NCBI GenBank assembly: GCA_965249115.1 | Contig: CBDFLI010000002.1 | Span: 1,561,859-1,625,858, forward strand | Length of the DNA: 64,000 nucleotides | Direction of reading: 5' to 3' | Origin: Dehalococcoidia bacterium | Lineage (GTDB): Bacteria; Chloroflexota; Dehalococcoidia; Lucifugimonadales; QGNO01 | Part shown: piece after piece, positions 1-64,000 of the stretch | Layout: every line of letters begins with the position of its first letter | Numbering within the stretch: the first letter of the stretch is position 1 | Program-made: the position numbers and the translations under genes | Notes under the pieces: model-generated | Seen by the model: the letters and a program-made list of their open reading frames with translations, nothing else | What the model was told of the DNA's origin: nothing | The model's database searches: none

Positions 1-1
1 T

Positions 2-388
2 GCTAGCTATACGAGTTTCCTGGGCGGGCCCGCGGTTGAGGCGTTCATCGGAAGCGGTGCAGTCGAGAGCTTCGTACTCGACAACATTTCCATCGCTTTT
101 GTGGTGACGATCGATACCGAACTTGCCGGCTATACGGTCACCAATGGAAACCACATTGAAGAGTTGATGATCGACGCACCCTTCCACCGACGGGGTCTTG
201 GCTCACTCCTCTTGGCGCATCTGGAGGGAGTGCTTTTCGAGAACCACGATACTTTGGTATTAGAGAGCTTCCGTGACAACGAACAAGCCAATGCGTTTTA
301 TCACAAGCATGGGTGGCAGTTCACGGGTGCCTACCGCGACGAAGACTTTGGCGTGGAGATGATCAAGCTGCGAAAGGAACGACCCTAG
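2..388 (+). CDS. GNAT family N-acetyltransferase (5-prime partial, open to window start)
   Basis: The frame is open from nt 2. The motif HRRGLGSLLLAHLE fits the acetyl-CoA-binding R-x-x-G-x-G/A loop, and the C-terminal NAFYHKHGW is GNAT-like. Confidence 0.7.
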   Translation, partial: ASYTSFLGGPAVEAFIGSGAVESFVLDNISIAFVVTIDTELAGYTVTNGNHIEELMIDAPFHRRGLGSLLLAHLEGVLFENHDTLVLESFRDNEQANAFYHKHGWQFTGAYRDEDFGVEMIKLRKERP

Positions 389-483
389 CAGGACTGCCGC
401 CTAAGGTCCCCACCCGCCATAGCTGCTAGTGACTCGCGTAGGGGCATCCCACCGCCGCGATCTGCTGATATACTCGCATCACG

Positions 484-1892
484 ATGGCCACTCATGATTT
501 GAACTATATGACCATTTCGCAACTTGAACCGTTGATACGTGAAAAGCAACTGTCCCCCGTTGAACTGGTTCAGGCCTGCCTTTCACAGATTCGCGACCTG
601 GACGGAAAGTTTCACGCTTTCATCACTCTGCTGGAGGAGTCGGCTCTTTCGGCAGCCAATCACGCGGAGCGCTCAATAATATCTAGAGGCTACCTGGGTC
701 CCTTGCACGGTATACCCATAGGATTCAAAGACATATACAACGTCAAGGGAGTCCGCACCACGGCAGGTTCACGCATACTTGCGGACTATGTCCCACAGGA
801 GGATGCCATCAGCGTGGCCAATCTCAGGGCGGCGGGAGGAATCCCCCTTGGCAAGCTGAATCTTCACCAGTTCGCGTTCGGACCAACGGGCGTCAACCCC
901 CACTCTGGCACATCCCGCAACCCATGGAACACGGAGCGGATCCCCGGCGGTTCCAGCAGCGGTTCAGGCTGGCCCTAATGGCGGGTATGCTGCCCGCCGC
1001 CACCGGCACAGACACCGGGGGATCAATTCGAATACCTGCAGCCATATGCGGTGTCGTTGGCATCAAACCCACTTATGGACGGATAAGCCTTCGCGGCATC
1101 ATTCCTCTCTCAAGTTCTTTGGACCACCCCGGGCCTATGGCCCGCAGCGTCGAAGACTGTGCAATCTTGCTTGGAGCGATGTCTGGGTACGACCCAGGGG
1201 ACTCCAAATCTATAGATTCGCCTATCCCGGACTATCGAAGAGGACTTAATGACCCTGTGAATGGACTGACCGCAGGAGTGCCCAGGGAATTCTTCTCAAA
1301 ACTACAGCCGGGCGTTCGCGCGGCCGTTGAGACTGCTATAACGACGCTCGAGGACTTGGGGATTGCCATCCGTGACGTTGACGTGCCGACCATTGAAGAA
1401 GCGTGGTCAATTTCCAGCAAGATTCTCGGAGTTGAAGCGGCGGCCTACCACCACAAGTGGATGAACGAGCGTCCCGAAGAATACGACCCGCAGGTCCTCC
1501 AACGCCTGCAAAGCGGGGCGACTGTATCCGCCGTAGACTACATCTTGGCCCAGCAATTGAGAGACGACTTCTCACAACGTTACCGTGATTCACTTCAAGG
1601 GGTCGATGTTCTGGTCTCCCCTACCGAACCAATTACAGCTACCGTGATCGGCGAGGATACGGTTCTGGTAGAGGGGGACACGGAGCCCACATTAAATCAG
1701 TTAGTCTCGTTGACCCGCCCCCATAATCTGACCGGTATGCCATCGATGAGCGTGCCCTGTGGATTTGATGAGCAGGGATTGCCGACTGGGCTGCAGATAG
1801 CCGGAAAGCACTTCGATGAAGCAACCGTGCTTAGGGTAGCCTATGCCTATGAACAAGCGACAGACTGGCACTCTCACCGACCGACTCTCTGA
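484..1892 (+). pseudogene. Amidase-signature (GatA-like) amidase split by a 1-nt frameshift
   Basis: ORF 484-978 ends ...GGSSSGSGWP*. ORF 924-1892 continues in another frame with ALMAGMLPAATGTDTGGSIRIPAA, the contiguous amidase signature. The frames switch near 967-972. Confidence 0.75.
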
Positions 1893-1943
1893 GGCGCCCT
1901 GGCCGAACTTGATTAAGGGGGGTAGAAGAGTTCAGATCTGGAC

Positions 1944-3029
1944 TCACCGACCTACAACTACCCTCCGTTCCACGTCTGCCCTGTATACCGGTATCTCGGT
2001 CAGTGCCTGCTGTACTGCATACTTCATGATTGTCAGCATAGCAACATAGGCTTCCCTGGGGATCATGTCGACAGGAGCCTGTAGGGATGGGTTGGCCTGG
2101 CCTCCCTCCATGCCACCGTTCCGTAGAATTTCCCTTATCATGTACTCCTCGAGTTCGGGGCTCTGCAGCAGTTCGGGCTTGTCGAGCAGGGCGGAAATAC
2201 AGGCAGTGATCCCGTAGGCGCCAAGATTAGAACACTCAGAAGCCAGCGTCACTTCGGCGTCCACCGCGGTAGCTATTCCTTGTCCGCACGGGCAATGGCA
2301 CTTGGTGGCGGCGGGCACTACCCTCCTTACCTCATCAATTATGGTTCCCATCCCGGCTTCATTGCCTAGATCCCCGATGCCTATCGTGAGTATCCCCCTC
2401 TCCTTCGCCTCGGTGAGGACATAATCTATCTTAGCTGTAGAGGACGACATATCGCTGCCGAATCCCGTGTGGTACACGCCTTTCGCATTCCGGCCGGACC
2501 TCTCTATGGCAATCACGGCTGACGGCGCCAAGTCATCCAGGATCCGCTTCGCCTCCCCCTTCGACTTCTCGTGGTCGGTCAGCGGGAATGCCTGTACGGC
2601 GGTCGCTTGAGGTATAGTGCGAATATCCCCTGGGGTGTAGACACGCAACTCGGCGCTTCTGCACGTTGCACTAATCAGGTCGACTTGGTAGTCGTCTGTC
2701 AGGACCAACGTGTTGGCTTTCATCCCGAAGTTGACCGCTCTTGCAAGTGAGGCTGCCCCTAGTGGCCCATCGGTCTCTCCAATCGGTATCAAAGGAGGAA
2801 CAGCGAAGCCCGTTAGGATAATTACCAGATCGTCGGGTTTCACGGCCTGCACCAGTTTGTCTGCGGCCAAAAGCGTCAAAGGCCCGCCGGTTGTTTTCCT
2901 TGCAGTTTCATAAAGCTGGGGGATCGTTCCCCAGGCTTCAAAACTCCGTGGCCTGAGCTCAAGAAGAGTCAGCCGGTCAATGGTCTCCCCTAGTCCCGTA
3001 AGCTTGGCCGCATTGTTAGACAGGGTCAT
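1944..3029 (-). CDS. DUF4392 / D-glutamate cyclase-like protein
   Basis: 361-aa ORF. The GETDGPLGAASLARA motif and overall layout match my recollection of the DUF4392 family. Family assignment is from memory only. Confidence 0.55.
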   Translation of the reverse strand: MTLSNNAAKLTGLGETIDRLTLLELRPRSFEAWGTIPQLYETARKTTGGPLTLLAADKLVQAVKPDDLVIILTGFAVPPLIPIGETDGPLGAASLARAVNFGMKANTLVLTDDYQVDLISATCRSAELRVYTPGDIRTIPQATAVQAFPLTDHEKSKGEAKRILDDLAPSAVIAIERSGRNAKGVYHTGFGSDMSSSTAKIDYVLTEAKERGILTIGIGDLGNEAGMGTIIDEVRRVVPAATKCHCPCGQGIATAVDAEVTLASECSNLGAYGITACISALLDKPELLQSPELEEYMIREILRNGGMEGGQANPSLQAPVDMIPREAYVAMLTIMKYAVQQALTEIPVYRADVERRVVVGR

Positions 3030-3099
3030 CTTTCTCCTCCTGATCTTTTGCTAAGATCTCCGTTTGGTTAGAGGGCTACTGAACGGGTCCGTCAAATAT

Positions 3100-4053
3100 T
3101 TACCGGGGTGTAGCTAAACGCTCGTATTTGGAGAGGCTCCTGAGCTCCCTGGGTGGGTCCATGGTTGAGCCTCTAATTGTAAACGAGACTTCAGCGATAT
3201 ATACGTCACCTTTGGAGTCGACAGCGATGCCATGCGGAGCTATGAACTGCCCAGGGCCTTCCCCTTCCTCTGGGCTGCCAAATCTGCAGACCAACCGCCC
3301 ATTCAGATCGTAAATGCTGACCCTGTGACCGAGACCAGGTGCATCATCCACACCTGCCATCCCGCCGAGTTCACCGATGTAAATGTGGTCTTGCCATAGC
3401 ACCATGGCGTCAGGGCGGTGGATGTTGTTCCACATTTCTAGAAATTTTCCACCAGGATCGAAGATCTGAATCCTGTGGGCTTCACGATCTACTACATAGA
3501 CCCGATCATTCGCGTCTATAGCGATGTTATGCGGTCGGATGAATTGCCCGGCATCAATCCCAGAACTACCCCATGAGAATTTGTAGTCACCGCTTCCCGT
3601 GTACACGTGGATACGGGCATTTCCGTACCCATCTGATATATATATGTCGCCATTACTGGGCATGATAGCAGCCGAAGTAGGGCGGTTAAAAGGCTGACCA
3701 CTCCATTTGGGAGCCGGGTGATTCCGTTGTCCAATCTCCATTAGTTTTTCCCCTTGGGGCGTAAACTTCTGGATTGTGTGGATCCCGTCATCAGCTACGA
3801 GCAATGAGTCATCGTGGGCAATATAAAGTCCGTGGGTTCGGTTGCTGAAGAGCCCCTCTCCGAACGACCTAGTGAAGCTGCCGGCGCTGTCAAAAACCAT
3901 GATCGGGTGCTCGCCACGGGTCAGGACGAATACGTTGTCCCGCGAGTCCACCGCCACGCCCGGACACTCCTGGAACGACATCCCGTCTGGGAGGGTGGGC
4001 CAACCGTCCACATACTTGTACAAAAATTCGTCGGTGCCGTACGTGTCAGACAT
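3100..4053 (-). CDS. NHL-repeat beta-propeller protein (peptidyl-hydroxyglycine amidating lyase-like)
   Basis: Repeated units of the form GQFxxPHGIAVDxxxxVYVxDxxxHRIQxF occur several times across 317 aa. Confidence 0.6.
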   Translation of the reverse strand: MSDTYGTDEFLYKYVDGWPTLPDGMSFQECPGVAVDSRDNVFVLTRGEHPIMVFDSAGSFTRSFGEGLFSNRTHGLYIAHDDSLLVADDGIHTIQKFTPQGEKLMEIGQRNHPAPKWSGQPFNRPTSAAIMPSNGDIYISDGYGNARIHVYTGSGDYKFSWGSSGIDAGQFIRPHNIAIDANDRVYVVDREAHRIQIFDPGGKFLEMWNNIHRPDAMVLWQDHIYIGELGGMAGVDDAPGLGHRVSIYDLNGRLVCRFGSPEEGEGPGQFIAPHGIAVDSKGDVYIAEVSFTIRGSTMDPPRELRSLSKYERLATPR

Positions 4054-4239
4054 TTGTCACACCTCAATACCTCCTGATGGACCCCTGAAATGGCCGAGTG
4101 CCCATTATTTACTGAATTTCGAATCAGTTCAATGCCCCGTGGGGTTACGTGAGACAGTACCCTATCTGATAGTGCCCTATTAGAAAGTCGAATCCCAATC
4201 CGGCGCCAAGAACATTCAGGACATTTCTTTGCCTGCCTC

Positions 4240-5268
4240 ATGAATAACCGGCGAAAGACAGGCTACAAGCACAGTCGTATAATGGTCGCTGATTGTTTTG
4301 CTATGGAAAAGAAACTCGAAACGTTTGAAGAATTCAGGAAGTCCCTCAACTACGGGTCCAGGACGGACCTGCTATTCAAGGTGTTAGGTGGGAACAATCT
4401 AACGGACGACGAAGTGGCCGAGTTCCTGAGAGGCCTCCTAGAGAGGCTCGGAGAGAGTTTCGATTCAAAAGATTATGAGTGGCTGTTGGAATATTGCTAC
4501 GAGTGGCAGGCATATGGATACGCACCCAAGGAAGGCTCCACTCCAAACTTCAAATACGATACAGGGCCTTGGGCCGATATAAAAAAGCCGTTGTCAGCTA
4601 GCAAAGTAGCTCTAATTTCTACCGGCGGCCTCTATCTTGAAGGAGATGATCCTCTGGGTCCAAATGGTCCATCACAGGAGGAAGCAATACCCAAGATTCA
4701 GGATTTTTTGCGAGATGCCCCTCAGCTCTCTACGATCCCGCGAGATTTTGACCCCAAAAAGATAAGAGTACGTCACCCAGGGTATGACATAAGGGGTACA
4801 AGGAACGACTATAACGTGGTATTTCCGATTGATCGCCTGACCGAATTATCAGAAGAGGGATTAATTGGAGACGTAGCAGAAAACAACTATTCGTTCGTCG
4901 GAGCCACGTCTCAAAAGAGATTGTTGGCCGATTTCGCTCCACAATGGGCTGAGCAAATTCTTGCTGAACAGGTTGATGCGGTACTACTGGTAGGTGCCTG
5001 ACCGGTTTGCCACGTGTCCGTCGGACACACAGCTAGAGTCCTAGAAGAGGCCGGAATCCCGACTGTTTGTATATATATTCATGCCTTTCGGCACCACGCT
5101 TTCAATCTAAAATTGCCCCGTGCCTTGATTACGCCACATATTCTGGGAAGAACTATCGGGCATCCGCACGATCGGGAAACACAGCGATTGGTGGTGAAAT
5201 CAGCCCTAGATCTGCTAGAAACTGCGACTGAACGCAATACAGTAATCGAGTTTGTATCAACGCGATAA
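4240..5268 (+). CDS. GrdB/PrdB-family (glycine/sarcosine/betaine/D-proline reductase B-like) selenoprotein, UGA read as Sec
   Basis: ORFs 4240-5001 and 5014-5268 are in the same frame and separated only by TGA 4999-5001. The joined sequence reads DAVLLVGA-U-PVCHVSVGHTARVLEEAGIPTV, the U/C-P-x-C-H motif of this family. The upstream NVVFPIDRLTELSEEGLIG is also family-typical. The true start may be the ATG at 4303. Confidence 0.7.
4999..5001 (+). other. In-frame UGA, predicted selenocysteine codon
   Basis: The TGA sits at the position occupied by Sec or Cys in the U/CxxC motif of GrdB-like proteins. The reading frame continues for 89 more codons. Confidence 0.65.
5014..5028 (+). other. SECIS-like hairpin 12 nt downstream of the UGA
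   Basis: GTGTCC-GTC-GGACAC forms a perfect 6-bp stem with a G/U-containing apex. Its spacing from the UGA is compatible with bacterial SECIS elements. Confidence 0.4.
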
Positions 5269-5387
5269 TTCTGAAAGCCACTAAATGTGTTCAGGATATA
5301 GCGGCTAGAAGATCGCCGCGTTGGCTGCTCCTGGAGCACTTCCTAGCGAACGCGCCATGTTACTAAAACATTTTACGAGGAGAAGGG

Positions 5388-6302
5388 ATGCAATTTGGAC
5401 TGAACCTACTCAACTTTGGCCCTGGGGTTAGTCCCTCGGCCCTCCTGCGATGGGCCCTTATTGCCGAGTCGCTTGGCTACCATTTTGCCATGATCTCTGA
5501 CCACGTGGCGGTTACTACCGAAGTGGGCGCAAGGTACCCCGAGCCCTTCTACGACGCCTATGCTACCTTATCCTGGCTCGCGGGTCAGACAAAACACATC
5601 AAACTGGGCACCACAGTAATTGTCGTCCCTTACCGTCATCCGGTGCTCATGGCCCGACTTGGTGCCAACCTTGACAATCTGAGTGGCGGGCGCTTCATTT
5701 TCGGCGTCGGGGTGGGTAGCGCTCGGACCGAATATGAAGCACTCGGCATCCCGTTCCACCGGCGTGGCGCTATCGCCAACGAATATTTGTCCGCCATAAA
5801 AGAGTTGTGGACCAGCAAGACGGCATCCTTCAGCGGAAGCTACGTTAGTTTTAAAGACGTCTCCGGAATCGATACCCTGCAAAAGCCTCACCCGCCCATC
5901 TGGGTCGGCGGCAGCAGTGACCCTGCTCTTAAACGAGCTGTCCGCTATGGTGAAGCCTGGCACCCCAACGGAGTCCGTCTAGACTGGCTACGTAACAGTG
6001 GACTGCCGAGTATACGTAAATTCGCTGAAGAATTCCAACTTCCAGTCCCTGCGTTGGCGCCCCGAATTCGTCTGACCGTTACCGCTACAACGCGGCCCGA
6101 GGACACGCGCCTAGTCGGCGAAGGGACCATTGGTCAGGTGCGCCGAGACCTTGAAGCATTGAGTTCCCTGGGCGCAAGCCACATCCTCTTCGACTGGTAT
6201 ACTGGCGATCTTGAAGCGACCCGGCGCCACGAGTCCGAGTGGGGTATGCTGGCCCTCCTCGCTGACCAAGTTCTCGACATGGAAAAACAAACCCTCCGGT
6301 AA
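5388..6302 (+). CDS. LLM-class (luciferase-like) flavin/F420-dependent oxidoreductase
   Basis: The N-terminus MQFGLNLLNFG, followed by AESLGYHFAMISDH and FIFGVGVG, gives the typical luciferase-like monooxygenase family pattern. Confidence 0.8.
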   Translation: MQFGLNLLNFGPGVSPSALLRWALIAESLGYHFAMISDHVAVTTEVGARYPEPFYDAYATLSWLAGQTKHIKLGTTVIVVPYRHPVLMARLGANLDNLSGGRFIFGVGVGSARTEYEALGIPFHRRGAIANEYLSAIKELWTSKTASFSGSYVSFKDVSGIDTLQKPHPPIWVGGSSDPALKRAVRYGEAWHPNGVRLDWLRNSGLPSIRKFAEEFQLPVPALAPRIRLTVTATTRPEDTRLVGEGTIGQVRRDLEALSSLGASHILFDWYTGDLEATRRHESEWGMLALLADQVLDMEKQTLR

Positions 6303-6628
6303 TACAGGATCAGATTTGCCGAATGACCAAATTGCGCAAATGCCCCTAATCAGACCGAGGGAGTCACTCAAAATGAAGGAAGCCACCAGAGCCTCCAACG
6401 AAGAGTTTGAGATCTTTTATACGAGACCCTCTTTTCCCTTGACAGGGACCTTCTTCCCGAAGAAAAACAGGATCTCGCAGATCGATATCCTAGATCTTGG
6501 AGAAAGCTATAGCATCACTCTAACCTTTGAAAAGGATCCCAGAAAAGGCGTTAGCGTGAAGTCAGGACTACTGAGGATCACGACGAAGTGGAGAGATGAC
6601 AACATGACATTTCAAGTGGACCCCATCA

Positions 6629-7564
6629 TCAGGACAGCGGTGAGGCTAAAATAAGAGAGTCTACCGCTGGGGTGTCTCGTAAACCTTCATCCGATTGTAA
6701 GGCTTGTGGATGTTCCAGTAAACACCTTTGTGGGCTCACTGCATGGAACACCTGACCCGGTGACCGATAGCCCAGGGCTTGATGGGGCCGCTCTTGGTTG
6801 TAGAAGGCCAGATAAGCCCCAATCCCTTTTCTGGCCTCAGTCCCATTTTGGTATGCCTTCAGGTACACCTCCTCGTACTTGATGCTGCGCCACAGCCGTT
6901 CCACGAAGACGTTGTCCATGCACCGGCCCCTGCCGTCCATGCTCACTTGAACGCCTTGCGCCAGCAGCATGCTGGTGAAGGCCTCGCTGGTGAACTGGCT
7001 GCCCTGGTCGGTGTTGAAGATCTGTGGCCGACCCTTGCTCAAGGCCTCTTCCAGAGCCGCAACACAGAAGTCTACCTCCAGGGTGTTGGACAGCCGCCAG
7101 GCCAGCACGTAGCGGCTGTGCCAGTCCATGATGGCCATCAAGTAGAGGAAACCCCGAGCCATGGGTATGTAGGTGATGTCGGTGGCCCACACCTGGTTGA
7201 CCCGGTTGATCTCCAGCCCCCTGAGCAAGTACGGATAGACCTTATGCCCTGGGTTTGGCTTGCTGGTGTTGGGACGCCGGTAGATGGCCTCCAGGCCTAT
7301 CAGCTGCATCAGCCGGCGGACCCGCTTGCGGTTGACCTGGTGTCCGTGATTTCTGAGCCAGGCAGTCATCCTTCTGGAGCCGTAGAAAGGTGTCTTCAGG
7401 TACTGTTGGTCTATGAGGGCCATCAACTCCATGTCCTCGGCGCCGGCCTCGGTTGGCAGGTAGTACAACGAGGAGCGGCTGATACCCAGCAAGGCGCACT
7501 GGCGCACCAGAGACAGCTTCGGTTCTTCTCGGTCAATCATGGCCCGGCGTTGGGACCGGCTCAC
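6629..7564 (-). CDS. IS3 transposase OrfB (DDE/rve integrase core), -1 frame relative to OrfA
   Basis: The sequences [21 protein letters not shown] and [15 protein letters not shown] give the DDE triad context of the rve domain. Confidence 0.9.
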
Positions 7565-7845
7565 AACCCGAAGCTCCGTGACAAAAAATCCCGTTCCACC
7601 TTGAGCTGCCCAATCTGTTGGTAGAGCTGGGCAGTGAGGACCTCTTGGTCCTTCTCCTGGCGTCCAGCACCATTTTCAAAGAGGTGCGGCGCCCCCTGAG
7701 TCAAGGCCTTCTTCCAGGCATGGATCTGGCTCGGGTGGACTTCAAACCGGCTGGCCAGCTCTGCAATGGTGTGCTCCCCCTGGAGCGCGGCCAAAGCCAC
7801 TTTGGCCTTGAAGACTGGGCTGTGCTTCTTACGTGTTTGCTTCAT
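7561..7845 (-). CDS. IS3 transposase OrfA (HTH)
   Basis: The 94-aa sequence [39 protein letters not shown] is typical of IS3 OrfA. Confidence 0.9.
7582..7588 (-). other. Putative -1 programmed frameshift heptamer T TTT TTG (IS copy 1)
   Basis: The minus strand reads GAT TTT TTG TCA. A -1 slip gives [22 protein letters not shown], which runs directly into OrfB. Confidence 0.6.
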
Positions 7846-8661
7846 GTCCTGCTCCTTCTTTCCGTCCTATTTTAGGAGCGGGACTCTCTCTTAGCCACCT
7901 GTCCGAATTTTGGGGTCCACCTCAATTGTTCTTTTATAACCAACTCAAGGTTCAGAGTGAGATGATGCGCGTCACCGAAACCAAGGTCGCATCCTCGGGT
8001 AGGACCGTTACGATCCAGGCTCCGAAGGCACCGGCCGTAGGATTCTTCGATGGCGACCTGAGTGGAATACTCTTTTGCCCCGGGCTCATAGTAGATATAC
8101 CGCGTGGAAAGGACATAGTTGTAGCCGTCATAGACACTCAGGCCAAGAGTTCCCGTCTCAGGGTGGAGAAGCATGAACTCAATGTGGAGGGTGCCACGCT
8201 TAGCCTCGAAGCTGAAGGAGAGCTACGCTACGAACTCTCGGTTCACGACCCTTCTGACGCCGGGGAGTTTAGGGTAGAGATCGAGAGGCGCAGAGAAAAC
8301 CTAAAGGCTCTGAGGGTCTTAGCGTCATCAGATGAGGGGTTGCATGAAAGTGGGGCGTGGACTCCAGCGAAACCTTCGAAAAGGAGGGTAATAGTAGGAC
8401 ACTCCAGTCCATTCTGGGTTGAAGAGGGGAGGTTTGAGGAGGCTTTGGAGAACTCTGAACCTGAGAAACGCAAATCCAAAGTAAAGCTTTTAGTAATAGG
8501 AGACCCTGCTCCAGACACGGACTACCGGATACGGCTGGTAGCAAACCGAGGCTGGATGAAGAAAGATCAAGTGGACGAAACGTCCATATATTTCAAATGA
8601 CCCATACCCACCGATTGGGATTAAGCTTCAGGATCGAACCTGACTATTTGGTCGGCACACC

Positions 8662-9519
8662 ATGGCATCAAAACCAACTCAGCCCCTGTCCAAAGAAGAC
8701 ATCGTCTCCATAGACGGCATGCGGGCCAAGTTCTTTCTCGTGGTAATGTTGTGCGAAATCCCGCAGTTCCTGGAACTCTGGGAACAGGCCAGGCGGCCCG
8801 TTACAGAGGTCATTGAGAGGCTAGGACCGGACCTCAAGGAGCGCCTGCTATCTGTAAGTCCAGAGAGCATAGCCGCCCAAATGGGAGCAATATCTGAATC
8901 CCATTTCTCGCATTCAGATGATAGCCCAGGCACCGAAGGGACAAAGGCAGCATTGCGTTCATTATTATTGGTGCTTGGAACTTTGGATGCAAATTCCGAA
9001 GGCAGAACTGCCGCTGATTACTTTGCTAGTCTGGAACGCATCGTTGAACCACTTGGCGTCCCTGACTTGGTCACAATACTAGTGTTTCTTGATTTCAGGC
9101 GATGGAAACTGGATAACCTTTTCAGCAATACCCATCCCACAGAAGGACCGTTGGTGGACGCCCTCCAGATAGAGGTATTGGGCGCCATGACCGACCTAAG
9201 CCCATTGGAACTGACGCAGGAAACGCCCGGGAAAATCATAAGTCGCTCTCTAAGAAAAATAGGGCCCCTGAGCTGGCACATGAAACGTTATGACCTTTGG
9301 GGCAGAGTAGACCTTTGGCTGGTCAACGTCGTATTCGGACAGACACACGAGGAGATCTCTAAAAGTTTGGAGTCTGACGAATCCCGCGTTATAAAAGGGA
9401 GACCCTACTCGTGGATAACTAGGCAGGTACCTGATACGAGCCGTCTTTTGGGTGTGCACAGACGAGGCAGACCAAGAAAACTCACCGTTCTCGATCACTG
9501 GAATGACATGATCAAGTAG
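8662..9519 (+). CDS. Hypothetical protein with C-terminal HTH-like segment and AT-hook-like RRGRPRK
   Basis: 285-aa ORF. The C-terminus GQTHEEISKSL...SWITRQVPDTSRLLGVHRRGRPRK resembles a sigma-region-4/LuxR-type HTH plus an AT-hook. A strong terminator follows. Confidence 0.5.
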   Translation: MASKPTQPLSKEDIVSIDGMRAKFFLVVMLCEIPQFLELWEQARRPVTEVIERLGPDLKERLLSVSPESIAAQMGAISESHFSHSDDSPGTEGTKAALRSLLLVLGTLDANSEGRTAADYFASLERIVEPLGVPDLVTILVFLDFRRWKLDNLFSNTHPTEGPLVDALQIEVLGAMTDLSPLELTQETPGKIISRSLRKIGPLSWHMKRYDLWGRVDLWLVNVVFGQTHEEISKSLESDESRVIKGRPYSWITRQVPDTSRLLGVHRRGRPRKLTVLDHWNDMIK

Positions 9520-9547
9520 TACATATTTTTTGCCTCAGTTCCCCTTT

Positions 9548-9580
9548 AGGCTTGGTACGTGTAGTTACCAAGCCTTTTTT
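9548..9580 (+). terminator. Rho-independent terminator
   Basis: AGGCTTGGTA-cgtgtagt-TACCAAGCCT forms a perfect 10-bp stem and is followed by TTTTT. Confidence 0.75.
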
Positions 9581-9595
9581 CATAGGTGGGAACCA

Positions 9596-9889
9596 ATGTA
9601 CGAAAAGAAAACGAGTACAAAGAAGAACCGCAGATTAGGTGAGACATTCGATAGTGACGGGCTTGAGCAGAAGCGTTACAAAGTGAGTATTCGAAACGCC
9701 ATAACTGGCGACATCTCCGAGCGGATCTCTCGACTCCACGCTTCAGCAATTGAGGAGGCGATCACCGTTCCGTCTTTGAGTGCTGGGTCAGGGCTGACGA
9801 GCAGTCGTCACCAGCGCTCGAGGGCGAGCCCCAGCGCTGACCTTAGTAGTGACCTCAACGCTCAGCGCTCACTGCCAGTGCTTGAGTAG
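9596..9889 (+). CDS. Hypothetical small basic protein
   Basis: The ATG at 9596 follows a GGTGGGA RBS-like sequence. The product is 97 aa with no recognisable motif. Confidence 0.4.
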   Translation: MYEKKTSTKKNRRLGETFDSDGLEQKRYKVSIRNAITGDISERISRLHASAIEEAITVPSLSAGSGLTSSRHQRSRASPSADLSSDLNAQRSLPVLE

Positions 9890-9923
9890 TCGAATCCACC
9901 CAGACATTAGGAAGGACAAAGAG

Positions 9924-10367
9924 ATGGACAATAAATGTAACCATTGCGACTTTGAAGCAAAGACCTCTCAAGGACTGGCTGGACACAGACGGCTGGCCCA
10001 TACCGAAGACGTTGAGCACTCGACCGACCCAACGGTCATTCCATCAGAGGCGAACCCGGTCCAAAACGCTGCGCTCGACGAGAACTTGAGTGTTGAAGAT
10101 CCTGCACTCGAACTCTCAAATCCAGAACGTGACTCCCCGAAGTCCAAGTTCTCGACTTCCATGTATTTGGATAGTGAATCGGATGGTCGGCGTTGGCATA
10201 TCGATCCGGCACCAATCTGTCACACCTGTGGTCAGCAAACCCAACACTGGGTGGAATGCGATACCTGCCAGAAACTCCTTCCCGTGAACCACACCGGGCG
10301 GTGCTGGGCAGACGGAGACAACATGGGAATGACCTGGGACGAATTGATTGAATCAACCTACAGGTGA
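9924..10367 (+). CDS. Zinc-finger protein (N-terminal C2H2-type finger, C-terminal CxxC...CxxC ribbon)
   Basis: The ATG at 9924 follows AGGAAGGA. CNHCDFEAKTSQGLAGHRRLAH fits C-x2-C-x12-H-x4-H, and CHTCGQQTQHWVECDTC is a Cys4 ribbon. Confidence 0.55.
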   Translation: MDNKCNHCDFEAKTSQGLAGHRRLAHTEDVEHSTDPTVIPSEANPVQNAALDENLSVEDPALELSNPERDSPKSKFSTSMYLDSESDGRRWHIDPAPICHTCGQQTQHWVECDTCQKLLPVNHTGRCWADGDNMGMTWDELIESTYR

Positions 10368-10537
10368 CAAAAGTTGATCGAAATTTGAATGTCGGACATT
10401 CGGGCTCACGAGATCGTATCTTTTTGGAGCAACGGAGCAACGAATCGATCATATGTCGCTATTGAATATATAATGCCAACGTAGAAATAGGAGCCCTTGA
10501 TAATCGATTGCGTTTCTAAAGTTCGCGGAGGGTTGTC

Positions 10538-12120
10538 ATGAACGTAGTAGAAATTCTCGAATTCTATTTCCCATGGAGGTTTGCTCCAGGATCCGATTTC
10601 TTTGAATCTGCAGAGGGGAAACTGATTGTTGACAGGCTCCAAAGGATTCCTGATGAGCCTCTAACACTCACACACCTGAATCAGCTTTTGCATTTGAATA
10701 GTGAGGCTGGTGTTACAGAGGGGGCGTTTCGCTACTACTTCCTCACCGATGCTCAAAATCACCCTTATTCGTTGCAATCACTCTCAGTTCCTAAGCCTAG
10801 CCCCATGCCAGACCGGGAGATAACCACAATTGGACAATTAGAATGGGGAATTGAGCGTTTCTATACCGACGCACTCCTTTATTACGGGAACCTTCGGTCT
10901 GCGTATCGGCATTTGCGTGATAAATCGTTTGATGAGCTCACCAATATGTACAAAAACAAAAGAATCGATTCGAGAGGTATGAGGCTCCGAGGACAAATCA
11001 TGCCACTTATAGACGTCCAGGTGGACGATCGATATTTGATTTCAGAGCTAGCCTGCAAGGCGTACGGGGAAGTATCTGGAGCAGCGACAACTCCAATCAT
11101 TGAACAGTTGGTTGCTGCATACAATCGGAGGGGAGGAACCACTACCTCCATAAAAACGCTTGTGGAAAGTGCAAACGCAGAAAACGAAGACGATTTCCAG
11201 GCGCAGTTAGCTTTCCCGTTGGCCACGGAAGAAATTGAAAACGAGCAAGTAGAGTCAGAAGAGGAGCTACGTGCAAAGCTTGGAGGTGTCCTCGAGCGAT
11301 TCCGGTCTGCGAGACAACGGGCCTTAGAGAACACCAAAATCTATTTGTCAATTTGTAACGAACTCGACGTCTATGTGGCGACTAGCATGCGCAACCGAAC
11401 CGATTTTAGAACAGCCGCAGAGTCAATACGCAGAATATTTTCCGACCCGCGCCTTGACGCTTATCAGTTGCGCTATTTCGACCCCACTTTGAGTGCTGCA
11501 AACACACATGAGGACGAAGGGCTCATCGAATGTCTGATGGTAAAGAGAGCTAAAGTGATCGTCTACTTTGCTCAGGAACGCGACAGTTGGGGAAAAGATA
11601 GTGAGGCTTCAATGGCCTTAAGTCAGGGCAAGCCAGTAATAATATACTGCCCTCCGACCCCGGAAGGTCGGCAGAGGATGAAAATGTTCAGAGATGAGCC
11701 TGTCTCAGAAGTCTCCTGCCAGGATTTTGGGTGGAGGCAGTCCTACGGTTAGCGATCACGACCACCCTGATAGAGTATGAAATACTGCAAAATAAGCCGT
11801 CATGCCCGCGAAAGCGGGAATCCAGAAAGATAGCATACTGGAGCTCTCAGCTTTATGAGACAGGCTCAGATGTCAATCCTTTGAGCCGACTGGTTGATCT
11901 TCAGACTGGTGTTGCGGTCGGAGCCTACATCACGGACGAACTTGGGACCGTTACCGAAATCCTCAGCCGTATATTTTCCAATTCCATGGAACATCAAATT
12001 GAGGGAGATCAGGGTTACTATAGACTGAGGGAGCATCTGACGAACAGTGCCGTTCGTCTTATCACTAACGACCGCACGATCACTGAGACGTTCTGGAATT
12101 ACTACCACGACGTAGTGTAA
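10538..12120 (+). pseudogene. Hypothetical protein with C-terminal NDT/SLOG-like Rossmannoid module, interrupted by a MITE
   Basis: ORFs 10538-11752 and 11731-12120 fuse in frame (...MKMFRD|VNPLSRLVDLQ...) when 11696-11867 plus one AGAT copy is removed. This gives a reconstructed ORF of about 468 aa. Confidence 0.6.
11696..11867. mobile_element. MITE-like 172-bp insertion
   Basis: Perfect 12-bp terminal inverted repeats, GAGCCTGTCTCA (11696-11707) and TGAGACAGGCTC (11856-11867). The flanking direct repeat is AGAT (11692-11695 and 11868-11871). There is an internal CCCGCGAAAGCGGG hairpin and no coding capacity. Confidence 0.7.
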
Positions 12121-12206
12121 GCAAAATCTCCGTAATTTCTTACTAGATTGGGCACACAAACCTGGCATTTACGTCTCGTACGCCGATGTGCGAAGGAGTT
12201 ATCGAG

Positions 12207-13223
12207 ATGGATGAGGTGGGAATAGAAGGTCTTCATGACTTGATCGTTTGCTATTTGGATCAAATGGATCAGGTCCAACCGGGGCCCACAACGATATTCA
12301 AGACTTATTCGTCCCAAATAGATCTTGAGACGAAGATCTGGCATTACTACCACAAGATTGAAGCGACCAGTCACCATACCGCTCGAGTGGTCAAATTATC
12401 TAACGAAGTCAGGAATCGATTGAAGGAGATGGTTGAAACGATGCCGATTGGATTGGATAAGGGTACAACCGAGATCAGCGTTACGTTGGAAAATCGGGAA
12501 ATCCTATTCGAAATCGACGCCTTTTTTGCAGCTGCTCGCTCATCTCTGGATTTCCTGGCATCCATCATCAGTCGGTATATCAAGGGCCTCGACATTGATA
12601 CATTCAAACGAGCAGACAAGATCCTTGGCAAAAGTAGCCATGCTGTCGCGAAAACGGTCAAAGAAAGTTGGGCTAATTGGGCAGAAGATCTGGTCACCTA
12701 TCGAGATCATTTGCTGCACAGGGGAGTCTTGCCCACTACCGTCGGAACTCATGTGATGGTGACGACGCCTGGCTCTACGGATTCGAGTATCGACAATATA
12801 TTAAGCTCAGACCGATTTGGCCCAACCAGCCCCATCGTATTCCCCCTGCCGCTGAAACCCAATCCGAAAACGAGGATAACCCGTCTCGATGCTTCCGAGT
12901 CGCAAGAACAAGTTCTTCCAACTGGCGTCGTGGAATCAACCGTAACCGTCCGGTCATCTACTGGTGGCAAACTTCGTGGAATAACAGTGACAGCCAGTCA
13001 GGGGCGAACCGTCGGGCCCATTACTGCTAAAATATCCTCAGAAATATCGTTGAGTGGTGAAGCCGCTTCAAAAACTGTCAAAGCGTACCATTTGGAGACC
13101 GGTTACGTGGAAGGTGAAGCATTATGCAGACAATATTTATATAGATTGTTGACGCTTGGGTACGACGTGATCAACCAACTGATGCAACTCAAGTTTTCCC
13201 ACATAGATATCCCGAATAAATGA
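12207..13223 (+). CDS. Hypothetical protein with HEPN-like R-x4-H motif
   Basis: The ATG at 12207 lies 8 nt after GAAGGAG (the ORF track starts at 12186). An alpha-helical N-terminal half (FEIDAFFAAARSSLDFLASIISRYI) is followed by LVTYRDHLLHRG, with R-DHLL-H at 12702-12719. Confidence 0.5.
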   Translation: MDEVGIEGLHDLIVCYLDQMDQVQPGPTTIFKTYSSQIDLETKIWHYYHKIEATSHHTARVVKLSNEVRNRLKEMVETMPIGLDKGTTEISVTLENREILFEIDAFFAAARSSLDFLASIISRYIKGLDIDTFKRADKILGKSSHAVAKTVKESWANWAEDLVTYRDHLLHRGVLPTTVGTHVMVTTPGSTDSSIDNILSSDRFGPTSPIVFPLPLKPNPKTRITRLDASESQEQVLPTGVVESTVTVRSSTGGKLRGITVTASQGRTVGPITAKISSEISLSGEAASKTVKAYHLETGYVEGEALCRQYLYRLLTLGYDVINQLMQLKFSHIDIPNK

Positions 13224-13292
13224 ATTCGTCAGCCGGACATCAAGGCGGTTGCGCCTAAAAATCGATGACAGGTACGTCTCGATGGAGTGTTA

Positions 13293-13369
13293 TGGTCGGG
13301 GTGAGTGGATTCGAACCACCGGCCTCTACGTCCCGAACGTAGCGCTCTGCCAAGCTGAGCTACACCCCG
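13293..13369 (-). tRNA. tRNA-Pro (anticodon CGG), CCA encoded
   Basis: The minus strand reads CGGGGTGTAGCTCAGCTTGGCAGAGCGCTACGTTCGGGACGTAGAGGCCGGTGGTTCGAATCCACTCACCCCGACCA. This gives a 7-bp acceptor stem, the anticodon loop TT-CGG-GA and a GGTTCGAATCC T-arm. Confidence 0.9.
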
Positions 13370-13429
13370 ATTATTGCGGTCTTTTGGCGAATATTATGTC
13401 TTTTTTTAGGGCGGTAATGTCAACGTCAG

Positions 13430-13465
13430 CGTCCCGAACGTAGCGCTCTGCCAAGCTGAGCTACA
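13430..13465 (-). repeat. Perfect 36-nt duplicate of tRNA-Pro nt 6-41 (5-prime half fragment)
   Basis: 13430-13465 is identical to 13329-13364. Similarity continues in the flanks (GATyrTTGCGG, AATGTCAACG). Confidence 0.85.
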
Positions 13466-13723
13466 TGCAGATCGTTGCGGCCAATGTCAACGATAGCTTC
13501 CTGGCCATTCCTTTATGGGCCTATGTGGGCTTTCGTCTGACTCAGGACAGGCTCTAAAACCCCCAGGTGAAATACCTTTGGGTGAAGTCTCGGGAAGAAC
13601 GGTCAGGAGCAAAAGGGCAGTACACCTTAGATTCTTCGCTTTGCTCAGAATGACAGAGACCTAAGTGGTCATCTCTCGATACTTGCTAGAGGTATCAACA
13701 AGGCTATCGGGACCTGAATCAAG

Positions 13724-13758
13724 AGAGGGGAGCAAGGCTTGATGTCTTGCTCCCCTCT
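13724..13758 (-). terminator. Hairpin downstream of the membrane-protein operon
   Basis: AGAGGGGAGCAAG-N9-CTTGCTCCCCTCT forms a perfect 13-bp stem about 32 nt after the stop at 13790. The U-tract is weak (CTTGATTC). Confidence 0.5.
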
Positions 13759-13789
13759 GTATTCCAAGATACCTGTCGCTTTGCCAGAG

Positions 13790-14461
13790 CTAAGCGGAAG
13801 ACCCGGCGGGTTCATCCGGAAGCTCGCGGATACGCGACGACTGGAAGCGGAGGACCTGGACTATTGTGGCCAGGCCCAGAGAGATGGACACCAGGTACAC
13901 CGCCGCGCCGAAGCGACGGACCCCTTCTACCCATGTAGACCAGGAGGTTACCGTGTCTACGGTCCCCTGGTTCCCGTCCAGCACCGCACTGTTAACGACG
14001 ACGCCCAGGATGAAATGTACCACTACCGCAAACAGAAGCATCATCATGGCCACCATCATGGTCACCAGCATTCCCTTGGCGGTTATAGGCATTGCAATCG
14101 TCAGCACGCGCCTGCCGCTGGCTTCCTGGACGCTGCCTCCACCGGTGCGCAGGGCGCCCAGAATGCGGGCGATGGCGAAGACGATGGCCGAAAAGACCGC
14201 CGTGAACCCCAGGAACATCACGGCCGTTGTGTACTGGCCCAAGGCCGCTGCCGTGGCGGTGTCTTGAATTGTTGTCCCGGTGGCCACGAGGTTAGCCCGG
14301 GCGGCACCCAGGATGAATGCTATTGGGAAGGCCATGAGGGCCATTAGGAGCATTGGTATCCACAACCTGGTGCCCATCTTCTGGGGAAGGTTCAGACCCA
14401 GTGCGTGACTGCTCTCGGTGACGGTGTACTCACCGTGCCTGCTAATTGTTGAACTTGCCAT
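13790..14461 (-). CDS. Integral membrane protein of unknown family (paralog of the upstream gene)
   Basis: 223 aa with multiple hydrophobic spans. It shares the motifs ILGxLRxGGGxVQExxGxxVxTxxMPxTAK and LxFQxxRIREL with ORF 14461-15432. Confidence 0.7.
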   Translation of the reverse strand: MASSTISRHGEYTVTESSHALGLNLPQKMGTRLWIPMLLMALMAFPIAFILGAARANLVATGTTIQDTATAAALGQYTTAVMFLGFTAVFSAIVFAIARILGALRTGGGSVQEASGRRVLTIAMPITAKGMLVTMMVAMMMLLFAVVVHFILGVVVNSAVLDGNQGTVDTVTSWSTWVEGVRRFGAAVYLVSISLGLATIVQVLRFQSSRIRELPDEPAGSSA

Positions 14462-15432
14462 TACAGTTTCTCCTTCCTTTGCCCGGTTGAGATAAGCTCC
14501 CTGATCCGGTAGAACTGGAAGCCAAGGATATTTCCGATAGTGCCCAAGGCCAGGACGATGGCCGAGAGCAGGAGTCCAAGTCCGGCTTCTCGCAGCGGCC
14601 CCAACCAGGCCAGGTAGGCATCTATGGATGCCACGTTGTCCAGGGTGGAAACGTAAACGTAGAAGCCGAATTGCACCATCTCCACCATCACGCCCATCGC
14701 CATCAAGGCCACAAACAGCTTCGCCGTCAGGGGCATGTTCAGGGTCTTCACTCCCGCGCCCACGGACTCCTGGACCTCACCGCCACCCTGGCGAAGAGAC
14801 CCCAGTATGCTGCCCAGCAGGAAGGAGATACCAGCGAGTATCAGCCCTTCACCCAGGAACCCGATGCCTGGGACCAGCGCCCGCAGCGATTGGAAGGTGC
14901 CTGTATTACCGGCACTGGCGGCCTGGGCCTCAAAGAAGGACAAAACCAGCCCTATACCGACACCCATGACGCCCATGATCAGCATGGGAGCCCAGAGTGC
15001 ATAGGCCATGCGATGGATGGGAAGGGCCGATGGCACCGAGCGTGTAATGCGTCCCTTGCCATAGGGGGTATTGATGGGGCCTTCCTCGACCGGTTTTGAC
15101 TCGGTTTTCTGTGGCATCAGCTTGGGAAGCGACTCTTTGACGCTTTCCACCCGGACCCAGAGCCGACGAACGATGCCCCAGAGTATCAGGGCGATACCTG
15201 ATTTGACGACGCCCAACGCTGCGGTGGCCACGCCAAAGGTCAAGGCTGCTTGCGCCGCTATTTCCGCCTCAGTTCCATCCCGACCGGCCTGCACCAGACT
15301 GCTAATGAACGCTACCATTGCCACGCCAAGGCCAACCAGCAGCACGAGCAACCCGCTCTTGCGCAGCGACGACCTGCTCCGGTGATCCGTAGTTGCTAAT
15401 GGCCTCAGCAAAGTTCCAGATGTGATTACCAT
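14461..15432 (-). CDS. Integral membrane protein of unknown family (paralog, with extra N-terminal module)
   Basis: 323 aa with the same motifs as 13790-14461. The stop and start overlap as TAATG at 14459-14463, which suggests translational coupling. Confidence 0.7.
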   Translation of the reverse strand: MVITSGTLLRPLATTDHRSRSSLRKSGLLVLLVGLGVAMVAFISSLVQAGRDGTEAEIAAQAALTFGVATAALGVVKSGIALILWGIVRRLWVRVESVKESLPKLMPQKTESKPVEEGPINTPYGKGRITRSVPSALPIHRMAYALWAPMLIMGVMGVGIGLVLSFFEAQAASAGNTGTFQSLRALVPGIGFLGEGLILAGISFLLGSILGSLRQGGGEVQESVGAGVKTLNMPLTAKLFVALMAMGVMVEMVQFGFYVYVSTLDNVASIDAYLAWLGPLREAGLGLLLSAIVLALGTIGNILGFQFYRIRELISTGQRKEKL

Positions 15433-15746
15433 ATATCCACCTCCATCGTAGATTTTCTAAGCCCCTTCCGGGGAGTCATTCCACCTCTCCGCTTTCCACT
15501 CACCACGTCCAATGACGATCCACTCCCACCTCCTTACATCCGGCTTGCCCACCCTGTATATGAGATGTCTTTCATAAACAGGAAGATGCGCATGGGTTTG
15601 GGCCAGTAGCGCTATTAAAGGTCCGTGACGGAAAGAGCAATTCTCCAGGGGCTGGTGCATCTAACAGGCGTTCCTTTGCATCGTAAGTATTGTAAGCAAA
15701 ATAGCTCGGGGGACGGACGGACCGGTCCCGGAGAAGCCAGGAGGGT

Positions 15747-16220
15747 GTGATGTCCTACGACGTTGGTGCGGCGGTTTTAGCGGGGCTTGTGGGCGGAGCG
15801 GTTATGGCCATGCTCCTGTATGCGGGAATAGCCATGGCTCCCAAGCAGATGAAGATGAACCTGTTCTATCTTCTGGGGACCATGATGCTACCCACCGGAG
15901 CAGTGGTCTACGTAGCCGGGGCAATGATTCACGGCATGATGAGCGTTGCTTTCGGGCTAATCCATACAGGCCTGTATCAGGCGTTTGGCCTGGAGTCAGG
16001 ACTCTGGGCGTGGGGCCTGCTATTTGGACTTGCGCACTGGATCGTGGTCGGTGTCGGCATGGGCATGATGAGCATCGTGCACCCCAGGGTACGTTCAGGT
16101 GAAGTGGGCGCGCCGGGCGCTTTCGCCAAGAACTATCCCCCCATGACTGTTGTAGGCTTCCTTATGCTCCACCTTATTTATGGCTTGTTGGTGGGTGTTG
16201 TCTACGGTGCTCTGGTCTAG
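15747..16220 (+). CDS. Small integral membrane protein (about 4 TM), unknown function
   Basis: 157 aa, Gly/Ala/Met-rich, with hydrophobic segments. Confidence 0.6.
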   Translation: MMSYDVGAAVLAGLVGGAVMAMLLYAGIAMAPKQMKMNLFYLLGTMMLPTGAVVYVAGAMIHGMMSVAFGLIHTGLYQAFGLESGLWAWGLLFGLAHWIVVGVGMGMMSIVHPRVRSGEVGAPGAFAKNYPPMTVVGFLMLHLIYGLLVGVVYGALV

Positions 16221-16279
16221 CCATTTTCACGGGGCGTCAGGTGTAAATAGCTGCGTATCACTCCAGTGAGGAAATTAAG

Positions 16280-16630
16280 ATGCGTTTTGAACTTCTATAC
16301 TTCGATGGATGTCCGTCCTGGCACCAGGCCCTGGAGAACCTAAGGCAGGCACTCCAGGCTGAAGGTCTTGACCTGGAGGTCTCGCTGGTCCGAGTAGAGG
16401 GAGACCAACATGCCCGCGCCGTCCGGTTTCAAGGCTCCCCGACTATTCGATTATCCGGTGAAGACCTTTTTCCAGAGCAGCCGGGCAGAGCAGTCGGGCC
16501 AAGTCAGCCGGGCGAATACGGGTTCAGCTGTCGCGTGTACGAGACCGAAGAGGGGTTGAAGGGATGGCCTACGGTAAAGATGGTCCGTGACCAGTTGCGC
16601 TCTCGCCTTGGTTCCAAGGCTACGGTGTAG
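16280..16630 (+). CDS. Thioredoxin-fold-like small protein (FDGCPSW motif)
   Basis: 116 aa. The N-terminal ELLYFDGCPSW and the later GSPTIRLSGEDLFP resemble small thioredoxin-like proteins. Family assignment is from memory only. Confidence 0.45.
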   Translation: MRFELLYFDGCPSWHQALENLRQALQAEGLDLEVSLVRVEGDQHARAVRFQGSPTIRLSGEDLFPEQPGRAVGPSQPGEYGFSCRVYETEEGLKGWPTVKMVRDQLRSRLGSKATV

Positions 16631-16831
16631 GAGCTGGCAATCTTTTATTTGAGTGTAGGATATGGTGGCATCACGATGAGAGAACGGTCATGAGCATACA
16701 CGCTACGACCCTTAAAGACCTGCGCATAGACATGGCCGACGTAAGGCAACTTGCTCGGGAGCGTCGAGAGCCAAATCATCCTTTCACGAAGACCTGGCTT
16801 CCGCGATTACTCGTTATATTTTGGAACTCAG

Positions 16832-17152
16832 CTATAAGACCCTAGCGTCTGACAGCCGCCATGCCACATCTTCCCAATCTTCACCCGTTACGCCAGCTAT
16901 CTTGTTGAACCGATCACCGTGCTTGTCTCCAAAATCGTGGAGTGAATCGTGACTCCTCCACTCTGATACAAACAGCACATCGTCAGGATTGGCCTCACTT
17001 CGGTAAACTTTGCTCGAAATAAGGCCTGATTTACGCGCCTCATCGATCAACTCTCCAAAAACCTCGTCATTTGCCCGCCTGAGCTTATCCCACTCAGCTG
17101 TCTTGATCCGCATTGTAAACAAGATTGGCTGGTCTTCGCTTTGAGTTGCCAT
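16832..17152 (-). CDS. ABM (antibiotic-biosynthesis-monooxygenase-like) domain protein
   Basis: The start is chosen at the ATG at 17152, which follows a GGAG RBS. At 106 aa it has the size and pattern of a Dabb/ABM domain (LFVSEWRSHDSLHDF). The longer ORF-track start at 17320 is less likely. Confidence 0.5.
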   Translation of the reverse strand: MATQSEDQPILFTMRIKTAEWDKLRRANDEVFGELIDEARKSGLISSKVYRSEANPDDVLFVSEWRSHDSLHDFGDKHGDRFNKIAGVTGEDWEDVAWRLSDARVL

Positions 17153-17583
17153 CACATCTCCATTATTTGATTGATTGACCCTGGCATTATTGTCGATTAA
17201 CATGCCAAAATTCGCAATAGCATATCCTGGCACCGATAATATGGACAAGCCAAGCTGCATTCGCGCCATACGCACTTTTGGGGTATGGCTGATTAGTTTG
17301 AGCATTTCGATGCTACGCAAGTCGAGGGTGAGTTCGTAGACGTCTTACGTGAGGAGCAGCTGCAACCCCCCTAAGACCTGGCCCATGGAAAGCGATCTTT
17401 TGCTTGTTTCAGCAAGTCTATCTGCGTTCCTGGCGGTGCCAGCGCTGCTGTTATCCGGACTGTTCTTGGTCCTCTTCTTCAACGGGCGAGGAGAGAAGTG
17501 GCTCCGGAAATCTGAACAGGTGGATAAGTGGAATCGCTGCCTGATTGAGGGCATGATAGTGCTCTCGGAGACAGGAGCGAGAG

Positions 17584-17889
17584 ATGAGCAGACGACCCCG
17601 CCGTAACCACTCGGCAGAGTTCAAGGCGAAGGTGGCTCTTGCCGCAGTGCGCGGCGACCGGACACTTTCGGAGCTGGCAAGCCAGTTCGATGTGCACCCG
17701 AACCAGATCACGCAATGGAAGACCCAGTTGCTGGATCGGGCGGCGCAGTTATTTGGGGCCGGGCCAGGGCAGGCTGAAAAGCCGGTAGATATGAAGGTCC
17801 TTCACGCCAAGATCGGTGAGCTTGCGTTGGAGAACGATTTTTTAGAGGCCGCGCTCACGAAGGCGGGATTGCCGGGCGCAAGGCGATGA
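17584..17889 (+). CDS. IS3 transposase OrfA (HTH)
   Basis: [38 protein letters not shown] is homologous to OrfA of copy 1. Confidence 0.9.
   Translation: MSRRPRRNHSAEFKAKVALAAVRGDRTLSELASQFDVHPNQITQWKTQLLDRAAQLFGAGPGQAEKPVDMKVLHAKIGELALENDFLEAALTKAGLPGARR
17838..17844 (+). other. Putative -1 programmed frameshift heptamer T TTT TTA (IS copy 2)
   Basis: The sequence reads GAT TTT TTA GAG. A -1 slip gives DFF-RGRAHEGGIAGRKAMIDRD, which runs into OrfB. Confidence 0.6.
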
Positions 17890-18713
17890 TCGACCGCGAT
17901 CACAAGCTGCCTCTCGCCCGCCAGGCAAAGGCAGTGGGCATCAGCCGCAGGAGCATCTACTACCGGCCACGGCCGGTGGGCGAAGCCGGTCTCGGACTGA
18001 TGCGCCGCATCAATGAGCTGCACCTTGAGTATCCGTTTGCAGGCAGTAGGATGATGCGAGGCCTGCTCCGCCAGGAGGGACTCTCCTGCGGGCGTAGACA
18101 CATCGCCACACTGATGCGGCGGATGGGCATCGATGCGCTGTACCGCAAGCCCAACACCAGCCGGCGACGGCCCGGCCATACGGTGTATCCGTACCTGCTG
18201 CGCGGGCTTGAGGTGAGCAGGCCCAACCAGGTGTGGGCAATGGATATCACGTACATTCCGATGGCCAGGGGGTTCGTGTACCTAGCCGCAGTGATGGACT
18301 GGCATAGCCGCAAGGTGCTGGCCTGGCGGGTATCGGTCACAATGGACACAGACTTCTGCGTGGAGGCGCTCGAAGAATCCCTGGGACGCCACGGCGCGCC
18401 GGAGATATTCAACACAGATCAGGGAAGCCAGTTCACAAGTGATGCCTTCACCGGCCTGCTGAAAGCCAATGGGATCCAGATCAGCATGGACGGGAAGGGA
18501 AGCTGGAAGGATAATGTGTTCGTCGAACGGCTGTGGAAGAGCGTCAAGTACGAGGAGGTGTACCTGAGAGCCTACGAATCGGTCCCGGAAGCCAGAACTG
18601 GACTCGGGCGGTACTTCGAGTTTTACAATGCCGGACGGCCCCATTCGAGCCTTGGGGGAATGACGCCGGACCAGTTCTTTGACAGAGCGCCTGCCGAGTC
18701 CGCGGCGGCCTAA
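17886..18713 (+). CDS. IS3 transposase OrfB (DDE/rve)
   Basis: The motifs [21 protein letters not shown] and [15 protein letters not shown] are present. It lies in the -1 frame relative to OrfA. Confidence 0.9.
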   Translation: MIDRDHKLPLARQAKAVGISRRSIYYRPRPVGEAGLGLMRRINELHLEYPFAGSRMMRGLLRQEGLSCGRRHIATLMRRMGIDALYRKPNTSRRRPGHTVYPYLLRGLEVSRPNQVWAMDITYIPMARGFVYLAAVMDWHSRKVLAWRVSVTMDTDFCVEALEESLGRHGAPEIFNTDQGSQFTSDAFTGLLKANGIQISMDGKGSWKDNVFVERLWKSVKYEEVYLRAYESVPEARTGLGRYFEFYNAGRPHSSLGGMTPDQFFDRAPAESAAA

Positions 18714-19345
18714 CGCACGGCAGCGCGATTCCACTTATCAAACCGGGCAGCGCTGTTCAGACAAACGAGACCACCTCTCCCTCGGCGGTGCCGAGGTAGA
18801 CATAGTGGTGTTGTTCGCGGACGTCAGAGGTTCAACCGAGGTGGCAGAAAGGCTAGGGCCAGTCGAATTCACCGCATTACTGAATAGATTCTACAAGGCT
18901 GCAATAGATGTCCTGGTACCCACATACGCGGTTATCGATAAGATGATTGGTGACGAGGTGATGGCATGGTTTTTCCCAGCCTTAGGGCCAGATTATCGAA
19001 AAAGGGCTGTCACGGCGGCCATAGAATAGAATTGTCAAAAGCCGTCCGGGGACGTGAAGGTCAAGATGCTTCGTTGCCTGTCGGCGTTGCCGTACATGCA
19101 GGTCCGGCCTTCGTTGGAAAGGTTGGCTCTGGTGACATCCATGATTTCACTGCTTTGGGGGACACCGTCAATACTGCAGCACGGATGCAGGCGCATGCTG
19201 ATGCCGGTGAGGTCATCATGAGCGAAGAATTGTACGACGAGGTGAGAGAGGCCTACCCGGACCTAGAGCAGCGCACGCTGAAGCTACGTGGTAGGCGCGC
19301 AACGGTTCAGACCCGAGTTATCAGTGGTGCCGTTGAGGAAAGTAA

Positions 19346-20443
19346 TTGAGCCTTTTTGATCTCCAGTGCCTGGAATGCGGGCAACGACGCGAGTCCACAA
19401 TAACTGAACTGTATTGTGAACGGTGCAGCGGGCTGCTCGAGATTGTCTACAACTACGACGTGTCGAAAATGGGACCACGGCTACCCCTGAATGAGGCTGG
19501 AAGGCAGATCACACTTGGAGAAGGTGGCTCTCCTACTGTCGAACTCAAAAGTCTTGGCAATGAGTTGGGCTTAGAAAACCTTTGGGCAAAATTGGAATAC
19601 CTGACGCCGACCGGATCGTTCAAGGACCGGGGCTCTTCCATTTTGGTATCTGTGGCTCGAGAGGAAGGCGCCAACGAATTTGTGGAAGACTCATCAGGAA
19701 ACGCTGGAGCGTCATTGTCGGCTTTCGCGGCCGCCGCCGGTATGAGAGCCCACATCTTTGTGCCGAAGAGCACCTCGGATAACAAGCTGAATCAAATCAG
19801 AATATATGGTGCCACGCTCCACGCTATCGAGGGTCCACGCCAGGCTGCGACCGAGGCAGCACAGGCCATGGTGACCCAACAGGGCCTCTTATACCTATCA
19901 CACAACTACAGCGCCTATTTCGCGGAGGGGATGAAGGCGTTTAGTTACGAAGCGGTGGCTTCGGATGCAGCCAGCGCACAGCATGTGGTGTTCCCGGTAG
20001 GTAATGGCTCCCTGTTAGTTGGTGCGAGCAAGGGGTTCGATGAGCTGGTAGAGGCTGAGGTTCTCGCAGCAGCACCGCAGCTGCACTGTGTACAGGCGGA
20101 AGCGATAAGCCCCGTGGTTGCAGCTATCAATGGCACGGCGTGGTCATGGGACCCGGTTCATCCCACCGTTGCAAGCGGAATCTCGGTATCGAACCCGCCA
20201 AGAATCAGTCAAGTCATCAATGCTGTTCAATGCTCGAGAGGTTCCGCGGTGGCTGTCCCGGACAAGACCATCTTACACTGGCAGAAGCGCCTTGCGGCAA
20301 AAGAAGGGGTATTTTGCGAGGCGACGTCCGCTGCCGCATTCGCGGGACTAGAGAAATTGATTCAACAGGGCTCGATCTCCAGAGGATCACGGGTCCTGGT
20401 GCCTATCACAGGCTCTGGGCTCAAGGAGCCTTTGGTAACCTAG
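19346..20443 (+). CDS. thrC: Threonine synthase-like PLP-dependent enzyme
   Basis: It has an N-terminal Cys4 ribbon (CLECG...CERCSG), the PLP lysine motif PTGSFKDRG and the sequence DSSGNAGAS. Confidence 0.7.
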   Translation: MSLFDLQCLECGQRRESTITELYCERCSGLLEIVYNYDVSKMGPRLPLNEAGRQITLGEGGSPTVELKSLGNELGLENLWAKLEYLTPTGSFKDRGSSILVSVAREEGANEFVEDSSGNAGASLSAFAAAAGMRAHIFVPKSTSDNKLNQIRIYGATLHAIEGPRQAATEAAQAMVTQQGLLYLSHNYSAYFAEGMKAFSYEAVASDAASAQHVVFPVGNGSLLVGASKGFDELVEAEVLAAAPQLHCVQAEAISPVVAAINGTAWSWDPVHPTVASGISVSNPPRISQVINAVQCSRGSAVAVPDKTILHWQKRLAAKEGVFCEATSAAAFAGLEKLIQQGSISRGSRVLVPITGSGLKEPLVT

Positions 20444-20494
20444 TCAAGTTTGTCCCTCATCTAATGTTGATTACGGTCTAAACATCCTTCCTCC

Positions 20495-21349
20495 ATGAAC
20501 TTATCATTACCATTCGCACTGACTGCCCTGCTGATTGGGGCAGTAGTGGATCTGGCTTACAAAATAGTCCAAAACCGAGGCATAAATTCCTCAGGTTATG
20601 TTCTCTACCAGACCTTGCTGTTCTCGGCGGGCATCTGGGTCATCATCGTTTTCAAAGGTCAGTTGGGGGGCCTTGATGCGGTCACCTGGGGATACGGGCT
20701 CCCATTTGGGTTGGTGGCCTTCCTGGGCATACTCCTCTTCGTCATGAGCATGAAGGAGGGCAGCGCGGGGGTCAACGTGCCGATTTTCCGGCTAAGTTTC
20801 ATCGTAACGGCTATTGGAGCCTTTATCTTCCTTCAGGAGTCGTTGTCCATTACCAAGGCGATTGGGATTGTGTCCGCCTCGATCTCCGTCGTTTCGCTTA
20901 GCAATATCTCGGCTCTTATGAACGCTGATAAGCGCTACCTCAGGTCCATGCTTTACCTTGCGGGAGCCGTAGTATTCATGGGAGCGGCAGGTGTGCTCAA
21001 CAAGGCCGCCCTTGATCAGGGCAGTCTTACGGTACCGCTCATCGCCGCTTCTAACGTGACCTTCACACCAGCCGCGCTTATCGCCGCAGTAGCGACCAAG
21101 GGGTTAAAACCCAACCGGACAACGCTCCAGTTTGCGCCTGTCACGGGGCTGCTTCAGCTTGCCTGGGCCTTGTTGATTACCGAGTCCCTGCAGACTGGCG
21201 ATGCCAGCATCAACTTCCCGATTGTAAATCTAAGTTTCATCCTCACAGCGTTGCTAGCTGTCATGTTTCTGAAGGAGCCCTTGCACCGCTGGTTGGTTTT
21301 TGGGCTGGCTGCTGCGGTCGTGGCGGTCGTGGCGTTCGGGTTCTCTTAG
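20495..21349 (+). CDS. DMT/EamA-like multi-pass membrane transporter
   Basis: 284 aa with about 10 hydrophobic spans arranged in two similar halves. Confidence 0.5.
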   Translation: MNLSLPFALTALLIGAVVDLAYKIVQNRGINSSGYVLYQTLLFSAGIWVIIVFKGQLGGLDAVTWGYGLPFGLVAFLGILLFVMSMKEGSAGVNVPIFRLSFIVTAIGAFIFLQESLSITKAIGIVSASISVVSLSNISALMNADKRYLRSMLYLAGAVVFMGAAGVLNKAALDQGSLTVPLIAASNVTFTPAALIAAVATKGLKPNRTTLQFAPVTGLLQLAWALLITESLQTGDASINFPIVNLSFILTALLAVMFLKEPLHRWLVFGLAAAVVAVVAFGFS

Positions 21350-21469
21350 CGGTAGATCTTGTAAAGGGAACCCGTTCCAGCGAGCTAGGTTGACTCTCCG
21401 TGTCCCAGGACTACAATGACCCGGTCCAAGACCTTCATGTAGGGCATATGGTGGCAAGCGAGGTGAACA

Positions 21470-22492
21470 ATGGCCGATAAGAAACTTCCCCTGATCTGGT
21501 TCCTTGGGACCGGAGGCACGATCTCAGACCGGCGGCGGCTGACAATCATGCAAAACCTCGACCACATAAAAGAGGTCAAGAAACAGGTAGAGCGGGTCCC
21601 CGACCTCCATGACTTCGTCCGCGTCAAAGCCGAGCAACTCTGGATGGCGGGAAGCGGTAGCCAGGGGCCGACTCGCTGGCTTGAATTAGCCAAGAGGGCA
21701 AATGAACTCGTCCAGGATTCGGACGTGGACGGCGTAGTCGTTACCCATGGTACTTCGTCTATGGAGGAGACGGCTTACTGGCTGAACCTGACGGTCAGGA
21801 CTCAAAAGCCAGTGGTCGTAACCGGTGCTATGAGATCGCCATCGTTCCTCGGCACAGATGCGGACAACAGTTTGTTAAACGCGGCCGTAGTGGCCAGTAC
21901 GCCAGAATCCAAGGGCAGAGGAGTACTGTTGGTGCTGAACAACGAAATTCATGCCGCACGTGAGGTGACGAAGCAAAACTCTTACAGCCGTCAGACGTTC
22001 GGAAGTCGAGAAGTGGGATTGCTCGGATACGCAGGTGAGGAAGACTTTTACCAAGGCCAGGCGAATCATCAAGCCACATACTATCGCTACCCCTCACGAA
22101 AGCACACTTACCAGAGTGAGTTCGACGTCGCGAACCTTAGCGAACTGCCGGAGGTCTATATAGTCATGGCTTATGAAGGTGCAAATGACCTTATAGTCCG
22201 GGCGCTAAATCAGGCGAATGCTCCCGGTATCGTACTCGCCGGCATGGGAGCAGGAGGAGCAGGCGGAGAGAGTCAGCAGGAGGCACTGGTACAGGCCAGC
22301 AAGCAAGGTACAGTCGTAGTAGCGACTACCCGCGCCGGAGCGGGTCGAGTGGTGAGATCTGAGCAGAACAAAGAGCATGGCTGGATTGCGGGCGATAACC
22401 TTAGTCCCTACAAGGCCAGGATCCTGCTCCAGCTAGCCCTTACCAAGACCAGAGACCTCGATGAGATTCAGCGAATGTTCGAATCATATTAG
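21470..22492 (+). CDS. L-asparaginase / glutaminase (type II-like)
   Basis: The motifs GTGGTIS and VVTHGTSSMEETAYWL match the asparaginase active-site motifs. Confidence 0.8.
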   Translation: MADKKLPLIWFLGTGGTISDRRRLTIMQNLDHIKEVKKQVERVPDLHDFVRVKAEQLWMAGSGSQGPTRWLELAKRANELVQDSDVDGVVVTHGTSSMEETAYWLNLTVRTQKPVVVTGAMRSPSFLGTDADNSLLNAAVVASTPESKGRGVLLVLNNEIHAAREVTKQNSYSRQTFGSREVGLLGYAGEEDFYQGQANHQATYYRYPSRKHTYQSEFDVANLSELPEVYIVMAYEGANDLIVRALNQANAPGIVLAGMGAGGAGGESQQEALVQASKQGTVVVATTRAGAGRVVRSEQNKEHGWIAGDNLSPYKARILLQLALTKTRDLDEIQRMFESY

Positions 22493-22569
22493 GTCCAGGA
22501 TAATCACCTAGAGGGCTGGTATTAGTGCGCTTCGTTGGACCACAACATGCTCCTGGGGGAGATTTTGCG

Positions 22570-23340
22570 TCAGCCCTTGACGGAGAACTTACCCGCTGAA
22601 TAACCGCCATCAACGTACAACACCTGACCATTGATGTATTCAGCGTCCGGGGAGACCAGAAATAGCACTGCCCGGGCAATGTCCCGCGGGCTTGCGGCCC
22701 TGGCAAGAGGCACTTCCTTCAGAAAGGCCGCGTGGTACTCCGGACTCTGAGGATGTGCCTCTGGAGAATCTACGAAAGCCAGCCCCGGGCCAACAGCGTT
22801 CACGGTAATACCCTGTTCCCCAAGTTCCAGGGCCAGCACTTTAGTGAACTGAACCAGCCCAGCTTTGGAGGCGCTGTAAGGAGCGCTTTCAACACGGGCG
22901 TTCTCTGCCGCCGTGGAGACGATGTTGATGATTCGTCCACTGACACCTCGCGACAACATCTCTTTTGCTGCGGCACGGGCACACAAAAAAGCGCCCTTGA
23001 GGTTAACGTCAATTACGCGGTCCCATACCTCCTCCGACAGACCAACAACCGCGCCGGTGTGACCGATTCCTGCGTTATTCACAAGTATGTCCACCGCTCC
23101 GAAGTCCCTGACCACGCCCTTGAACGCCAGATCAACCTGCTCGGCGTTGGCGACGTCAGCGACATACTTGCTGACCTTGAACCCCTGCTCTTGTAGCTCC
23201 AAGACCGTTTTATTCAGGGAGGCCTCTTGTATGTCCAATAACCCAATATTGGCGCCAGCCTCAGCCAGCGTAGCAGCTATGGCCTTACCAATCCCTGCCC
23301 CTCCCCCGGTCACAACTGCAACCTTCCCCTCAATGCTCAT
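22570..23340 (-). CDS. SDR family oxidoreductase (FabG-like)
   Basis: It has TGGGAGIGKA (the TGxxxGIG motif), NNAG and the catalytic YSASK motif. Confidence 0.85.
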   Translation of the reverse strand: MSIEGKVAVVTGGGAGIGKAIAATLAEAGANIGLLDIQEASLNKTVLELQEQGFKVSKYVADVANAEQVDLAFKGVVRDFGAVDILVNNAGIGHTGAVVGLSEEVWDRVIDVNLKGAFLCARAAAKEMLSRGVSGRIINIVSTAAENARVESAPYSASKAGLVQFTKVLALELGEQGITVNAVGPGLAFVDSPEAHPQSPEYHAAFLKEVPLARAASPRDIARAVLFLVSPDAEYINGQVLYVDGGYSAGKFSVKG

Positions 23341-23405
23341 CGTTTTTCTCCTATCACCGTTTCTGATCCACCGTCGGGAATTGGAGCAGGTCCAGTATGT
23401 GCGGG

Positions 23406-24722
23406 CTAGCCGTTGGGCCCTGCGCTTCCATCGCTGTTATTCCTGAACGAGAGAAATATTGTCGGTATGGCTGCGACCAGACCCACCATAAGAATATAAA
23501 ACGCCGGAACGTAGGTGCCAAAGGTGTCGAACGTCCACCCCAAGTAGATTGGGCCTACAACACCAGCAGTAACCACTACGCCATCCAACCCGCCCCAGAT
23601 AGCGCCCAGGTTACGTGTTCCAAACACTGTCCCCACGATTAGGATTCGTGATGGCACCGACATTCCATGGGCCAGCCCCAATACGATAGCGAATGACACC
23701 GCTTGCCAATACGTGGTCACGTTGGCCAGCATTCCCAAGGCAACGATCTGTCCGATCATGATTCCCGCGAGGACCGTACGCCAGTCCATCCTGTCCATTA
23801 GTACACCCGCGACAAGTCTGCCGATGCCGCTCACGCTAAAGGCTATGGCTACGGTGAAGGCGGCCTGCGTGGTGCTGAAGCCAAGGTCTTGAAAATAAGC
23901 AATTTGGTGCGTCTGAAGCCCGCCCATGCTTATGTGTTGAGCCCCCAGAATTCCCGCCAACGCCCAGAATGGCGTGCTCCTAACAGCCTGCCTGAGGGTC
24001 AGCTCGTTGGATTGGGCAGTTTCCCTGGCGGAGTCATGCACATTGGGCTCGCCGGGCGAATTGGTTTCCCCGACCTCCGCGGTATCGCCATCCGGTAGGT
24101 AGCCGTAGTCCTGAGGCCGCGAGCGGGCAACCAATGACAATGGGATGCCCACAGCCCACAGTCCTATGCCCAGGGCCAGGACGGCCGTACGCCAATGGAC
24201 GGCCTCCGCCAACAGCGAAACCAGGATCACACCAGGGCCGCCAACGGCGCCACCCATGAATGCCAGGCTCGTAGCACGCCCGCGTTTTCGCTTGAACCAC
24301 CTGGATACCATCACTGCCCAGGAGACACCATGAGATGCGCCACCCACTCCGGCCGACATGACGGTGAAGGCGACGTAGAACAAGAAGATGTTTGGGGAAA
24401 GACTAATGAGTACCATGCCGGATCCGGCTATTAGGACTCCCGCCAATATAACTTTCCTGGGGCCCACCACGTCCACCAGATACCCGACCACCGGGGAAAG
24501 GAACCCTGACTCCAGTTGACGGAGAGAGAACGCTCCCGACAGGAGGGTCCGGGAAACGCCGTAGTCATTCAGTATGGGTAGAAAAAAGACTGTAAATCCC
24601 TGCCAAACTGCGAGGGACAAATAAGAGTTTAGGAGGACGCTAGCCGCGACTATGTACCACCCGTAGAATAGCCAGGGACGGCGGCCCCGGACTGAAACAT
24701 CTGCGTCTGTGTCTATTCCCAT
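23406..24722 (-). CDS. MFS transporter
   Basis: 438 aa with 12 predicted hydrophobic spans and a central loop. Confidence 0.8.
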   Translation of the reverse strand: MGIDTDADVSVRGRRPWLFYGWYIVAASVLLNSYLSLAVWQGFTVFFLPILNDYGVSRTLLSGAFSLRQLESGFLSPVVGYLVDVVGPRKVILAGVLIAGSGMVLISLSPNIFLFYVAFTVMSAGVGGASHGVSWAVMVSRWFKRKRGRATSLAFMGGAVGGPGVILVSLLAEAVHWRTAVLALGIGLWAVGIPLSLVARSRPQDYGYLPDGDTAEVGETNSPGEPNVHDSARETAQSNELTLRQAVRSTPFWALAGILGAQHISMGGLQTHQIAYFQDLGFSTTQAAFTVAIAFSVSGIGRLVAGVLMDRMDWRTVLAGIMIGQIVALGMLANVTTYWQAVSFAIVLGLAHGMSVPSRILIVGTVFGTRNLGAIWGGLDGVVVTAGVVGPIYLGWTFDTFGTYVPAFYILMVGLVAAIPTIFLSFRNNSDGSAGPNG

Positions 24723-24749
24723 TCAAGCGCTCTGTTTCCAAATTCAGTG

Positions 24750-26198
24750 CTATTGTAATGGTGGGCGCTTGCCTGCCCAGGGGCGCGCCTCCTCAAAGGC
24801 GGCGGAGGCCCTGAAGACTAACGATTCATCACCTCGGCGACCAACAATCTGCATTCCTATGGGCAACCTCTCGGAAGAGAAGCCGCAAGGCACGCTGGCC
24901 GCCGGGTTGCCAGACATGTTGAACGGGTAGTTGAATCCGTACCAGCCCGACATGGGATGGCTCTCCTGCCCGTCGATAACAGTCGGGCGTTGCGATCCGG
25001 AGAACGGTATGACGGACACAGTTGGAGTCAATAGAATGTCGTATTTAGCGAAGTAGTCGTCGACCTGAGCGCGGAACCGTTGAAGCTCCGCGAGTGCCAC
25101 GGCGTACTCCGGGCCCGTCACTTTACCACCTTCCTCAATGCTGTCCCGAACATAAGGCATCATCATATCACCATGCTCACTCAGGAGGTGTCCGTATTGG
25201 AGATATGAAGCGGGGCCACGGAGCCTGCGCAGCGTATCGTGCAGCGCCGCCGCATCAATGTTCAGCGGTGCTGGCTCCAGAGTCGCTCTCAACTCTTCAA
25301 ACACGCCAACGGCCCGCTCAAAGGTACGGCGGACCTCAGGCTCCACTAGAACGGAACCTAGGTCGCTGCTCCAACCAATGCGCAATCCGCTGACCCCCTG
25401 TTCCAGTGCCGAGACCCAATCAGGTGGTGGCTCCTGGATCGTCCCTGGTTGGGCATCGGTGTGTGGGCCCGACATAGCATGAAGATAGATGGCGGCATCA
25501 CGCACAGTCCGGCTCAGGGGGCCGTCGTTGGAGAAGTTGACGGGGTTCCAGCTCATGACACCGGCGTTTCTCCTCGGCACCCGTCCCTGCGTGCCCATTA
25601 TGCCGAAGATACCGCAAAAGGAAGCGGGAATGCGAATGGACCCTGCGCCATCCGTTCCATGGGCGACGGGACTTATTCCAGCCGCCACGGAAGCGGCCGC
25701 ACCGCCACTGGACGCGCCGCTGCCCATTTCAATGTTCCACGGGTTGCGGCAATAATCCCCCAGCTTGTTCTCGGTCACACCACCTCCCTCTCCAAATTCC
25801 GGAGTGTTTGTCTTGCCAAGAATTATCGCTCCTGCGGCCCGCAGGCGCTCGACGACCAGATCATCGCGGTCAGGTATCCAGTCCTTGTATATCAGGGAAC
25901 CCTTGGTGGTCCGGACGCCCCTGGTGGCAACCAAGTCTTTTATGGACGTGGGTACACCGTGCAGAACGCCCAGAGACTCTCCTCGTTGGACCTTCTTTTC
26001 AGCGTCATGGGCTGCTTCAATTGCCTGGTCAGCTGTGACCGTAAGAAAGGCGTTGAGCTTGGGATTGAGCGCCTCAATACGCCGGAGACTTGCCTCGGTC
26101 AACTCAATGGGAGACAGCGCCTTGCGAGATATCAACTCTCGAAGTTCATAGGCGGGCAAATAAGCCAGTTCGTCCTCAAGCATGTCGCTCCTCGTCAT
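24750..26198 (-). CDS. Amidase-signature amidase
   Basis: [16 protein letters not shown]...[16 protein letters not shown] matches the amidase signature. Confidence 0.85.
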
Positions 26199-26430
26199 CG
26201 GAATATCAGTCCCAGGTAGTCACCCGGCCAGACTCTTCCTCGGTTTGGATTGGGAGCCTTGCCTTTCGAAGCCCGATTACTTGGCTCAATTTACCACTTG
26301 TCGGGGAGAAAGTGATAATCAATACCGGGCGATGGTTAGACCCTCAAGCACGCAGCAGAAAAATACGCTGATTGGCTGGACATCGAACTCGAACTTGCCG
26401 GAAGGGCACAATTGTCTGCCAACCATTAGG

Positions 26431-26673
26431 CTATCCCGGGCCGAACAGCGCCCACAGGAGCATCCCTATCCCGAAGAGCACCACGATGAAGCCTAAAATC
26501 ACGGGAGATTCGCCTTTGACTGTTTTGTCCTCAAACGGAGGTCCCGGAGGCCACGAAACCACGATCGAGAACAACGCAATGAACACGACGTGGCCTATTA
26601 AAGTCAGACGCCGCGCCCTGAGGAATACTCTGAATTGACTGTTCGTAAACATGCTAATTTGAAAATACTTCAC
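26431..26673 (-). CDS. Small hypothetical membrane protein
   Basis: 80-aa ORF with two hydrophobic segments and no homology signal. It may not be expressed. Confidence 0.3.
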   Translation of the reverse strand: MKYFQISMFTNSQFRVFLRARRLTLIGHVVFIALFSIVVSWPPGPPFEDKTVKGESPVILGFIVVLFGIGMLLWALFGPG

Positions 26674-26973
26674 CTCTTAGATCTATGAATCCCTCCGCTA
26701 GATGTAGAGTGACCTGGATTTATTCCGAAAGGCGACTGAACATGAGCGAGCACACGCATCTACTTTCTGAAAGGCCACATGTGGAAAGTAGAACCTCACT
26801 GTGCGGATCGAGCCTGCTAACCCAAGCGGCTCAGGACAGTGCTACCCGCCCAGTTACGTTCTATGGGGGGACACCCCCTACCCCCAAGAGAAAGACCCTT
26901 GAGCTGGCTCAGGGAGAACGACTGTAGTCTCTCAGTAGCCCGCTTGAATCCCTCAGAACAGCAGCGCCTCCAG

Positions 26974-28518
26974 CTACACAGTCTCGTTGTAGTAATAGTA
27001 CGGTTGCGTTACCTGGTGCTGCCACTGGTGGTAGTACCCATGCACGTAGGGCTGTAACTCAGCACCCAATCGCGCCCGTTCGATCTCATGCGGTTGCAAT
27101 GGACGTGACATCCTCTCCCTGATCTCCGCCCAGACCTCCTCTTTGTTGACCCTGGTCAGCTTGCGGTCCCGCATCAGGACTTCGCCGTCCACTATCACTG
27201 TGTCCACGTCAACGCCGCGTCCCCGGTACACCAGGGCGTCAACGGCGTCGGTATCGGGATGCAGGTACGGCTCAGTGATGTTGCTCAGGTCCACCAGGAC
27301 GACGTCGGCGCGCTTCCCCTTCTCCAGGGTGCCGATCTTATCGGCCAAGATGGTCGCCCTGGCACCGCCTTCGGTAGCCATACGGAAGACCTGGTGAGAC
27401 GTTGGACTGGGCGCGTCTATGCCCGGCAGGCGGTGGAGCTTGTGGATGAGACGCATCTCCTGGAGCATGTCCTTGTCGTCGTTGATGCTGACCTCGTCAA
27501 TGCCGATGGCCACGTTGACCCCTTTGGCCAGAAGGTTATTCAGGGGCGCGATGCCGCTCTTGAGGCGCAGGTTGGAGGCGGCGTTGTGACAGATGATGGT
27601 CCCGGTCTCCGCCAGGATGTCCACATCCGACTCCGTGAGCCAGGTGCCGTGGCCGCAGGAAAGCTCCGGCCCGGTGAACCCGATGTCGTGAAGATGGGCC
27701 AGGGGCGTCTTGCCCCAGGTCCTCAGGCCGTACATCTTCTGATAGACGGTCTCCTGTAGGTGGATGTGAAGCCCGGTCTTGAAACGTTTGGCGTACTCCC
27801 TGGCGGCGGCGAAGAAGTCGTCGGAGCACCACTGAACGTTGGCGGGGCTGACGATATGGGTGACACGGGGATCGTTGGACACGCGGTCGCGGATACCGGT
27901 AACGGTGGCGAAGTAGGTCTCGTCCGATACGGCGCCCGCCTCCAGGTATTCTCCGTATCTAGTAGCCAGACCATTGGGCAGCGTGCTGAGAAAGGTGCCG
28001 TCGTCCTCATAGACGACACGGTTCTGGTTGCGGAAGCTGTAGGAGAAGGCGACGCGCATGCCGGCGTCCTGGTAACCACGGACCATCTCCAGGCCGGCCT
28101 CTACGGGGTCAGAGCCTTTGGTAACGTACCACAGGGAGCGGTTGTGCATCACGTTGGTGACGCCCGATTCGATCATCTTGATGGCCGCGTAGATGGAGTC
28201 CAGGTAGGGATCCATATCGCGGGCACCCATACGGGCGGTTATCCACGGCTCCAAGGGGAGGTCCGGCACACCCATTTGAAAGGGTGTAAAGCCGGAGTGC
28301 TCATGGGCGTTGATCATCCCGGGCATCACCAGGTACTTGTTGGAGCCGATCTCTTCATCAGGCGTGTGGCGGGCCTTCAGGTCGTCGTACCTGCCCACCT
28401 CTATGATCTCGCCGTCGCGTTGGAACACGGCACCGTCGAAGATGATCTCGCTGGCGTCGTTGTCCAGGACCCTGATGACGACGTATTTGCCCCGGATGAG
28501 GGAGGTTGGCATTTTCAT
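26974..28518 (-). CDS. Amidohydrolase superfamily enzyme (deaminase/chlorohydrolase-like)
   Basis: MPGMINAHEHS carries the HxH metal motif. Other motifs include HLQET, and at 514 aa the size fits the family. Confidence 0.8.
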   Translation of the reverse strand: MKMPTSLIRGKYVVIRVLDNDASEIIFDGAVFQRDGEIIEVGRYDDLKARHTPDEEIGSNKYLVMPGMINAHEHSGFTPFQMGVPDLPLEPWITARMGARDMDPYLDSIYAAIKMIESGVTNVMHNRSLWYVTKGSDPVEAGLEMVRGYQDAGMRVAFSYSFRNQNRVVYEDDGTFLSTLPNGLATRYGEYLEAGAVSDETYFATVTGIRDRVSNDPRVTHIVSPANVQWCSDDFFAAAREYAKRFKTGLHIHLQETVYQKMYGLRTWGKTPLAHLHDIGFTGPELSCGHGTWLTESDVDILAETGTIICHNAASNLRLKSGIAPLNNLLAKGVNVAIGIDEVSINDDKDMLQEMRLIHKLHRLPGIDAPSPTSHQVFRMATEGGARATILADKIGTLEKGKRADVVLVDLSNITEPYLHPDTDAVDALVYRGRGVDVDTVIVDGEVLMRDRKLTRVNKEEVWAEIRERMSRPLQPHEIERARLGAELQPYVHGYYHQWQHQVTQPYYYYNETV

Positions 28519-28614
28519 ACTCCTTGGTATGCGTTGGGGATTACTTGGGTTCCGACATTGATCGGTTTTTGTATTATACGTTCGCCCCCTTGGTTAGACA
28601 TGTCGAGATGCCGA

Positions 28615-28663
28615 CCCTTCGACTTTGCTCGGGGCGAACCATTCGACTTTGCTCAGGGCGAAC
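28615..28663. repeat. Two tandem 24-bp units (TTCGACTTTGCTCrGGGCGAAC)
   Basis: 28618-28639 and 28642-28663 differ at one position. This is an intergenic REP-like motif. Confidence 0.8.
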
Positions 28664-28675
28664 GAACTGTGGAAG

Positions 28676-29725
28676 TTACCCGAAGGTCAACGCACGCGCC
28701 GGGTTGTCCACCAGCATCGCCTGGATATCCTCTTCACGGAAACCCCTGCGCCGCATCCAAGGGACTATCACGCGCAGGATATGGGCGTAACCGTGACCGC
28801 CATACTTGGTGAGGTGGCTCTTGCCCCCGATGTCGTGGGAAACGACGACCTGGCTTCCGTGGCCCTCCGAGATAAGCCAGGCTATCTGCTCCAGTCGCTG
28901 GGCGTCAGTGGGCCTGGCTATGTGGGGAGCCAGGGAGTAGTAGGAGACGTCCTGACCGAAAAGGTCGTACTCGATAAGGCACCCGGTCTCCGCTACCTGC
29001 TTCAAGACCTTGCGGTCGAACACGGTACGCTCGATGTGTCCCATGATGACCTTGGAGACGTCCGCGCCGGCGCCGGTCAATATCTCGATGATCTCCAGGG
29101 GCGCGGTCTCGTCACGGCCCGGGTGTATGGAGATGGGCGCCCCAGTCTGTTTCTGCACCCTGCCAGCGGCTCGCAGGACTTTACGCTCGTCGGAGTGCAG
29201 CGGCCATGAACAGCCAAGCTCACCCATGATCCCGGCCTTGATGCCAGTATCGTCTATGCCTTCGGTGATGTCGCGTGCCATCCTGGCGGCCATGTTGTCT
29301 TCGCTCATCATGGCCACGTCTGGCGGATGGGAGAGGGCCACGTACCAGCCAGTGGCGGCCACGACATTTAGGCCAGTGGCCCTGGAGATGCGCGCCAGGC
29401 CCAGGGGGTCCGGGGCCTCACCGATGGTTGTGGCGTCAACGATGGTGTCGCCGCCGGCCTGCTTGTACAGCATGGCCTCGGCTATGGCGGTCTCCTCGTC
29501 GTCCAGACGGAGGTTGTCCAGGTGGTTGTTGTAGTGGTAGCGGAGCCACCACAGGTTCCGGATTGTGATGGGCTGCCTGGACATGTACATGTCGCTGGCA
29601 GTGGTGGGTTCCACGTACAGCGAGGTTACGTCACTCAGCAGGTGTTCGTGGGGCATTGTCACGCCCAGGGTCTGCGGACTGACAAGACCGAGCACTGTCT
29701 GGACCATGCCTGCTGCCTGTGTCAT
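28676..29725 (-). CDS. Phosphotriesterase-related (PTER/aryldialkylphosphatase family) hydrolase
   Basis: The N-terminal GVTMPHEHLLSD matches the HxH motif of the PTE family. At 349 aa the size fits a TIM-barrel enzyme. Confidence 0.8.
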   Translation of the reverse strand: MTQAAGMVQTVLGLVSPQTLGVTMPHEHLLSDVTSLYVEPTTASDMYMSRQPITIRNLWWLRYHYNNHLDNLRLDDEETAIAEAMLYKQAGGDTIVDATTIGEAPDPLGLARISRATGLNVVAATGWYVALSHPPDVAMMSEDNMAARMARDITEGIDDTGIKAGIMGELGCSWPLHSDERKVLRAAGRVQKQTGAPISIHPGRDETAPLEIIEILTGAGADVSKVIMGHIERTVFDRKVLKQVAETGCLIEYDLFGQDVSYYSLAPHIARPTDAQRLEQIAWLISEGHGSQVVVSHDIGGKSHLTKYGGHGYAHILRVIVPWMRRRGFREEDIQAMLVDNPARALTFG

Positions 29726-29787
29726 CTTTGTTCTCCCTCAGAGTGGCTCCCTCAGAGCGTGCGAAGTGATACCGGAAACAAGCCTAA

Positions 29788-30513
29788 TTAGGTCTGAATG
29801 CCGCGCTCCGCCGCCCAGTCGGACACCCGCCCGATGGTCGGATTGTCCGGCCTTTCCCTATAGTAGGGGACCAGGGGGTGTAGCTTGTTGAACAGGCGCC
29901 ATAGCTCCTTCATCGGCTCATCGTGGTCGTCCACGCGGAGGTTGACTATGGAGAAGCCTTCGTTCTCATAGACGAGGATCCCCGAGGCGCGCTGTCCGTT
30001 GGGCTGGCCTCCCGCGTTTGTGCCGCCGTCAATGGCTTTCATGAGCCGGGTCTCTATGTCCTCATCCACCGACTCCTCCATGGCCGTGGCCATGGCGTCC
30101 ACCACGTTAGCGCCCACAAGCCCGTTGCCCATGACTATCCAGCCGTCGCCGGTCTGGTGGCCGGCCCAGTCGCTGTTGTCCGCACCGGTGTGGACGGCGG
30201 TATGGCCCCACCGGTCCACAATACCGGTCTGTCGCCAGCCGACGTAGGGGTCGCTGGCCTTGAGCTCCTCCAGCACGCGCTGGGAGGGATAGCCCAGGTC
30301 CAGCAGTTGGACCGCCAGTGGCCCCAGGCGTGGGTCGGTGTAGGCCTGGGTGCCCACGGCGCCGATGTTGGCCTTCACCGACGGCACGCGGCCCCCGGTG
30401 CCGATCTCGCTGGTGGTCACGGACACGCCCAGCCGACCCGTCCTGGGACACCGGCCGATGGCCGTGAAGGTGTGGGTCTCCGTGCCCAGCTCAAACCTTA
30501 TGCCTTCCAGCAT
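29788..30513 (-). CDS. DUF1028 family (Ntn-hydrolase fold) protein
   Basis: The start is chosen at the ATG at 30513, 5 nt after AGGAGGG. HTFTAIGRCPRTGRLGVSVTTS is typical of DUF1028. The ORF-track start at 30654 is less likely. Confidence 0.65.
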   Translation of the reverse strand: MLEGIRFELGTETHTFTAIGRCPRTGRLGVSVTTSEIGTGGRVPSVKANIGAVGTQAYTDPRLGPLAVQLLDLGYPSQRVLEELKASDPYVGWRQTGIVDRWGHTAVHTGADNSDWAGHQTGDGWIVMGNGLVGANVVDAMATAMEESVDEDIETRLMKAIDGGTNAGGQPNGQRASGILVYENEGFSIVNLRVDDHDEPMKELWRLFNKLHPLVPYYRERPDNPTIGRVSDWAAERGIQT

Positions 30514-30794
30514 TGATTCCCTCCTGACTCTTTTGTAGTTGGATAATACATTTGACATTTCCAGGTCAGTCCCAGTGCGTATCAAACATGCGCTGGGTAA
30601 TTGTGCGTAGCTCTGGGCACAAACACCACCATGCCACCAGCGGAATCTTAGCACAGATTGCAGGCTGGCTGAGAGGAGTACTCAGGATGAATGGAGGTTA
30701 GGCTTCAGGCCACCACTAACGGGTTTTGGCTGTCACTCCCTACCTGGCCTTCCCCGTGAAGGGGGAAGGGAATCAGTTAACTCGACGCTTTGGT

Positions 30795-30925
30795 GGGAGG
30801 ATGGTGAAGGCTGAGGTGTGCAACCGACTTCTGATGCTTCGTCGGCGAGACGATGATGGAGACCTACAAGTTCAACCACCTCCTCGGCATGACAGGCTGC
30901 CGCTCAGAATGACAGAGAGGGGCGG
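30795..30925. repeat. Interspersed intergenic repeat, copy A
   Basis: The core GATGGTGAAGGCTGAGGTGTGCAACC is at 30800-30825, followed by CTTCGTCGGC and CTCAGAATGACAG modules. It is shared with copies at 33.86 and 42.95 kb. Confidence 0.8.
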
Positions 30926-30948
30926 ACTGGGCTTGGATATTAGATAAT

Positions 30949-32319
30949 CTAGTGAACCGGGAGCGGTTCCGGCGGCCTGAGGCTGACGTTAAGCTCTCGT
31001 TCAGACCAACGGGCCGCCGCCAGGAGGCGTTGCTCCGCGAAGGGCGAAGCGATCATCTGCACGCCGAGAGGCAACCCGGAACGGCTCAGTCCGGAGGGAA
31101 TGGTGATGCTGGGCAGGCCGCTGAAGGTCCAGGGACCCTGGAACGCGGCGTCGCCGGTTGTCGTGAGGTCGCGAGGCGCAGGGGTCGGCGTGGAAGGCGT
31201 AAGGAGAACGTCGACTCCACGCGCCAGGGCCTCCACGTCACGCCTGAACCGGCGGCGCAGGCGCTGGGCCTGCACGTACTTGACCGCGGGTATCAGGGCG
31301 CCCGTCTCCAGCATCCGCCTGATGGCGGGGCCGTAGTCATGGGCACGCTGGCGGTGGTTCTGCTCGTGGTAGGCGGAGCATTCGACGTGATAGATGACGG
31401 CCTGGGCGGCAGTGGCGTTGGCAAAGCTCTCCGGCAGCTTCAGTTCCTCCACGACGGCGCCGGACCTGGCCAGCCGGTCAACGGTCGCACTGGTATGGGC
31501 GCGGGTCTCCTCGTCGGCATGGTCATGGAAGAACTCACCGATCACTCCTATGCGCGGCGCATGGCCATTTTCCAGAGCCCTGGTGTAGTCGGGCACGCGA
31601 CGCCGGGACGAGCTGGGGTCCTTGGAGTCGTACCCAGCCAGGGCGTTGAGCATTAGCGCAGTATCCTCAACGGTACGCGCCATTATCCCAACGTGGTCCA
31701 GGGAGAAGGCGGCGGGGATCACGCCGTAGCGGCTGACGCGGCCGTAGGTGGCCTTGAGACCGACGATACCGTTGTAGGAGGCGGGCCTGAGGTTGGAGCC
31801 ACCAGTCTGCGAGCCCAGGGCCGCCGGGCACATCCTAGCGGCCACCGCCACCGCCGAGCCGGTGCTGGTACCACCGGGGGTATGGGCAGAGTCCCACGGG
31901 TTCAGCGTGCCGGGGTTATCGCTGGATGAAGCGAACTCACAGGTGACTGTTTTGCCCAGTATTATGGCACCACTCCTCTTCAAGCGTGTGACCGTCGTAG
32001 CGTCATACTCGGGCACAAAATCGGCGTACACCTTGGAGCCAGCGGTGGTCCTCATGCCCCTGGTGTAGTAGATGTCCTTAAGCCCTACGGGAACGCCGTG
32101 AAGAGGAGAGAGAGGTTTCTTCTGTTGCGCCAGCTCCTCAGCGCGCCGGGCTTGTTGCAGCACGGCGTCGGCGTCCACGGTGACCCACGCCTTGAGGACC
32201 GGATCAGTGGCCTGGATACGGGATAGGAGCGACTCCGCCAAAGCCACGGGAGAGAGGGTCCGGTCGCGTATGCGAGACGCTATCTCGGAAATGGTCAACT
32301 CATGGAGATCTGCCATCAT
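30949..32319 (-). CDS. Amidase-signature amidase (AtzE-like context)
   Basis: GGTSTGSAVAVAARM...GSQTGGSNLRPASYNG matches the signature. It is preceded by a small AtzG/DUF4089-like ORF. Confidence 0.8.
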   Translation of the reverse strand: MMADLHELTISEIASRIRDRTLSPVALAESLLSRIQATDPVLKAWVTVDADAVLQQARRAEELAQQKKPLSPLHGVPVGLKDIYYTRGMRTTAGSKVYADFVPEYDATTVTRLKRSGAIILGKTVTCEFASSSDNPGTLNPWDSAHTPGGTSTGSAVAVAARMCPAALGSQTGGSNLRPASYNGIVGLKATYGRVSRYGVIPAAFSLDHVGIMARTVEDTALMLNALAGYDSKDPSSSRRRVPDYTRALENGHAPRIGVIGEFFHDHADEETRAHTSATVDRLARSGAVVEELKLPESFANATAAQAVIYHVECSAYHEQNHRQRAHDYGPAIRRMLETGALIPAVKYVQAQRLRRRFRRDVEALARGVDVLLTPSTPTPAPRDLTTTGDAAFQGPWTFSGLPSITIPSGLSRSGLPLGVQMIASPFAEQRLLAAARWSERELNVSLRPPEPLPVH

Positions 32320-32365
32320 ATCCTCTGATATCAGATACTGGCTCTAATGTCGAATACGGCTTCTG

Positions 32366-32554
32366 TTACCAGAAAAAGGCCGGCTCCTCTTCACGGTCCG
32401 GGAGGTTGTTGCCGATATGCCAGAGGGCCGCGGCGACCCGCTCAAGGTTTGGGCGGATGGCGTCCGCGCGCTCCACACCCCACCTTTCCACGGCCTGCTC
32501 GTATAGCTTGTTATGGATGTCTTCCTGAGAAGCGCCCGGACCCGTAGTAGTCAT
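32366..32554 (-). CDS. Small AtzG/DUF4089-like (GatC-like) protein
   Basis: 62 aa, located directly upstream of the amidase. The C-terminal ...NLPDREEEPAFFW resembles the acidic EPA-x-F tail of DUF4089 proteins. Assignment is from memory only. Confidence 0.45.
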   Translation of the reverse strand: MTTTGPGASQEDIHNKLYEQAVERWGVERADAIRPNLERVAAALWHIGNNLPDREEEPAFFW

Positions 32555-32668
32555 TGGACTCCCTTACGATTGCAGTACCATTATGGCACCCTTTCGCTGC
32601 ACCAAGGAGTGCCACTACGCCACAGAGGGCATAGTAGCACATACTCCCCAGTGTGGTCAGTGCCCGGC

Positions 32669-32860
32669 TTATCCCAGTGTCCTGGTCGCCGCCACGGCAA
32701 TGGCTATTGCCACCACAGCCAAGACAATCCACCAGGGGAGCCCCCTGCCACCCGGTGCCGACCGTGGCCCTCGTATGCGTCGTCTTCGTCGCCGGTTCAT
32801 CGCCCCTGCCCTAGTGTGACCCTGCCTTTCAATTAAGCGTGCCACCTCACTCTCTGCCAT
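32669..32860 (-). CDS. Small hypothetical protein with Arg-rich segment and one TM helix
   Basis: 63-aa ORF containing RRRRRRIRG followed by WWIVLAVVAIAIAVAA. Coding status is uncertain. Confidence 0.3.
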   Translation of the reverse strand: MAESEVARLIERQGHTRAGAMNRRRRRRIRGPRSAPGGRGLPWWIVLAVVAIAIAVAATRTLG

Positions 32861-32923
32861 GTATTATGGTTATAGCACGTCTGACGGCAACAGGTGTCGT
32901 TACCCAACAGGTAACTATAGCGA

Positions 32924-33769
32924 ATGCTCAAGGCAAAACCAGGCCGGTGGAAACATCTCAAGGTATCACTTCTTTCCACCCTGCTGGTAGTCGCGGCACT
33001 CATTGCAGGCCGGTGTGGAATGATAGAGCACCAGTTTATCTACTTTCCGGAGAGTACCCTTGAAACCGACCCCTCTTCCCGGGGCCTGGCCTTTGAAGAC
33101 GTACACTTCGCGGCCCGTGACGGCGTCCGGTTACACGGATGGTTCGTGCCCGGCAACGGCGATGTGACCTGGGTATGGTTCCACGGGAACGCGGGAAACA
33201 TCAGCCATCGCGTTGATAACCTGGAGCTTGTCCACGACCGGTTGGGCGTCAACGTTTTCCTCTTCGACTACCGTGGCTACGGGCAGAGCCAGGGCACGCC
33301 TTCGGAGCAGGGGACGTACCTGGACGCTCAGGCGGCCCTGGCATACGTCAGAACACGTGACGACGTTGCCTCAGACCGGATAGTGTACTTCGGCAGGTCA
33401 CTGGGATCAGCGATTGCCGTTGAGCTGGCGACCCAGGATGCGCCCTATGCCCTTATCCTGGAGAGCCCTTTACCCTCCATTCGCTACATGGTTCGCCAGG
33501 CCTACCCCTTCTTGCCCATAGGGCCGCTCCTGAGGACCAAGTACGATACGCTGGCAAAGATCGGCGGGGTGAACGCGCCGTTGCTGGTGTTGCACGGCGA
33601 CAGGGACGACATGATCCCCATAGAAGGGGGTAGAGAGGTCTTTGACGCTGCGGGGGGGCCCAAGAGTTTCCACACCATAGAAGGCGCGGGGCACAACGAC
33701 ACCTACCTGGTGGAGGGCCAACCGTATTGGGACGCGCTGAAACGTTTCATGCAGGACCTGGATTCTTGA
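32924..33769 (+). CDS. Alpha/beta hydrolase
   Basis: It has an N-terminal TM anchor, the nucleophile elbow GRSLGS, and a later D and GAGHND catalytic-triad context. Confidence 0.8.
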   Translation: MLKAKPGRWKHLKVSLLSTLLVVAALIAGRCGMIEHQFIYFPESTLETDPSSRGLAFEDVHFAARDGVRLHGWFVPGNGDVTWVWFHGNAGNISHRVDNLELVHDRLGVNVFLFDYRGYGQSQGTPSEQGTYLDAQAALAYVRTRDDVASDRIVYFGRSLGSAIAVELATQDAPYALILESPLPSIRYMVRQAYPFLPIGPLLRTKYDTLAKIGGVNAPLLVLHGDRDDMIPIEGGREVFDAAGGPKSFHTIEGAGHNDTYLVEGQPYWDALKRFMQDLDS

Positions 33770-33799
33770 AGGAGTGTTGGTTTATTGGAGCAGACCTTG

Positions 33800-33905
33800 G
33801 TCCAGGTTCACCACGAACGGAAGCCAACCCCACCCCAGATGCTTCGTCGGCAGAAGGATGGTGAGGGCTGAGGTGTGCAACCGCCTCCTCAGAATGACAG
33901 GCTAT
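33800..33905. repeat. Interspersed intergenic repeat, copy B
   Basis: The core GATGGTGAGGGCTGAGGTGTGCAACC is at 33857-33882, flanked by GCTTCGTCGGC and CTCCTCAGAATGACAGG. Confidence 0.8.
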
Positions 33906-33976
33906 GGCAGACTCAGCCGGACGAAGTCAGACCTGTCGAAGAGGTGACCCCATATCCCAGGGCCTGGAAAGGGACG

Positions 33977-35317
33977 CTACTTCAACGCCGCGGCGTTCTC
34001 TTCCAAGAACTCCACGGTGGCGTCTATGGTCCGCTGAATGTCCTCCGTGGAGTGTGCCGCACTGATGTAGGACCGGCTCACCGCCTGGGGCCGTATGAAG
34101 ATACCACGTTGGAACATGTGCGCCCGGTAGTCGCTGTCCATCTGGGCGCCGCCCCGCTCCCTGTACCGCACCACGTCATGGTGGTCCCTGGGCTCTTGAT
34201 CACTGAAGTACATGCACCAGACCGAGCCGAAGCCGTCACACCTGGCCTTCACCCCCAGTCGTTGAATGGCAGTGTTGACGCCGTCTCGCAGGGTATCGCC
34301 CAACCCCATTAACTGAGGGTAAAACCCCGGCCTGCCCAGTATCTCAAGGGTCTTCACCGCTGCCGCTACGCCCAGGGCGTTCCCACCGAAGGTCCCCGCC
34401 ACCCTGACCTTACCCTGGGGAGACACCAGGGACATCAGCTCCCTCTTGCCTGCGACGGCGGCGATGACGTAACCGCTGGCCATGGCCTTACCGAAGGTGC
34501 CCAGGTCCGGTGTGACACCCACTACTCCCTGGCCTCCGCTGAGACCGTGTCGGAACCCCGTCACGATCTCGTCGAAGACCAGCACAATGCCAAGGTCGTC
34601 GCATATCTGACGCAGACCCTCCAGGAATCCCGGCCTGGGAATCAGGTTGCTGCTGTGGATCATAGGCTCCACCAGGAGGCACGCCACCTGCTCCTTATCC
34701 TGGTGGAGTCGTGTGGCTACGGTTTCAAGGTCGTTGTAGGGCAGGACAATGGTATTGGCGATGGACTCGGTGGGCACGCCCGCGGACTCCGAAATGGTGA
34801 GTGGGGTCCCCTCCGAGTCGCCATAGGAAGATATAGCGCCGTTGTTCACGCCAACGATGTCCGACCATCCCTGATACCCGCCATCGAACTTGACCACCTT
34901 GGTCCTGCCCGTGTACTCCCTGGCGATGCGTATCGCGAAGGTGATAGCGTCTGTCCCGGTGGCGCAAAGGGCCACCATCTCAGCGCATGGGATGTACTCG
35001 GTGAGCTTCCCGGCCAGGACCACATCCGCACGGTTGGGCATGGCAAACTGGACGTTGCCCTCCTGTATGGCCTCTATGACCGCCTGGCTGACCTCCGGGT
35101 GGGCGTGTCCCAGAATGTGCGGGCCGGCGCCGCACCAGTAGTCCAGGTACTCGTTGCCGTCAACGTCATAGATACGTGACCCTCTGGCACCACTGACAAA
35201 GAAGGCGTTTGGCGCCCACCACTTGCAGTTGGGGACGCCCTTTGGGCTAAAGGCCGAGGCATCCTTCATCAGCTGCTGCGAACGTTCCAGCTTGACTTCA
35301 CCGTGGGGCGTAGTCAT
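33977..35317 (-). CDS. Class III aminotransferase (GSA aminomutase-like)
   Basis: The sequences GSRIYDVDGNEYLDY, FDEIVTGFR and TFGKAMASG (PLP lysine context) are present. Confidence 0.85.
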   Translation of the reverse strand: MTTPHGEVKLERSQQLMKDASAFSPKGVPNCKWWAPNAFFVSGARGSRIYDVDGNEYLDYWCGAGPHILGHAHPEVSQAVIEAIQEGNVQFAMPNRADVVLAGKLTEYIPCAEMVALCATGTDAITFAIRIAREYTGRTKVVKFDGGYQGWSDIVGVNNGAISSYGDSEGTPLTISESAGVPTESIANTIVLPYNDLETVATRLHQDKEQVACLLVEPMIHSSNLIPRPGFLEGLRQICDDLGIVLVFDEIVTGFRHGLSGGQGVVGVTPDLGTFGKAMASGYVIAAVAGKRELMSLVSPQGKVRVAGTFGGNALGVAAAVKTLEILGRPGFYPQLMGLGDTLRDGVNTAIQRLGVKARCDGFGSVWCMYFSDQEPRDHHDVVRYRERGGAQMDSDYRAHMFQRGIFIRPQAVSRSYISAAHSTEDIQRTIDATVEFLEENAAALK

Positions 35318-35347
35318 CCGTGGGCACCTCCCTATGGATTGCTATGG

Positions 35348-36091
35348 TCATAACAGTACGCCTCTGAGTAGATAAGCCTCACGCGCGTCATCGTGCAGCG
35401 GGTATGACAGCTTTTCAACCTCGAACCCGGCCTCGGTCATCAACTTTTGCCACGTCTCCACAGGAAACAGGCCGGTGATGTGGAGGTCCTGCTCAACACG
35501 GAGACGCCCGTTCTCCTTCCAGACATAGACATACAGCGCCTCGACCGTCGTGTCATTGGGATCGGGGTCATGCCAGTACTGCACAAAGGCAAGCTCCTTA
35601 CCCTCTCTCCGCTTCAACTCACTGGTTACGTGCGTTCCCGGAAAGGTCTCGCGATACCAGTCAGGAGCCGTGATGAAGACACCACCCGGGGCAAGATGGA
35701 ACCTGGCCGTGGCAAAAGCGGCACGCAGGTCATCTTCCGTCAGCATGTAGGCAATGGCATCGTGGATGATAACCGCCTTGAAAGTCCGACCCAGACGCAC
35801 TGTACGCATATCTCCAATATGGTGCTCAACGCCGGGGTTCAACCGGATGGAGTTAGCCATCATCTTCTCTGAAATGTCCACGGCAGTGGCTTGAAACTCC
35901 CCCGTGAGATGCGACAAGTTGTTTCCGCCGCCCACGCCCAACTCCAGAATTTCGTGTCGCCCGGGTCCCAGTTTTTCACGGAGGGAGTCGCGCCAGTAGC
36001 CGGCCTCTTCGGCGTAGTCCTCCGGATGGCTGATAAGGGGCCACATGTGGGCGAACTCATCGTACATCCTATTCTGTTTCACGGCGTCCAT
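35348..36091 (-). CDS. Class I SAM-dependent methyltransferase
   Basis: ILELGVGGGNN matches motif I (ExGxGxG), followed by the acidic loop. Confidence 0.8.
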   Translation of the reverse strand: MDAVKQNRMYDEFAHMWPLISHPEDYAEEAGYWRDSLREKLGPGRHEILELGVGGGNNLSHLTGEFQATAVDISEKMMANSIRLNPGVEHHIGDMRTVRLGRTFKAVIIHDAIAYMLTEDDLRAAFATARFHLAPGGVFITAPDWYRETFPGTHVTSELKRREGKELAFVQYWHDPDPNDTTVEALYVYVWKENGRLRVEQDLHITGLFPVETWQKLMTEAGFEVEKLSYPLHDDAREAYLLRGVLL

Positions 36092-36125
36092 TATTTACCC
36101 CGGGATTTCCTTCCAACAAAAGGCT

Positions 36126-37430
36126 TCAACTTGACGAAACCACCGGAACCTTTTTCTTAGGCTTCACCAGAAACAGGAGGACAAAAACACCAAAGGCCGC
36201 GATTCCAGCGTAGGTAAACAGCGCCGGCGTGTAGTCCTGGGTCCTATCATAAACCCAACCAATGTAAACGGGGCTGAATATGGCGACTGTGGTAAAGGTG
36301 GTGAGCAGGCCACGCAGTCGTGCGAAGATCCCGCGCCCGAAGTACTCGCCGATGATGGAGTAGTTGGTGGGAGACACACCCTCGCCGTAGGCAAACAGGG
36401 CGGCGAATGCGTACATGAGCAGGGTGCTATCAGCGTAGATAAGTATGAACATGGAGACCAGGAGGGCGCTGTGCCCCGACATAAGTATGAACCTCTTGCT
36501 GAAGCGGTCGCCCAGGTAGCCGTTGAGCAGGATCAGCGGTGTTGCCACCAAAGCGGAGAACCCTATGAAGGAGGCACCTGCGACCTCGCTGTATCCCTTC
36601 CAGACGAAGATGGGCACCCAGTGGAGGTGGATACCACCTATGACCAGGTAACGCACAGTGGTGCTCATGACTATGAGCCAGTATGAAGGCGTTCTGAGGG
36701 ACTCCTTGAGAGTGAAGTCCACGGTGGCTGGTCCGGATGCAATGAAGTTGCTGTCCGTGTCTTCCACCTGTGGCTGTGTCACGCTTGGCTCCTGGGGTTT
36801 GGCGCCGTCGGGCAGGAGGCCCATGGACTCGGGTGAGCGGCGAATGAGGAGCGAGAGGGGTGCGGCTATGATCAGCACCACTGCCGCAGCGAAAATGGAC
36901 CCAACGCGCCAGCTATAAGCGGCAACAATAAGGGCCATGATCGGAGTGAACAGGGCGCTGCCCAACCGCAGTGACGAGGAGAAGGCGCTCATGGCCCGGG
37001 TGCGGTAACGGATAAACCAGAGGTTGGCCACGGCATGCATGGAACTGATGAACCCCATCTGGAAACCTATCGAAATGACCCCCATGTAAATGAGAACAAA
37101 GGACCAGAGGCCGTTGGTCATTATCAGTAGCAGGTACCCGACTCCACCCATAATGGTCCCTATCATAATGGGCAACCGCGGCCCGAAACGGTCTATCATC
37201 CAGCCCACCAGGGGCGACTCCACACTGCCCTCAAGGCGTGAAAGGGAGAAGACGAAAGACAAGGAAGCGCGGCTCAGGTTCAGTTCCTTGGTCAGCGGCA
37301 AGAAGAAGACGCTCAATGCGGCCTGATGAATGGAGCCTATACCGCTGATAACGGCGCCAATGGCTACCATCCGCCAGCCGTAATACACGCCGGATACCCG
37401 GGCCTTTGGCTCTGTAGAGTACGATTGCAC
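36126..37430 (-). CDS. MFS transporter
   Basis: 434 aa with 12 hydrophobic spans. Confidence 0.8.
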   Translation of the reverse strand: MQSYSTEPKARVSGVYYGWRMVAIGAVISGIGSIHQAALSVFFLPLTKELNLSRASLSFVFSLSRLEGSVESPLVGWMIDRFGPRLPIMIGTIMGGVGYLLLIMTNGLWSFVLIYMGVISIGFQMGFISSMHAVANLWFIRYRTRAMSAFSSSLRLGSALFTPIMALIVAAYSWRVGSIFAAAVVLIIAAPLSLLIRRSPESMGLLPDGAKPQEPSVTQPQVEDTDSNFIASGPATVDFTLKESLRTPSYWLIVMSTTVRYLVIGGIHLHWVPIFVWKGYSEVAGASFIGFSALVATPLILLNGYLGDRFSKRFILMSGHSALLVSMFILIYADSTLLMYAFAALFAYGEGVSPTNYSIIGEYFGRGIFARLRGLLTTFTTVAIFSPVYIGWVYDRTQDYTPALFTYAGIAAFGVFVLLFLVKPKKKVPVVSSS

Positions 37431-37654
37431 TTAAGCTCCCACGCTGGGACCAAACGTAGAGAATGAGCCGATAATACTCCTCTCCAATGCTTACCTCAAT
37501 ACGACATAGACTACCCTAATAAAACAGGGGCCACGTCGGCCATGACGTGCCGTCAAAGTCGGTCTTGCCCGGCATACTAACGCGCTGCAATACCCACCAC
37601 GTCCTGCTCAGCGAGCCTGAAAACTACCGGTGATGTGGCGTTTTGCGGTATCCT

Positions 37655-37717
37655 GCTGGAAGTAACAGATGCAGGGCTTCAGGTAACAGGGATCAGGCTT
37701 GAGGTAACAGACGCCGG
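37655..37717 (+). repeat. Three tandem 21-bp imperfect repeats (core AGGTAACAG)
   Basis: The units are 37655-37675, 37676-37696 and 37697-37717: GCTGGAAGTAACAGATGCAGG, GCTTCAGGTAACAGGGATCAG and GCTTGAGGTAACAGACGCCGG. They lie in the divergent intergenic region. Confidence 0.7.
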
Positions 37718-37751
37718 AGCCGGTTTGATATCCAGTCGCATCGCTGAAGCT

Positions 37752-38621
37752 ATGATAGTTGATTCTCACACGCATATATTCCCACCCGCTTTCCACAGGG
37801 ACCGCGGTAAATACGCTGCCAGAGACGCCACGCTGGCGGAGCTTTTTGCCGGCGTAGAGACGCCCATGGCAACCGCCCAGGACCTCATAGCTTCTATGGA
37901 CGAAGCGGAGGTGGACGTCTCCGTTGTAATGGGCATTGGCTGGACGGACATGGAGGTGGCCAGGGAGGCCAACGACTATCTACTGGAGTCGGCGGCACGC
38001 TATCCCAAAAGGCTGGTGCCCTTCTGCTCCGTGAACCCCGCGTGGGGAGAAGAAGCGTTGCGAGAGGTGGGACGGTGCGCAGGCCAGGGCGCCAGGGGCG
38101 TCGGTGAGGTGCACCCGGATACGCAGGGGCTCTCCCTTTCCGACACCGAGGTGATGGAGCCGTTTATCGGGTTGCTGCGCTCACTGCGCCTGGTACTGTT
38201 GACCCATTCGTCGGAACCGGTGGGACACGAGTACGCCGGGAAAGGCACCGTAACCCCGGGAGCACTGATGGACCTGATACGTCAGGCGCAGGACGTTCCC
38301 ATCATCTGTGCCCACTGGGGCGGGGGGCTACCCTTTTACGCACTGATGCCTGAGGTCCAGGCCGCTCTGCAGAACGTCTACTTCGATAGCGCCGCATCCC
38401 CCTTCCTGTACAGGCCCAGAGTGTACTCAGTGGCAACGCAGCTGGTGCGTCCGGAGTCCGTTCTCTTTGGCTCCGACTACCCGCTGCTGGACCCCAGCCG
38501 CATAATCCGCCACATAAGGAAGTCCTCCATCACCGACGACGAAAAGAGTGCCATTCTGGGAGGCAACGCCCAGCGGCTGCTGGGGCTGGACGAACATGGC
38601 ACGGCCGTTACCAATGCCTGA
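37752..38621 (+). CDS. Amidohydrolase-2 family (TIM-barrel metal-dependent hydrolase)
   Basis: The start is chosen at MIVDSHTHIFPP, where the HxH motif is at the extreme N-terminus as is typical. The ORF-track start at 37635 would translate the 21-bp repeats. Confidence 0.7.
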   Translation: MIVDSHTHIFPPAFHRDRGKYAARDATLAELFAGVETPMATAQDLIASMDEAEVDVSVVMGIGWTDMEVAREANDYLLESAARYPKRLVPFCSVNPAWGEEALREVGRCAGQGARGVGEVHPDTQGLSLSDTEVMEPFIGLLRSLRLVLLTHSSEPVGHEYAGKGTVTPGALMDLIRQAQDVPIICAHWGGGLPFYALMPEVQAALQNVYFDSAASPFLYRPRVYSVATQLVRPESVLFGSDYPLLDPSRIIRHIRKSSITDDEKSAILGGNAQRLLGLDEHGTAVTNA

Positions 38622-39195
38622 CACCCTGCGACTGTTCGTGGCGGTGGAACTTCCGGAGGCGGCCAAGCGCCACGTTGAGATGGTCTTGCGTAGGCTCCAG
38701 GGTCTCGATATTCCGGGCGTACGTTGGGTCCGACCAGAAGGCGTGCACCTGACCTTGAAGTTCCTGGGAAGCGTGCCCGTGGAGGACGTAGCGCTCATTA
38801 CTCAGGCTATGGCGCAGGCGGCCTCCGGGACACCGTTCCTGACCCTGTGGCTGGAAGGAGCGGGGGTCTTCCCAAATGCCAGGTCTCCCCGCGTGGTCTG
38901 GCTGGGTGTGCAGGGTAACCTCCAACCGCTGGCACTGCTCCAAGGTAGGCTGGAGGAGGCGCTGGAAGTCCAAGGGTACGCCAGGGAACGTCGTGCATTC
39001 TCCCCTCATCTGACGCTGGGCAGAGTGAGGGGGCGGCTCCCGCCCCTGGAGCTTGAACGACTGAAAGATGCTTTTGGCGAGGTTTCAAGCGTGGACACGG
39101 TGAAACTACCCGTGACTGCGCTGAGCCTGATGGAGAGTCAACTGCGCAAAGAGGGAGCGCTGTACCAGAGAGTGGCTAAGGCTGAATTGGGGTAA
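38614..39195 (+). CDS. thpR: RNA 2',3'-cyclic phosphodiesterase (2H phosphoesterase, LigT/ThpR)
   Basis: It has two HxT/Sx motifs, HLTLKFLG and HLTLGRV. The ATG at 38614 overlaps the upstream stop. Confidence 0.8.
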   Translation: MPDTLRLFVAVELPEAAKRHVEMVLRRLQGLDIPGVRWVRPEGVHLTLKFLGSVPVEDVALITQAMAQAASGTPFLTLWLEGAGVFPNARSPRVVWLGVQGNLQPLALLQGRLEEALEVQGYARERRAFSPHLTLGRVRGRLPPLELERLKDAFGEVSSVDTVKLPVTALSLMESQLRKEGALYQRVAKAELG

Positions 39196-39337
39196 GGGTT
39201 TTATTCAGTCTGTATGCCCATCTGCCATGTTTACTACCGTTCAAAGCCAGGGACCTGCCGACGCATAAAGTTGGATATCTTTGTTTGGTAGTGATATACT
39301 TCACCAACTGTCGAGAACGGAAAGTGAGGAGGTTTCA

Positions 39338-39547
39338 GTGGAGGCAACATTTCCAAGATGCCAGAAATGCTCTACCGGTGACCTAGTGCCTTTGTCGGAC
39401 TTCGGGAGCCAGGGTGCCTCCATCCACTACAAAGCGTGGGTCTGTACCAACCCGGACTGCGGGTTCAATGTCAAGATAAGAAACGGAGACGTCTACCTGA
39501 ACGAGCCGATAGGCAGCGGAGAGATGCACACTCCGCGGGCCAGATAG
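39338..39547 (+). CDS. Small zinc-ribbon protein
   Basis: The GTG at 39338 lies 5 nt after GAGGAGG. CQKC...CTNPDC are the Cys pairs. Confidence 0.45.
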   Translation: MEATFPRCQKCSTGDLVPLSDFGSQGASIHYKAWVCTNPDCGFNVKIRNGDVYLNEPIGSGEMHTPRAR

Positions 39548-39722
39548 CCCCAGCTACGCCTCTCACCCTCTCAGCGGCCACGCCTGGGTTGGCCAGGTCC
39601 CGTTGAAGTTGCACGACTGCCCGGCAGGTGTGGCGTTCTTGTCTTATCTACCGTAACATGAGATGTAAGGCTTATACGGCTGTCCATAAAGCGGCTCAAT
39701 ACCTGTAAATGGAAATGCGGCT

Positions 39723-40592
39723 TTGTGGACTGACATAAATTTTATGCGCTTCTCACGCCGATTCGTAAGTTTAGCTCTCATTGGAGTGGGTGCCCTACTG
39801 GTGGGCGCCGCCGGGACTTACCTGGCATACGGATGGTGGGCTGACCAGGGGTTGGATTCGTTAGCTTATAAGCCCGCCGACTGGTCACCTACAACGGCTT
39901 CGGGAAGTGCGACCACACTGGATGAGTTGCTCGGCGATTCCGTTTCATCATCCCCAGAGGTAACTGGAAACGGCGCCTCACCTGACCCTGCCAACGTCCG
40001 CCTCTACCCGGGAGAGCAGCTTTCATTCGTTTCCTGGAACGACCCCTGGAGCGCCGTTCCGCCGTCCACCGCAGACATTGAACTGGCCGAAGGGTTCCTG
40101 CCCGTGGCGCAGTTCTCCATAGCAGCCCTGGGGGAGATGCCCACAGCCAGTCGAATTGCCATTCCCGCCATTGGTGTGGATGCGACAGTCCAGGAGTTGG
40201 AAATCCTGGACCTGGGCGATTCCCGCCAGTACGAGACACCCAACCGTGTGGTGGGACACATCCCCACCACTGCCAACCCCGGTGAGGCCGGTAGCAACTG
40301 GCTGTTCGGCCACTTGCAAAGCCCTCTACGCGGCGAGGGTGCAGTCTTTCGTAACCTGCCCAAAGTCCCCGATTTGCTCAGGAATGGGGAGACCGTCTAC
40401 ATCGTCCTGGACGGGGATGACGGCAGTTATTTGTACGAGGCTTACACTACGGAAGTCGTGCATAAAGACGATCTTCAGCTTTCCACCACGGACGATGCCA
40501 CTGTAACCCTGGTAGCGTGTGTGCCGTTTATGAAATATGATAACCGCCTGCTGGTAAAGGCCCAACTGGTGGGGTTCAAGCCCGCCGCGTAA
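39723..40592 (+). CDS. Sortase family transpeptidase
   Basis: It has an N-terminal TM anchor, a catalytic-His context (VVGHIP), a TLVAC motif (the TLxTC Cys) and a downstream Arg. Confidence 0.7.
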   Translation: MWTDINFMRFSRRFVSLALIGVGALLVGAAGTYLAYGWWADQGLDSLAYKPADWSPTTASGSATTLDELLGDSVSSSPEVTGNGASPDPANVRLYPGEQLSFVSWNDPWSAVPPSTADIELAEGFLPVAQFSIAALGEMPTASRIAIPAIGVDATVQELEILDLGDSRQYETPNRVVGHIPTTANPGEAGSNWLFGHLQSPLRGEGAVFRNLPKVPDLLRNGETVYIVLDGDDGSYLYEAYTTEVVHKDDLQLSTTDDATVTLVACVPFMKYDNRLLVKAQLVGFKPAA

Positions 40593-40669
40593 TCGGTCCC
40601 GGTGACCATATTTAATCCTGGGAGGGCTGAGAGGCCGGTGAGGCCAACCTCACATACGGAGGAGTTGCG

Positions 40670-41140
40670 ATGACTGGCGCTACTCAGCTCAAGGACGCGT
40701 TCCTGACTCAAATGGGGAAGGAATGGCAACGTTTCCTGGATACGGCCCGGGGCATCCCAGAGGACCGTCTGTTCACTCCCGGCGCCGTAGGCCACTGGTC
40801 GGTCAGGGAGACCGTAGTACACCTGTCCGCCTGGGATGAGGAACTGACGAGGGTGGTGGAGCGGCACCGCACCAGTGGAGAAGAGACCTCCTACGGAGAC
40901 GATGAGGCTGTGGACCGGCTGAACCAGGCACAGGTGGATGAAAAACGGGACATGTCCATGAGCCAGATATGGGAGACGCTGGACGCTAATCACACCCGGA
41001 TGCTCGGGCTGTTGAACGGTCTGCCCGAGGAGGCGTTTGCTCCGGGCACCTATACCGGCGACAACATCGCCACCGAGACCCTGGAGCACTACCGTGAGCA
41101 CAGGGAGGACATTGAGAGGTGGGGCAGGTCTGAACGGTAA
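40670..41140 (+). CDS. DinB/ClbS-like four-helix-bundle protein
   Basis: The His-containing helices WSVRETVVHLSAWDEE and EHYREHREDI are present. Family-level call only. Confidence 0.5.
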   Translation: MTGATQLKDAFLTQMGKEWQRFLDTARGIPEDRLFTPGAVGHWSVRETVVHLSAWDEELTRVVERHRTSGEETSYGDDEAVDRLNQAQVDEKRDMSMSQIWETLDANHTRMLGLLNGLPEEAFAPGTYTGDNIATETLEHYREHREDIERWGRSER

Positions 41141-41148
41141 GGGCTTTC

Positions 41149-41177
41149 TTGACATCACTTGATGCACCTCCTATACT
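41149..41177 (+). promoter_or_regulatory. Sigma70-type promoter
   Basis: TTGACA (41149-41154), a 17-nt spacer, then TATACT (41172-41177). Confidence 0.6.
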
Positions 41178-41184
41178 CGCCTGC

Positions 41185-41480
41185 ACCTGGCAAATAAGTA
41201 GTGAGAAGGCTATGAATGGGAGTAGTACATCCTGAGCGGGGCCCAGAGAGCCGGGTAAGGTGGGAACCGGCGCCAGGCGCGAGGATGGAATGGACCCAGG
41301 AGCCACAACCCGAGTCCTGACGTATCGGGAGGTAGGAGTTGTCGGAAGGGCACCGTTACTGGCCCAGGCGCACAACCGCGACAAAATCCGCGGCCCGCGC
41401 CGTAATGAGGTCCCGATGTATCGGGATGAAAAAGGGTGGCACCACGGAAGAACCCCGTCCCTTACGGATGGGGGTTTTTG
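41185..41480 (+). promoter_or_regulatory. T-box riboswitch leader, probable Trp specifier
   Basis: AGTA at 41221, AGAGAG at 41245-41250 and a distal GGTGGGA at 41259-41265. UGG-A candidates lie at 41286-41288 and 41291-41293. The T-box sequence AAAGGGTGGCACCACGG is at 41431-41447 and overlaps the terminator 5-prime arm region. Confidence 0.8.
41453..41479 (+). terminator. T-box terminator hairpin
   Basis: CCCCGTCC-cttac-GGATGGGG followed by TTTTT. Confidence 0.8.
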
Positions 41481-41558
41481 CTTTAAAGGCGTTCCGTGAA
41501 AAGGAGAAAAGGGGAGTCAAAGAGCCAAGTCATCGGTACAATCAAAAAGGAGGCAATC

Positions 41559-42914
41559 ATGGCGGACAGCAAGACCAATCTGGAGGAAAAGGACATACCC
41601 AAGGCCTGGTACAACATCATCCCGGACCTTCCCGCACCTCTACCGCCCATAATACACCCGGGCACCAAGGAACCCATTGGCCCGGATGACCTGGCACCAC
41701 TGTTTCCCATGGCAATAATTGGGCAAGAGGTCAGCCAGGAGAGGTACATAGAGATCCCGGATGAGGTGAGGGAGATCTACAAGCTGTGGAGGCCAACACC
41801 CATGTTCAGGGCACACAGGCTGGAGAAGGCCCTGGGTACGCCTGCGAAGATCTACTACAAGTACGAGGGCGTAAGCCCGGCAGGCAGCCACAAGCCCAAT
41901 ACAGCCGTGGCCCAGGCCTACTACAACAAGGAGCAGGGCGTGGAGCGCCTCGCGACGGAGACCGGCGCGGGCCAGTGGGGCAGCGCTTTGGCCTTCGCAT
42001 GCCAGCAGTTTGGGCTGGAGTGCAAGGTGTACATGGTCAAGGTCAGCTACGAGCAGAAGCCTTACCGGCGCTCCATGATGGAGACGTGGGGGGCCACGGT
42101 GATCCCCAGCCCCAGCCAGGAAACGCAGTCGGGAAAGGGCATCCTGGCAAAGGACCCGAACTCCACAGGCAGCCTGGGTATCGCCATCAGCGAGGCCGTG
42201 GAGGACGCCGCAACCCGCGACGACACCAAGTACTCCCTTGGCAGCGTGCTGAACCATGTCCTCATGCACCAGACGGTCATAGGCCAGGAGTGCCTGACCC
42301 AGTTCGAGAAGATTGGGGAGTACCCGGACATGGTCATCGGTTGCGTGGGAGGCGGCAGCAGCTTCGCGGGAATTGCGTTCCCGTTCGTGAAGGACAAGCT
42401 GGACGGGAAGAGGGACACGCGCTTCATTGCTGTGGAGCCTGAAGCCGCGCCCAGCATAACCCGCGGCAAGTACGCCTACGACCACGGCGACACAGCAGAG
42501 CTGATACCCCTGGCGAAGATGTACACCCTGGGACACACGTTTGTCCCACCCGCCATCCATGCCGGTGGCCTGCGTTACCACGGCATGGCCTCTCTGTTGA
42601 GCCTGCTATGCAACGAAGGGGTTATAGAGGCACGGGCAGAGCACCAGAACGGCGTGTTCGCCGCCGCCGTCCAGTTCGCCAGGACGGAGGGGATCATCCC
42701 AGCCCCCGAGCCGTCCCACGCCATCAAAGCGACCATAGACGAGGCGCTGATATGCAAGGAGACGGGCGAGGCCAAGACCATCCTGTTCAACCTTTGCGGC
42801 CACGGGTACTTCGACATGGGTGCCTATGATGACTACCTGGCGGGCAGGTTGGAGGACTTCGCCTACCCCAAGGAGGAGGTCGAAAAGGCCCTGGCCGGCC
42901 TGCCGCAGATTTAG
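41559..42914 (+). CDS. trpB2: Tryptophan synthase beta chain, long TrpB2 type
   Basis: The ATG at 41559 follows AAGGAGG. The PLP-lysine context is [11 protein letters not shown], and [12 protein letters not shown] is present. At about 451 aa it has the TrpB2-typical N-terminal extension. Confidence 0.85.
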
Positions 42915-43060
42915 GAGTTCAACCGACTCCTGATTCTTCGTCGGCGGAAAGATGGTGAAGGCTGAGGTGTGCAACCACCTCCTCAGAATGACAGGGTACT
43001 ATCATGGTTGGATGGTTCGACGAACTCACCACAGGCAAGCTCACCACGAACGGTAAGGGG
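42914..43060. repeat. Interspersed intergenic repeat, copy C
   Basis: AGTTCAACCGACTCCTGATTCTTCGTCGGC is followed by the core GATGGTGAAGGCTGAGGTGTGCAACC (42951-42976), CTCCTCAGAATGACAGG and a CTCACCACGAACGG module. Confidence 0.8.
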
Positions 43061-43083
43061 GCAGGCTCACTTTGAAGGAGAAG

Positions 43084-44088
43084 ATGATTACAAAGGTAAA
43101 GCGTCGCATACTCACGGGAGTCAGACCCACGGGTCGCCTGCACCTGGGCCACTACGTGGGCGCGTTGGAGAACTGGGTACGCCTTCAAGACGAGTACGAC
43201 TGCTATTTCCTCATAGCGGACTACCAAGCCCTGGGCGATCACCTGGACGACATCCCCGGAATTGGCCGGTCGGTGCTGGATGTGGGCATGGACTGGCTGG
43301 CCGTGGGGCTGGACCCGGAGAAGAGCACCTACGTGGTGCAGAGCTACATCCCGGAGCACGCCGAACTGGCAATGCTCCTGTCCATGCTGACGCCCCTGGG
43401 CATGCTGGAGCGCAACCCTACATTGAAGGCGGAGCGGGAAAAGCTTGAGGGCGAGAGCCTGTCCGTTGGGTTCTACACCTATCCCGTAAGCCAGGTAGCT
43501 GACATCCTGCTGCCCAAGGCCGATCTAGTGCCTGTAGGCGAGGACCAGCTCCCACATATCGAGATGACGCGGGAGGTGGCGCGCAAGTTCAACCACAGGT
43601 ACGGAAACGTCTTCCCTGAACCGGATAGCCTGGTGGGCCGGGTGTCCCGCTTAACCGGGACAGACGGCCAGGCCAAGATGAGCAAGAGCCTGGGCAACGT
43701 CATCTATCTATCGGACGACGAGGAGGAGGTGAACAGTAAGGTGCGCGGCATGTACACGGACCCCACGCGTCTCCGCGCCACCGACCCCGGCCACGTGGAG
43801 GGGAACCCCGTCTTTGAGTACCACGACGCCTTCAACGACGACAAGGCCGAAGTGAACGAACTGAAGGAACGGTACCGCGCCGGTCGCGTGGGAGACGTCG
43901 AGGTGAAGCAGCGGCTGGCGAATGCGCTGAACAGGTTTCTGGCCCCCATCAGGGAGCGCCGTGCACACTACCTGGAACGCCCAAACGTGGTCGAGGAAGC
44001 GATGATGGAGGGGACGCGGCGTGCCAAGAAGGTAGCGGAGACGACAATGGCGGAGGTGCGGGAGAAGATGGGAATTATGTACTTTTGA
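43084..44088 (+). CDS. trpS: Tryptophan--tRNA ligase
   Basis: It has the class I HIGH-type motif (TGRLHLGHY) and KMSKS, and the size is typical of TrpRS. The ATG at 43084 follows GAAGGAG. Confidence 0.9.
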
Positions 44089-44143
44089 CGGAGCGTGATT
44101 CACGTCATTCCAAGGAGCGAAGTGACGAAGAATCTAAGGAGAA

Positions 44144-44449
44144 ATGACCGAATACTACGTCTACATCATGACAAACGCGTCGAGGAAGCTGTATACGGGA
44201 GTCCCGGGCGACTTACAACAACGTATTCATAAAACTTCCTGGCGCTTACGAGGCCTGCGACTCCCAGAGCGACCATACCCAGCCGTTACTCCATGTAGTC
44301 TTACCTCAGAACAAGTAATCAAGGCCTGTAACGGCCTGTTAGTCGTCGGCCAGCAAACTTGGCCGTTTCGCAACCTAAAGTCTATCATCATGGGTGGCAG
44401 CGGCACTGTGTCTCAAATATCCCGACATGTGAACAGCATGTTAAACTAA
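44144..44449 (+). pseudogene. GIY-YIG nuclease-family remnant
   Basis: Only the first 30 or so aa (YYVYIMTNASRKLYTGVPGDLQQRIH) match the GIY-YIG N-terminus. The rest of the ORF is unrelated low-complexity read-through. Confidence 0.45.
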
Positions 44450-44563
44450 GGCCTCTCATTAGCACGTCTATTCCCATATTGACCAGCCCAAAGGGCTAAA
44501 GAATCCGTCCTTAAGGCTCGCTAAGGCTCGCTCGTATTTAGCGATGAAGGGGGAGTTGCACCA

Positions 44564-45391
44564 ATGATAGCCGAGTTTTTTGGTGATCTGGAACGGTTAG
44601 CTGCCACGCTGTACCCATACCGGTGGCCAATCGCAATAGCTATGGTCGCGTTGGTGGCGGGACTCTTCGTGTTCGGCTACAGACGAGGGTGGCACAACAC
44701 CGTACGGCGGCACAGGCTCCTGTTCGCAGTTGTGGGCACGCCTACACTGGTCCTCATAGGGATTGCCGGGTATGACCTAGGCTCTCCGCTGTTCACCAAC
44801 GTCACTGTCGAAGAGGAGTTCCCTTTCGCCCACGACGCGAACGTCCCCGAAGGTATGAAGATGGAAGAGGTAGAGGCCGTCATGGAGGTCATGGCCAAGA
44901 TGGACCAGGAGTTCATCGAGGACATTGGCGTGATGGATAGCACACAAGCGACTCCAACTCCGACGCCCACGATGGCAGCGCCCACGCCAACGCCAACGCC
45001 AACGACAGTCCCGAGCCCTGAGCCCACTCCGACTCCGCTTGCCACTGCACTGGCGCTTAAGACGGGCAGCCTAAGGGACCAAGACAGCTTCCACAAGGGG
45101 AGTGGCCAGGCCACAATCTTTGAGCTTCCCGACGGCTCCCGTATACTCAGACTCGAAAACCTCAAAGTGACCAACGGGCCTGAGCTCCACGTTATCCTCA
45201 CGCCCCATCAGGACCCCAACAGGCAGAACGACGTGAAAACATCCGGTTACGTAGACCTCGGCGTACTCAAAGGAAACATCGGCAACCAGAACTATCCGAT
45301 ACCTGACGAGGTGGACATAGGGATCCAGCAAAGCGTGGTAATCTATTGCAAACCGTTCCACGTTATATTTAGCGTGGCATCTCTCAGTTGA
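44564..45391 (+). CDS. Membrane-anchored DM13-domain protein with Thr/Pro linker
   Basis: It has an N-terminal TM region, a (TP)n linker, and a C-terminal SFHKGSGQATIFELPDGSRILRLENLKVTNGPELHVIL pattern that resembles DM13. Confidence 0.55.
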   Translation: MIAEFFGDLERLAATLYPYRWPIAIAMVALVAGLFVFGYRRGWHNTVRRHRLLFAVVGTPTLVLIGIAGYDLGSPLFTNVTVEEEFPFAHDANVPEGMKMEEVEAVMEVMAKMDQEFIEDIGVMDSTQATPTPTPTMAAPTPTPTPTTVPSPEPTPTPLATALALKTGSLRDQDSFHKGSGQATIFELPDGSRILRLENLKVTNGPELHVILTPHQDPNRQNDVKTSGYVDLGVLKGNIGNQNYPIPDEVDIGIQQSVVIYCKPFHVIFSVASLS

Positions 45392-45544
45392 GGAAGAACT
45401 GGAGAGACCAGGAGCTGGAGATGAGTCCGAAGGGGATATTCATCATCTTCAGCCCCATGATGGGGATGATGTCGCGGCGAAACCTGAAGCAAACGGCCTC
45501 AGCTCTACAGGACTATCCAGAGGGGCGGCAGTGAAAGCCCGTTA

Positions 45545-45922
45545 CTATTTCTGCTCCGTCTTCACGAATCTCATCGAAAGCGAGTTCACGCAATGACGGG
45601 TGCTTGTCTCGGTGAAACCTTCTCCGACGAATACATGACCCAGGTGACCGCCACAGTTGGCGCACTCGATCTCCGTGCGCATGCCATCAGGGTCAGGTAA
45701 GCGGACTACCGACCCCTGTATCTCCTTATCGAAGGATGGCCAGCCGCAACGAGCGTCAAACTTGTCGACTGATCTGTATAACTCGGCATTGCAGCGACGG
45801 CAGACATAGGTGCCAGCCTCGTAAAAGTCATCATATTCGCCTTGGAAAGGCGGTTCCGTTCCCTTCCCCTCGATTACGAAGCGCTCCTCAGGAGACAGCT
45901 GACTGTAGCTTGTGTTCTTCAT
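45545..45922 (-). CDS. msrB: Peptide-methionine (R)-S-oxide reductase
   Basis: It has two CxxC zinc pairs (CRRC, CANC), GWPSF, and the catalytic RHCVNS motif. The start is chosen at MKNTSY (45922). Confidence 0.9.
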   Translation of the reverse strand: MKNTSYSQLSPEERFVIEGKGTEPPFQGEYDDFYEAGTYVCRRCNAELYRSVDKFDARCGWPSFDKEIQGSVVRLPDPDGMRTEIECANCGGHLGHVFVGEGFTETSTRHCVNSLSMRFVKTEQK

Positions 45923-46042
45923 CTGTGATCCTCGTCCTTTCACACCCAGTGTAGCACGAGATATGTGTGCCCGCTTCCCTGGACCCACTCAAAGGGTAAC
46001 CGTTCGGTACCGCGTTGAAAAATCCGTTGGAATCCGCTACCG

Positions 46043-46426
46043 CTAGTCAGGGATGCAGGCAGTGGCTGTGATCTCGACGAGTAAATCAGGGGAGTTGAGC
46101 ATGACCTCTGCCGTAGTTCTGGCGGGCTTATCAGTGGGGAAATATTGCCCATATACCTCGTTGTAGCCCTGAAGATCCTCCCGCCTGGTGAGGTATGAAG
46201 TGATGGTCAGTACGTTGTCCAGAGATGTCCCAGCCTCGGTCAGCACGTACTTGATCCTCTCCAGGGTGTCGCGGGTCTGCTGGCGTATGTCCTTTCCCAG
46301 TTCGCCGGTGATGTGGTGCCTACCAGTATGTCCGGCCACGAATACAAGATTTCCAAACCTGACTGCTGGAGACAGGTTGGGATTGGGTGCGGCCAATTCA
46401 ACGTTGATGACTTCTTTCTTAGGCAT
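46043..46426 (-). CDS. RidA/YjgF/L-PSP family deaminase
   Basis: 127 aa. The sequences FVAGHTG and PARTTAEV, and the length, are typical of RidA. Confidence 0.85.
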   Translation of the reverse strand: MPKKEVINVELAAPNPNLSPAVRFGNLVFVAGHTGRHHITGELGKDIRQQTRDTLERIKYVLTEAGTSLDNVLTITSYLTRREDLQGYNEVYGQYFPTDKPARTTAEVMLNSPDLLVEITATACIPD

Positions 46427-46518
46427 TTTTCCCTCCTGTTTTGTAATGTCTCGACCTGAGGTCGTCCATAGGTCCCACGTTTTCAGCTTCTCTCACGTGC
46501 CACGCCCGATAAGGCCTG

Positions 46519-48444
46519 TCAATTTCGTGGACCGGCAAGCCCTGAATCGGGAGGCAAAAGTGTACCATCAAGGCGTGTAAGGCCGTCCGTGCGCCATGAG
46601 TCCTCATCATCTCCAAACTGTTGCTCATAGAGCCTGGAGTACAACCCCCGTTCCTTCACCAGTTGCTGGTGCTTGCCCTGCTCGACAATCTTTCCACGAT
46701 CGACAACAAAAATCACATCCGCTGCCATGATCGTGGAGAGACGATGGGCGATGGCTATTGTGGTGCGTCCCTTCATAAGGGGTCCCAAGGCCGCTTGAAC
46801 ATAGCGCTCACTCGAGGTATCGAGGGCGGATGTCGCCTCGTCCAAGACCAATATCCTCGGCTGGTGCAGAATGACCCGCGCTATGGCCAGGCGTTGGCGC
46901 TCACCTCCCGATAGGCGATACCCGCGCTCGCCGACGACGGTATCGTAACCATCAGGGAACTCCAGGATACGGTTATGAATGAACGCCGCTTTCGCGGCAT
47001 TTTCTATCTCCTCCTGACTCGCCGTGGGATTGCCATAGAGCAGGTTGTGACGGAGGCTAGCATGGAACAGGTAACTCTCCTGTGAAACGTAGCCAATTAT
47101 TTGAGCCAGGCTAGATAGTTTTATGTTCCGGAGATCAATTCCATCTATTTGGACTTTACCCCGTGAAGGATCGTACAGCCTGGGGATCAGATACGAAATC
47201 GAAGTCTTACCTCCACCGCTAGGCCCGACAAAGGCTGCAAGCTGACCAGGCTGTATCTCGAAACTCACTCCGTCCAAAGCCCATGTCTGGCCTTCGCCCT
47301 CCAATACCTCGCCGTTTTTATCCCAGGCCACGGCGGCACGGTATTGGAGGTGCACCCTGTCGAAGGTGACCTTGCCTGATGTCCGATCAGGGGTCAATTG
47401 TTGGGCACCGGGCGAGTCGACGATTTCGGACACGATGTCCAAGTACCCAAAAATACGCTCAAAGAGGGCCATAGATGCCTGGAGTTCCACAGACACCTGA
47501 AGAAGGCTACCGATCGGGAAGAAGAGCCTGGCCTGTAGGGTGGTGAAGGCAACGATGGTGCCAGGGGATAAGCTGGTCCCAGTACCAGTGAGTAGGTACC
47601 CCGCCGAAAGGTACACTGCAACGGGGACCAGCGAAAAGAAGATCTGAACTGATGCAAAGAACGCCTGACCAGTCATCCGTCGACGGACGGTGAGGTCTGA
47701 CAACCGCTGATTCTCTTGGTGGAAACGGTCGACCTCCTGATCTTGGCGACCAAACAGCTTGGCCAACATGATGCCAGAGATCGAGAGCGTCTCTTGCGTG
47801 ATCGCAGTAACTTCCGCAGCGGACCGCTGGGCGTCAGCAGCGACTGCGCGGCGTCGGGCCCCCACCGTTCTGGACAATAACGCGAATATGGGAACGGTGC
47901 CGATGGCCACCAGCGTCAGTTGCCAGGACAGCACCAGCATGGCGATAAGTGTGCTGATGAAGATTACCGTATTCGCGGTGATGCTCGATACGGTGTCCGT
48001 CACCACGGTCTGTACACCACCGACATCGTTGGAAATGCGAGACTGAACATCGCCGGTACGAGTGCCGGTAAAAAAGTTAAAAGACAGGTCCTGGAGGTGC
48101 CGATAAAGCCTGTCCCTGAGGTCTCTCATCACCCTTTGGCCGACATGATTCGTGAGATAGGTCTGAGCGACTCCAAGGCTGCCAGTGACCACAGTAATAG
48201 TCGCCATGATCCCTGCCAGTAGCCACAAAAGCCCCATGTTTGGCGTCCCACTGGAAGGGAAAAGGGCGGAGTCGAAAACAACCCGAATCAGCAAGGGATT
48301 GACCACACCCAAGCCTGCCGTCACGACTATCAGCAGGCCTACGAAAGTTACCTGTTGCTTGTATGGCTGGAAAGTCCGGACGATCCTCTTGACCATTCCC
48401 GATTTGACCAAAGGACCGCTATTATCAGGTTGGCCCAACATCAC
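46519..48444 (-). CDS. ABC exporter, fused permease/ATPase (MsbA-like)
   Basis: A six-TM N-terminal half is followed by Walker A GPSGGGKTS, the signature LSGGERQR and Walker B ILVLDEATSALD. Confidence 0.85.
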   Translation of the reverse strand: MMLGQPDNSGPLVKSGMVKRIVRTFQPYKQQVTFVGLLIVVTAGLGVVNPLLIRVVFDSALFPSSGTPNMGLLWLLAGIMATITVVTGSLGVAQTYLTNHVGQRVMRDLRDRLYRHLQDLSFNFFTGTRTGDVQSRISNDVGGVQTVVTDTVSSITANTVIFISTLIAMLVLSWQLTLVAIGTVPIFALLSRTVGARRRAVAADAQRSAAEVTAITQETLSISGIMLAKLFGRQDQEVDRFHQENQRLSDLTVRRRMTGQAFFASVQIFFSLVPVAVYLSAGYLLTGTGTSLSPGTIVAFTTLQARLFFPIGSLLQVSVELQASMALFERIFGYLDIVSEIVDSPGAQQLTPDRTSGKVTFDRVHLQYRAAVAWDKNGEVLEGEGQTWALDGVSFEIQPGQLAAFVGPSGGGKTSISYLIPRLYDPSRGKVQIDGIDLRNIKLSSLAQIIGYVSQESYLFHASLRHNLLYGNPTASQEEIENAAKAAFIHNRILEFPDGYDTVVGERGYRLSGGERQRLAIARVILHQPRILVLDEATSALDTSSERYVQAALGPLMKGRTTIAIAHRLSTIMAADVIFVVDRGKIVEQGKHQQLVKERGLYSRLYEQQFGDDEDSWRTDGLTRLDGTLLPPDSGLAGPRN

Positions 48445-48763
48445 GCGCTTGCACCCATCTGAATATTATAGAGTAAGGATTCCGTCACACCTAATCCCAA
48501 CATTGCGGACCAACAGGACCCGCGTGATATCTTCGCGACCGTCTGACACCGTGTCATCAGTGATATCGCATATAGTTGAGCCAGTTGGCGTTGTTGGCGT
48601 CCGGACCCGCCTTCTGATTCTCGGCCACGCAGTGGGTAGTGGGTCGAGTTGCAGGATAGCTTGTGTTTCGCTCCGCGATTATAATACAGGCCTATAAAGT
48701 AGTCAGACTTCAGCTCATGGGTTGCCCCGCTTGGGTTAATAAGGATGCAGTAACCAGATAACC

Positions 48764-50215
48764 ATGTACACACCAACGTTGGAACAAGTGAAGACGCTGG
48801 CCCAACAGGGGGATGGCAACCTGGTCCCCGTGTACCGAGATATCAGCGCGGACCTGGAGACACCCGTGTCCGCCTTCCTGAAGATCGCACGAGGGCCCTA
48901 CTCATTTTTACTGGAGAGCGTAGAAGGGGGGGAACGGCAGGCACAGTACAGCTTCATAGGGACTGAGCCGTACCGCCTGCTCAAGACCGGCCCGGGCACT
49001 GAGACGGGTCCCATAGACCCCCTGCCGCCCATCGAGCAGGAGCTGTCTACCCACAAGTCGGTGACAGTGGAAGGGCTGCCCCGTTTCATTGGTGGCGCCA
49101 TGGGCTACCTGAGCTACGAGTGCGTGAGCTACTTCGAGCCCCGGGTGCCCCCTGCCGGAGAAGACCCCCTGGGTCTGCCGGAGTCTGTGTTCATGTTCAC
49201 GGACACGCTACTGGTGTTTGACCACCTGCACCACAAGATAAGGATAGTGAGCCACGTCCACCTGGACCTGGGCGCTGAAGAGGGATATGCGCAAGCTGTG
49301 GAACGCATCGAGACGTTGGCTCTGCGCCTGGAGGAGCCGTTACGACTGCCGCACAAGGTGCCCGCTGACAGCGCTCCGGCCGAGCCGACCTCCAACTTCA
49401 CCAAGGAGGCGTTCCAGGACGTGGTACGCCGCTGCAAGGAGTACATAGTAGCCGGTGACATCATCCAGGTTGTGCCGTCCCTGCGGTGGGCCAGACCCAC
49501 AACGGCGGCTCCCTTCGACATCTACAGGGCGCTCCGTGCCCTGAACCCGTCGCCGTACATGTACTTCCTCACCCTGGACGATTTCTACATTATAGGTGCC
49601 TCGCCGGAGGCCCTGGTGACCGTAGAGGACGGGGTGGTGCGCAACTTTCCGCTGGCCGGAACACGCAGACGGGGCGCGACGCCGGAGGAGGACGAGGCGC
49701 TGGCCCAGGAGCTACGCACCGACGAGAAGGAGCGTGCCGAGCACATCATGCTGGTGGACCTCGGTCGCAACGACGTGGGGCGGGTCTCGGAACCCGGCTC
49801 GGTGGAGGTCACGGACCTGATGCGGGTGGTCCGCTACTCCCACGTCATGCATCTGGAGTCGGAGATTCACGGACGCCTTCGTGCCGACCGCACGATATAC
49901 GACGCCCTGCGGTCGTGCATGCCCGCGGGCACCCTCTCGGGCGCACCGAAGATAAGGGCCATGGAGATCATCGCGGAGATGGAGCGGGAAAGGCGCGGCC
50001 CCTATGGAGCGGCGGTGGGCTACTTCGGTTTCCAGGGCAACATGGACACGGCGATCCCCATCCGGACCATCGTCATGAAGGACGGCGTGGCCCACGTGCA
50101 GGCAGGCGGCGGAATCGTGTACGACAGCGACCCTGAGGCGGAGTACGAGGAGACGGTCAACAAGGCGATGGCGCCCCTGCGTGCTATCCAGACGGCGGAG
50201 GAGGGTGGAGTATGA
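48764..50215 (+). CDS. trpE: Anthranilate synthase component I
   Basis: The sequences [24 protein letters not shown] and [11 protein letters not shown] are present. Confidence 0.9.
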
Positions 50216-50243
50216 GTGTAACTATCCTGAACGGGACACAACA

Positions 50244-50807
50244 GTGATCCTTCTCATAGACAACTACGACAGCTTCACGTACAACCTGTACCAGTTCCTC
50301 AGTGAGTTGGGCGCCGACGTGCGCGTCGTGCGCAACGACACCGTGAACCTGGAGGACATTCAGGCGATGGCGCCGGAGAAGATCGTCATATCGCCGGGGC
50401 CGCGCACGCCCGGTCAGGCGGGGATCTCCAACGACGTTGTACGGCACTTCGGGCCGGAGACGCCGACACTGGGCGTATGCCTGGGCCACCAGTGCATCGG
50501 CGAGGCCTTTGGCGCAACGGTGGGTTACGCGGGCGAGATCATGCACGGGAAGACGTCGGCCATCCACCACGACGGCAAGGGCGTATTCAGCGGCCTGCCC
50601 AACCCCCTGGAGGGCATACGGTACCACTCCCTGGCGGTGTACAAGGAGACGCTGCCACCGGAGCTGGAGGTCACGGCCTGGACGGACAGCGGCGTCATCA
50701 TGGGCCTACGGCACACGGAATACCCAATTGAGGGCATCCAGTTCCACCCGGAGTCCATCATGACTCAGTCGGGCATCGAGTTGCTGAAGAACTTTTTGGA
50801 AGGGTGA
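50244..50807 (+). CDS. trpG: Anthranilate synthase component II (glutamine amidotransferase)
   Basis: The start is the GTG at 50244. [23 protein letters not shown] (catalytic Cys) and FHPES are present. Confidence 0.9.
50771..50807 (+). repeat. trpG 3-prime tail, copy 1 of a reiterated junction sequence
   Basis: GGGCATCGAGTTGCTGAAGAACTTTTTGGAAGGGTGA. Copy 2 is at 51412-51448 (36/37 identical). Confidence 0.9.
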
Positions 50808-50861
50808 ACATCCACCATCGACAACACAGGGACCGCATAGGTCATCTTGGAACACAGTTTC

Positions 50862-50887
50862 CCGTATTCCCGTAAATACGGTATAAT
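50862..50887 (+). promoter_or_regulatory. Palindromic operator-like site abutting a TATAAT box
   Basis: CCGTATT-N6-AATACGG (50862-50881) is immediately followed by TATAAT (50882-50887), about 25 nt upstream of the antitoxin ATG. Confidence 0.4.
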
Positions 50888-50911
50888 GGGCGAAACTGGA
50901 GGTAAGAAAAC

Positions 50912-51166
50912 ATGGCGCAGAAAACGGCCAAGTTGACGGTTGATGTGGGTGACCCGCGCCTTTACAAAGCCATCAAGATATTGGCCATTGAGCGTGGCTC
51001 GACTCTGCGTGAAGTGGTGGTGGAAGCGCTCAGGGACTGGATAGGGAAGCAGGAGGACCTGGAAGACCTTGCGGCTATTGAGGAGGTGCGGGGAGAACCA
51101 ACGCGCCCAATAGAAGAACTTATAAGAGAGCTGGGCGACAGTGACCTACTCGGTAGTAACCAGTAG
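50912..51166 (+). CDS. Type II antitoxin (RHH/RelB-ParD-like)
   Basis: 84 aa. It overlaps the downstream RelE/ParE toxin gene, and the N-terminal beta-strand/helix pattern (KLTVDVGDPRLYKAIKILAIERGSTLREVVVEAL) fits an RHH fold. Confidence 0.6.
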   Translation: MAQKTAKLTVDVGDPRLYKAIKILAIERGSTLREVVVEALRDWIGKQEDLEDLAAIEEVRGEPTRPIEELIRELGDSDLLGSNQ

Positions 51167-51404
51167 ATCGGCTGATCGTGACATACGAAGGTTGGATGGA
51201 CGAATCCGCAGACAGGTGTTTGCAAAGATACTCGCCCTAAAAGACAACCCCCGTCCGCAAGACGTGAAGCTACTGCGCAGTCCTGGAAAACTCTACAGAG
51301 TCGCCAGTGGCGAGTATAGAATCCTGTACGAGATTAACGAAGCCACCAAGGTCGTGTTGGTGTTCAGAGTAGGCCACCGACGCGAGGTATATCGCAACCT
51401 TTGA
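51141..51404 (+). CDS. Type II toxin, RelE/ParE family
   Basis: 87 aa. LKDNPRPQDVKLLRSPGKLYRVASGEYRILYEINEATKVVLVFRVGHRREVY matches the RelE/ParE pattern. Confidence 0.75.
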   Translation: MTYSVVTSRSADRDIRRLDGRIRRQVFAKILALKDNPRPQDVKLLRSPGKLYRVASGEYRILYEINEATKVVLVFRVGHRREVYRNL

Positions 51405-51411
51405 TTTAGAT

Positions 51412-51448
51412 GGGCATCGAGTTGCTGAAGAACTTTTGGGAAGGGTGA
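51412..51448 (+). repeat. Relic copy 2 of the trpG 3-prime tail
   Basis: GGGCATCGAGTTGCTGAAGAACTTTTGGGAAGGGTGA differs from 50771-50807 by one substitution. Confidence 0.9.
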
Positions 51449-51453
51449 GAGGA

Positions 51454-51474
51454 GTATGGTACAATATACCATAC
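51454..51474 (+). promoter_or_regulatory. Palindromic operator-like site containing a TACAAT box
   Basis: GTATGGTA-caata-TACCATAC, with perfect 8-bp arms, lies 25 nt upstream of the RHH antitoxin start. Confidence 0.4.
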
Positions 51475-51498
51475 ATTGTTCTGGTAGGAGGTGGGTAT

Positions 51499-51756
51499 AT
51501 GCAAACCAAAGTGACTCTTTCTCTTGATGCGAAGTTGCTCCAGGAGGTGAGGCAGCTTGTTCAGGCAGGGGAAGCGAAATCTCAGAGCGAATTCTTTGAA
51601 AAAGCGCTGAGGGCGAAGCTGCAGCAAATAGAACGTGAGGAATGGGAGCGTTCATTGGAAGCGGCAAGTAAGGACCCTCTGTATCTTGCTGACATAGAGG
51701 AGGTCGAGCGCGACTTCAGGTACGCCGATGCAGAGTCGGCGAGAATGATTGAATGA
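51499..51756 (+). CDS. Type II antitoxin (ribbon-helix-helix, CopG-like)
   Basis: MQTKVTLSLDAKLLQEVRQLV...SQSEFFEKALR fits an RHH fold. Its stop overlaps the mazF start (ATGA). Confidence 0.65.
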   Translation: MQTKVTLSLDAKLLQEVRQLVQAGEAKSQSEFFEKALRAKLQQIEREEWERSLEAASKDPLYLADIEEVERDFRYADAESARMIE

Positions 51757-52106
51757 ACCCTCCGTGGCGCTGGCGGTTGTTCGTCGCGAATCTTGATCCC
51801 GTTGTAGGGTCGGAGCAGGCAGGTACAAGGCCTGTCATCATCATAAGCGATGAGGGCTATAATCGGCGGATGCCGCTGACCACTGTTTTGCCGCTTACCT
51901 CCAGAAAACCGGGACGCAATATATATCTTAACGAGGTCCTCTTGGAATCAGGCACTGCGGGACTATCTTTGGAGTCCATAGTCCTGGTGCCCCAGGTAAG
52001 GACGATTTCTAAAAGGAGGCTTTTGACCCCCCTGGGTTATTTGGACTCCCAAGATAAGCAGCAGCAGATCATGGAAGTTCTCAGGAAACATTTAGGCATG
52101 TGGTGA
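51753..52106 (+). CDS. mazF: Type II toxin, MazF/PemK endoribonuclease family
   Basis: FVANLDPVVGSEQAGTRPVIIIS...PLTS...VLVPQVRTISKRRL matches the MazF/PemK pattern. Confidence 0.85.
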   Translation: MNPPWRWRLFVANLDPVVGSEQAGTRPVIIISDEGYNRRMPLTTVLPLTSRKPGRNIYLNEVLLESGTAGLSLESIVLVPQVRTISKRRLLTPLGYLDSQDKQQQIMEVLRKHLGMW

Positions 52107-52140
52107 CTCTGGGCGGGAGTGAATATGGGAGCAAGCTATC

Positions 52141-52311
52141 ATGAGTAACGAGTTCACAGCGGTCGTAGAGCAAGAGAATGACTGGTACATAGCCTACTGC
52201 CCTGAGACCCCCGGTGCTAACGGCCAGGGCAAGACTCAGGGAGAGTGCCTGGCCAGCCTGGCAGATGCCATTGCGTTAATCCTGGAGGACCGGCGGGCAA
52301 GGAGTGGGTGA
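52141..52311 (+). CDS. HicB-like antitoxin (N-terminal domain only), no adjacent HicA
   Basis: 56-aa ORF, below the ORF-track cutoff. FTAVVEQENDWYIAYCPETPGANGQGKTQGECLASLADAIALILE matches the short HicB family pattern. Confidence 0.55.
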   Translation: MSNEFTAVVEQENDWYIAYCPETPGANGQGKTQGECLASLADAIALILEDRRARSG

Positions 52312-52331
52312 AGAATTTCTTAGAAGGGTAA
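52308..52331 (+). repeat. Degenerate relic copy 3 of the trpG tail, directly before trpD
   Basis: GTGAAGAATTTCTTAGAAGGGTAA matches CTGAAGAACTTTTTGGAAGGGTGA (50784-50807) at 19/24 positions. It still translates as VKNFLEG*. Confidence 0.65.
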
Positions 52332-52335
52332 AACA

Positions 52336-53349
52336 ATGATCCGCGAATCTATATCCGCGCTGGTGGAAGGCCGTGACATGACGCAGGACGAGGCCACCCA
52401 CGCCATGAACGAGATAATGGAGGGTGAGGCCACGCCCGCTCAGATAGCCGCCTTTGTCACCGCCCTGCGTATCAAGGGTGAGACCGTGGACGAGATCACG
52501 GGCATGGCCCAGGTCATGCGCGAGAAGTCGTTGAAGGTGACCACCGACGGCTACCTGGTGGACACCGCGGGGACCGGCGGCGACGGACAGAACACGATAA
52601 ACGTCTCCACCATCGCCGCCGTCGTGGCCGCCGCAGCGGGAGTCAAGATGGCAAAGCACGGGAACCGGGCCGCCTCCAGCGCCTGCGGCAGCGCCGAGGT
52701 CCTGGAGGGCATCGGCGTAAAGGTCGACCTAAGCCCCGAGGGCGTGAAGCGGTGCCTGGACGAGGTGGGCATAGGGTTCATGTTCGCGCCAGTGTTCCAC
52801 CCGGCCATGCGTCACGCCGGCCCACCGCGTCGTGAGATCGGCATCCGCACCGTGTTCAACATACTGGGACCGCTGACCAACCCGGCCGGAGCGGAGGCCC
52901 AGGTCCTGGGCGTGGCGGACCCTGCCCTGGGCGAAAAGATGGCCCAGGCGCTGAGCCGTCTGGGGACACGGCGGGCCATGGTGGTCCACGGTGACGACGG
53001 CATGGACGAGCTCTCCATCACCGGGCCGACGCAGGTGTGGGAGGTGTCGGGCGACAAGGTAAGGTCGTACACCGTTACGCCGGAGGACGCCGGGCTGGCA
53101 CGTTCAACCCTGGACAGCATCAAGGGAGGCTCGGTGGAGCGCAACGTGGAGGTGTTCCGAAGCGTGCTAGAGGGTGCAGGCGGGCCGCCACAGGACGTGG
53201 TGCTGCTCAACGCCGCCGCCACCCTGGTGGTGGCCGGTCAGGCGACCGACCTGAAGGACGGCGTCTCGAAAGCCAGAGAGGCCATTTCCAACGGCGCGGC
53301 GGCTGAGAAGTTGAAGTCGTTTGCCACGTTGAGCCAGGAGTTGAGCTAG
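52336..53349 (+). CDS. trpD: Anthranilate phosphoribosyltransferase
   Basis: The sequences VDTAGTGGDGQNTINVST, KHGNRAASS and NILGPLTNPA are present. Confidence 0.9.
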   Translation: MIRESISALVEGRDMTQDEATHAMNEIMEGEATPAQIAAFVTALRIKGETVDEITGMAQVMREKSLKVTTDGYLVDTAGTGGDGQNTINVSTIAAVVAAAAGVKMAKHGNRAASSACGSAEVLEGIGVKVDLSPEGVKRCLDEVGIGFMFAPVFHPAMRHAGPPRREIGIRTVFNILGPLTNPAGAEAQVLGVADPALGEKMAQALSRLGTRRAMVVHGDDGMDELSITGPTQVWEVSGDKVRSYTVTPEDAGLARSTLDSIKGGSVERNVEVFRSVLEGAGGPPQDVVLLNAAATLVVAGQATDLKDGVSKAREAISNGAAAEKLKSFATLSQELS

Positions 53350-53352
53350 TCG

Positions 53353-53615
53353 GTGGTATCACCTCCAAGAATCGTCTTTACTTCCCACGCCTTGCACAAG
53401 CTAGAGGTTTTGGCGGCTCACGGCTTTGCTATTGAACAGGAAGTGGTCAAAATGCAGTCAGAGAAGCCGATATGGTAGAGTCGGGATACGGAAGCAGAGA
53501 GATACGCCAGAAGCGCATATCACAAAGCCATGTATTACGAGTCGTTTGTGAAATCAGGGATAGCGAAATTACTGTGATAACAGTCTATCCCGGGAGGCGG
53601 GAGCGGTATGAGTAA
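53353..53615 (+). pseudogene. DUF4258-family putative toxin, frameshifted
   Basis: Frame 1 reads VVSPPRIVFTSHALHKLEVLAAHGFAIEQEVV...W*. Frame 0 continues with ...GYGSREIRQKRISQSHVLRVVCEIRDSEITVITVYPGRRERYE*. Together they resemble one DUF4258 protein. Confidence 0.5.
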
Positions 53616-53817
53616 GATTACATACAATCAGGATGTGGATGCCCTTCTGGTCGAACTTTCAGACGGTGATATCGACCATGCTGAGCAATCCGGAGAGCTC
53701 ATTGTGCATTTTTCGAAATCGGGAGAACCCGTTCTACTGGAAATCCTAGACGCCAAAGAGTTCATACTGGGTTCCCTAGCTACGGTTATGCGTGGTCCTG
53801 AGGCGAACACTACCTAA
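53608..53817 (+). CDS. DUF2283 family protein (putative antitoxin partner of DUF4258)
   Basis: ITYNQDVDALLVELSDGDIDHAEQSGELIVHFSKSGEPVLLEILDA matches the DUF2283 pattern. Its start overlaps the upstream stop. Confidence 0.7.
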   Translation: MSKITYNQDVDALLVELSDGDIDHAEQSGELIVHFSKSGEPVLLEILDAKEFILGSLATVMRGPEANTT

Positions 53818-53822
53818 GAGGC

Positions 53823-54626
53823 ATGGTCATAGCTACTATGCCTACTATTCTCGACCAAATTCTTGAAGCCAAGCGCCGGGAACTTGAGCGTCGCAAGCGG
53901 GATCAGCCCTTGGCCACCCTGGAGCAGCGCGCCAAGGAGACGCCGCTACCGCTGAACTTCTCGGGCGCTCTCTGGGGGCCGGACGTGCGCCTCATAGCCG
54001 AGGTCAAAAAGGCGTCGCCATCCAGGGGTCTGCTGGCCAGTGACTTCGACCCGGTGGGCCTGGCCCGGACCTACACTGAGAACGGCGCCGCCGCCGTTTC
54101 CGTGCTCACGGAGGTTGACCACTTCCAGGGCAGCCTGGAGCATATGGCCGGGGTGAAGGACGCCGTCGGGGATGCAGGCCTCCCAGTCCTGCGCAAGGAC
54201 TTCATCTTCGATCCTTACCAGGTGTACGAGGCCCGGACCTACGGCGCAGACGCCATACTATTGATAGTCGCCATGCTGGAGCCGACTCGACTCAAGGAAC
54301 TGATGGGCGTCGCACGGTCGGTGTGGGTCCAGGCGCTGGTAGAGGTGCATTCGGAAGAGGAGCTGGGAGTGGCCCTGGACGCCGGGGCTGAGGTCATAGG
54401 CGTCAACCACCGCGACCTGACCACCTTCGAGATGGACATGTCGCTGACACAACGGCTGCGCCCCCTCATACCCCAGGGCAAGGTCGTCGTGGCGGAGAGC
54501 GGCATCAGCAGCAGGGAGGACGTGGTCAGGATGAAGCAGGCGGGGGTCAACGCAGTGCTGGTGGGCGAGGCCCTGGTGACGGCATCTGATGTCGGGGCCA
54601 AGGTACGGGAGCTTGTTGGCAAATGA
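53823..54626 (+). CDS. trpC: Indole-3-glycerol phosphate synthase
   Basis: The sequences IAEVKKASPSRG, LRKDFIFDPYQVYEAR and GVNHRDL are present. Confidence 0.9.
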   Translation: MVIATMPTILDQILEAKRRELERRKRDQPLATLEQRAKETPLPLNFSGALWGPDVRLIAEVKKASPSRGLLASDFDPVGLARTYTENGAAAVSVLTEVDHFQGSLEHMAGVKDAVGDAGLPVLRKDFIFDPYQVYEARTYGADAILLIVAMLEPTRLKELMGVARSVWVQALVEVHSEEELGVALDAGAEVIGVNHRDLTTFEMDMSLTQRLRPLIPQGKVVVAESGISSREDVVRMKQAGVNAVLVGEALVTASDVGAKVRELVGK

Positions 54627-55288
54627 CTCACATTAAGATCTGCAGCGTGCAAGAAGCGGAGCATATGCTGGCCGCGGCGAAGGCCAGCGCCGACTTCGTG
54701 GGGTTGAACTTTGTGCCTGGTGTACGGCGTCGGCTGACGGAGGAGAAGGCCTCAAAGATGGTGCAGTCGTACAGGGCCAGATATGACCGCGCTGGCCCAA
54801 AGCTGGTGGGGATATTCGTTGACCAGCCGGTGGAAGAGGTGAACCGAATCCTTGAGGGGTGCGACCTGGACATGGCCCAGCTGGGCGGCCACGAGTCGGT
54901 GGAGTACATCGGCCAGGTGGCGCGACCCGTCATCAAGACGGTGCACGTGCCCGACGACCAGCCCGTGGAGTCGGTGGTGGCAAGTCTCGACTCCACCTTG
55001 ACGGATCTGGAGGCCATCGGTGCCACGCCGCTGCTTCACCCGAACGTCGGTGAGGCCCTGGGCGGCACGGGCGCATCCTTCGACTGGGAGATAGCGCGAC
55101 GGCTTGCCAAAGGACACCACTTCCTGCTGGCGGGCGGGTTGTCCCCGGACAACGTTGCGCTGGCAGTGCGCGACGTCCAGCCGTGGGGCGTGGACGTATC
55201 CAGCGGCGTTGAGACGGGCGGCATCAAGGACCCTGCCAAGATCGAAGCGTTCGTGTGGCAGGCACGGTCAGCCGAGGAGCAGATATGA
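54623..55288 (+). CDS. trpF: Phosphoribosylanthranilate isomerase
   Basis: IKICS...[11 protein letters not shown]...[11 protein letters not shown]...GVDVSSGVE matches the family. It overlaps both trpC and trpB as ATGA. Confidence 0.85.
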
Positions 55289-56475
55289 CCTCAACCAGAC
55301 CATTACCAGATGAACGGGGCCGCTTCGGCGACTACGGGGGAAGGTTCGTCCCGGAGACGTTGATGCCGGCGCTGGCGGAGCTGGAAGAAGCATATCGCGA
55401 GGCGAGCCAGGACACGGGATTCCAGGAGGAGCTTGCGACCCTGTTGAAGGAGTACGCGGGCCGTCCCACACCCCTTTATCACGCCGCCAACCTGAGCCGC
55501 CAACTGGGCGGTGCGCAGATATATCTGAAACGGGAAGACCTGGCCCACACCGGTGCCCACAAGATCAACAACGCCCTGGGGCAGGGGTTGCTGGCCAAAC
55601 GCATGGGCAAGAAGCGGGTCATCGCGGAGACGGGCGCCGGGCAGCACGGCGTGGCCGCCGCCACCGTGTGCGCCATGCTGGGGATGGAGTGCATTGTTTA
55701 CATGGGTGAAGAGGACATGCGTCGCCAGGAACCCAACGTGTTCCGCATGCGACTGCTGGGAGCGGAGGTGCGCCCGGTCGCCAGCGGCACCAGGACGTTG
55801 AAAGACGCCATCAACGAGACCATCCGGGACTGGGTCACCAACGTTGAGACCACCTACTACCTGCTGGGAAGCGCCGTGGGCCCTCATCCGTACCCAAAGA
55901 TAGTGCGGGACTTTCAGTCGGTCATAGGCCTGGAGGCCCGGGGCCAGGTACTGGACGCGCTGGGCCGCTTGCCCGACTACGCCGTGGCCTGCGTGGGCGG
56001 TGGCAGCAACGCCATCGGTCTTTTTTACGCCTTCGTCAGCAACGAAGGCGTAAAGCTGATCGGAGTGGAGGCGGGAGGAGAAGGTGTGGACACCGGCAGA
56101 CACGCGGCAACGCTGGCTACAGGAAGGCCGGGGGTCCTCCACGGCTCCTTCTCTTATCTCCTGCAAGACCAGGACGGCCAGATAGTTGAGACCCACAGCA
56201 TTTCGGCAGGACTGGACTACCCGGGCGTAGGCCCTGAGCACGCCTACCTCAAGGACATCCAACGCGCTACCTACGTGGCGGTAACGGATACCGAGGCGAT
56301 GGAGGGATTCCGCCTCCTGTCCAGTACCGAGGGCATAATTCCCGCCCTGGAACCCGCTCATGCCATAGCCTACGTGGCAGAACTTGCGCCTACGCTCAAA
56401 TCGGATGCCATTGTCCTGGTGTGCCTCAGCGGCCGTGGGGACAAGGACCTGCAAACGATCCAGGAAGCGACGTAG
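55285..56475 (+). CDS. trpB: Tryptophan synthase beta chain (canonical TrpB1)
   Basis: The sequences [24 protein letters not shown] (PLP lysine) and [10 protein letters not shown] are present. Confidence 0.9.
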
Positions 56476-56546
56476 CCGTTCACGTCACAGTGCATACGGA
56501 CCGGTTATCAACTGGGAAGCTGCCTGCGACGCCATTAAACCACAAA

Positions 56547-56567
56547 GGGGCAGCCTATGGCTGCCCC
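56547..56567. terminator. Hairpin between convergent trpB and the HTH gene
   Basis: GGGGCAGCC-tat-GGCTGCCCC forms a perfect 9-bp stem. The T-rich flank is on the minus-strand side only. Confidence 0.5.
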
Positions 56568-56593
56568 TAGCCTCATTTGGACGTTGCTTGATA

Positions 56594-56809
56594 CTAAATC
56601 ATCTCAGAGGTTGACTGTTCCAAGAACTTCACCAGGTCCTGTATGAGAAAGCGGCGGTCCTGCCGGCTCCCAATCCTGTAACTGGGGATGAGCCCTACAC
56701 TGCTCCACTTCCGCAGCGTATTTGGGTGGACGTGGAGCATTCGAGCAGCTTCGCCCACGCGTAACATCCCTGGCATCGCCACCTTACGGACCTGTTGCTC
56801 TATCATCAA
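56594..56809 (-). CDS. Excisionase/MerR-type helix-turn-helix DNA-binding protein
   Basis: LRVGEAARMLHVHPNTLRKWSSVGLIPSYRIGSRQDRRF is typical of the HTH_17/excisionase family. Confidence 0.7.
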   Translation of the reverse strand: MMIEQQVRKVAMPGMLRVGEAARMLHVHPNTLRKWSSVGLIPSYRIGSRQDRRFLIQDLVKFLEQSTSEMI

Positions 56810-57085
56810 ACCACCCCTCCGAATAACTGTATTTCAGTTCACCTTACTTAACAGAATGCGCCAACTGAGACGGCAAAGGAATCCTCCAGAAGAGGGATTT
56901 TGCGGCAGGTTATCACAGGGAAAGTCACTCAGACGGGCTAGTCAGCCCATTTTTCGTGAGCCTATATGGCCACTCGGTAAGATATGGTCAGTCAGGGCCT
57001 TTCAGCCAAACCAAATGACGGCCGCATGTTATTTAACAAGCCCCTGTAACGGTTACTATGTCCAGCCGTGGCCGAACATACCCAC

Positions 57086-57532
57086 CTATGGGAGCTCCAC
57101 TGTCGCACTCCCGGGTGTCGTCTTTTCACCCTTGCCGTTCTCCAGCCAGATGTCACAGTCCACCAGGCGTCTACCGCCGTCCTGGTACTTGCGCGTGACA
57201 ACCCCTTTACAGGTCAGGGTATCGTCCGGAAAGTCCATGGCCCTGTACTGGCACGCCATCTTCCTCAGAGTACCGGACTCGCCTATCCAGTCGGTGAGCA
57301 TCTGGCCGAGAAAAGCGTTCTTCAGTGCGCCATGGATGATCACTCCGGGGAGGCCTTTTTCCAAGGCAAACGCATGGTCGTAATGGATCTGATAGAAGTC
57401 CCCCGACGCCCCCGCATACTTGACCAGCATCTGGGTATTGGGAAGCTTCACCAGGGACGGGACCTCCATCCCCTCTTGTATGTCTTCCCAAGACAGTCTC
57501 GCGCTCACGCTATGCTCCTTGTATGACACCAA
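57086..57532 (-). CDS. MaoC-like (R)-hydratase/dehydratase hotdog subunit
   Basis: YAGASGDFYQIHYDHAFA...GVIIHG matches the MaoC dehydratase motif. Confidence 0.75.
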   Translation of the reverse strand: MVSYKEHSVSARLSWEDIQEGMEVPSLVKLPNTQMLVKYAGASGDFYQIHYDHAFALEKGLPGVIIHGALKNAFLGQMLTDWIGESGTLRKMACQYRAMDFPDDTLTCKGVVTRKYQDGGRRLVDCDIWLENGKGEKTTPGSATVELP

Positions 57533-57539
57533 CGACCCT

Positions 57540-57995
57540 CTAGTAGGTGATGAGGGTAGAACGCTGAAGGGCCACCGTTTTATTCGACTGGTTGACGTAC
57601 CGGATCTCGCGGGTAATGAAAATCATTGGGCCCATTCTACCGGAGCGTTCCACAACGTCCACCACTTTCTCCGTCACTGTGATGTGGTCATCCACCAGTA
57701 CCGGCTCAATGTACTCCCATTCGCTCCCGCCATCCAGGACGTGGTTCAACAGGCCCTCTCCACTAACACCGAAGGTATTTGGACGCATGGAACGCAGGAA
57801 TGTGGGAGGGGCAAGAATGCGGCCATAGCGAGAACCGGTCGCGTGGGTATCGTCGTGATAGAGGGGGTTGTCGTCATCAATGGCGTCGGCAAACCGGGCA
57901 ACGGCGCCGCACTCCACGGTGTAGGTCACAGGGCTGGACTCAACGCCGATGGACTTCTTCAACTTCTCTATGGTGGTCCTGCCTCTAGTGGGCAC
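57540..57995 (-). CDS. MaoC N-terminal-type hotdog subunit
   Basis: FADAIDDDNPLYHDD...APPTF is present. It is adjacent to the MaoC subunit, which suggests a heterodimeric dehydratase arrangement. Confidence 0.7.
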   Translation of the reverse strand: MPTRGRTTIEKLKKSIGVESSPVTYTVECGAVARFADAIDDDNPLYHDDTHATGSRYGRILAPPTFLRSMRPNTFGVSGEGLLNHVLDGGSEWEYIEPVLVDDHITVTEKVVDVVERSGRMGPMIFITREIRYVNQSNKTVALQRSTLITY

Positions 57996-58123
57996 ACAGC
58001 CTCCTCAATCGCAAGGACGTAGCGACGACGGAAAGACAAAGAACGCCGGACTGGGAGACACCGTTGGAAGGTCCGGCCCCGTCGGGAGACATTGCAGGAC
58101 GTTGAGCTAGAACCCAGGCCGGG

Positions 58124-58672
58124 TCAACCTGACGCCAACGCCTCCGCTTCACGAAGCGGCGCCAGCTTCTCGTCTCGCATCTCCCACCAGTAGTCACGGG
58201 TCAAGTCCATCAGTACCATGTCCCGACCGAAACGGTGTACCGCTCGCACTGGAGAGAAACCGCACTTCTTGAAGGAACGCTGTGCCCTGATGTTCCAGTC
58301 CAAGGTGTGAAGGTAAAGGCGCCGCAACTCCGCATCTTGAAATATGTGGTCAACCAACCCCACCATGGTGTGGTAGCCATAGCTTTGACTCCAGTAGTCG
58401 CGGTTGCCTATCATGATCCCCAACTCCGCCTCTCCGTGGGTGGAGTTGATTTCATAGCACATACAGTTGCCGATATGTTTACCGTCCAGGGTGTCTATTG
58501 CATACCGGACCGACCACGGGGACGGAAACCGTAGCTCATCTTCATAAATGCGAATAAACTGACTGAACTCCTGCTTCAATGGAGACGCAGCATCCAGGGT
58601 GGCCAGCTCTTCATCACACCGCCAGGCATAGTCGTCCGGGGCGTCTTCCAGGCGTTTGGGGCGCAGGGTCAC
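58124..58672 (-). CDS. GNAT N-acetyltransferase (RimJ/RimL-like)
   Basis: 182 aa. ...GEAELGIMIGNRDYWSQSYG...RRLYLHTLDWNIRAQRSFKKCGF matches the family. Confidence 0.75.
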   Translation of the reverse strand: MTLRPKRLEDAPDDYAWRCDEELATLDAASPLKQEFSQFIRIYEDELRFPSPWSVRYAIDTLDGKHIGNCMCYEINSTHGEAELGIMIGNRDYWSQSYGYHTMVGLVDHIFQDAELRRLYLHTLDWNIRAQRSFKKCGFSPVRAVHRFGRDMVLMDLTRDYWWEMRDEKLAPLREAEALASG

Positions 58673-58704
58673 CTTTCCCGCACGGATAACGGAAGCCCTA
58701 ATAT

Positions 58705-59154
58705 CTATGCGGCCTCCGAGCGGGCCATCTCAAGGGCCTTTTTCACCAGATTGATCTCGTCCCGATATGTCATCGTATTCAGAACGGTATCCTCGGGATA
58801 CCACCGCACCTCGTCAAACTCCGGATCGTGACGGGAAAAGTCACCGCACGTGGGCACCATCAAATAAAAATAAACCTTCTTATGGTATCGGGTGCCAATT
58901 TGCCGACCACTGAACCAGTACTCGATATTTCCCAGTGAGGCCTGGATATCCACATCCAGGCCTGTTTCCTCCCTGACTTCCCGGAGTGCCGTTTGTTCCA
59001 GGCTCTCTCCCTCTTCCGGGGTCCCTTTAGGAAGAGCCCATAGTAGAGGCGACCTGACACCGCAGAGCACGATCTCCAGTTGGTCGTTTAACTTCCGGTA
59101 AACCACACCTCCTGCGGAAACCAGGTCCTCTACATTCCCTCTTCTTCGCATCAA
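58705..59154 (-). CDS. NUDIX hydrolase
   Basis: The Nudix box GTPEEGESLEQTALREVREETGL is present. Confidence 0.85.
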   Translation of the reverse strand: MMRRRGNVEDLVSAGGVVYRKLNDQLEIVLCGVRSPLLWALPKGTPEEGESLEQTALREVREETGLDVDIQASLGNIEYWFSGRQIGTRYHKKVYFYLMVPTCGDFSRHDPEFDEVRWYPEDTVLNTMTYRDEINLVKKALEMARSEAA

Positions 59155-59247
59155 ACTCCTAAAGTATCACTCATTTTATGTACGACAAATACCAGCGTCA
59201 AGGAATGGCACCAGCATGACTATGCTATTGTACGGACGTTGTGGGGG

Positions 59248-59276
59248 TTGACATGGCTCCAGCTAGTGGAATAATC
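59248..59276 (+). promoter_or_regulatory. Possible sigma70-type promoter
   Basis: TTGACA (59248-59253), a 17-nt spacer, then ATAATC (59271-59276). A (TA)6 run at 59340-59352 lies in the leader. Confidence 0.35.
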
Positions 59277-59382
59277 CCCTTAGAGAATGCAGCGTATCAT
59301 ACCGGTCTAATATGCCGGGCTGGAGCAACCGTCTCTCACATATATATATATAACTGACACACGATTAGCAAGGAGTTTTCCA

Positions 59383-60717
59383 ATGCAAGATCTATTAGCG
59401 GGCCTGCGTATTTTGGACTGCACGACTGCGGTGGCCATGCCTACTGCCATGCATCTTATGTCCGACATGGGCGCCGAGATCATTAAGGTGGAGAGCCACA
59501 CGTTGAACAGGGACGAGATGGGACCCTACGTGGATAACGACCCCGGCGAGGAGTCCTGGAACAATGATGCCACTTTCCTTAGCCTTCATCGCGGGAAGCG
59601 CAGCCTGACGCTGAACTTCAAGGCCCCCGAATCCATCAAGGCCTTCAAAGAGTTGATAAAAGTCACCGACGTGATGGTGGAAAACAACCGCGCGGGCACA
59701 ATGGACAGGCTGGGGCTGGGCTACCAGGAGTTGAAGAAGGAGAACCCAGCCCTTATTTACTTCTCCAACACAGGGTTCGGCCACACCGGCCCGTGGAAAC
59801 GGTACGCCGGCATAGGCAGCATGCTAGAACTGATCTGCGGCCTCACCCAGTTTACGGGCTACAAGGATGGCACGCATCACCGCGTAGGAGCCGCCTGGTT
59901 CGACATACATGTGGCGTGGATGGCCATATTCGCGATCCTGTCCGCTCTGGAGTACCGTGACGAGACGGGCAAAGGCCAGTGGGTTGACTTCGCCATGTAC
60001 CAGATCGGCGTGGCCACCATTGGAGACGCCATCCTGGACTACACTGTGAACGGTCGCAATCCAAAGGTGATGGGCAACCGCCACACCTCTCACGCGCCCC
60101 ACGGCGTCTATCCTTGCAAGGGCGATGACAAGTGGGTAGTCCTCTCCGTTGAGAACGACCAGCAATGGCATGCGCTGCGCCAGGTCATGGGTCATCCTTC
60201 ATGGTCGGACGATCCCAAATTCGGCGACCCTCTCTCCCGCTTTCACCACCAGGACGAAATGGACAAACTTCTGGGTGAGTGGACCAAGGAGCTTGAGCAC
60301 AACCAACTGATGCAGACTCTCCAAGAGAACGGCATTCCCGCCGCTGCCGTAATGAACACCAGGGAGCTGATGACAGACCCCCACATGGTGGCCCGTAACT
60401 TCTATGAGCGTTTCAGGCACTCACCTGAAACCGGGATTGGCACCCGCGCCTACGTGAGCCGCCCCTGGAAGATGTCCAAGACGCCGGCCTTCATTCACCG
60501 GCCTGCCCCTGATCTGGGCGAAGCCAACGAGTACGTTATGGACGAACTGCTGGGCTGGAGCGAGGAGGACATAGCCAGGCTTTACGAGCTGGACGTTATG
60601 GCCAAGGCGCCAGCAAACCAGGGCACGCGCAAGCCCATGGACCTGGAGAGCCAGCTCCAAAAAGGCATCTTTGCTGAGATAGACCCTGACTACAAAAAGC
60701 ACCTGGGGTACAAATAG
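59383..60717 (+). CDS. Family III CoA-transferase (CaiB/BaiF)
   Basis: LAGLRILDCTTAVAMPTAMHLMSDMGAEIIKVE at the N-terminus and the overall length are typical. Confidence 0.85.
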   Translation: MQDLLAGLRILDCTTAVAMPTAMHLMSDMGAEIIKVESHTLNRDEMGPYVDNDPGEESWNNDATFLSLHRGKRSLTLNFKAPESIKAFKELIKVTDVMVENNRAGTMDRLGLGYQELKKENPALIYFSNTGFGHTGPWKRYAGIGSMLELICGLTQFTGYKDGTHHRVGAAWFDIHVAWMAIFAILSALEYRDETGKGQWVDFAMYQIGVATIGDAILDYTVNGRNPKVMGNRHTSHAPHGVYPCKGDDKWVVLSVENDQQWHALRQVMGHPSWSDDPKFGDPLSRFHHQDEMDKLLGEWTKELEHNQLMQTLQENGIPAAAVMNTRELMTDPHMVARNFYERFRHSPETGIGTRAYVSRPWKMSKTPAFIHRPAPDLGEANEYVMDELLGWSEEDIARLYELDVMAKAPANQGTRKPMDLESQLQKGIFAEIDPDYKKHLGYK

Positions 60718-60719
60718 AT

Positions 60720-61940
60720 ATGGTTACATCCGCACTGGGCAAATACCGCATCATAGACCTGAGCACTGATATTGCCGGGCCCTTCGCCACCAAGCTGTTC
60801 GCCGACTATGGCGCAGACGTGGTTAAGGTGGAGTCCCCCAGCGCCGGAGACCCCACCCGCTGGGTGGGTCCCTTCCATCACGACGACCCTCACCCGGAAA
60901 AGAGCCTGCTGTTCTTCTATCTGAACTGCAATAAGCGCAGCGTTACCCTGGACATCTCCACCCCCCGAGGCAAAAAAGCTCTGCTGGACCTGATCAAAGA
61001 TGCTGACGTCCTCATTGAAAACTATGCGCCGGGGCATATGGCCGAGATGGGACTTGGGTATGAAGACCTGGAAAAGACCAATCCTGGCCTGGTTGTAACG
61101 TCCATAGCCCCTTTTGGGCAGACCGGGCCGTACAGTGGCTACCTGGGAAACGACCTCATCTATCAAGCGGCCGGTGGCATGATGTACACCAGCGGCGCCT
61201 TTGACCGCGAACCACTGAAACATGGTCATCCCCAGAGCTACTATTTCGGTGGGATAAACGCCGCCTTTGCTACTATGGCTGCACTGTGGGGAAGAAAGGC
61301 CTCTGGGCAGGGCCAGCACGTGGACTTCTCCATGACGGAGGCGGCGGCGGTACACCACTACCAACCGGTGATCAAATACTCCTTCATGGGCACCGTTGAC
61401 AGGCGGGCACCGGAAGACGACGCGGAACACATGAAGGGGACGGGTTTTCAGGGCATCGTCCCTACGAAAGACGGGTACGTCGGCCCGACATTACGTCCGC
61501 CTCGCCGGGCATTGAGCGGGGCCGAGGCATGGACGGAATACGCAAAGATCATCGGCCGACCCGACATTGGCGAGGCGTTGGGCCAGGCGAAGACGGCCCA
61601 CGAGCGCAACGATATCCTGATGCCCGTACTGAAGGAGACGGGCAAGTTTGACTACTACCATGCCATCATGTCCAACGAGTGGCTTGCAGGGGTGGTCCAG
61701 ACCTCGGAAGACCTGGTCAACTGCCCTCAGTTGGAGGAGCGTGGCTTCTTTGTTGAGGTGGAGCACCCGGTGATGGGCACGCTAAAAATGCCCGGGGAAC
61801 TGGTCCGTATGCCCGAGTCTCCCTGGAGCCTGCGGTTTCCCGCGCCGCTCCTTGGGCAGCACAACGCTGCGGTCTATTGCGGGGAACTGGGTTACTCAAA
61901 GGAAGACCTGGTGATGCTCAGACAACAGGGAATAATCTGA
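60720..61940 (+). CDS. Family III CoA-transferase (CaiB/BaiF), paralog
   Basis: YRIIDLSTDIAGPFATKLFADYGADVVKVE is present. The gene starts 3 nt after the upstream stop. Confidence 0.85.
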   Translation: MVTSALGKYRIIDLSTDIAGPFATKLFADYGADVVKVESPSAGDPTRWVGPFHHDDPHPEKSLLFFYLNCNKRSVTLDISTPRGKKALLDLIKDADVLIENYAPGHMAEMGLGYEDLEKTNPGLVVTSIAPFGQTGPYSGYLGNDLIYQAAGGMMYTSGAFDREPLKHGHPQSYYFGGINAAFATMAALWGRKASGQGQHVDFSMTEAAAVHHYQPVIKYSFMGTVDRRAPEDDAEHMKGTGFQGIVPTKDGYVGPTLRPPRRALSGAEAWTEYAKIIGRPDIGEALGQAKTAHERNDILMPVLKETGKFDYYHAIMSNEWLAGVVQTSEDLVNCPQLEERGFFVEVEHPVMGTLKMPGELVRMPESPWSLRFPAPLLGQHNAAVYCGELGYSKEDLVMLRQQGII

Positions 61941-61987
61941 AAAGCGGTCCCCCGTCTGGACAGTTGCGGCAAGAATAACGCTGCGCT

Positions 61988-62911
61988 TTAGGCCTGGAAC
62001 TTGAAGCCCGCAGGGTCTTCTTCCATTTCCATCTGTTCAAGAGCCGCCTCAGCGGCTTCCTCCAGAGCGTCATCGTCGGACTTCAGGCACCTCAGAATCG
62101 CACGTTTGGCCAGTGGACCGCCAATGGCGCCTAACGCCTGAATGGCCGCTACCTGGACTTGTGTATCATCGTCCTGGATCAAGGGAACTAGGTACGGGAC
62201 CGCATCCTCCTCACCCATCTCGGCACATGCCGTAGCCGCCTCGTAACGCATGGCAGGGTCGCTGCTCTCCGTCTCCTTGATCAGGGTAGAAAGCCAGACG
62301 GAGTCCCCCGTACGTCCCATAGCATAAAGCGCGCTCACTCGCAGCTTGGGCTCCTCACTACTGTACGCCCACCGGATTAGCTCACTGATGCGCTTGGTGT
62401 CAAAGCATGCCGCCGCCTCCAAGGCCCGCCGCCGTACCTCCGTGCTCTCCTCCTGGAGGTCAAGCACATGGAGAAGGACGTCCTTGATCCGTTCTCCATC
62501 TCTAATCAACAGCTTCTCTTGTTGGGCCAGGGCGCCGAACTTTCCCAGGACCATTGCCGCCGAAGCCCGCACCTGTTCGTCGGGATCATCCTTCAGCAAG
62601 TTTATCAAAGGGGTCACCAGGTTCCGGTCATCACATTCCCAGAGGCCTGACACCGCTCTTGCCCGCACGTTGGGATCATCATCAACAAGACAGTGCTTGA
62701 AGATGGTGTAGTAGTCCAGTTCAACATTGTCTTCAGCGACGCTGACCATGCGGTCCATGAGGGCGCGGCGGCGCTCTACTGGAATCTCCGACCACAGGTC
62801 CCGGAACAGCCCAAACTCCAACTGGTTCAGACCTGACAGCTGCACCAGTTCCGCGTGGCTGGGCGTCCCATCACCCTGGGCCAGGTCTTGAAGATAGCGT
62901 TCCAAAGTCAC
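61988..62911 (-). CDS. HEAT-repeat (PBS-lyase-like) protein
   Basis: Repeated DPxVRxxAxxALG-type helical units occur across 307 aa. Confidence 0.75.
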   Translation of the reverse strand: MTLERYLQDLAQGDGTPSHAELVQLSGLNQLEFGLFRDLWSEIPVERRRALMDRMVSVAEDNVELDYYTIFKHCLVDDDPNVRARAVSGLWECDDRNLVTPLINLLKDDPDEQVRASAAMVLGKFGALAQQEKLLIRDGERIKDVLLHVLDLQEESTEVRRRALEAAACFDTKRISELIRWAYSSEEPKLRVSALYAMGRTGDSVWLSTLIKETESSDPAMRYEAATACAEMGEEDAVPYLVPLIQDDDTQVQVAAIQALGAIGGPLAKRAILRCLKSDDDALEEAAEAALEQMEMEEDPAGFKFQA

Positions 62912-62925
62912 GAAGTTCTACCTAT

Positions 62926-64000
62926 CTACTTCTTGGCTGAAACGGAAACGCCTTTGCAATACAAAGCCGGAGTCTTGAGATGTCCTCCGAGCCAACGTGC
63001 CTCATCTCCTATGGCGACAAGGTTGTTCAGGACATCATACACATTCCCGGAGATCGTGGTGTCTTTAATACGCCCCACTAATTTGCCGTTTTTCACCAAA
63101 TATCCCAACAGGACATTGGCGTTAAACTCTCCGGCCAGCACGTTGCCTTGACCGGCCCCCAGGAGCTGCTCCACGACAATGCCCTCCCGGATGTCCTTAA
63201 CCATATCATCAAAGGCGACGTTGCCTCCATCAATAACTAGGACGCTGGAAGAGGGTGACGGAAGAGTTGCCAGAGAGCGGGAGGCGCTCCCCGTGGTCTC
63301 CGTCCCGGCCTGGCCGGCGGTCTGCAAGTCGTAGAGAAAAGTGGTGGCGACACCCCTTTCGATTAGTGCTTTACGGCGGCTGGGGACCCCTTCGTCGTCG
63401 GCCTTACCGCTACCGGGGATGTACTGAAGGGTCGGGTCGTCCCAAAGAGAAAAGGTCTCGCTCACAACGCGCTCCCCCAGGCGATCAATTAGCGGTGACG
63501 CGCCTTGCAGTACCGTCCGCCCGTTGAAGCCTGACAGCAGGGGACCCAGCAATGTCCCGGCAACGCCGTGAGGGGTAAATATGACCGGTAAGGAACCGGA
63601 GACCGACGGCGTAGTAGTCCTGGCACGGGCCAGTTGAATGGCCACGGAATCTCGAATGGCACTGGTATCAGTGACGGGACGGCATGAGCTTTCCCAGTCG
63701 CCGATGAAAAGCATGTCCTCACCCTGCACCAGGGTACCGTGAAGAGAGACGCCAAAGTTGCTGGAGGTATATGAAACGGCCCCGCCACGGGAGTTGACTA
63801 TGCTCTGAGCGCCTATGGCCTTTCCCACGCGACCGTCCCACTGTACGTCGGGATGATCGGCCAAGACAGTGTCTATGAGGTCCTGGCCCAGGCCCACCAT
63901 CTCATCCTCAGTAGTGGTTTCAACCCTGGCGTCATACACTTCCACCGAGGGGTAGTCTGACTTGGACGGAAATTCAAGGCGGGCTTCAGCGCCGAAGGGC
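62926..64000 (-). CDS. TldD/PmbA family metalloprotease (5-prime partial, frame open to window end)
   Basis: A Gly-rich C-terminal domain (GASPL..., GNVYDVLNNLVAIGD) is present. The frame upstream of the GTG at 63945 stays open to nt 64000. Confidence 0.7.
   Translation of the reverse strand, partial: PFGAEARLEFPSKSDYPSVEVYDARVETTTEDEMVGLGQDLIDTVLADHPDVQWDGRVGKAIGAQSIVNSRGGAVSYTSSNFGVSLHGTLVQGEDMLFIGDWESSCRPVTDTSAIRDSVAIQLARARTTTPSVSGSLPVIFTPHGVAGTLLGPLLSGFNGRTVLQGASPLIDRLGERVVSETFSLWDDPTLQYIPGSGKADDEGVPSRRKALIERGVATTFLYDLQTAGQAGTETTGSASRSLATLPSPSSSVLVIDGGNVAFDDMVKDIREGIVVEQLLGAGQGNVLAGEFNANVLLGYLVKNGKLVGRIKDTTISGNVYDVLNNLVAIGDEARWLGGHLKTPALYCKGVSVSAKK

Follow-up and report, generated by a model that had tools for sequence, protein, structure and literature searches.

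Nucleotides 4303 to 5268 of the window, the 64-kb stretch of DNA analysed here, form a single gene, and it is highly likely that this gene encodes a selenoprotein of about 320 residues from an orphan PrdB-like branch of the glycine/sarcosine/betaine/D-proline reductase protein B superfamily, with UGA 4999-5001 read as selenocysteine (Sec) and the hairpin downstream of it acting as a bacterial SECIS. The initial annotation had held that two open reading frames, 4240-5001 and 5014-5268, share one frame and are split by TGA 4999-5001 alone; sequence, ORF list and translation agree that this TGA is the sole stop between them. Read-through across it yields ...VDAVLLVGA*PVCHVSVGHTARVLEEAGIPTVCIY..., and the peptide spanning the UGA position is then ...VDAVLLVGA-U-PVCHVSVGHTAR, in which a U-P-V-C-H motif begins at the TGA. 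Because ORF callers halt at the UGA, the gene is reported as a 239-253-aa fragment and an 84-aa fragment. The features considered first are as follows.

4303-5268, + strand: full CDS of the proposed selenoprotein, about 320 aa including Sec, with stop TAA at 5266-5268
4255-4283, + strand: promoter-like site, AAGACA-17 nt-TATAAT, 10 of 12 consensus matches in a consensus scan, weak
4999-5001, + strand: in-frame UGA, probably read as Sec, first residue of U-P-V-C; full-length homologs have Cys here
5008-5010, + strand: TGC, Cys three residues past the Sec position, presumed resolving cysteine; TGC or TGT in 83 of 83 loci

The CDS probably starts at ATG 4303 (MEKKLETFEEF...), as judged from the sequence, with ATG 4240 and ATG 4282 as alternative in-frame starts. 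The homolog N-termini MTQHKPESFEEF and MSEENKETLEAF agree with a start at 4303, and the product predicted by the gene caller (P0001) runs from 4282 to the UGA. The promoter-like site falls within the 5' part that mechanical calling adds to the ORF, at a position that suits the ATG 4303 start; as the consensus scan returned three sites against 1.6 expected, it is not significant alone.

Conservation of the in-frame UGA

The codon preceding P-x-C-H is TGA in 83 of 83 loci, that is, in the window and 82 others from at least eight phyla, which include Chloroflexota, Actinomycetota, Acidobacteriota, SAR324, Desulfobacterota, Spirochaetota, Gemmatimonadota and Armatimonadota. In every locus the frame stays open for 73-116 codons past the TGA, and identity to the window protein is 57% downstream of it compared with 49% upstream. 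Coding conservation is therefore found on both sides of the UGA, and the downstream part is translated. A homolog search returned 276 homologs at E<=1e-3, and 119 of the best 120 of these stop at ...LLV(G/A/P)(A/V), precisely the UGA position; with a Cys-form query, 115 of the best 120 matches are cut there as well. Full-length Cys-form homologs are rare. Alignment with such homologs was a check set beforehand for the proposal that the UGA occupies a Sec/Cys position, and it placed Cys exactly at the UGA in P0125, P0126, P0144, P0156 and P0163 (…LVPV-C-PVCHVS…), while the Cys-form genes L084-L088 carry TGC at the UGA column.

These findings bear on the simplest alternative, in which the TGA is a true stop, so that a truncated gene or pseudogene at 4240-5001 is followed by a remnant or small ORF at 5014-5268, or the two form a natural two-gene pair. 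Gene callers report the split form in essentially every genome, small ORFs of 64-90 aa are called directly past the stop in L002 and L003, and TGA serves as a regular stop in the window. A pseudogene, however, would not be expected to keep this TGA and its reading frame in all 83 loci across those phyla, together with a downstream peptide conserved better than the upstream part. Likewise, a two-gene pair would need a start codon and a ribosome-binding site, yet conservation is unbroken from the TGA through P-V-C-H. Furthermore, the Cys-form homologs are single polypeptides, and the RNA hairpin constraint described below is gone in three of five Cys forms once TGA has become TGC. Given all of this, a true stop is most unlikely, and the reading of a single selenoprotein gene is preferred. 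When the window was scanned for further in-frame-TGA genes, 105 mechanical candidates were obtained, none of them with convincing features except the one at 4999.

The hairpin downstream of the UGA

The RNA element that accompanies the UGA is described by two features.

5014-5028, + strand: SECIS-like hairpin core, GUGUCC-GUC-GGACAC, with covariation and synonymous constraint that is relaxed in Cys forms
5009-5033, + strand: extended family hairpin footprint (alignment A2, columns 17-41), a 10-bp helix with one mismatch in most relatives

The perfect hairpin GTGTCC-GTC-GGACAC that had been noted 12 nt past the UGA is indeed present. Counted from the UGA, the hairpin begins after 12 nt (5002-5013) and its 3-nt apical loop after 18 nt; the G and U of this loop are invariant across the family. 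Taken alone, the hairpin is mildly unusual, as a perfect 6-bp hairpin occurs 8-20 nt downstream of 29 of the 2127 TGA trinucleotides in the window (1.4%). Comparison with relatives raises it far above chance. Across the hairpin alignment, 92.3% of cells are paired, a value reached by none of 500 shuffles, and compensatory pairs are present at columns 21-37 (CG 47, UA 16) and 22-36 (GC 70, AU 8; Fisher p=1.4e-8). RNAalifold returns the identical core.

Codon usage indicates that the hairpin is selected as RNA. The Val+5 codon is GTG in 73 of 73 cases versus 40% elsewhere in the same genes, and the Gly+8 codon is GGR in 83 of 83 versus 41% elsewhere. The Cys-form genes provide a control: GTC, GTA or GGC appears at the constrained sites in three of five of them but in 0 of 83 Sec forms (p=9e-5). 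Thus, the synonymous constraint on the hairpin is relaxed in the Cys-form genes.

The window copy is the family's weakest form of the hairpin (6 bp). Its core has a folding energy of -6.8 kcal/mol, and the fold z-score of the 60-nt stretch is only -1.5. Of the extended hairpin, only the 6-bp core and two outer G-C/C-G pairs are able to form in the window, with an energy of -8.3 kcal/mol versus -13.6 kcal/mol in L019. A long-range outer stem, CCGGUUU/AGGCCGG, appears in the minimum-free-energy fold of the window; it was rejected as part of the element because the family consensus fold gives it no support. Rfam has no match at the locus at either gathering or permissive thresholds.

The SECIS of E. 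coli fdhF is a short hairpin within the CDS, the helix base of which lies about 10-12 nt past the UGA and the small apical loop of which contains G and U. The family hairpin resembles the minimal, SelB-binding upper stem-loop of this element in its location within the CDS, its UGA-to-helix distance and its small G-U loop; it is a stem-loop directly 3' of the UGA with a G in a small apical loop, as a SECIS should be. It differs from fdhF in sequence, it has no bulged U, and its loop is a 3-nt G-U-N triloop (G-G-U-C-G in TCG variants).

Two further explanations can be weighed against the hairpin. In the first, the TGA is an assembly or sequencing error for TGC or TGT, and the gene encodes a PrdB-like enzyme with a plain Cys at this position. 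The family does have Cys forms, and an amidase gene close by shows at least one apparent frameshift, so that the assembly or the genome is not free of lesions. Nevertheless, TGA stands at this codon in 82 independent assemblies obtained by varied methods, and the window copy retains both the Sec-specific GTG...GGA and the perfect hairpin, which are lost in three of the five Cys forms; an error is consequently most improbable.

In the second, the UGA is recoded to a residue other than Sec, either by reassignment to Gly or Trp or by SECIS-independent, near-cognate read-through with Cys or Trp. The Cys present in homologs suggests that the structural context would tolerate insertion of Cys. However, TGA is an ordinary stop, closing 21 of the 52 large ORFs in the window and 39 of 82 genes of the family itself, which argues against a genome-wide reassignment. 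In addition, the hairpin is conserved, lies at SECIS distance and has an invariant G-U in its small apical loop, a combination that is the signature of SelB-dependent decoding (described in PMC1088965), and the host phyla are known users of Sec (PMC1794560, PMC13326102). The host is a Chloroflexota bacterium of the class Dehalococcoidia, two MAGs of which are among the top ten selenoprotein-rich bacteria (PMC13326102). Non-Sec recoding is therefore very improbable.

Taken together, the TGA found at every locus, the conserved downstream frame, the covariation of the hairpin and the Sec-specific synonymous constraint uphold the suggestion in the initial annotation that a selenoprotein had been missed by ORF calling. 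Insertion of Sec would then take place in the host organism itself.

Family assignment, gene neighbourhood and known relatives

The translated protein is divided into two regions.

4303-4569, + strand: N-terminal helical domain, family-specific, with a near-invariant F-x-x-S-x-x-Y-G-S-R-x-D-L-x-F-K; absent from the PrdB model
4570-5247, + strand: PrdB/GrdB-like catalytic domain spanning the UGA (TIGR04483, residues 111-336; PF07355, residues 168-251)

Profile scans, for which Sec was entered as Cys, make the protein a member of Pfam GRDB (PF07355; 48.5 bits versus a gathering threshold of 22, E=1e-12), and PF07355 is precomputed for essentially all homologs. Thus, assignment to the GrdB family, as first proposed, stands at the Pfam level but fails for the specific GrdB and PrdB equivalogs. 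The best specific model is NCBIfam TIGR04483 (PrdB), the match to which starts at residue 111 of the 342-aa translation (E=5.6e-31) and scores 107.8 bits versus a cut-off of 300; GrdB (TIGR01917) scores 61.2 versus 602.2 bits, and the subfamily model TIGR01918 ('various_sel_PB') is narrowly missed, at 60.6 versus 65.45 bits. The protein falls outside the UGSC family by NCBIfam NF041046 (29.1 versus 125) and by its motif, U-P-V-C; its score for Pfam PF24696 (UGSC), 25.6 versus 25 bits, is borderline and lies beneath the stronger GRDB match. Because the PrdB score is under the cut-off, the protein is accurately labelled as 'GrdB/PrdB superfamily, orphan subfamily'. The family comprises at least 1200 sequence clusters and 196 GTDB species. 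Its N-terminal domain has no match in Pfam or NCBIfam, and the AF2 model of homolog P0126 shows helices there (14-78).

The initial annotation had also reported that grdA, grdE, prdA, selA, selB and selD are absent from the window, and this holds by every approach used. Pfam scans covered the selenoprotein ORF and 40 more, every window ORF of 150 aa or longer except one, and reveal none of the partner or sel genes; motif checks of the window are negative, ARAGORN and Rfam find only a tRNA-Pro in the 64 kb, and tblastn with approximate E. coli SelA, SelB and SelD queries, a weak negative, gives no match in the window or the loci. Similarly, no prd or grd partner cluster is present within about 5 kb of the gene in the 82 loci. 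A linked partner gene is excluded, and a partner may be encoded elsewhere. Clustering of neighbours across the 82 loci gave only weak, inconsistent associations: an ArsM-like SAM methyltransferase in 10 loci, a luciferase-like oxidoreductase in 7 (the window included), radical SAM proteins in 7, a glutaredoxin-thioredoxin-reductase fusion in 7 and a class-I disulfide reductase in 6. The largest neighbour clusters were discarded as antisense artefacts of the selenoprotein gene itself.

It might be argued that the gene encodes a genuine D-proline reductase PrdB or glycine reductase GrdB whose partner genes lie elsewhere in the genome. PrdB is, after all, the best specific model, the JGI and NCBI names of relatives include 'D-proline reductase (dithiol) PrdB' or 'subunit gamma', and the UxxC motif, here U-P-V-C at 4999-5010 with Sec or Cys in first position, is held in common. 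On the other hand, the scores fall far below both equivalog cut-offs, the PrdB model lacks the additional N-terminal domain, about 90 aa long, and PrdA, GrdE, PrdC and GrdA are missing from the window, as is any partner cluster from the loci. Furthermore, the gene is hosted by groups such as Dehalococcoidia/SAR202, Acidimicrobiia and SAR324, which are not known as Stickland fermenters. A true PrdB or GrdB is accordingly quite improbable, and an orphan PrdB-like subfamily is the preferred assignment.

The protein can be set beside several known systems. Like PrdB of Clostridium sticklandii and Clostridioides difficile, it belongs to the Pfam GRDB superfamily, carries Sec in UxxC and has a SECIS-like hairpin within the CDS directly after the Sec-encoding UGA. 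Unlike PrdB, it reaches one third of the equivalog cut-off, possesses an additional conserved helical domain and is encoded by a singleton gene, with no prdA, prdC, prdD, prdE or prdF near it in the 82 loci or the window, in non-clostridial phyla, many of whose members are aerobic or environmental. With GrdB, GrdF and GrdH (TIGR01917, NF040794, NF040795; PF07355) it shares the C-terminal 160 residues, which include the Sec site, and relatives go under the NCBI name 'glycine/sarcosine/betaine reductase selenoprotein B family protein'; only this C-terminal third aligns, however, with 55-61 bits versus cut-offs of 602-800. The window motif is UxxC-H, whereas that of GrdB is UxxCxxC (PMC13188914), and the GrdA, GrdE and GrdC of the glycine reductase system do not accompany the window gene. 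The UGSC family (PF24696, NF041046) is likewise an abundant environmental selenoprotein and matches weakly in the strand-U/C-x-x-C-helix module, but UGSC proteins are about 147 aa long with a U-G-S-C motif, and the overlap covers only about 65-105 residues.

The closest precedents come from metagenomes. In reports from 2005-2008, 'proline reductase PrdB' homologs are among the most abundant marine selenoproteins (PMC1088965, PMC2398784), and PrdB homologs with UxxC (pfam07355) are catalogued as abundant selenoproteins (PMC1088965, PMC2398784, PMC1976440). Their Sec:Cys ratios are given there as 42:1 in the Sargasso Sea, 235:110 in GOS and 5:0 in the Olavius delta-1 symbiont (Zhang, Fomenko & Gladyshev 2005; Zhang & Gladyshev 2007, 2008; PMC1088965, PMC2398784, PMC1976440). 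One of the 82 loci, L026, is from an Olavius delta-1 genome. This catalogued marine and symbiont group very probably includes the window gene, which has pfam07355, the UxxC motif and a strong bias of Sec over Cys in common with it. In the parts of those papers available to us, all pfam07355 UxxC proteins are grouped as 'PrdB', and the N-terminal domain, the absence of PrdA and the SECIS are not described. A search for literature on PrdB-like proteins by that name, or on SAR202 selenoproteins, returned nothing.

Proposed mechanism and significance

A model can be offered for how such a protein might be made and might act. The hairpin core, with its small G-U-N apical loop, would recruit SelB with Sec-tRNA(Sec) to the ribosome. 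By analogy with PrdB and GrdB, the selenolate would act as the nucleophile towards an electrophilic carbon or sulfur in the substrate, after which Cys+3 would resolve the adduct as a selenenylsulfide, a role presumed for Cys 5008-5010 from the UxxC motif of PrdB/GrdB listed in PMC1088965 and PMC2398784. A dithiol system, such as thioredoxin/thioredoxin reductase, could then re-reduce the selenenylsulfide. In the confident AF2 model of the Cys-form homolog P0126 (pLDDT 86.6), the motif that corresponds to U-P-V-C is predicted to lie between a beta-strand and a helix N-terminus, a typical position of a redox-active pair. A PDB sequence search with the read-through protein (no match at E<=1) and Foldseek with the P0126 model (no match at E<=1e-3) gave no functional lead from structure.

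The substrate is probably not D-proline, as a PrdA-type pyruvoyl partner is beside the gene in none of the loci. A bolder idea is that the PrdB-like family is a self-contained selenoenzyme, in need of neither PrdA nor GrdE, in which the N-terminal helical domain would bind the substrate or even provide the carbonyl cofactor, and that it carries out a reductive cleavage or redox reaction on an environmental substrate in aerobic or facultative bacteria (SAR202/Dehalococcoidia, Acidimicrobiia, SAR324). The Gly-Ser pair of the near-invariant Y-G-S-R resembles the self-cleavage sites of pyruvoyl enzymes. This idea is speculative and, on present evidence, rather unlikely.

The PrdB-like family has been known as a selenoprotein since 2005 (PMC1088965, PMC2398784), and the window copy is a routine addition to it, which by itself does not make the biochemical role of the abundant environmental 'PrdB' selenoproteins without PrdA more tractable. 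For annotation, the two fragments are best joined as a single selenoprotein gene, and the host would thereby be counted as a user of selenocysteine. Since public protein sets cut the family at the UGA, as both homolog searches found, most entries lack the catalytic C-terminal third, and the compact SECIS, with its covariation support, could be used to re-annotate the family.

The reading frame and its family

The initial annotation had joined two ORFs, 4240-5001 and 5014-5268, across one TGA as a probable selenoprotein gene. The sequence, the ORF table, and the translation of 4240-5268 bear this out: both ORFs lie in one frame, TGA 4999-5001 is the sole stop between them, and read-through gives the peptide ...VDAVLLVGA*PVCHVSVGHTARVLEEAGIPTVCIY.... 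The hairpin GTGTCC-GTC-GGACAC is likewise present in the sequence at 5014-5028, 12 nt past the TGA. Homolog N-termini and, as weak evidence, a promoter-like site (AAGACA-17-TATAAT, 4255-4283) favour ATG 4303 as the gene start, giving a product of 320 residues including selenocysteine (Sec).

When scanned against profiles with Cys in place of Sec, the read-through protein passes Pfam GRDB PF07355 (48.5 bits versus a cut-off of 22), and at the Pfam level the proposed GrdB-family membership holds. The best NCBIfam match is the PrdB model TIGR04483 (residues 111-336, E=5.6e-31), at 107.8 bits, short of the 300-bit equivalog cut-off. The GrdB, GrdF, and GrdH models, which align only with the last ~160 residues, give 55-61 bits against cut-offs of 600-800; the subfamily model TIGR01918 is narrowly missed (60.6 versus 65.45 bits), and the UGSC selenoprotein family overlaps weakly. 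The first ~90 residues from ATG 4303 have no match in Pfam or NCBIfam, and this region of the family contains the near-invariant motif F-x-x-S-x-x-Y-G-S-R-x-D-L-x-F-K.

Comparative evidence for selenocysteine

Screening 5.8 billion proteins turned up 276 homologs, and 119 of the best 120 are ~233 aa long and end in ...LLV(G/A/P)(A/V), exactly at the UGA position. DNA was fetched for 3 of these homologs and, from among 196 GTDB species that encode a relative, for 80 loci of species representatives; since L003 and L011 are the same chromosome, these represent 82 distinct loci. In all 82, as in the window, TGA immediately precedes P-x-C-H/Y. Among the taxa represented are Dehalococcoidia, Anaerolineae, Acidimicrobiia, Acidobacteriota, SAR324, Desulfobacterota (including an Olavius delta-1 symbiont), Spirochaetota, Gemmatimonadota, and Armatimonadota. 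At every locus the frame stays open past the TGA for 73-116 codons (median 94), and mean identity to the window is 57% downstream of the TGA versus 49% upstream.

A sequencing error, a pseudogene, and a two-gene arrangement were rejected, as none of them explains why 82 independent assemblies share the TGA position and the conservation downstream of it. Code reassignment was also rejected because TGA is an ordinary terminator here, ending 21 of the 52 window ORFs of at least 150 aa and 39 of 82 genes of the family itself.

With the 88-residue C-terminal part of the window protein as query, a full-library HMMER search matched mostly short C-terminal fragments and a minority of full-length proteins. 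In full-length P0125, P0126, P0144, P0156, and P0163, a Cys aligns with the UGA (...LVPV-C-PVCHVS...), so the UGA/Cys check proposed in the initial annotation is passed. With the Cys form P0126 as query, 1209 proteins were found at E<=1e-10, and full-length Cys forms account for only 5 of the best 120 matches. Sec is thus shown to be the strongly preferred state.

Two loci depart from the general pattern. At 1409-1411 of L089 (protein P0002), AGA (Arg) is found where all others have TGA or TGC, and the complete SECIS hairpin GTG TCC GTG GGA CAC is retained despite this; a T-to-A mutation of very recent date or a base-call error in the 2.4-kb contig would account for the AGA. In a close relative, L001 (598,947-bp contig, ENA sample ERZ26167216; region 8700-10171), the gene retains the TGA and hairpin. 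An IS whose DDE_Tnp_1 transposase lies at 8840-10171 on the minus strand breaks it after ...AFRHHAY; consequently, this copy is inactivated by insertion.

The SECIS-like hairpin

Taken alone, the window hairpin is only mildly unusual. Its energy at 5014-5028 is -6.8 kcal/mol, the 60 nt after the UGA have a fold z-score of only -1.5, and a perfect 6-bp hairpin starts 8-20 nt downstream of 1.4% of all window TGA trinucleotides. It is the shortest form in the family (5009-5033, -8.3 kcal/mol versus -13.6 for a typical relative).

The window and the 82 loci, 83 sequences in all, were aligned without gaps in codon register, and a 10-bp helix with one mismatch and a G-U-N triloop was scored on this alignment (columns 17-27 paired with 31-41). 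Paired cells make up 92.3% of this helix, pairing collapses when the partner columns are shifted, and RNAalifold independently finds the same hairpin core. Compensatory double changes occur at pairs 21-37 (C-G 47, U-A 16) and 22-36 (G-C 70, A-U 8), and 24 cells are doubly changed versus 7.0 +/- 2.1 in shuffled alignments, a value reached by 0 of 500 shuffles. At pair 22-36, Val-to-Met (GTG to ATG) is accompanied by the synonymous switch of a His codon from CAC to CAT in 8/8 cases spread across several phyla (Fisher p=1.4e-8). Furthermore, synonymous sites within the stem are frozen: Val codon +5 is GTG in 73/73 versus 40% elsewhere in the same genes, and Gly codon +8 is GGA or GGG in 83/83 versus 41% elsewhere in them. 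Five Cys-form genes were fetched as a control. Because three of them use GTC, GTA, or GGC at the +5/+8 sites, as none of the 83 Sec forms does (p=9e-5), the constraint on stem codons goes with UGA decoding rather than with the protein.

In the loop, G and U never vary across the alignment, and the loop lies 18 nt from the UGA. The minimal E. coli fdhF element has a spacing of ~11 nt, which the family hairpin fits. At 25 loci, mainly Acidimicrobiia, columns 25-33 combine the Ser codon TCG with the loop codon GTC, and a 5-nt G-G-U-C-G loop there replaces the C-G-closed G-U-G triloop; this may be due to codon bias of the lineage or may represent a second type of SECIS loop.

Taken together, these results confirm the observation in the initial annotation and support its interpretation: the window gene is very probably a genuine Sec-encoding PrdB-like gene.

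Genomic setting, chemistry, and family

Other features of the window (strand where assigned)
484-1892, plus: amidase, frameshifted (flanking)
1944-3029, minus: D-glutamate-cyclase-like protein (flanking)
3100-4053, minus: NHL-repeat protein (flanking)
5388-6302: luciferase-like oxidoreductase (flanking)
6629-7564, minus: IS3-family transposase (flanking)
13293-13369, minus: tRNA-Pro(CGG), the only tRNA of the window
17886-18713: second IS3-like transposase
24750-26198, 26974-28518, and 30949-32319: three further amidases/amidohydrolases
28676-29725: phosphotriesterase-family protein
29788-30654: DUF1028
37635-38621: Amidohydro_2

The flanking amidase gene is split between ORFs 484-978 and 924-1892, which overlap and are in different frames; they cover positions 1-135 and 140-445 of Pfam Amidase. 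The frame is broken directly after the GGSSSGS signature, near 960-980, and the gene is either a frameshifted pseudogene or the product of a 1-nt assembly indel. From the IS3 transposase to tRNA-Pro (6629-13369), GC is 0.49-0.51 versus 0.55-0.60, and ORFs 7833-8600, 8662-9519, 10538-11752, and 12186-13223 lack a Pfam match; this segment may be an island integrated at the tRNA. The stretch 24750-38621 is rich in hydrolase genes, among which lie a class-III aminotransferase and two MFS transporters; it resembles an island for the catabolism of amides or lactams.

In agreement with the initial annotation, Pfam scans of the other large window ORFs found no Sel, Grd, or Prd proteins. Neighbour clustering over the 82 loci also gave no conserved partner, and the selenoprotein gene is thus a singleton, whereas prdB and grdB are located in operons (PMC13188914). 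Among real neighbours, an ArsM-like methyltransferase is the most frequent (10 loci), followed by luciferase-like oxidoreductases, radical SAM proteins, and a glutaredoxin-thioredoxin-reductase fusion (7 loci each) and by a class-I disulfide reductase (6 loci). The ArsM-like SAM methyltransferase, a Methyltransf_31 protein with N-terminal Cys pairs, is directly upstream at 10/82 loci, and NAD(P)H disulfide reductases of the fusion or class-I type lie within ~3 kb at 13/82; both associations hint weakly at a link to redox or metalloid chemistry.

A confident AlphaFold2 model of P0126 (pLDDT 86.6, pTM 0.79) has a helical bundle at the N-terminus and then an alpha/beta domain; no solved relative was found by sequence search or by Foldseek. 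The modelled C/U-P-V-C motif follows strand 228-232 and opens helix 236-251, the usual geometry for a redox-active pair. The sequence comparisons show the UGA recoding, which would depend on SelB. By analogy with PrdB/GrdB, the Sec selenolate would be the nucleophile; the adduct would be resolved by Cys+3 to a selenenylsulfide, for whose re-reduction a dithiol system would serve. D-proline is unlikely as substrate, since the protein fails the equivalog test and has an extra domain, PrdA is lacking, and the host range does not suit it.

The passages retrieved from earlier work place 'Proline reductase PrdB' homologs (pfam07355, UxxC) among the most abundant selenoprotein families (PMC1088965, PMC2398784, PMC1976440), with Sec-to-Cys counts of 42 to 1 in the Sargasso Sea (PMC1088965), 235 to 110 in GOS (PMC2398784), and 5 to 0 in the Olavius delta-1 symbiont (PMC1976440). 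These passages contain no description of the N-terminal domain, of orphan status over 82 loci, or of a covariation-supported SECIS with a Cys-form control. Given these reports, and since relatives are already named 'selenoprotein B family protein' at NCBI, the window gene is a mis-called gene correctly caught and very probably belongs to an already known selenoprotein family. Finally, the window tryptophanyl-tRNA synthetase has named relatives in Chloroflexota, Dehalococcoidia, and SAR202, and BSepDB counts two Dehalococcoidia MAGs in its top ten of bacteria rich in selenoproteins (PMC13326102); consequently, Sec use is expected in this lineage.

Follow-up and report, generated by a model that had tools for sequence, protein, structure and literature searches.

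The region at 6.3-13.3 kb of the window (the whole stretch of Dehalococcoidia DNA that was analysed, 64,000 nucleotides) is probably a foreign, eroding and otherwise ordinary accessory islet, built from three or more pieces that were inherited independently of one another, and not a co-evolved multi-gene system.

Composition and borders of the islet

A first-pass annotation had placed six plus-strand ORFs (P1 to P6 here) between an LLM oxidoreductase gene and tRNA-Pro, and had proposed this AT-richer cluster as a candidate novel conflict or defence island. All six ORFs were present where it had put them, and its counts of 27, 24 and 38 G+C in the 60-nt lines starting at 10381, 12301 and 30001 were exact. 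With the IS and the MITE excluded, the G+C content of the islet is 49.1%, compared with 57.7% for the remaining window, which is lower than in any of 186 control windows of equal size taken elsewhere (minimum 53.5%, mean 58.1%, sd 1.8). The tetranucleotide distance of the islet (0.347) is nearly twice the highest control value (0.189). The lower G+C content noticed in a few lines of sequence was borne out over windows, and the region is compositionally foreign. A low G+C content was also seen to the left, past the LLM gene, at 4000-5400.

The six ORFs share one orientation, are separated by gaps of 34-170 bp and are mostly preceded by Shine-Dalgarno sequences, an arrangement compatible with co-transcription of at least P3 to P6. 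Between P2 and P3, a terminator-like hairpin on the plus strand (9548-9575) consists of a 10-bp stem followed by TTTTTT. Scans of the six proteins against Pfam, NCBIfam, PADLOC and PHROGs gave no significant match, in agreement with the earlier view that none could be assigned to a family; family scans likewise found neither an integrase or recombinase nor a known defence signature gene in the islet, as had been reported. The tRNA-Pro(CGG) gene was correctly located at 13293-13369; it lies on the minus strand, with its 3' end pointing toward the islet. About 60 bp upstream of this intact gene, a partial copy of its 5' half with 90% identity is found at 13430-13480, also on the minus strand. 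No att-like repeat of the tRNA turned up at the opposite border of the islet, and no empty site could be demonstrated. The islet resembles genomic islands next to tRNA genes and remnants of integrative mobile elements in its atypical composition, its position on the 3' side of a tRNA, its unrelated cargo and its later IS and MITE insertions, but differs from them in lacking an integrase or recombinase, att direct repeats and a demonstrable empty site, and in a low G+C content that reaches beyond the LLM gene on the left.

The P5 family and P6

P5 is encoded on the plus strand in two parts. The 5' part (10538-11695) specifies a helical N-domain, which spans residues 1-270, and the greater part of a DNPH1/NDT-like nucleotide N-glycosidase domain, and the 3' part (11868-12120) specifies a beta-rich C-terminal extension and the last helix. 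They are separated by a 172-bp MITE (11696-11867) that has 12-bp terminal inverted repeats, GAGCCTGTCTCA, is present as a single copy within the window, and is flanked by a duplicated AGAT (11692-11695 and 11868-11871). The window copy of P5 is inactivated by this element. Removal of the MITE and one AGAT copy restores a reading frame of about 468-470 aa, and the repaired protein aligns without gaps to its homologs over the junction.

The AlphaFold2 model of P5 (pLDDT 92.5) matched DNPH1, MilB, BcmB and NDT in Foldseek with a probability of 1.0 and a target TM-score of about 0.65, upholding the NDT-like module proposed for this product. At the sequence level, 9 of 16 family members matched Nuc_deoxyrib_tr of Pfam weakly, under the curated thresholds. 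The invariant E356 of P5 aligned with Glu98 of 1f8x, which we take to be the catalytic nucleophile of NDT. Y279, S283, R285 and S350, encoded like E356 in the 5' part, form a Y-x3-S-x-R motif and a Ser six residues ahead of the Glu, mirroring Y24, S28, R30 and S98 of DNPH1; the numbering of the DNPH1 sequence used for this matching agrees with that of the published residues. The mechanism described for DNPH1 employs E104, D80, S98 and R30 (PMC10603095). As modelled, the C-terminal domain of P5 has the fold common to DNPH1/RCL, MilB, BcmB and the nucleoside deoxyribosyltransferases, with the catalytic Glu kept, whereas the helical N-domain of about 270 aa and the beta-rich C-terminal extension are additions of P5. 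From model and sequence, the P5 family are probable nucleotide-cleaving enzymes. Judging from fold and motif, intact members would break the N-glycosidic bond in a substrate of the nucleoside-5'-phosphate type by way of a covalent ribosyl-Glu356 intermediate, a reaction that the N-domain may gate or target.

More than 2,300 relatives of P5 were found. They occur in 293 of 185,579 species-representative genomes (0.16%), which belong to many phyla of bacteria and, in one case, to an Asgard archaeal MAG. The family alignment has 58 invariant columns, with 42-60% identity to the window copy; identity between phyla (0.52) is about equal to that within phyla (0.53), and cross-phylum pairs reach 80%. 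At 50 loci, the P5 gene averaged 9.3 G+C points under its flanks, a dip that extends no further than about 1 kb to each side. No homolog was found in plasmid and phage collections, and IMG/VR gave a single match. Most of the 124 flanking proteins are housekeeping enzymes of diverse kinds (neighbours include purSQL, prfA/prmC and leuA); one is a Shedu SduA protein and four are 8xMP membrane proteins, and neighbour clustering found no conserved partner gene. P5 is a stand-alone, strongly conserved gene that is mobile between phyla.

Such a gene could be a metabolic or pool-sanitising enzyme, a reading that we hold to be possible rather than probable. It would then resemble DNPH1 (an hmdUMP hydrolase), the CMP/hmCMP N-glycosidases MilB and BcmB, or a cytokinin-LOG-like nucleotide hydrolase, and would spread through its usefulness in certain soil and sediment niches, unrelated to conflict. 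DNPH1 and MilB are the top structural matches, and the strong purifying selection across phyla, the housekeeping neighbourhoods and the lack of a partner gene agree with this reading; however, the G+C content, persistently low relative to every host, and the 80% cross-phylum pairs indicate recurrent recent transfer, not stable residence, the gene is sparse among species, and neither DNPH1 nor MilB has anything that corresponds to the N-domain.

P6 (12207-13223, plus strand) is a protein of 338 aa, modelled as a helical bundle with a beta-rich insert. Its family has 10 members, in all of which Y165-R166-D-x3-H171-x-G173 is invariant (the RDHLLH of P6 is encoded at 12702-12719). The R-x4-H motif that had been called HEPN-like is thus real and conserved, but the HEPN fold itself found no confirmation. 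P6 shares with HEPN RNases an R-[D]-x3-H motif in which the Arg is followed by a polar residue, set within an all-helical bundle; unlike in these enzymes, the motif in the P6 model is at the C-terminal end of a helix and an insert of about 130 residues, rich in beta structure, precedes the last helix. Foldseek searches of PDB and BFVD gave no match for P6, and the best of the HEPN profile matches to the 10 members was HEPN_Apea to one member at E=0.16. An assignment of P6 to HEPN thus lacks both fold and profile support. The P6 homologs occupy four unrelated contexts (4 loci). One of these is clearly a defence island, where a C5 methylase, a GHKL ATPase, a PD-(D/E)XK nuclease and a TIR protein are also encoded. 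P6 is a rare stand-alone protein and may be a nuclease-type effector.

These observations bear on whether the region could be a defence islet of independent single-gene systems, separately acquired and one of them later inactivated, in which P5 would act as an abortive-infection or nucleotide-depleting N-glycosidase and P6 as a nuclease-type effector. We consider this, too, possible rather than probable. It would account for the patchy, inter-phylum mobility of P5 and its AT-richness relative to its hosts, for the SduA and 8xMP proteins among its neighbours, and for the P6 homolog in a defence island. It also has a precedent in retron Ec86 defence, where an NDT-like effector depletes nucleoside derivatives (10.1101/2023.08.16.553469). 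The effector of this type II retron (Ec86/Eco1) belongs to the same superfamily as P5 and is a possible functional analogue, but its domain architecture differs, and a reverse transcriptase and msr/msd are absent beside P5 and its 84 homologs. Moreover, the degree of conservation of P5 is unusual for an immune protein, its near-absence from plasmid, phage and viral collections and its overwhelmingly housekeeping neighbours do not suggest defence, neither P5 nor P6 has a PADLOC match, and no HEPN fold was confirmed for P6. A defence role is a possibility for single cargo genes only, and not for the whole cluster.

P1 to P4

P2 (8662-9519, plus strand; 285 aa) carries a probable C-terminal helix-turn-helix and the AT-hook-like tail that had been pointed out earlier (RRGRPRK, at residue 267); the tail, GRPRKGGVL..WK, is conserved in the small P2 family (47 representatives). 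A serine recombinase was found within 6 kb of the P2 homolog in all three informative loci. One of these (L090) also carries a Toprim+AAA_25 primase-helicase and a type I RM system; a second (L091) carries ParB, Mom and a resolvase, with transposases on its flanks; and in the third (L092) a split recombinase is followed directly by the P2 homolog. This setting of P2 relatives, in serine-recombinase elements with a primase-helicase, ParB and RM cargo, is a further resemblance of the islet to remnants of integrative mobile elements. P3 (9596-9889, plus strand; 97 aa) has a Ser-rich, low-complexity tail. In L092, and perhaps in L089 too, the P2 homolog is followed immediately by a small P3-like ORF, a weak link seen behind one or two P2 homologs. 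P2, and probably P3 with it, thus probably belongs to serine-recombinase integrative elements, in which it would form a DNA-binding backbone module of elements moved by large serine recombinases. From the three homolog contexts, we infer that P2 of the islet is most likely the relic of such an element whose recombinase has since gone. To our knowledge, serine recombinases typically do not use tRNA genes as targets, so they would not account for the adjacency to tRNA-Pro.

P4 (9924-10367, plus strand; 147 aa) contains both of the patterns previously noted, one C2H2-type finger (C-x2-C-x12-H-x4-H) and one Cys4 ribbon (C-x2-C-x10-C-x2-C). Clustering at 90% identity left P3 and P4 as singletons.

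The first-pass annotation had two genes split by mobile elements, which is exact for the MITE in P5 and plausible but unproven for P1. Here, an IS3-family insertion sequence on the minus strand (6617-7919; 58% G+C), bounded by imperfect 21-bp inverted repeats, TGGACCCC...GGGGTCCA, encodes orfA (7561-7845, minus strand; HTH_Tnp_1 match) and orfB (6629-7564, minus strand; rve match). Upstream of it is P1a, a plus-strand ORF fragment of 81 codons (6373-6616; 45% G+C) with a good Shine-Dalgarno sequence (gagggag), and downstream is P1b, the remaining 227 codons (7920-8600, plus strand). Interruption of a single P1 gene is unproven because no target-site duplication was detected, the two parts are in frame only upon removal of 1301 or 1307 bp, and P1b has an ATG of its own at 7962; P1b could be the rest of the gene that P1a begins, or a gene of its own with its start there. 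No relatives of P1b were found among plasmids, phages or the fetched homolog loci. Within these searches, limited for P1, P3 and P4 alike, P1 and P4 have no detectable relatives or assignable role.

That P1a/P1b, P3 and P4 are eroded remnants or chance ORFs in a dead mobile element is an improbable reading. Their lack of family matches, the singleton status of P3 and P4, the low-complexity tail of P3, the absence of plasmid or phage relatives of P1 and the possibility that P1a and P1b are unrelated fragments would all be expected from it. Against this, chance would rarely give ORFs of 97-308 codons at about 50% G+C, most of the ORFs have Shine-Dalgarno sequences, the codon-position pattern (GC1>GC2, GC3>GC2) is coding-like in P1b, P2 and P4, and P3 has a positional homolog behind a P2 relative.

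Distribution of homologs across loci

All six proteins were compared by tblastn with 84 P5 homolog loci, each extending up to 10 kb on either side (less at contig ends). Relatives of the other five genes were found at none of the 84 loci, and relatives of the other genes were equally absent from four P6 and four P2 homolog loci, the P3-like small ORF excepted. The reading of the six genes as one unit fails because their homologs are found apart, an outcome that the first-pass annotation had itself named as grounds for rejecting it. A six-gene conflict system in which P2 and P4 regulate or sense while a P5 glycosidase and a HEPN-like P6 RNase act as effectors is thus largely refuted and highly improbable: its tight spacing and common orientation, foreign composition, NDT-like P5 fold, conserved R-x4-H and two genes with mobile elements are outweighed by this lack of co-localisation, the hairpin separating P2 from P3, the empty PADLOC scan and the occurrence of P5 relatives as lone genes amid housekeeping genes.

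In the islet as we reconstruct it, the P2 module, the P5 cargo gene and P6, a candidate nuclease-type effector, would be separate pieces, and the IS3 element and the MITE would be later arrivals in dispensable DNA. The P5 family is large and unstudied, and is the single lead from this islet worth pursuing.

Composition and borders of the islet

The six plus-strand ORFs that the first-pass annotation had proposed as a candidate novel conflict or defence island are all present: P1 (6373-8600, interrupted), P2 (8662-9519), P3 (9596-9889), P4 (9924-10367), P5 (10538-12120, interrupted) and P6 (12207-13223). Successive ORFs are separated by 61, 76, 34, 170 and 86 bp, and a Shine-Dalgarno sequence is found at most of the six starts. 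A hairpin with a 10-bp stem, followed by a T-run, lies between P2 and P3 (9548-9575), and the co-orientation of the ORFs leaves room for co-transcription of P3 to P6. The cluster is bordered on one side by a luciferase-like monooxygenase (LLM) gene (5388-6302, Pfam Bac_luciferase) and on the other by a tRNA-Pro(CGG) gene (13293-13369, minus strand), the 3' end of which faces the cluster.

The G+C counts given in support of a compositional shift were exact on recount, and the shift is significant. Without its IS and MITE, the islet has a G+C content of 49.1% versus 57.7% for the remaining window; among 186 control windows of the same size taken elsewhere, the lowest value was 53.5% (mean 58.1, sd 1.8). 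The tetranucleotide distance of the islet to the window background was 0.347, and the maximum in 91 control windows was 0.189. On both measures the islet falls outside all control windows, and a composition no different from that of the flanks, which had been named beforehand as counting against the proposal, is not what was found. A finer profile showed that G+C is low from about 6200 to 13600 and again from 4000 to 5400, with the LLM gene forming a high-G+C block between the two. In the second of these regions, two ORFs in the same frame (4240-5001 and 5014-5268) with a GrdB-like Pfam match are parted by one in-frame TGA (4999-5001). Past this TGA, P-V-C gives a UxxC motif, and a perfect hairpin of 6 bp, GTGTCC-GTC-GGACAC, comes next; the gene at 4240-5268, whose G+C is likewise low (47.8%), probably encodes a single selenocysteine-containing protein.

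The atypical composition adjoins the 3' end of tRNA-Pro, as in tRNA-integrated genomic islands, and we looked for other traces of integration. No integrase, as previously annotated, and no recombinase gene is present among the six ORFs and their flanks, where rve domains occur solely in proteins of IS3 elements. A search at the distal boundary for a repeat of the tRNA 3' end (32-nt 3' part, up to 3 mismatches) gave no match, and exact repeats of at least 10 nt were absent from any plausible islet boundary. An empty site of the islet was not found, the metagenomic contigs carrying LLM relatives being too short to show what comes next. Relatives of the LLM gene (window 5369-6302) in three metagenome loci (L094, L095 and L103) share 82-88% DNA identity with it, and on these short contigs the similarity to the window ends precisely at both ends of the gene, which points to variable surroundings for the LLM gene as well. 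On the tRNA side, part of tRNA-Pro recurs within window 13416-13492: 51 nt of its 5' region, spanning the D arm to the anticodon stem, are present there at 90% identity. This partial copy, about 60 bp upstream of the complete gene and oriented like it, has a 10-bp direct repeat, AATGTCAACG, on both sides and may be an old integration/excision scar or a local duplication.

Insertions and origin of the six genes

Two of the six genes had been described as split by mobile elements. In P1, the insertion is an IS3-family element (6617-7919, minus strand) with the hallmarks of that family: orfA (7561-7845, minus strand; HTH_Tnp_1), orfB with a DDE rve domain (6629-7564, minus strand; HTH_21, rve and rve_3), and TG...CA inverted repeats, here imperfect, 21 bp long and starting TGGACCCC. 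The presence of the IS was borne out. It may plausibly have split a single gene, but no 3-5 bp target-site duplication was found (the flanks read ...CAAG and CCTC...), the P1 pieces on either side are in frame only at certain excision lengths, and an ATG at 7962 could serve as a separate start for the downstream piece. A second IS3-family element is present at about 17620-18713 (ORF 17886-18713, with HTH_21, rve and rve_3). Recombination between the two copies is unlikely to be the source of the missing target duplication, as they are only about 74% identical. In P5, the insertion is clear-cut: a 172-bp MITE (11696-11867), bounded by perfect terminal repeats of 12 bp, GAGCCTGTCTCA, and with AGAT duplicated at its flanks, precisely disrupts the gene; it is present as a single copy within the window. 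Excision of the MITE restores a 468-aa P5 that aligns without gaps to its relatives over the junction, as expected of the MITE-split gene originally described. The repaired P5 departs from the family consensus at 4 of 88 near-invariant sites, inside the family range of 0-9; the MITE insertion thus looks recent.

None of the six products had been placed in a characterised family, and our searches agree: with a cut-off of E≤1, Pfam, NCBIfam, PADLOC and PHROGs gave only noise and zinc-finger matches on P4, the latter all below threshold. The absence of a known defence-system signature gene was likewise upheld, PADLOC-DB v2 giving nothing significant with the six proteins (best E 0.0085-0.017, to short stretches of ZorB and DruE).

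Co-localisation of homologs had been set beforehand as the test that could refute a six-gene unit, and the unit did not survive it. In tblastn searches of 84 loci carrying P5 relatives (flanks up to 10 kb per side, contig permitting) with the six window proteins, P5 alone was matched. Over these 84 loci, four P6 loci and four P2 loci, relatives of the other cluster genes were absent save for one weak P3-like ORF that follows a P2 homolog. The islet is real foreign DNA, but it is not a system.

The relatives of P2 reveal a different background. When 1.84 billion representatives were scanned exhaustively with HMMER, 47 relatives emerged, most about 285 aa long. The C-terminal tail GRPRKGGVL..WK is kept in the family and one member matches Sigma70_r4_2 (3e-4), in support of the HTH and AT-hook proposed earlier for this protein. 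All three P2 relatives on long contigs have a serine recombinase no more than 6 kb away. In L090 the P2 homolog is accompanied by a type I RM system, an HTH protein, a Toprim+AAA_25 primase-helicase and a large serine recombinase; in L091, flanked by transposases, by a Zot-like ATPase, an HTH protein, Mom, ParB, a resolvase and a large serine recombinase; and in L092 a split serine recombinase is found directly upstream. Thus, P2 is a backbone gene of integrative mobile elements. No P2 match was obtained by tblastn in plasmid and phage collections, nor any relative in scans of viral contigs. The P3-like small ORF follows the P2 homolog of L092 (tblastn E 8e-4, 33% identity), and the P2 homolog of another locus, L089, probably has such an ORF after it as well. 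P3 and P4 form singleton clusters; in L090, a zinc-ribbon protein encoded upstream of the P2 homolog was considered as a relative of P4 and rejected, there being no similarity. Relatives of P1 were not found by tblastn in plasmids or phages. Provisionally, P1, P3 and P4 are classed as ORFans.

Only nine relatives of P6 were found, and their contexts differ in each of the four loci. One lies between MoxR ATPase and Bat/VWA genes beside a ParE toxin, another next to thyX, and a third in an obvious defence island (L088:75-8675, Logan SRR29063593 contig), in the order HTH_26 protein, C5 DNA methylase, 878-aa GHKL protein (HATPase_c_3), 682-aa protein, P6 homolog, 158-aa PD-(D/E)XK/Mrr-like nuclease and TIR_2 protein. 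No relatives of P1 to P5 were present near the P6 homologs at the four loci, and scans of viral contigs yielded no P6 relatives. P6 had been described as HEPN-like. The motif behind that description stood: Y165-R166-D-x3-H171-x-G173 is invariant in the ten sequences of the family, including R166 and H171 of a HEPN-type R-x4-6-H with D167 after the Arg; a helix carrying E102/D115/S119/R123 is also kept. The HEPN fold, however, gained no Foldseek support, and profile searches gave none beyond a single member that matched HEPN_Apea (E=0.16). Foldseek with the AlphaFold2 model of P6 (pLDDT 76 overall, helical core >90) gave no credible match in PDB and BFVD, a PDB search with the full-length P6 profile was empty, and a PADLOC scan of the family returned nothing consistent. 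The model places R-x4-H at the C-terminal end of a helix. P6 is at most a putative HEPN protein.

The best reading of the islet is a patchwork of an element relic, two lone mobile genes and later insertions. P2 and P3, perhaps with P1 and P4, would be the relic of a serine-recombinase element; P5 and P6 would be lone genes, each independently mobile; and the IS3 element and the MITE would be later invaders. This reading is weakened by the lack of a recombinase, an att repeat or an empty site, by the adjacency to the tRNA, which it leaves without explanation, and by the possible co-transcription of P3 to P6. Taken as a whole, the islet is an ordinary eroding accessory islet, and what novelty is left belongs to the P5 family rather than to the six-gene cluster.

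Distribution and surroundings of the P5 family

More than 2,300 proteins are related to the repaired P5 at E≤1e-3. Those listed are mostly about 470 aa long with no Pfam domain in any, and the few that bear a source name are all called 'hypothetical protein'; the family has neither a Pfam nor an NCBIfam model. When one genome per species was searched (185,579 species), 293 relatives were obtained. The family is spread over Acidobacteriota, Planctomycetota, Chloroflexota, Nitrospinota, Proteobacteria, Actinomycetota, Elusimicrobiota and Spirochaetota, with one member in a Promethearchaeota (Asgard) MAG. An alignment of 31 sequences has 58 invariant columns, with invariant stretches that include DVYVATSMR, RYFDPT.SA..HEDKGLIECLMV, GKD.E..MALS.GKPV and HPLSRL. 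Mean identity is 0.53 within phyla and 0.52 between phyla, reaching 80% in cross-phylum pairs. The gene is also persistently AT-rich: at 43 of 50 loci its G+C lies more than 3 points under that of the flanks (mean -9.3, extreme -20), and among loci L005-L084 the dip takes in the gene plus some 1 kb of flank at each end and then returns to baseline. The window P5, about 9.5 points under its genome, is typical of the family.

No match to P5 was found by tblastn in plasmid and phage collections. A scan of viral contigs gave the sole viral-collection match, a full-length, divergent 478-aa member (L093:7404-8840) on the predicted viral contig IMGVR_UViG_3300034062_008862, which retains DVYVATSMR, LGKDSE and HPLG. 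P5 homologs showed no association with tRNA genes, and no common flanking repeats surround them in the five loci examined. purSQL-purB and prfA-prmC were the contexts looked at first, and the 124 immediate neighbours proved to be mostly housekeeping genes (e.g. aldehyde dehydrogenase, chaperonin, CPSase, Dus, LeuA and SerRS), with one Shedu SduA and one rve-domain protein among them. All-against-all clustering of four neighbours per side revealed no recurrent partner with two exceptions. A 162-aa 8xMP (octameric membrane protein) is encoded at position +1, immediately downstream of the P5 homolog, in about five loci (e.g. L003/L005:9373-9861), where it might act now and then as a partner or effector. 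The other exception is a 487-aa GNAT-containing protein, a neighbour in three loci. A 487-aa gene downstream of the P5 homolog of locus L001, considered as a relative of P6, was ruled out for want of similarity.

Predicted activity of P5

The AlphaFold2 model of P5, built from the 31-sequence alignment (pLDDT 92.5, pTM 0.90), comprises a helical N-domain (residues ~1-270), an alpha/beta domain (~275-390) and a beta-rich tail. Foldseek against PDB matched the alpha/beta domain to DNPH1/RCL, MilB, BcmB and nucleoside 2-deoxyribosyltransferases (NDTs) with probability 1.0 and target TM-scores of 0.60-0.67, showing that the C-terminal domain, as modelled, has a Rossmann-like NDT fold. A Pfam scan of the window P5 gave no match to Nuc_deoxyrib_tr or a related family above the curated threshold; among 16 domain sequences of the family, nine matched Nuc_deoxyrib_tr weakly (best E 0.0027) and five matched a SLOG family, a faint signal in sequence but a consistent one. 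A PDB sequence search with the full-length P5 profile was empty. In a PDB profile search, E356 of P5, which is invariant in the 31 sequences and sits at a G-x-x-E-x-G/A motif, was aligned to Glu98 of the L. leichmannii (Lactobacillus) NDT 1f8x, the catalytic nucleophile of that enzyme. The NDT/SLOG-like module read earlier from the sequence of P5 is correct by the Foldseek result, the weak Pfam matches and the E356 alignment, and this last shows that the predicted catalytic Glu is kept. S283, R285 and S350 are also invariant or nearly so. By motif spacing, Y279/S283/R285/S350/E356 of P5 presumably correspond to Y24/S28/R30/S98/E104 of DNPH1. The DNPH1 numbering used here agrees with the published description, in which E104 is the nucleophile, D80 the acid, S98 and S128' bind phosphate and R30 is conserved (PMC10603095). 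The P5 counterpart of the acid D80 may be E325 or D326.

The closest analogues of P5 (DNPH1, MilB and BcmB) are nucleotide, not nucleoside, N-glycosidases; MilB and BcmB act on CMP/hmCMP. An intact P5 would accordingly be predicted to break the N-glycosidic bond of a 5'-phosphorylated nucleoside, either by hydrolysis or with transfer, by way of a ribosyl-Glu356 intermediate, with the N-domain exerting control. Such an enzyme might serve in nucleotide-pool sanitation, as DNPH1 does, or in nucleotide depletion during conflict. The high conservation of the family and its housekeeping neighbours argue for sanitation; its patchiness, inter-phylum transfer and persistent AT-richness argue for conflict, for which retron Ec86 provides an analogue: its NDT-like effector acts by depleting nucleoside derivatives (10.1101/2023.08.16.553469). 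A fuller version of the conflict reading, which we consider rather unlikely and put forward only tentatively, is that the P5 family consists of undescribed single-gene mobile conflict modules, in which a helical sensor or regulatory domain would control a DNPH1-like N-glycosidase that depletes or damages the nucleotide pool (abortive infection or toxin), carried in every host as a sharply delimited AT-rich islet, some 1.5-3 kb long, with housekeeping genes around it, the window copy being MITE-inactivated.

The six-gene cluster itself is of small consequence, being a further accessory islet under erosion, and to treat it as a new defence system would be a false lead. The useful outcomes are a clean co-localisation negative for the six-gene unit and the P5 family, a large, highly conserved, inter-phylum-mobile and AT-rich lone gene that combines a predicted active site of DNPH1/NDT type with an N-domain. 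Should P5 prove to be an immune or toxin enzyme, or to have a new nucleotide-sanitising activity, the family would represent a new architecture among bacterial nucleotide-targeting enzymes.

Follow-up and report, generated by a model that had tools for sequence, protein, structure and literature searches.

Within the trp operon of a Dehalococcoidia bacterium, toxin-antitoxin (TA) modules stand between trpG and trpD, set apart by copies of the trpG 3' end. On balance, we favour an old modular array, spread across the clade, in which recombination in the tail repeats adds, removes and reorders modules. As related genomes show, these tails would be the joints for cassette shuffling and exchange. 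The window analysed is a stretch of 64,000 nt (assembly GCA_965249115.1, contig CBDFLI010000002.1, positions 1,561,859-1,625,858, forward strand), with the following features:

48764-50215, + strand: trpE, anthranilate synthase component I (483-aa ORF)
50244-50807, + strand: trpG, glutamine amidotransferase (Pfam GATase, 198 bits)
50761-50807, + strand: tail copy 1, the functional trpG 3' end, serving as reference copy of the repeat family
50862-50887, + strand: putative autoregulated promoter/operator of the ParE cassette, read from the sequence
50912-51166, + strand: ParE-module antitoxin, RHH type (Antitox_RHH at 19 bits, under the cut-off; RelB-like 19 bits)
51141-51404, + strand: ParE/RelE-superfamily toxin (Pfam ParE_toxin 44 bits, E 2.9e-11)
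51402-51448, + strand: tail copy 2 (89% identity to copy 1 over 47 nt)
51436-51474, + strand: promoter/operator of the MazF cassette (promoter scan and palindrome)
51499-51756, + strand: MazF-module antitoxin, RHH type, CopG/MazE-like (RHH_1 at 28 bits, exceeding the cut-off)
51753-52106, + strand: MazF/PemK toxin (PemK_toxin 84 bits, E 1.1e-23)
52104-52119, + strand: probably where another tail copy begins, TGACTCTGGGCGGGAG (judged by eye from an alignment to L161 and L162)
52141-52311, + strand: HicB-like (UPF0150-fold) small gene (UPF0150 16 bits, below cut-off)
52294-52331, + strand: tail copy 3 (52285-52331 when taken over 47 nt, 68% identity)
52336-53349, + strand: trpD, anthranilate phosphoribosyltransferase (Pfam Glycos_transf_3 328 bits, plus Glycos_trans_3N)
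53353-53615, + strand: DUF4258-like gene with one frameshift near 53470 (DUF4258 18-19 bits, below cut-off)
53608-53817, + strand: DUF2283 gene (44 bits)
53823-56475, + strand: trpC (53823-54626), trpF (54623-55288) and trpB (55255-56475) (ORFs, tblastn collinearity)

Tblastn shows TrpE to be collinear with its counterparts in 91 related loci, and from homologues we infer that the GTG at 50244 is the trpG start. No trpA follows trpB, and an E. coli TrpA query had no match anywhere in the window; an excisionase-type HTH is encoded downstream of trpB. The trpG-trpD junction reads trpG, ParE, MazF, HicB, trpD, and the inserts as a whole (RHH/ParE, RHH/MazF, the sub-threshold HicB-like gene and the frameshifted DUF4258 gene with DUF2283) have a GC content of 0.46-0.55 versus 0.65-0.71 in the trp genes. 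No convincing terminator was found within them.

A repeat search of the window returned a single family of three copies, all in register. The 37-nt core (GGGCATCGAG...GGGTGA), searched in the 64-kb window with up to three mismatches, matches only at 50771-50807 and 51412-51448, these two being identical at 36 of 37 positions; 100 shuffles gave no match. Copy 3 was aligned by Smith-Waterman at 52294-52329 (29/36 identical) with a score of 37, the maximum in 2000 shuffles being 32. The repeats reported by the sequence-only reading are thus real, and its third copy is present and in frame (AGKEWVKNFLEG followed by the stop, ending 4 nt upstream of the trpD ATG), but the 24-nt extent given to it was too short, since the alignment spans 36 nt. 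Copies 1 and 2 share an exact 26-mer and the window-specific Ile codon ATC, and copy 3 keeps the ancestral Lys codon AAG that the other two lack. At the start of copy 2, the parE stop TGA is the TGA within trpG's ATC-ATG-ACT. Copy 2 differs from copy 1 at first and second codon positions only, as would be expected of a recent, non-coding duplicate, and it is the only tail in the window that looks recent. Tail 3 is homologous to the tail 3' of mazF in the related loci L161 and L162. Read by eye, TGACTCTGGGCGGGAG is probably the start of another tail directly after mazF, broken up by the HicB-like gene. The tails are no better folded than shuffles (z 0.18 to 1.24, + strand), and no inverted-repeat or hairpin architecture was found in them.

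Each module combines a control region with overlapping antitoxin and toxin genes. In the ParE module, an inverted repeat, CCGTATT (50862-50868) and AATACGG (50875-50881), adjoins a TATAAT -10 box (50882-50887); this region fell below threshold in the promoter scan, and CCGT..ACGG motifs also precede RHH1 in L002 and in L172, in the latter at 94% identity. Its antitoxin gene, which also adjoins parE in L002, L162, L166, L170, L171 and L172, is overlapped by parE by 26 nt (dN/dS 0.07-0.25 for the antitoxin, 0.10-0.22 for parE). The MazF module has a -35-like TTGGGA inside tail 2 (51436-51441), an extended -10 TG-n-TACAAT (51460-51465) and a palindrome, GTATGGTA-N5-TACCATAC (51454-51474), which lies 0-8 nt past the tail stop in L001, L002, L161, L162, L166, L167, L168, L169, L170 and L171. 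The mazF start overlaps the antitoxin stop (ATGA); dN/dS is 0.05-0.15 for the antitoxin and 0.06-0.08 for mazF, which has 95% DNA identity to L161 and L170. Values of 0.05-0.25 across the TA genes indicate purifying selection, and both pairs would be expected to be active. The labels given by the sequence-only reading fared unequally: ParE_toxin, PemK/MazF, RHH_1 and DUF2283 exceed Pfam cut-offs, while the ParE-side RHH, DUF4258 and HicB-like assignments fall below them and so are plausible but unproven. The HicB-like ORF matches PDB 2yzt (E 0.003, residues 4-54), has homologues in L001 and L166 (dN/dS 0.08-0.22), lacks a HicA partner and extends its C-terminus into tail 3. At the trpD-trpC junction, the DUF4258-like gene is split into two ORFs (53353-53478 and 53472-53615), and the frameshift noticed earlier was confirmed against intact homologues, an uninterrupted collinear frame in L002 and a separate gene in L034; it is either a pseudogene or an indel error. 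The DUF2283 stop lies 5 nt upstream of the trpC ATG, and about 10 other lineages have homologues at this junction.

We compared the trpG-trpD junction in 109 related Dehalococcoidia/Chloroflexota loci, 40 of which are filled. The same MazF and ParE cassettes are present there in at least nine independent assemblies, including contigs of 99 kb and 173 kb, and arrays bearing them have a trpG-tail copy at each cassette boundary, bearing out the proposal that tails mark cassette boundaries. L002 has an internal copy (E 3.8e-6), copies lie at cassette boundaries in L161, L167, L168 and L172, and three copies each occur in L170 (173-kb contig), L171 (99-kb contig) and L162. The last type is represented by four separate assemblies, L163 being a full-length twin and the shorter L164 and L165 reaching the first two tail copies only. 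Tail copying with every insertion, as had been proposed, did not hold: only 2 of the 40 filled junctions (L001-L160) have a tail, plus L096, so insertion does not generally bring copying with it. Repeats of this kind with no TA gene were found once, as a tail-plus-spacer duplication in L096; the duplication is thus not TA-specific, and the phenomenon itself stands. TA genes in such an operon had been called unusual, which is true of bacteria in general, but trp-junction inserts are common in this clade.

In at least 10 lineages the RHH/MazF cassette directly follows the stop codon of trpG, with MazF identity down to about 60%, and the tail behind it is common to many of these; the array is consequently old. 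The order is trpG, MazF, ParE in L162, L170, L171, L002 and L166, and MazF, ParE, trpD in L172, whose ParE module is the nearest to that of the window (94% DNA identity). The ParE-first order is unique to the window, all other arrays having the MazF type first (truncated in L001). BLAST blocks between genomes start and stop within tails. A 30-nt parE 3' remnant precedes a tail in L002 and L171, and the RHH2 genes are duplicated in L001. A large serine recombinase is encoded just downstream of trpB in L002. The left ends of the tail copies, at -37, -42, -44, -45, -47, -48, -52 and -66 from the stop, cluster between -37 and -52 with one at -66. In the window (parE), at two places in L171 (parE) and in L170 (mazF), the toxin stop is the TGA of trpG's ATGACC, and in L162 the parE TAA occupies the same tail position. 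Neither empty sites nor excised circles nor strain-level polymorphism were seen, the nearest full relatives having 71-76% TrpD identity.

The RHH2/MazF module of the window shares 93-96% DNA identity with L161 and L170 (dS 0.19-0.24 to L170), whereas trpG is 80-81% identical to both, trpE and trpD are 76-77% identical to L170, and dS to L170 is 0.63-0.83 for trpG and trpD. These values support exchange of modules independently of the trp genes. Furthermore, tail 2 is a mosaic, its 5' half being of the window type (Ile ATC) and its 3' half, with the cassette, matching L161. Together with the differing orders and the boundaries in tails, the closeness of the MazF module upholds the earlier suggestion of recombination between trp operon variants. 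Counted by codon position (1/2/3), internal tails show 24/20/39 differences from the resident trpG tail, a pattern like the 56/45/91 between real trpG tails of different genomes, and no indels were present in 11 internal copies over 13 aligned codons. Because this divergence is rich in third positions, the internal tails look like former working trpG ends.

These data bear directly on the alternative that cassettes arrived serially, the junction being copied in place each time without any exchange between lineages, and that genomes differ through vertical descent, local tandem duplication and decay. Tail 2, an almost exact copy of tail 1 decaying like non-coding DNA, would fit such a history, as would the tandem-duplication remnants in L002 and L171 (parE 3'), L001 (RHH2) and L096 (tail-plus-spacer). 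In most genome pairs the cassettes are as diverged as the trp genes or more so; for the distant pairs L162, L166, L002, L001, L168 and L169, cassette genes are no closer to the window than trpG. We nevertheless consider it improbable, given the MazF module at 93-96% against 76-81% for trp genes, the 94% identity of the ParE module to L172, in which mazF and not trpG stands to its left, and the coding-type divergence of the internal tails. The claim that a copy was made at each arrival is upheld only in part: the MazF cassette, like the tail that follows it, is common to many lineages and was not made anew per arrival.

Could the order in the window, with ParE first and tail 2 before the MazF cassette, be an assembly artefact, by misresolution of tails or merging of two strains? 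The exact 26-mer in tails 1 and 2 and the MazF-first order of every other array would allow a different resolution, in which the chromosome has the standard order trpG, MazF, HicB, trpD, and ParE with a tail forms a circle or tandem unit. We regard this as very improbable. Common assemblers use a final k longer than 26 nt, the divergence of tail 3 is too great for it to be collapsed with tails 1 and 2, and internal tails also occur in the 173-kb and 99-kb contigs and in the four L162-type assemblies. The parE-tail junction, TGATTTAGAT followed by the tail, is unique sequence in the window and must exist in reads; its counterpart in L172 is TGACTTAGGT followed by the tail.

Alternatively, the tails may be attachment sites of a site-specific recombinase encoded elsewhere, a cassette with one tail being mobilised in trans. 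The element would enter at the trpG 3' end, bringing a replacement gene end, much like integron cassettes or the prophages and islands that integrate at the 3' ends of icd, tRNA and ssrA genes. This is unlikely in our judgement. Tails of similar length bracket each cassette, but their left boundaries vary from -37 to -66, and no hairpin or inverted-repeat architecture accompanies them. The stop of two unrelated toxins abuts or overlaps the same tail position, a regularity that suggests more than random illegitimate events and suits a defined attachment site; the MazF-type cassette, first in every array except the window's, would point to one preferred site, and the half-and-half tail 2 to a crossover inside it. 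Identical stretches between tails are about 20-26 nt, near the lower limit for RecA-dependent recombination. A serine recombinase follows trpB in L002 and an excisionase-type HTH follows trpB in the window, but no array contains a recombinase gene, nor is there one within about 5 kb of the window's array. Tail repeats are missing from most filled trp junctions of relatives, the cassettes have their own promoters unlike those of integrons, and the operator motif had no match among 2.9 million viral contigs. Tandem islands with direct repeats at the ssrA 3' end are found in Dehalococcoides (PMC2764846), where replacement of the trp region between strains through recombination has also been reported.

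Under the array model that we favour, the window would be one state of a series of autonomous type II TA operons, co-directional with the trp operon, each a promoter/operator with antitoxin and toxin genes, separated by copies of about 37-50 nt of the trpG 3' end. Former working trpG ends would now act as portable homology stretches, and recombination between tails, within a genome or with DNA from related lineages, would insert, excise, reorder and swap modules. Such recombination is probably homologous, RecA-type events being favoured over a dedicated recombinase, with one illegitimate duplication as the original seed. The ParE module would have been placed, or re-placed, beside trpG most recently, hence the near identity of tails 1 and 2. 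Tail 3 would be an older copy. It has a purine-rich AGAAGGG where the trpD Shine-Dalgarno sits in compact operons; in compact relatives the last trpG codons form a purine-rich stretch 5-12 nt upstream of the trpD start, which the trpG stop often overlaps. The trpD-adjoining copy thus probably preserves the trpD ribosome-binding site, and was probably retained because it holds this region at native spacing. Transcription of trpDCFB would run through the cassettes or start from their promoters. The TA genes probably persist through their addictive effect and because trp genes would be lost to imprecise deletion.

Several known systems share parts of this organization. Integron arrays, e.g. the Vibrio superintegron with its many TA cassettes, likewise consist of co-oriented small cassettes, each followed by a short repeated site, in an order variable between relatives, with TA genes as frequent and probably array-stabilising cargo. 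In contrast, the trp array has neither intI nor attI, its repeats are coding 3' ends of a host gene and not attC hairpins, its cassettes carry their own promoters and it lies inside a biosynthetic operon. Phage 21 and e14 target and duplicate the icd 3' end. Inserts are similarly flanked by direct repeats of the 3' end of the target gene in tRNA and ssrA islands, including those found in tandem at ssrA in Dehalococcoides (PMC2764846); repeated insertion gives reiterated tails, one copy keeping the gene intact and the displaced ones being former ends. Such elements measure several to tens of kb and encode an integrase, whereas here they are about 0.6 kb, without recombinase, and repeat boundaries are not fixed. 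Gene-transfer hotspots between core genes without mobile elements are a known pattern (PMC5635113), and such sites likewise gather accessory genes at one place, without mobile-element genes and with exchange between lineages, their turnover being by homologous recombination. Compared with these hotspots, the trp site is intra-operon, between translationally coupled genes, and its recombination arms appear to be very short internal repeats and not the flanking core genes only.

The pdif modules of Acinetobacter plasmids carry genes, including TA pairs, between XerC/D sites; they are also small, recombinase-less, bounded by short repeats and mobilised in trans, but the tails show no dif-like 11-6-11 palindrome, and the trp array is chromosomal and within an operon. 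With canonical type II systems (parDE/relBE, mazEF/pemIK), the modules share antitoxin-toxin order, gene overlap, an antitoxin of RHH type, a palindromic operator covering the -10 box and purifying selection. The modules themselves are ordinary TA systems; what is unusual is their location and the repeat-bounded array.

Genes are inserted at two junctions of the trp operon of the window, which is laid out as follows:

48764-50215, trpE
50244-50807, trpG
about 1.5 kb of inserts between trpG and trpD
52336-53349, trpD
about 0.47 kb of inserts between trpD and trpC, followed by trpC, trpF and trpB

The GC content of the inserts is below that of the trp genes. A repeat search of the window returned a direct-repeat family with three copies in register (50761-50807, 51402-51448 and 52285-52331), the first being the working trpG end (t1) and the others copies of this 3' tail (t2 and t3). 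t1 and t2 are identical at 36/37 positions and have an exact 26-mer in common; a search for the 37-nt tail core across all 64 kb of the window, allowing up to 3 mismatches, gave these two sites alone, against none expected by chance. The sequence-only reading of this region, which had placed toxin-antitoxin (TA) modules at trp junctions and trpG-tail copies around them, was borne out by repeat search, shuffles and Pfam as to the tail copies and the inserts. The third tail it had described is indeed present upstream of the trpD ATG but is longer than the 24 nt it had been given, as 36 nt align with the trpG end (29/36 identical; score 37 versus a maximum of 32 in 2000 shuffles). This copy is in the trpG reading frame and ends 4 nt upstream of the ATG. 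Since t2 and t3 match a family-wide nhmmer profile of trpG tails over all loci weakly (E 0.54 and 1.8), their significance is drawn from direct comparison with the window's own tail and from their position.

Judged by their sequences, the modules themselves are predicted to be ordinary, self-regulated type II TA operons. The toxin of the ParE module matches PF05016 (44.2 bits for a cut-off of 23, E 2.9e-11), and the RHH antitoxin, encoded upstream and adjacent, scores below the cut-off both as Antitox_RHH (19.4 bits, cut-off 27.2) and as RelB-like (19.4, cut-off 50); the gene pair and its overlap are kept in 6 relatives with dN/dS of 0.07-0.25. The toxin of the MazF module matches PF02452 (83.9 bits, cut-off 23.1; the NCBIfam MazF score of 38.6 bits is below the equivalog cut-off) and its RHH2 antitoxin matches RHH_1 (28.1 bits, cut-off 20.5), the stop of the upstream antitoxin gene overlapping the toxin start in an ATGA (51753-51756), a translational-coupling arrangement. 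A further ORF (52141-52311) resembles HicB through UPF0150 (16.2 bits, below the 27.3 cut-off) and PDB 2yzt (E 0.003, residues 4-54). No HicA gene lies beside it, the adjoining plus-strand ORFs of at least 30 aa being mazF (to 52106) and trpD (from 52336), nor beside its homologues in the related loci L001 and L166. At the trpD-trpC junction, a DUF4258 gene is broken into two ORFs by one frameshift when compared to the uninterrupted homologues of the relatives L002 and L034, which could be a sequencing indel; even with both parts joined it does not reach the cut-off of 25 (17.7-19.4 bits), and it is directly followed by a DUF2283 gene (PF10049, 44.2 bits, cut-off 23). HicB and DUF4258 are labels from below-threshold matches. 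All TA genes are under purifying selection (dN/dS 0.05-0.25).

TrpD relatives of the window are nearly all Dehalococcoidia or Chloroflexota. TrpD scans of genomes and metagenomes found no strain-level relative, the nearest sequences being 76% (L001) and 71% (L081) identical, and exact-protein look-ups gave no identical protein on record for either TrpD or MazF. When the junction is compact, the trpG stop overlaps or almost touches the trpD start, and a purine-rich stretch in the last trpG codons lies at the expected place of the trpD Shine-Dalgarno sequence. Insertions were counted at five trp junctions.

Junctions with a gap of >150 nt (filled) among 161 trp loci; the loci that could be scored differ per junction.
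trpE-trpG: 15/91
trpG-trpD: 40/109
trpD-trpC: 30/141
trpC-trpF: 5/116
trpF-trpB: 21/94

These counts indicate that genes at trp junctions are common in the clade and not peculiar to the window. Among the inserted ORFs, the families resembling genuine genes are diverse, include TA genes, a VOC-like protein and an SDR, and are all co-oriented with the operon. The trpG-trpD junction (40/109 filled, with diverse genes) displays the variable accessory content between conserved flanks by which recombination hotspots are recognized. A predicted membrane protein of 221-254 aa is encoded at this junction in at least 16 loci (L030 3106-3771; L096 677-1441; L162 2320-3018; L170 6349-7014; about 12 more); Pfam gave no significant match, the sole sub-threshold one being Hypoth_Ymh in L170. 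Its gene is coupled to trpD by an ATGA overlap in L030 and L096, as for a true operon member. DUF4258/DUF2283 genes or their remnants occupy the trpD-trpC junction in about 11 lineages, often with DUF2283 alone remaining; the pairing itself is also seen in L002 (read as one frame), L034, L045 and L080. Four loci (L037, L042, L043, L057) carry DUF2283 directly before trpC with no DUF4258 ORF detected alongside at the trpD-trpC junction; such a lone gene could be an antitoxin-like orphan that survived its toxin or could have a domesticated role. Separately, a gene of about 1 kb (about 331 aa), DAHP synthase-like by eye, lies between trpF and trpB in 15 loci (L015 4597-5592 and 14 others).

All MazF homologues with readable context lie directly after trpG (97% down to 60% identity), and the closest ParE homologues reside in the same arrays.

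Cassette arrays of the window and of related contigs (t, tail copy; d, remnant).
Window: trpG-t1, ParE, t2, MazF, HicB, t3, trpD
L172 (closest for ParE, 94% DNA identity): dMazF, t, ParE, t', trpD
L161: trpG-t, MazF, t, contig end
L162 and L163 (L164 and L165 shorter): trpG-t, MazF, t, ParE, t, membrane gene, trpD
L170: trpG-t, MazF, t, ParE, t, 221-aa gene, trpD
L171: trpG-t, MazF, dParE-t, ParE, t, trpD
L002: trpG-t, MazF, dParE-t, ParE, trpD
L166: trpG-t, MazF, 10-nt remnant, ParE, HicB, membrane gene, trpD
L001: trpG-t, dRHH2, HicB, RHH2, RHH2/MazF, trpD

Tail copies of seven of the related contigs (L002, L161, L162, L167, L168, L170, L171) were recovered by a profile of real trpG tails with E-values of 5e-3 to 9e-13. 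A degenerate tail (EPLRNWL) seen by eye after the HicB-like gene of L001 was dropped, 850/2000 shuffles having scored as well. Every array has the MazF operator, a palindrome over the predicted MazF-cassette promoter, 0-8 nt after the tail stop codon; this motif was absent from viral contigs. The one substitution that separates t2 from t1 (TTTTTGG to TTTTGGG) falls in the -35-like TTGGGA of this promoter (51436-51441), and the tail likewise supplies a hexamer in L161 (TTGGAA, by eye). A tail-supplied -35 box was rejected as a general rule, no comparable hexamer being visible by eye in L162 or L002.

Since the L170 and L171 arrays are carried by contigs of 173 kb and 99 kb and four assemblies, each of a different sample, contain the L162 type, the phenomenon as such is not an assembly artefact. 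The ParE-first order, found in the window alone, could in principle still be one, given the exact 26-mer that a misassembly might have joined; against this, the sequence of the parE-to-tail junction is unique, and L172 contains its counterpart. L172 also bears a transposase fragment (1-318; Pfam HTH_32, IS630-like residues by eye) that runs into the final 45 nt of mazF, indicating that a transposable element has hit the array of the window's closest relative and truncated its MazF module.

Several observations point to the tails as the joints of these rearrangements. Cassette order differs among close relatives and the blocks of similarity end in tails: window 50770-51432 is 94% identical to L172, and to the left of this block lies trpG in the window and the mazF end in L172. 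The RHH2/MazF genes of the window share 93-96% DNA identity with those of L161 and L170 (dS 0.19-0.24 to L170); identity is 80-81% for trpG with the same two contigs and 76-77% for trpE and trpD with L170 (dS 0.63-0.83 for trpG and trpD), and between more distant loci the cassette genes are not more similar than trpG. t2 is itself composite, its 5' half being window-specific (Ile codon ATC) and its 3' half, together with the cassette, matching L161. As with integrative elements that target the 3' end of a gene, direct repeats of the trpG 3' end flank inserts in these arrays. The locus is a repeat-bounded modular array in which modules have been reordered and at least one has been exchanged between lineages.

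Differences between internal tails and the resident trpG tail number 24/20/39 at codon positions 1/2/3, a pattern similar to that between real trpG tails of different genomes (56/45/91), and the internal copies contain no indels across 13 aligned codons; they thus look like former working trpG ends and not like copies that decayed in place. The window's t2 is an exception with counts of 2/3/0, as expected of a recent non-coding duplicate. t3 aligns with the tail behind mazF of L161 and L162 and keeps an ancestral Lys codon AAG lost in t1 and t2, and is for these reasons older than t2; judging from this alignment, the HicB-like gene appears to have inserted into the start of the tail behind mazF. 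Of the flanking genes, L002 TrpD (6001-7035) is 62% identical to that of the window, compared to 75-82% for its TrpE, TrpG, TrpC and TrpB and 73-76% for TrpD of other close relatives, which suggests that trpD itself, lying between the two filled junctions, has been replaced.

We propose that an early module would have inserted directly after the trpG stop and survived thanks to a duplicated trpG end, with the trpD ribosome-binding region, in front of trpD. Once two tails were present, recombination between them would excise a circle of module plus tail able to reinsert at another tail, and incoming DNA of a relative could replace or add modules through the same tails. With each event, the incoming tail would become the working trpG end and the old one an internal copy; the ParE module of the window would thus be the latest placed beside trpG, accounting for the near-identity of t1 and t2. 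RecA-type recombination is favoured as the cause because no recombinase lies nearby, boundaries vary and no site architecture is apparent. No recombinase or transposase was found in the window array or within about 5 kb of it, the ORFs between 44.1 and 64 kb (translations, Pfam) include no recombinase, no intI/attI adjoins the array, and the modules encode no integrase, each holding nothing beyond a promoter and the genes for antitoxin and toxin. Five tails folded as DNA on the plus strand, two of them also on the minus strand, gave z-scores of -0.71 to +1.24, and attC-like hairpins were rejected, the folds being no better than those of shuffles.

On the other hand, the clustering of tail left ends, the toxin stop codons that often coincide with the TGA within trpG's ATC-ATG-ACC and the shortness of the identical stretches between tails make a dedicated recombinase acting in trans on the tails an appreciable, if minority, possibility. 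The left ends are clustered yet variable (-37 to -66), and the right end is the stop codon plus 0-5 nt. We give a similar minority probability to the fuller proposal that an undescribed, integron-like cassette-capture system uses the trpG tail as its attachment site, with a coding gene end in place of attC hairpins; such an enzyme would move promoter-bearing TA cassettes, each with a replacement trpG 3' end, in and out of the trp operon across Dehalococcoidia.

Tail copies were present in 2/40 filled trpG-trpD junctions of L001-L160 and additionally in L096, most filled junctions having none. In L096 the tail has been duplicated along with the hairpin-rich sequence of about 90 nt that follows it; the copies (1-100 and 410-500) lie about 410 nt apart and enclose no TA gene. 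Reiterated tails are therefore a trait of the trpG-trpD junction in some lineages and are not bound to TA genes as such. The L096 spacer is filled by other short palindromic repeats. A search of the five junctions in 161 loci found no own-tail repeats at trpD-trpC, trpC-trpF or trpF-trpB, so that the trpD-trpC cassette of the window has no tail bracket. Where trpG has been deleted, 30-54 nt of its 3' end (mostly about 50 nt, ending ...PESIMTEVGKDLLRNFLKQGAQQ and stop) is kept directly before trpD in eight loci (L049, L051, L063, L148, L149, L153, L159, L160) and probably in L143 and L152, some of these remnants being decayed or carrying a 1-nt deletion; they are an independent hint that the stretch upstream of trpD resists loss.

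An E. coli TrpA query found no trpA in the 64-kb window and detected the gene right after trpB in dozens of relatives. trpA is missing downstream of trpB in L002 (10621-12027), L170 and L171 as well as in the window (56476-64000). In the window, the region after trpB contains:

56594-56809, minus strand, excisionase-type HTH_17 gene

L002 has a 468-aa large serine recombinase after trpB, and the operon 3' end may border an integrative element in this clade. Elsewhere in the window, a stretch of low GC (10100-13800, down to 0.43) adjoins a tRNA-Pro (13293-13369, minus strand); its two large ORFs (10538-11752 and 12186-13223) had no Pfam match.

Rfam detected neither a leader nor a T-box nor any other RNA within the operon, its single match being a distant tRNA, and no convincing terminator was found within the inserts. 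The trp mRNA would have to read through the cassettes, or downstream trp genes may use cassette promoters. Cassette persistence is plausibly due to addiction and to the damage that imprecise deletions would do to an essential operon.

The spread of chromosomal TA loci in the absence of obvious mobile elements is a long-standing question, for which this locus offers a natural, repeatedly sampled system with repeat-marked cassette boundaries, modules in several orders and one module clearly moved between lineages. An essential, translationally coupled biosynthetic operon can, as seen here, harbour selfish cassettes long-term, and the arrays suggest a way in which they are tolerated: the end of the upstream gene and its ribosome-binding site travel along. 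If RecA suffices, about 40 nt of conserved coding sequence can organize a gene-cassette array; were a dedicated recombinase at work, cassette capture of a new kind would be represented here.

Literature searches yielded no account of a trp operon with TA cassettes, nor of the repeat-bounded arrangement; replacement of the trp region by recombination has been reported in Dehalococcoides (PMC2764846). The arrays resemble integron cassette arrays but have neither an adjacent integrase nor attC site structure, and they resemble the tandem islands found at the 3' ends of tRNA, ssrA or icd genes but again have no integrase, and their repeat boundaries are clustered yet variable. They do conform to what is generally seen at recombination-driven hotspots flanked by core genes (PMC5635113).
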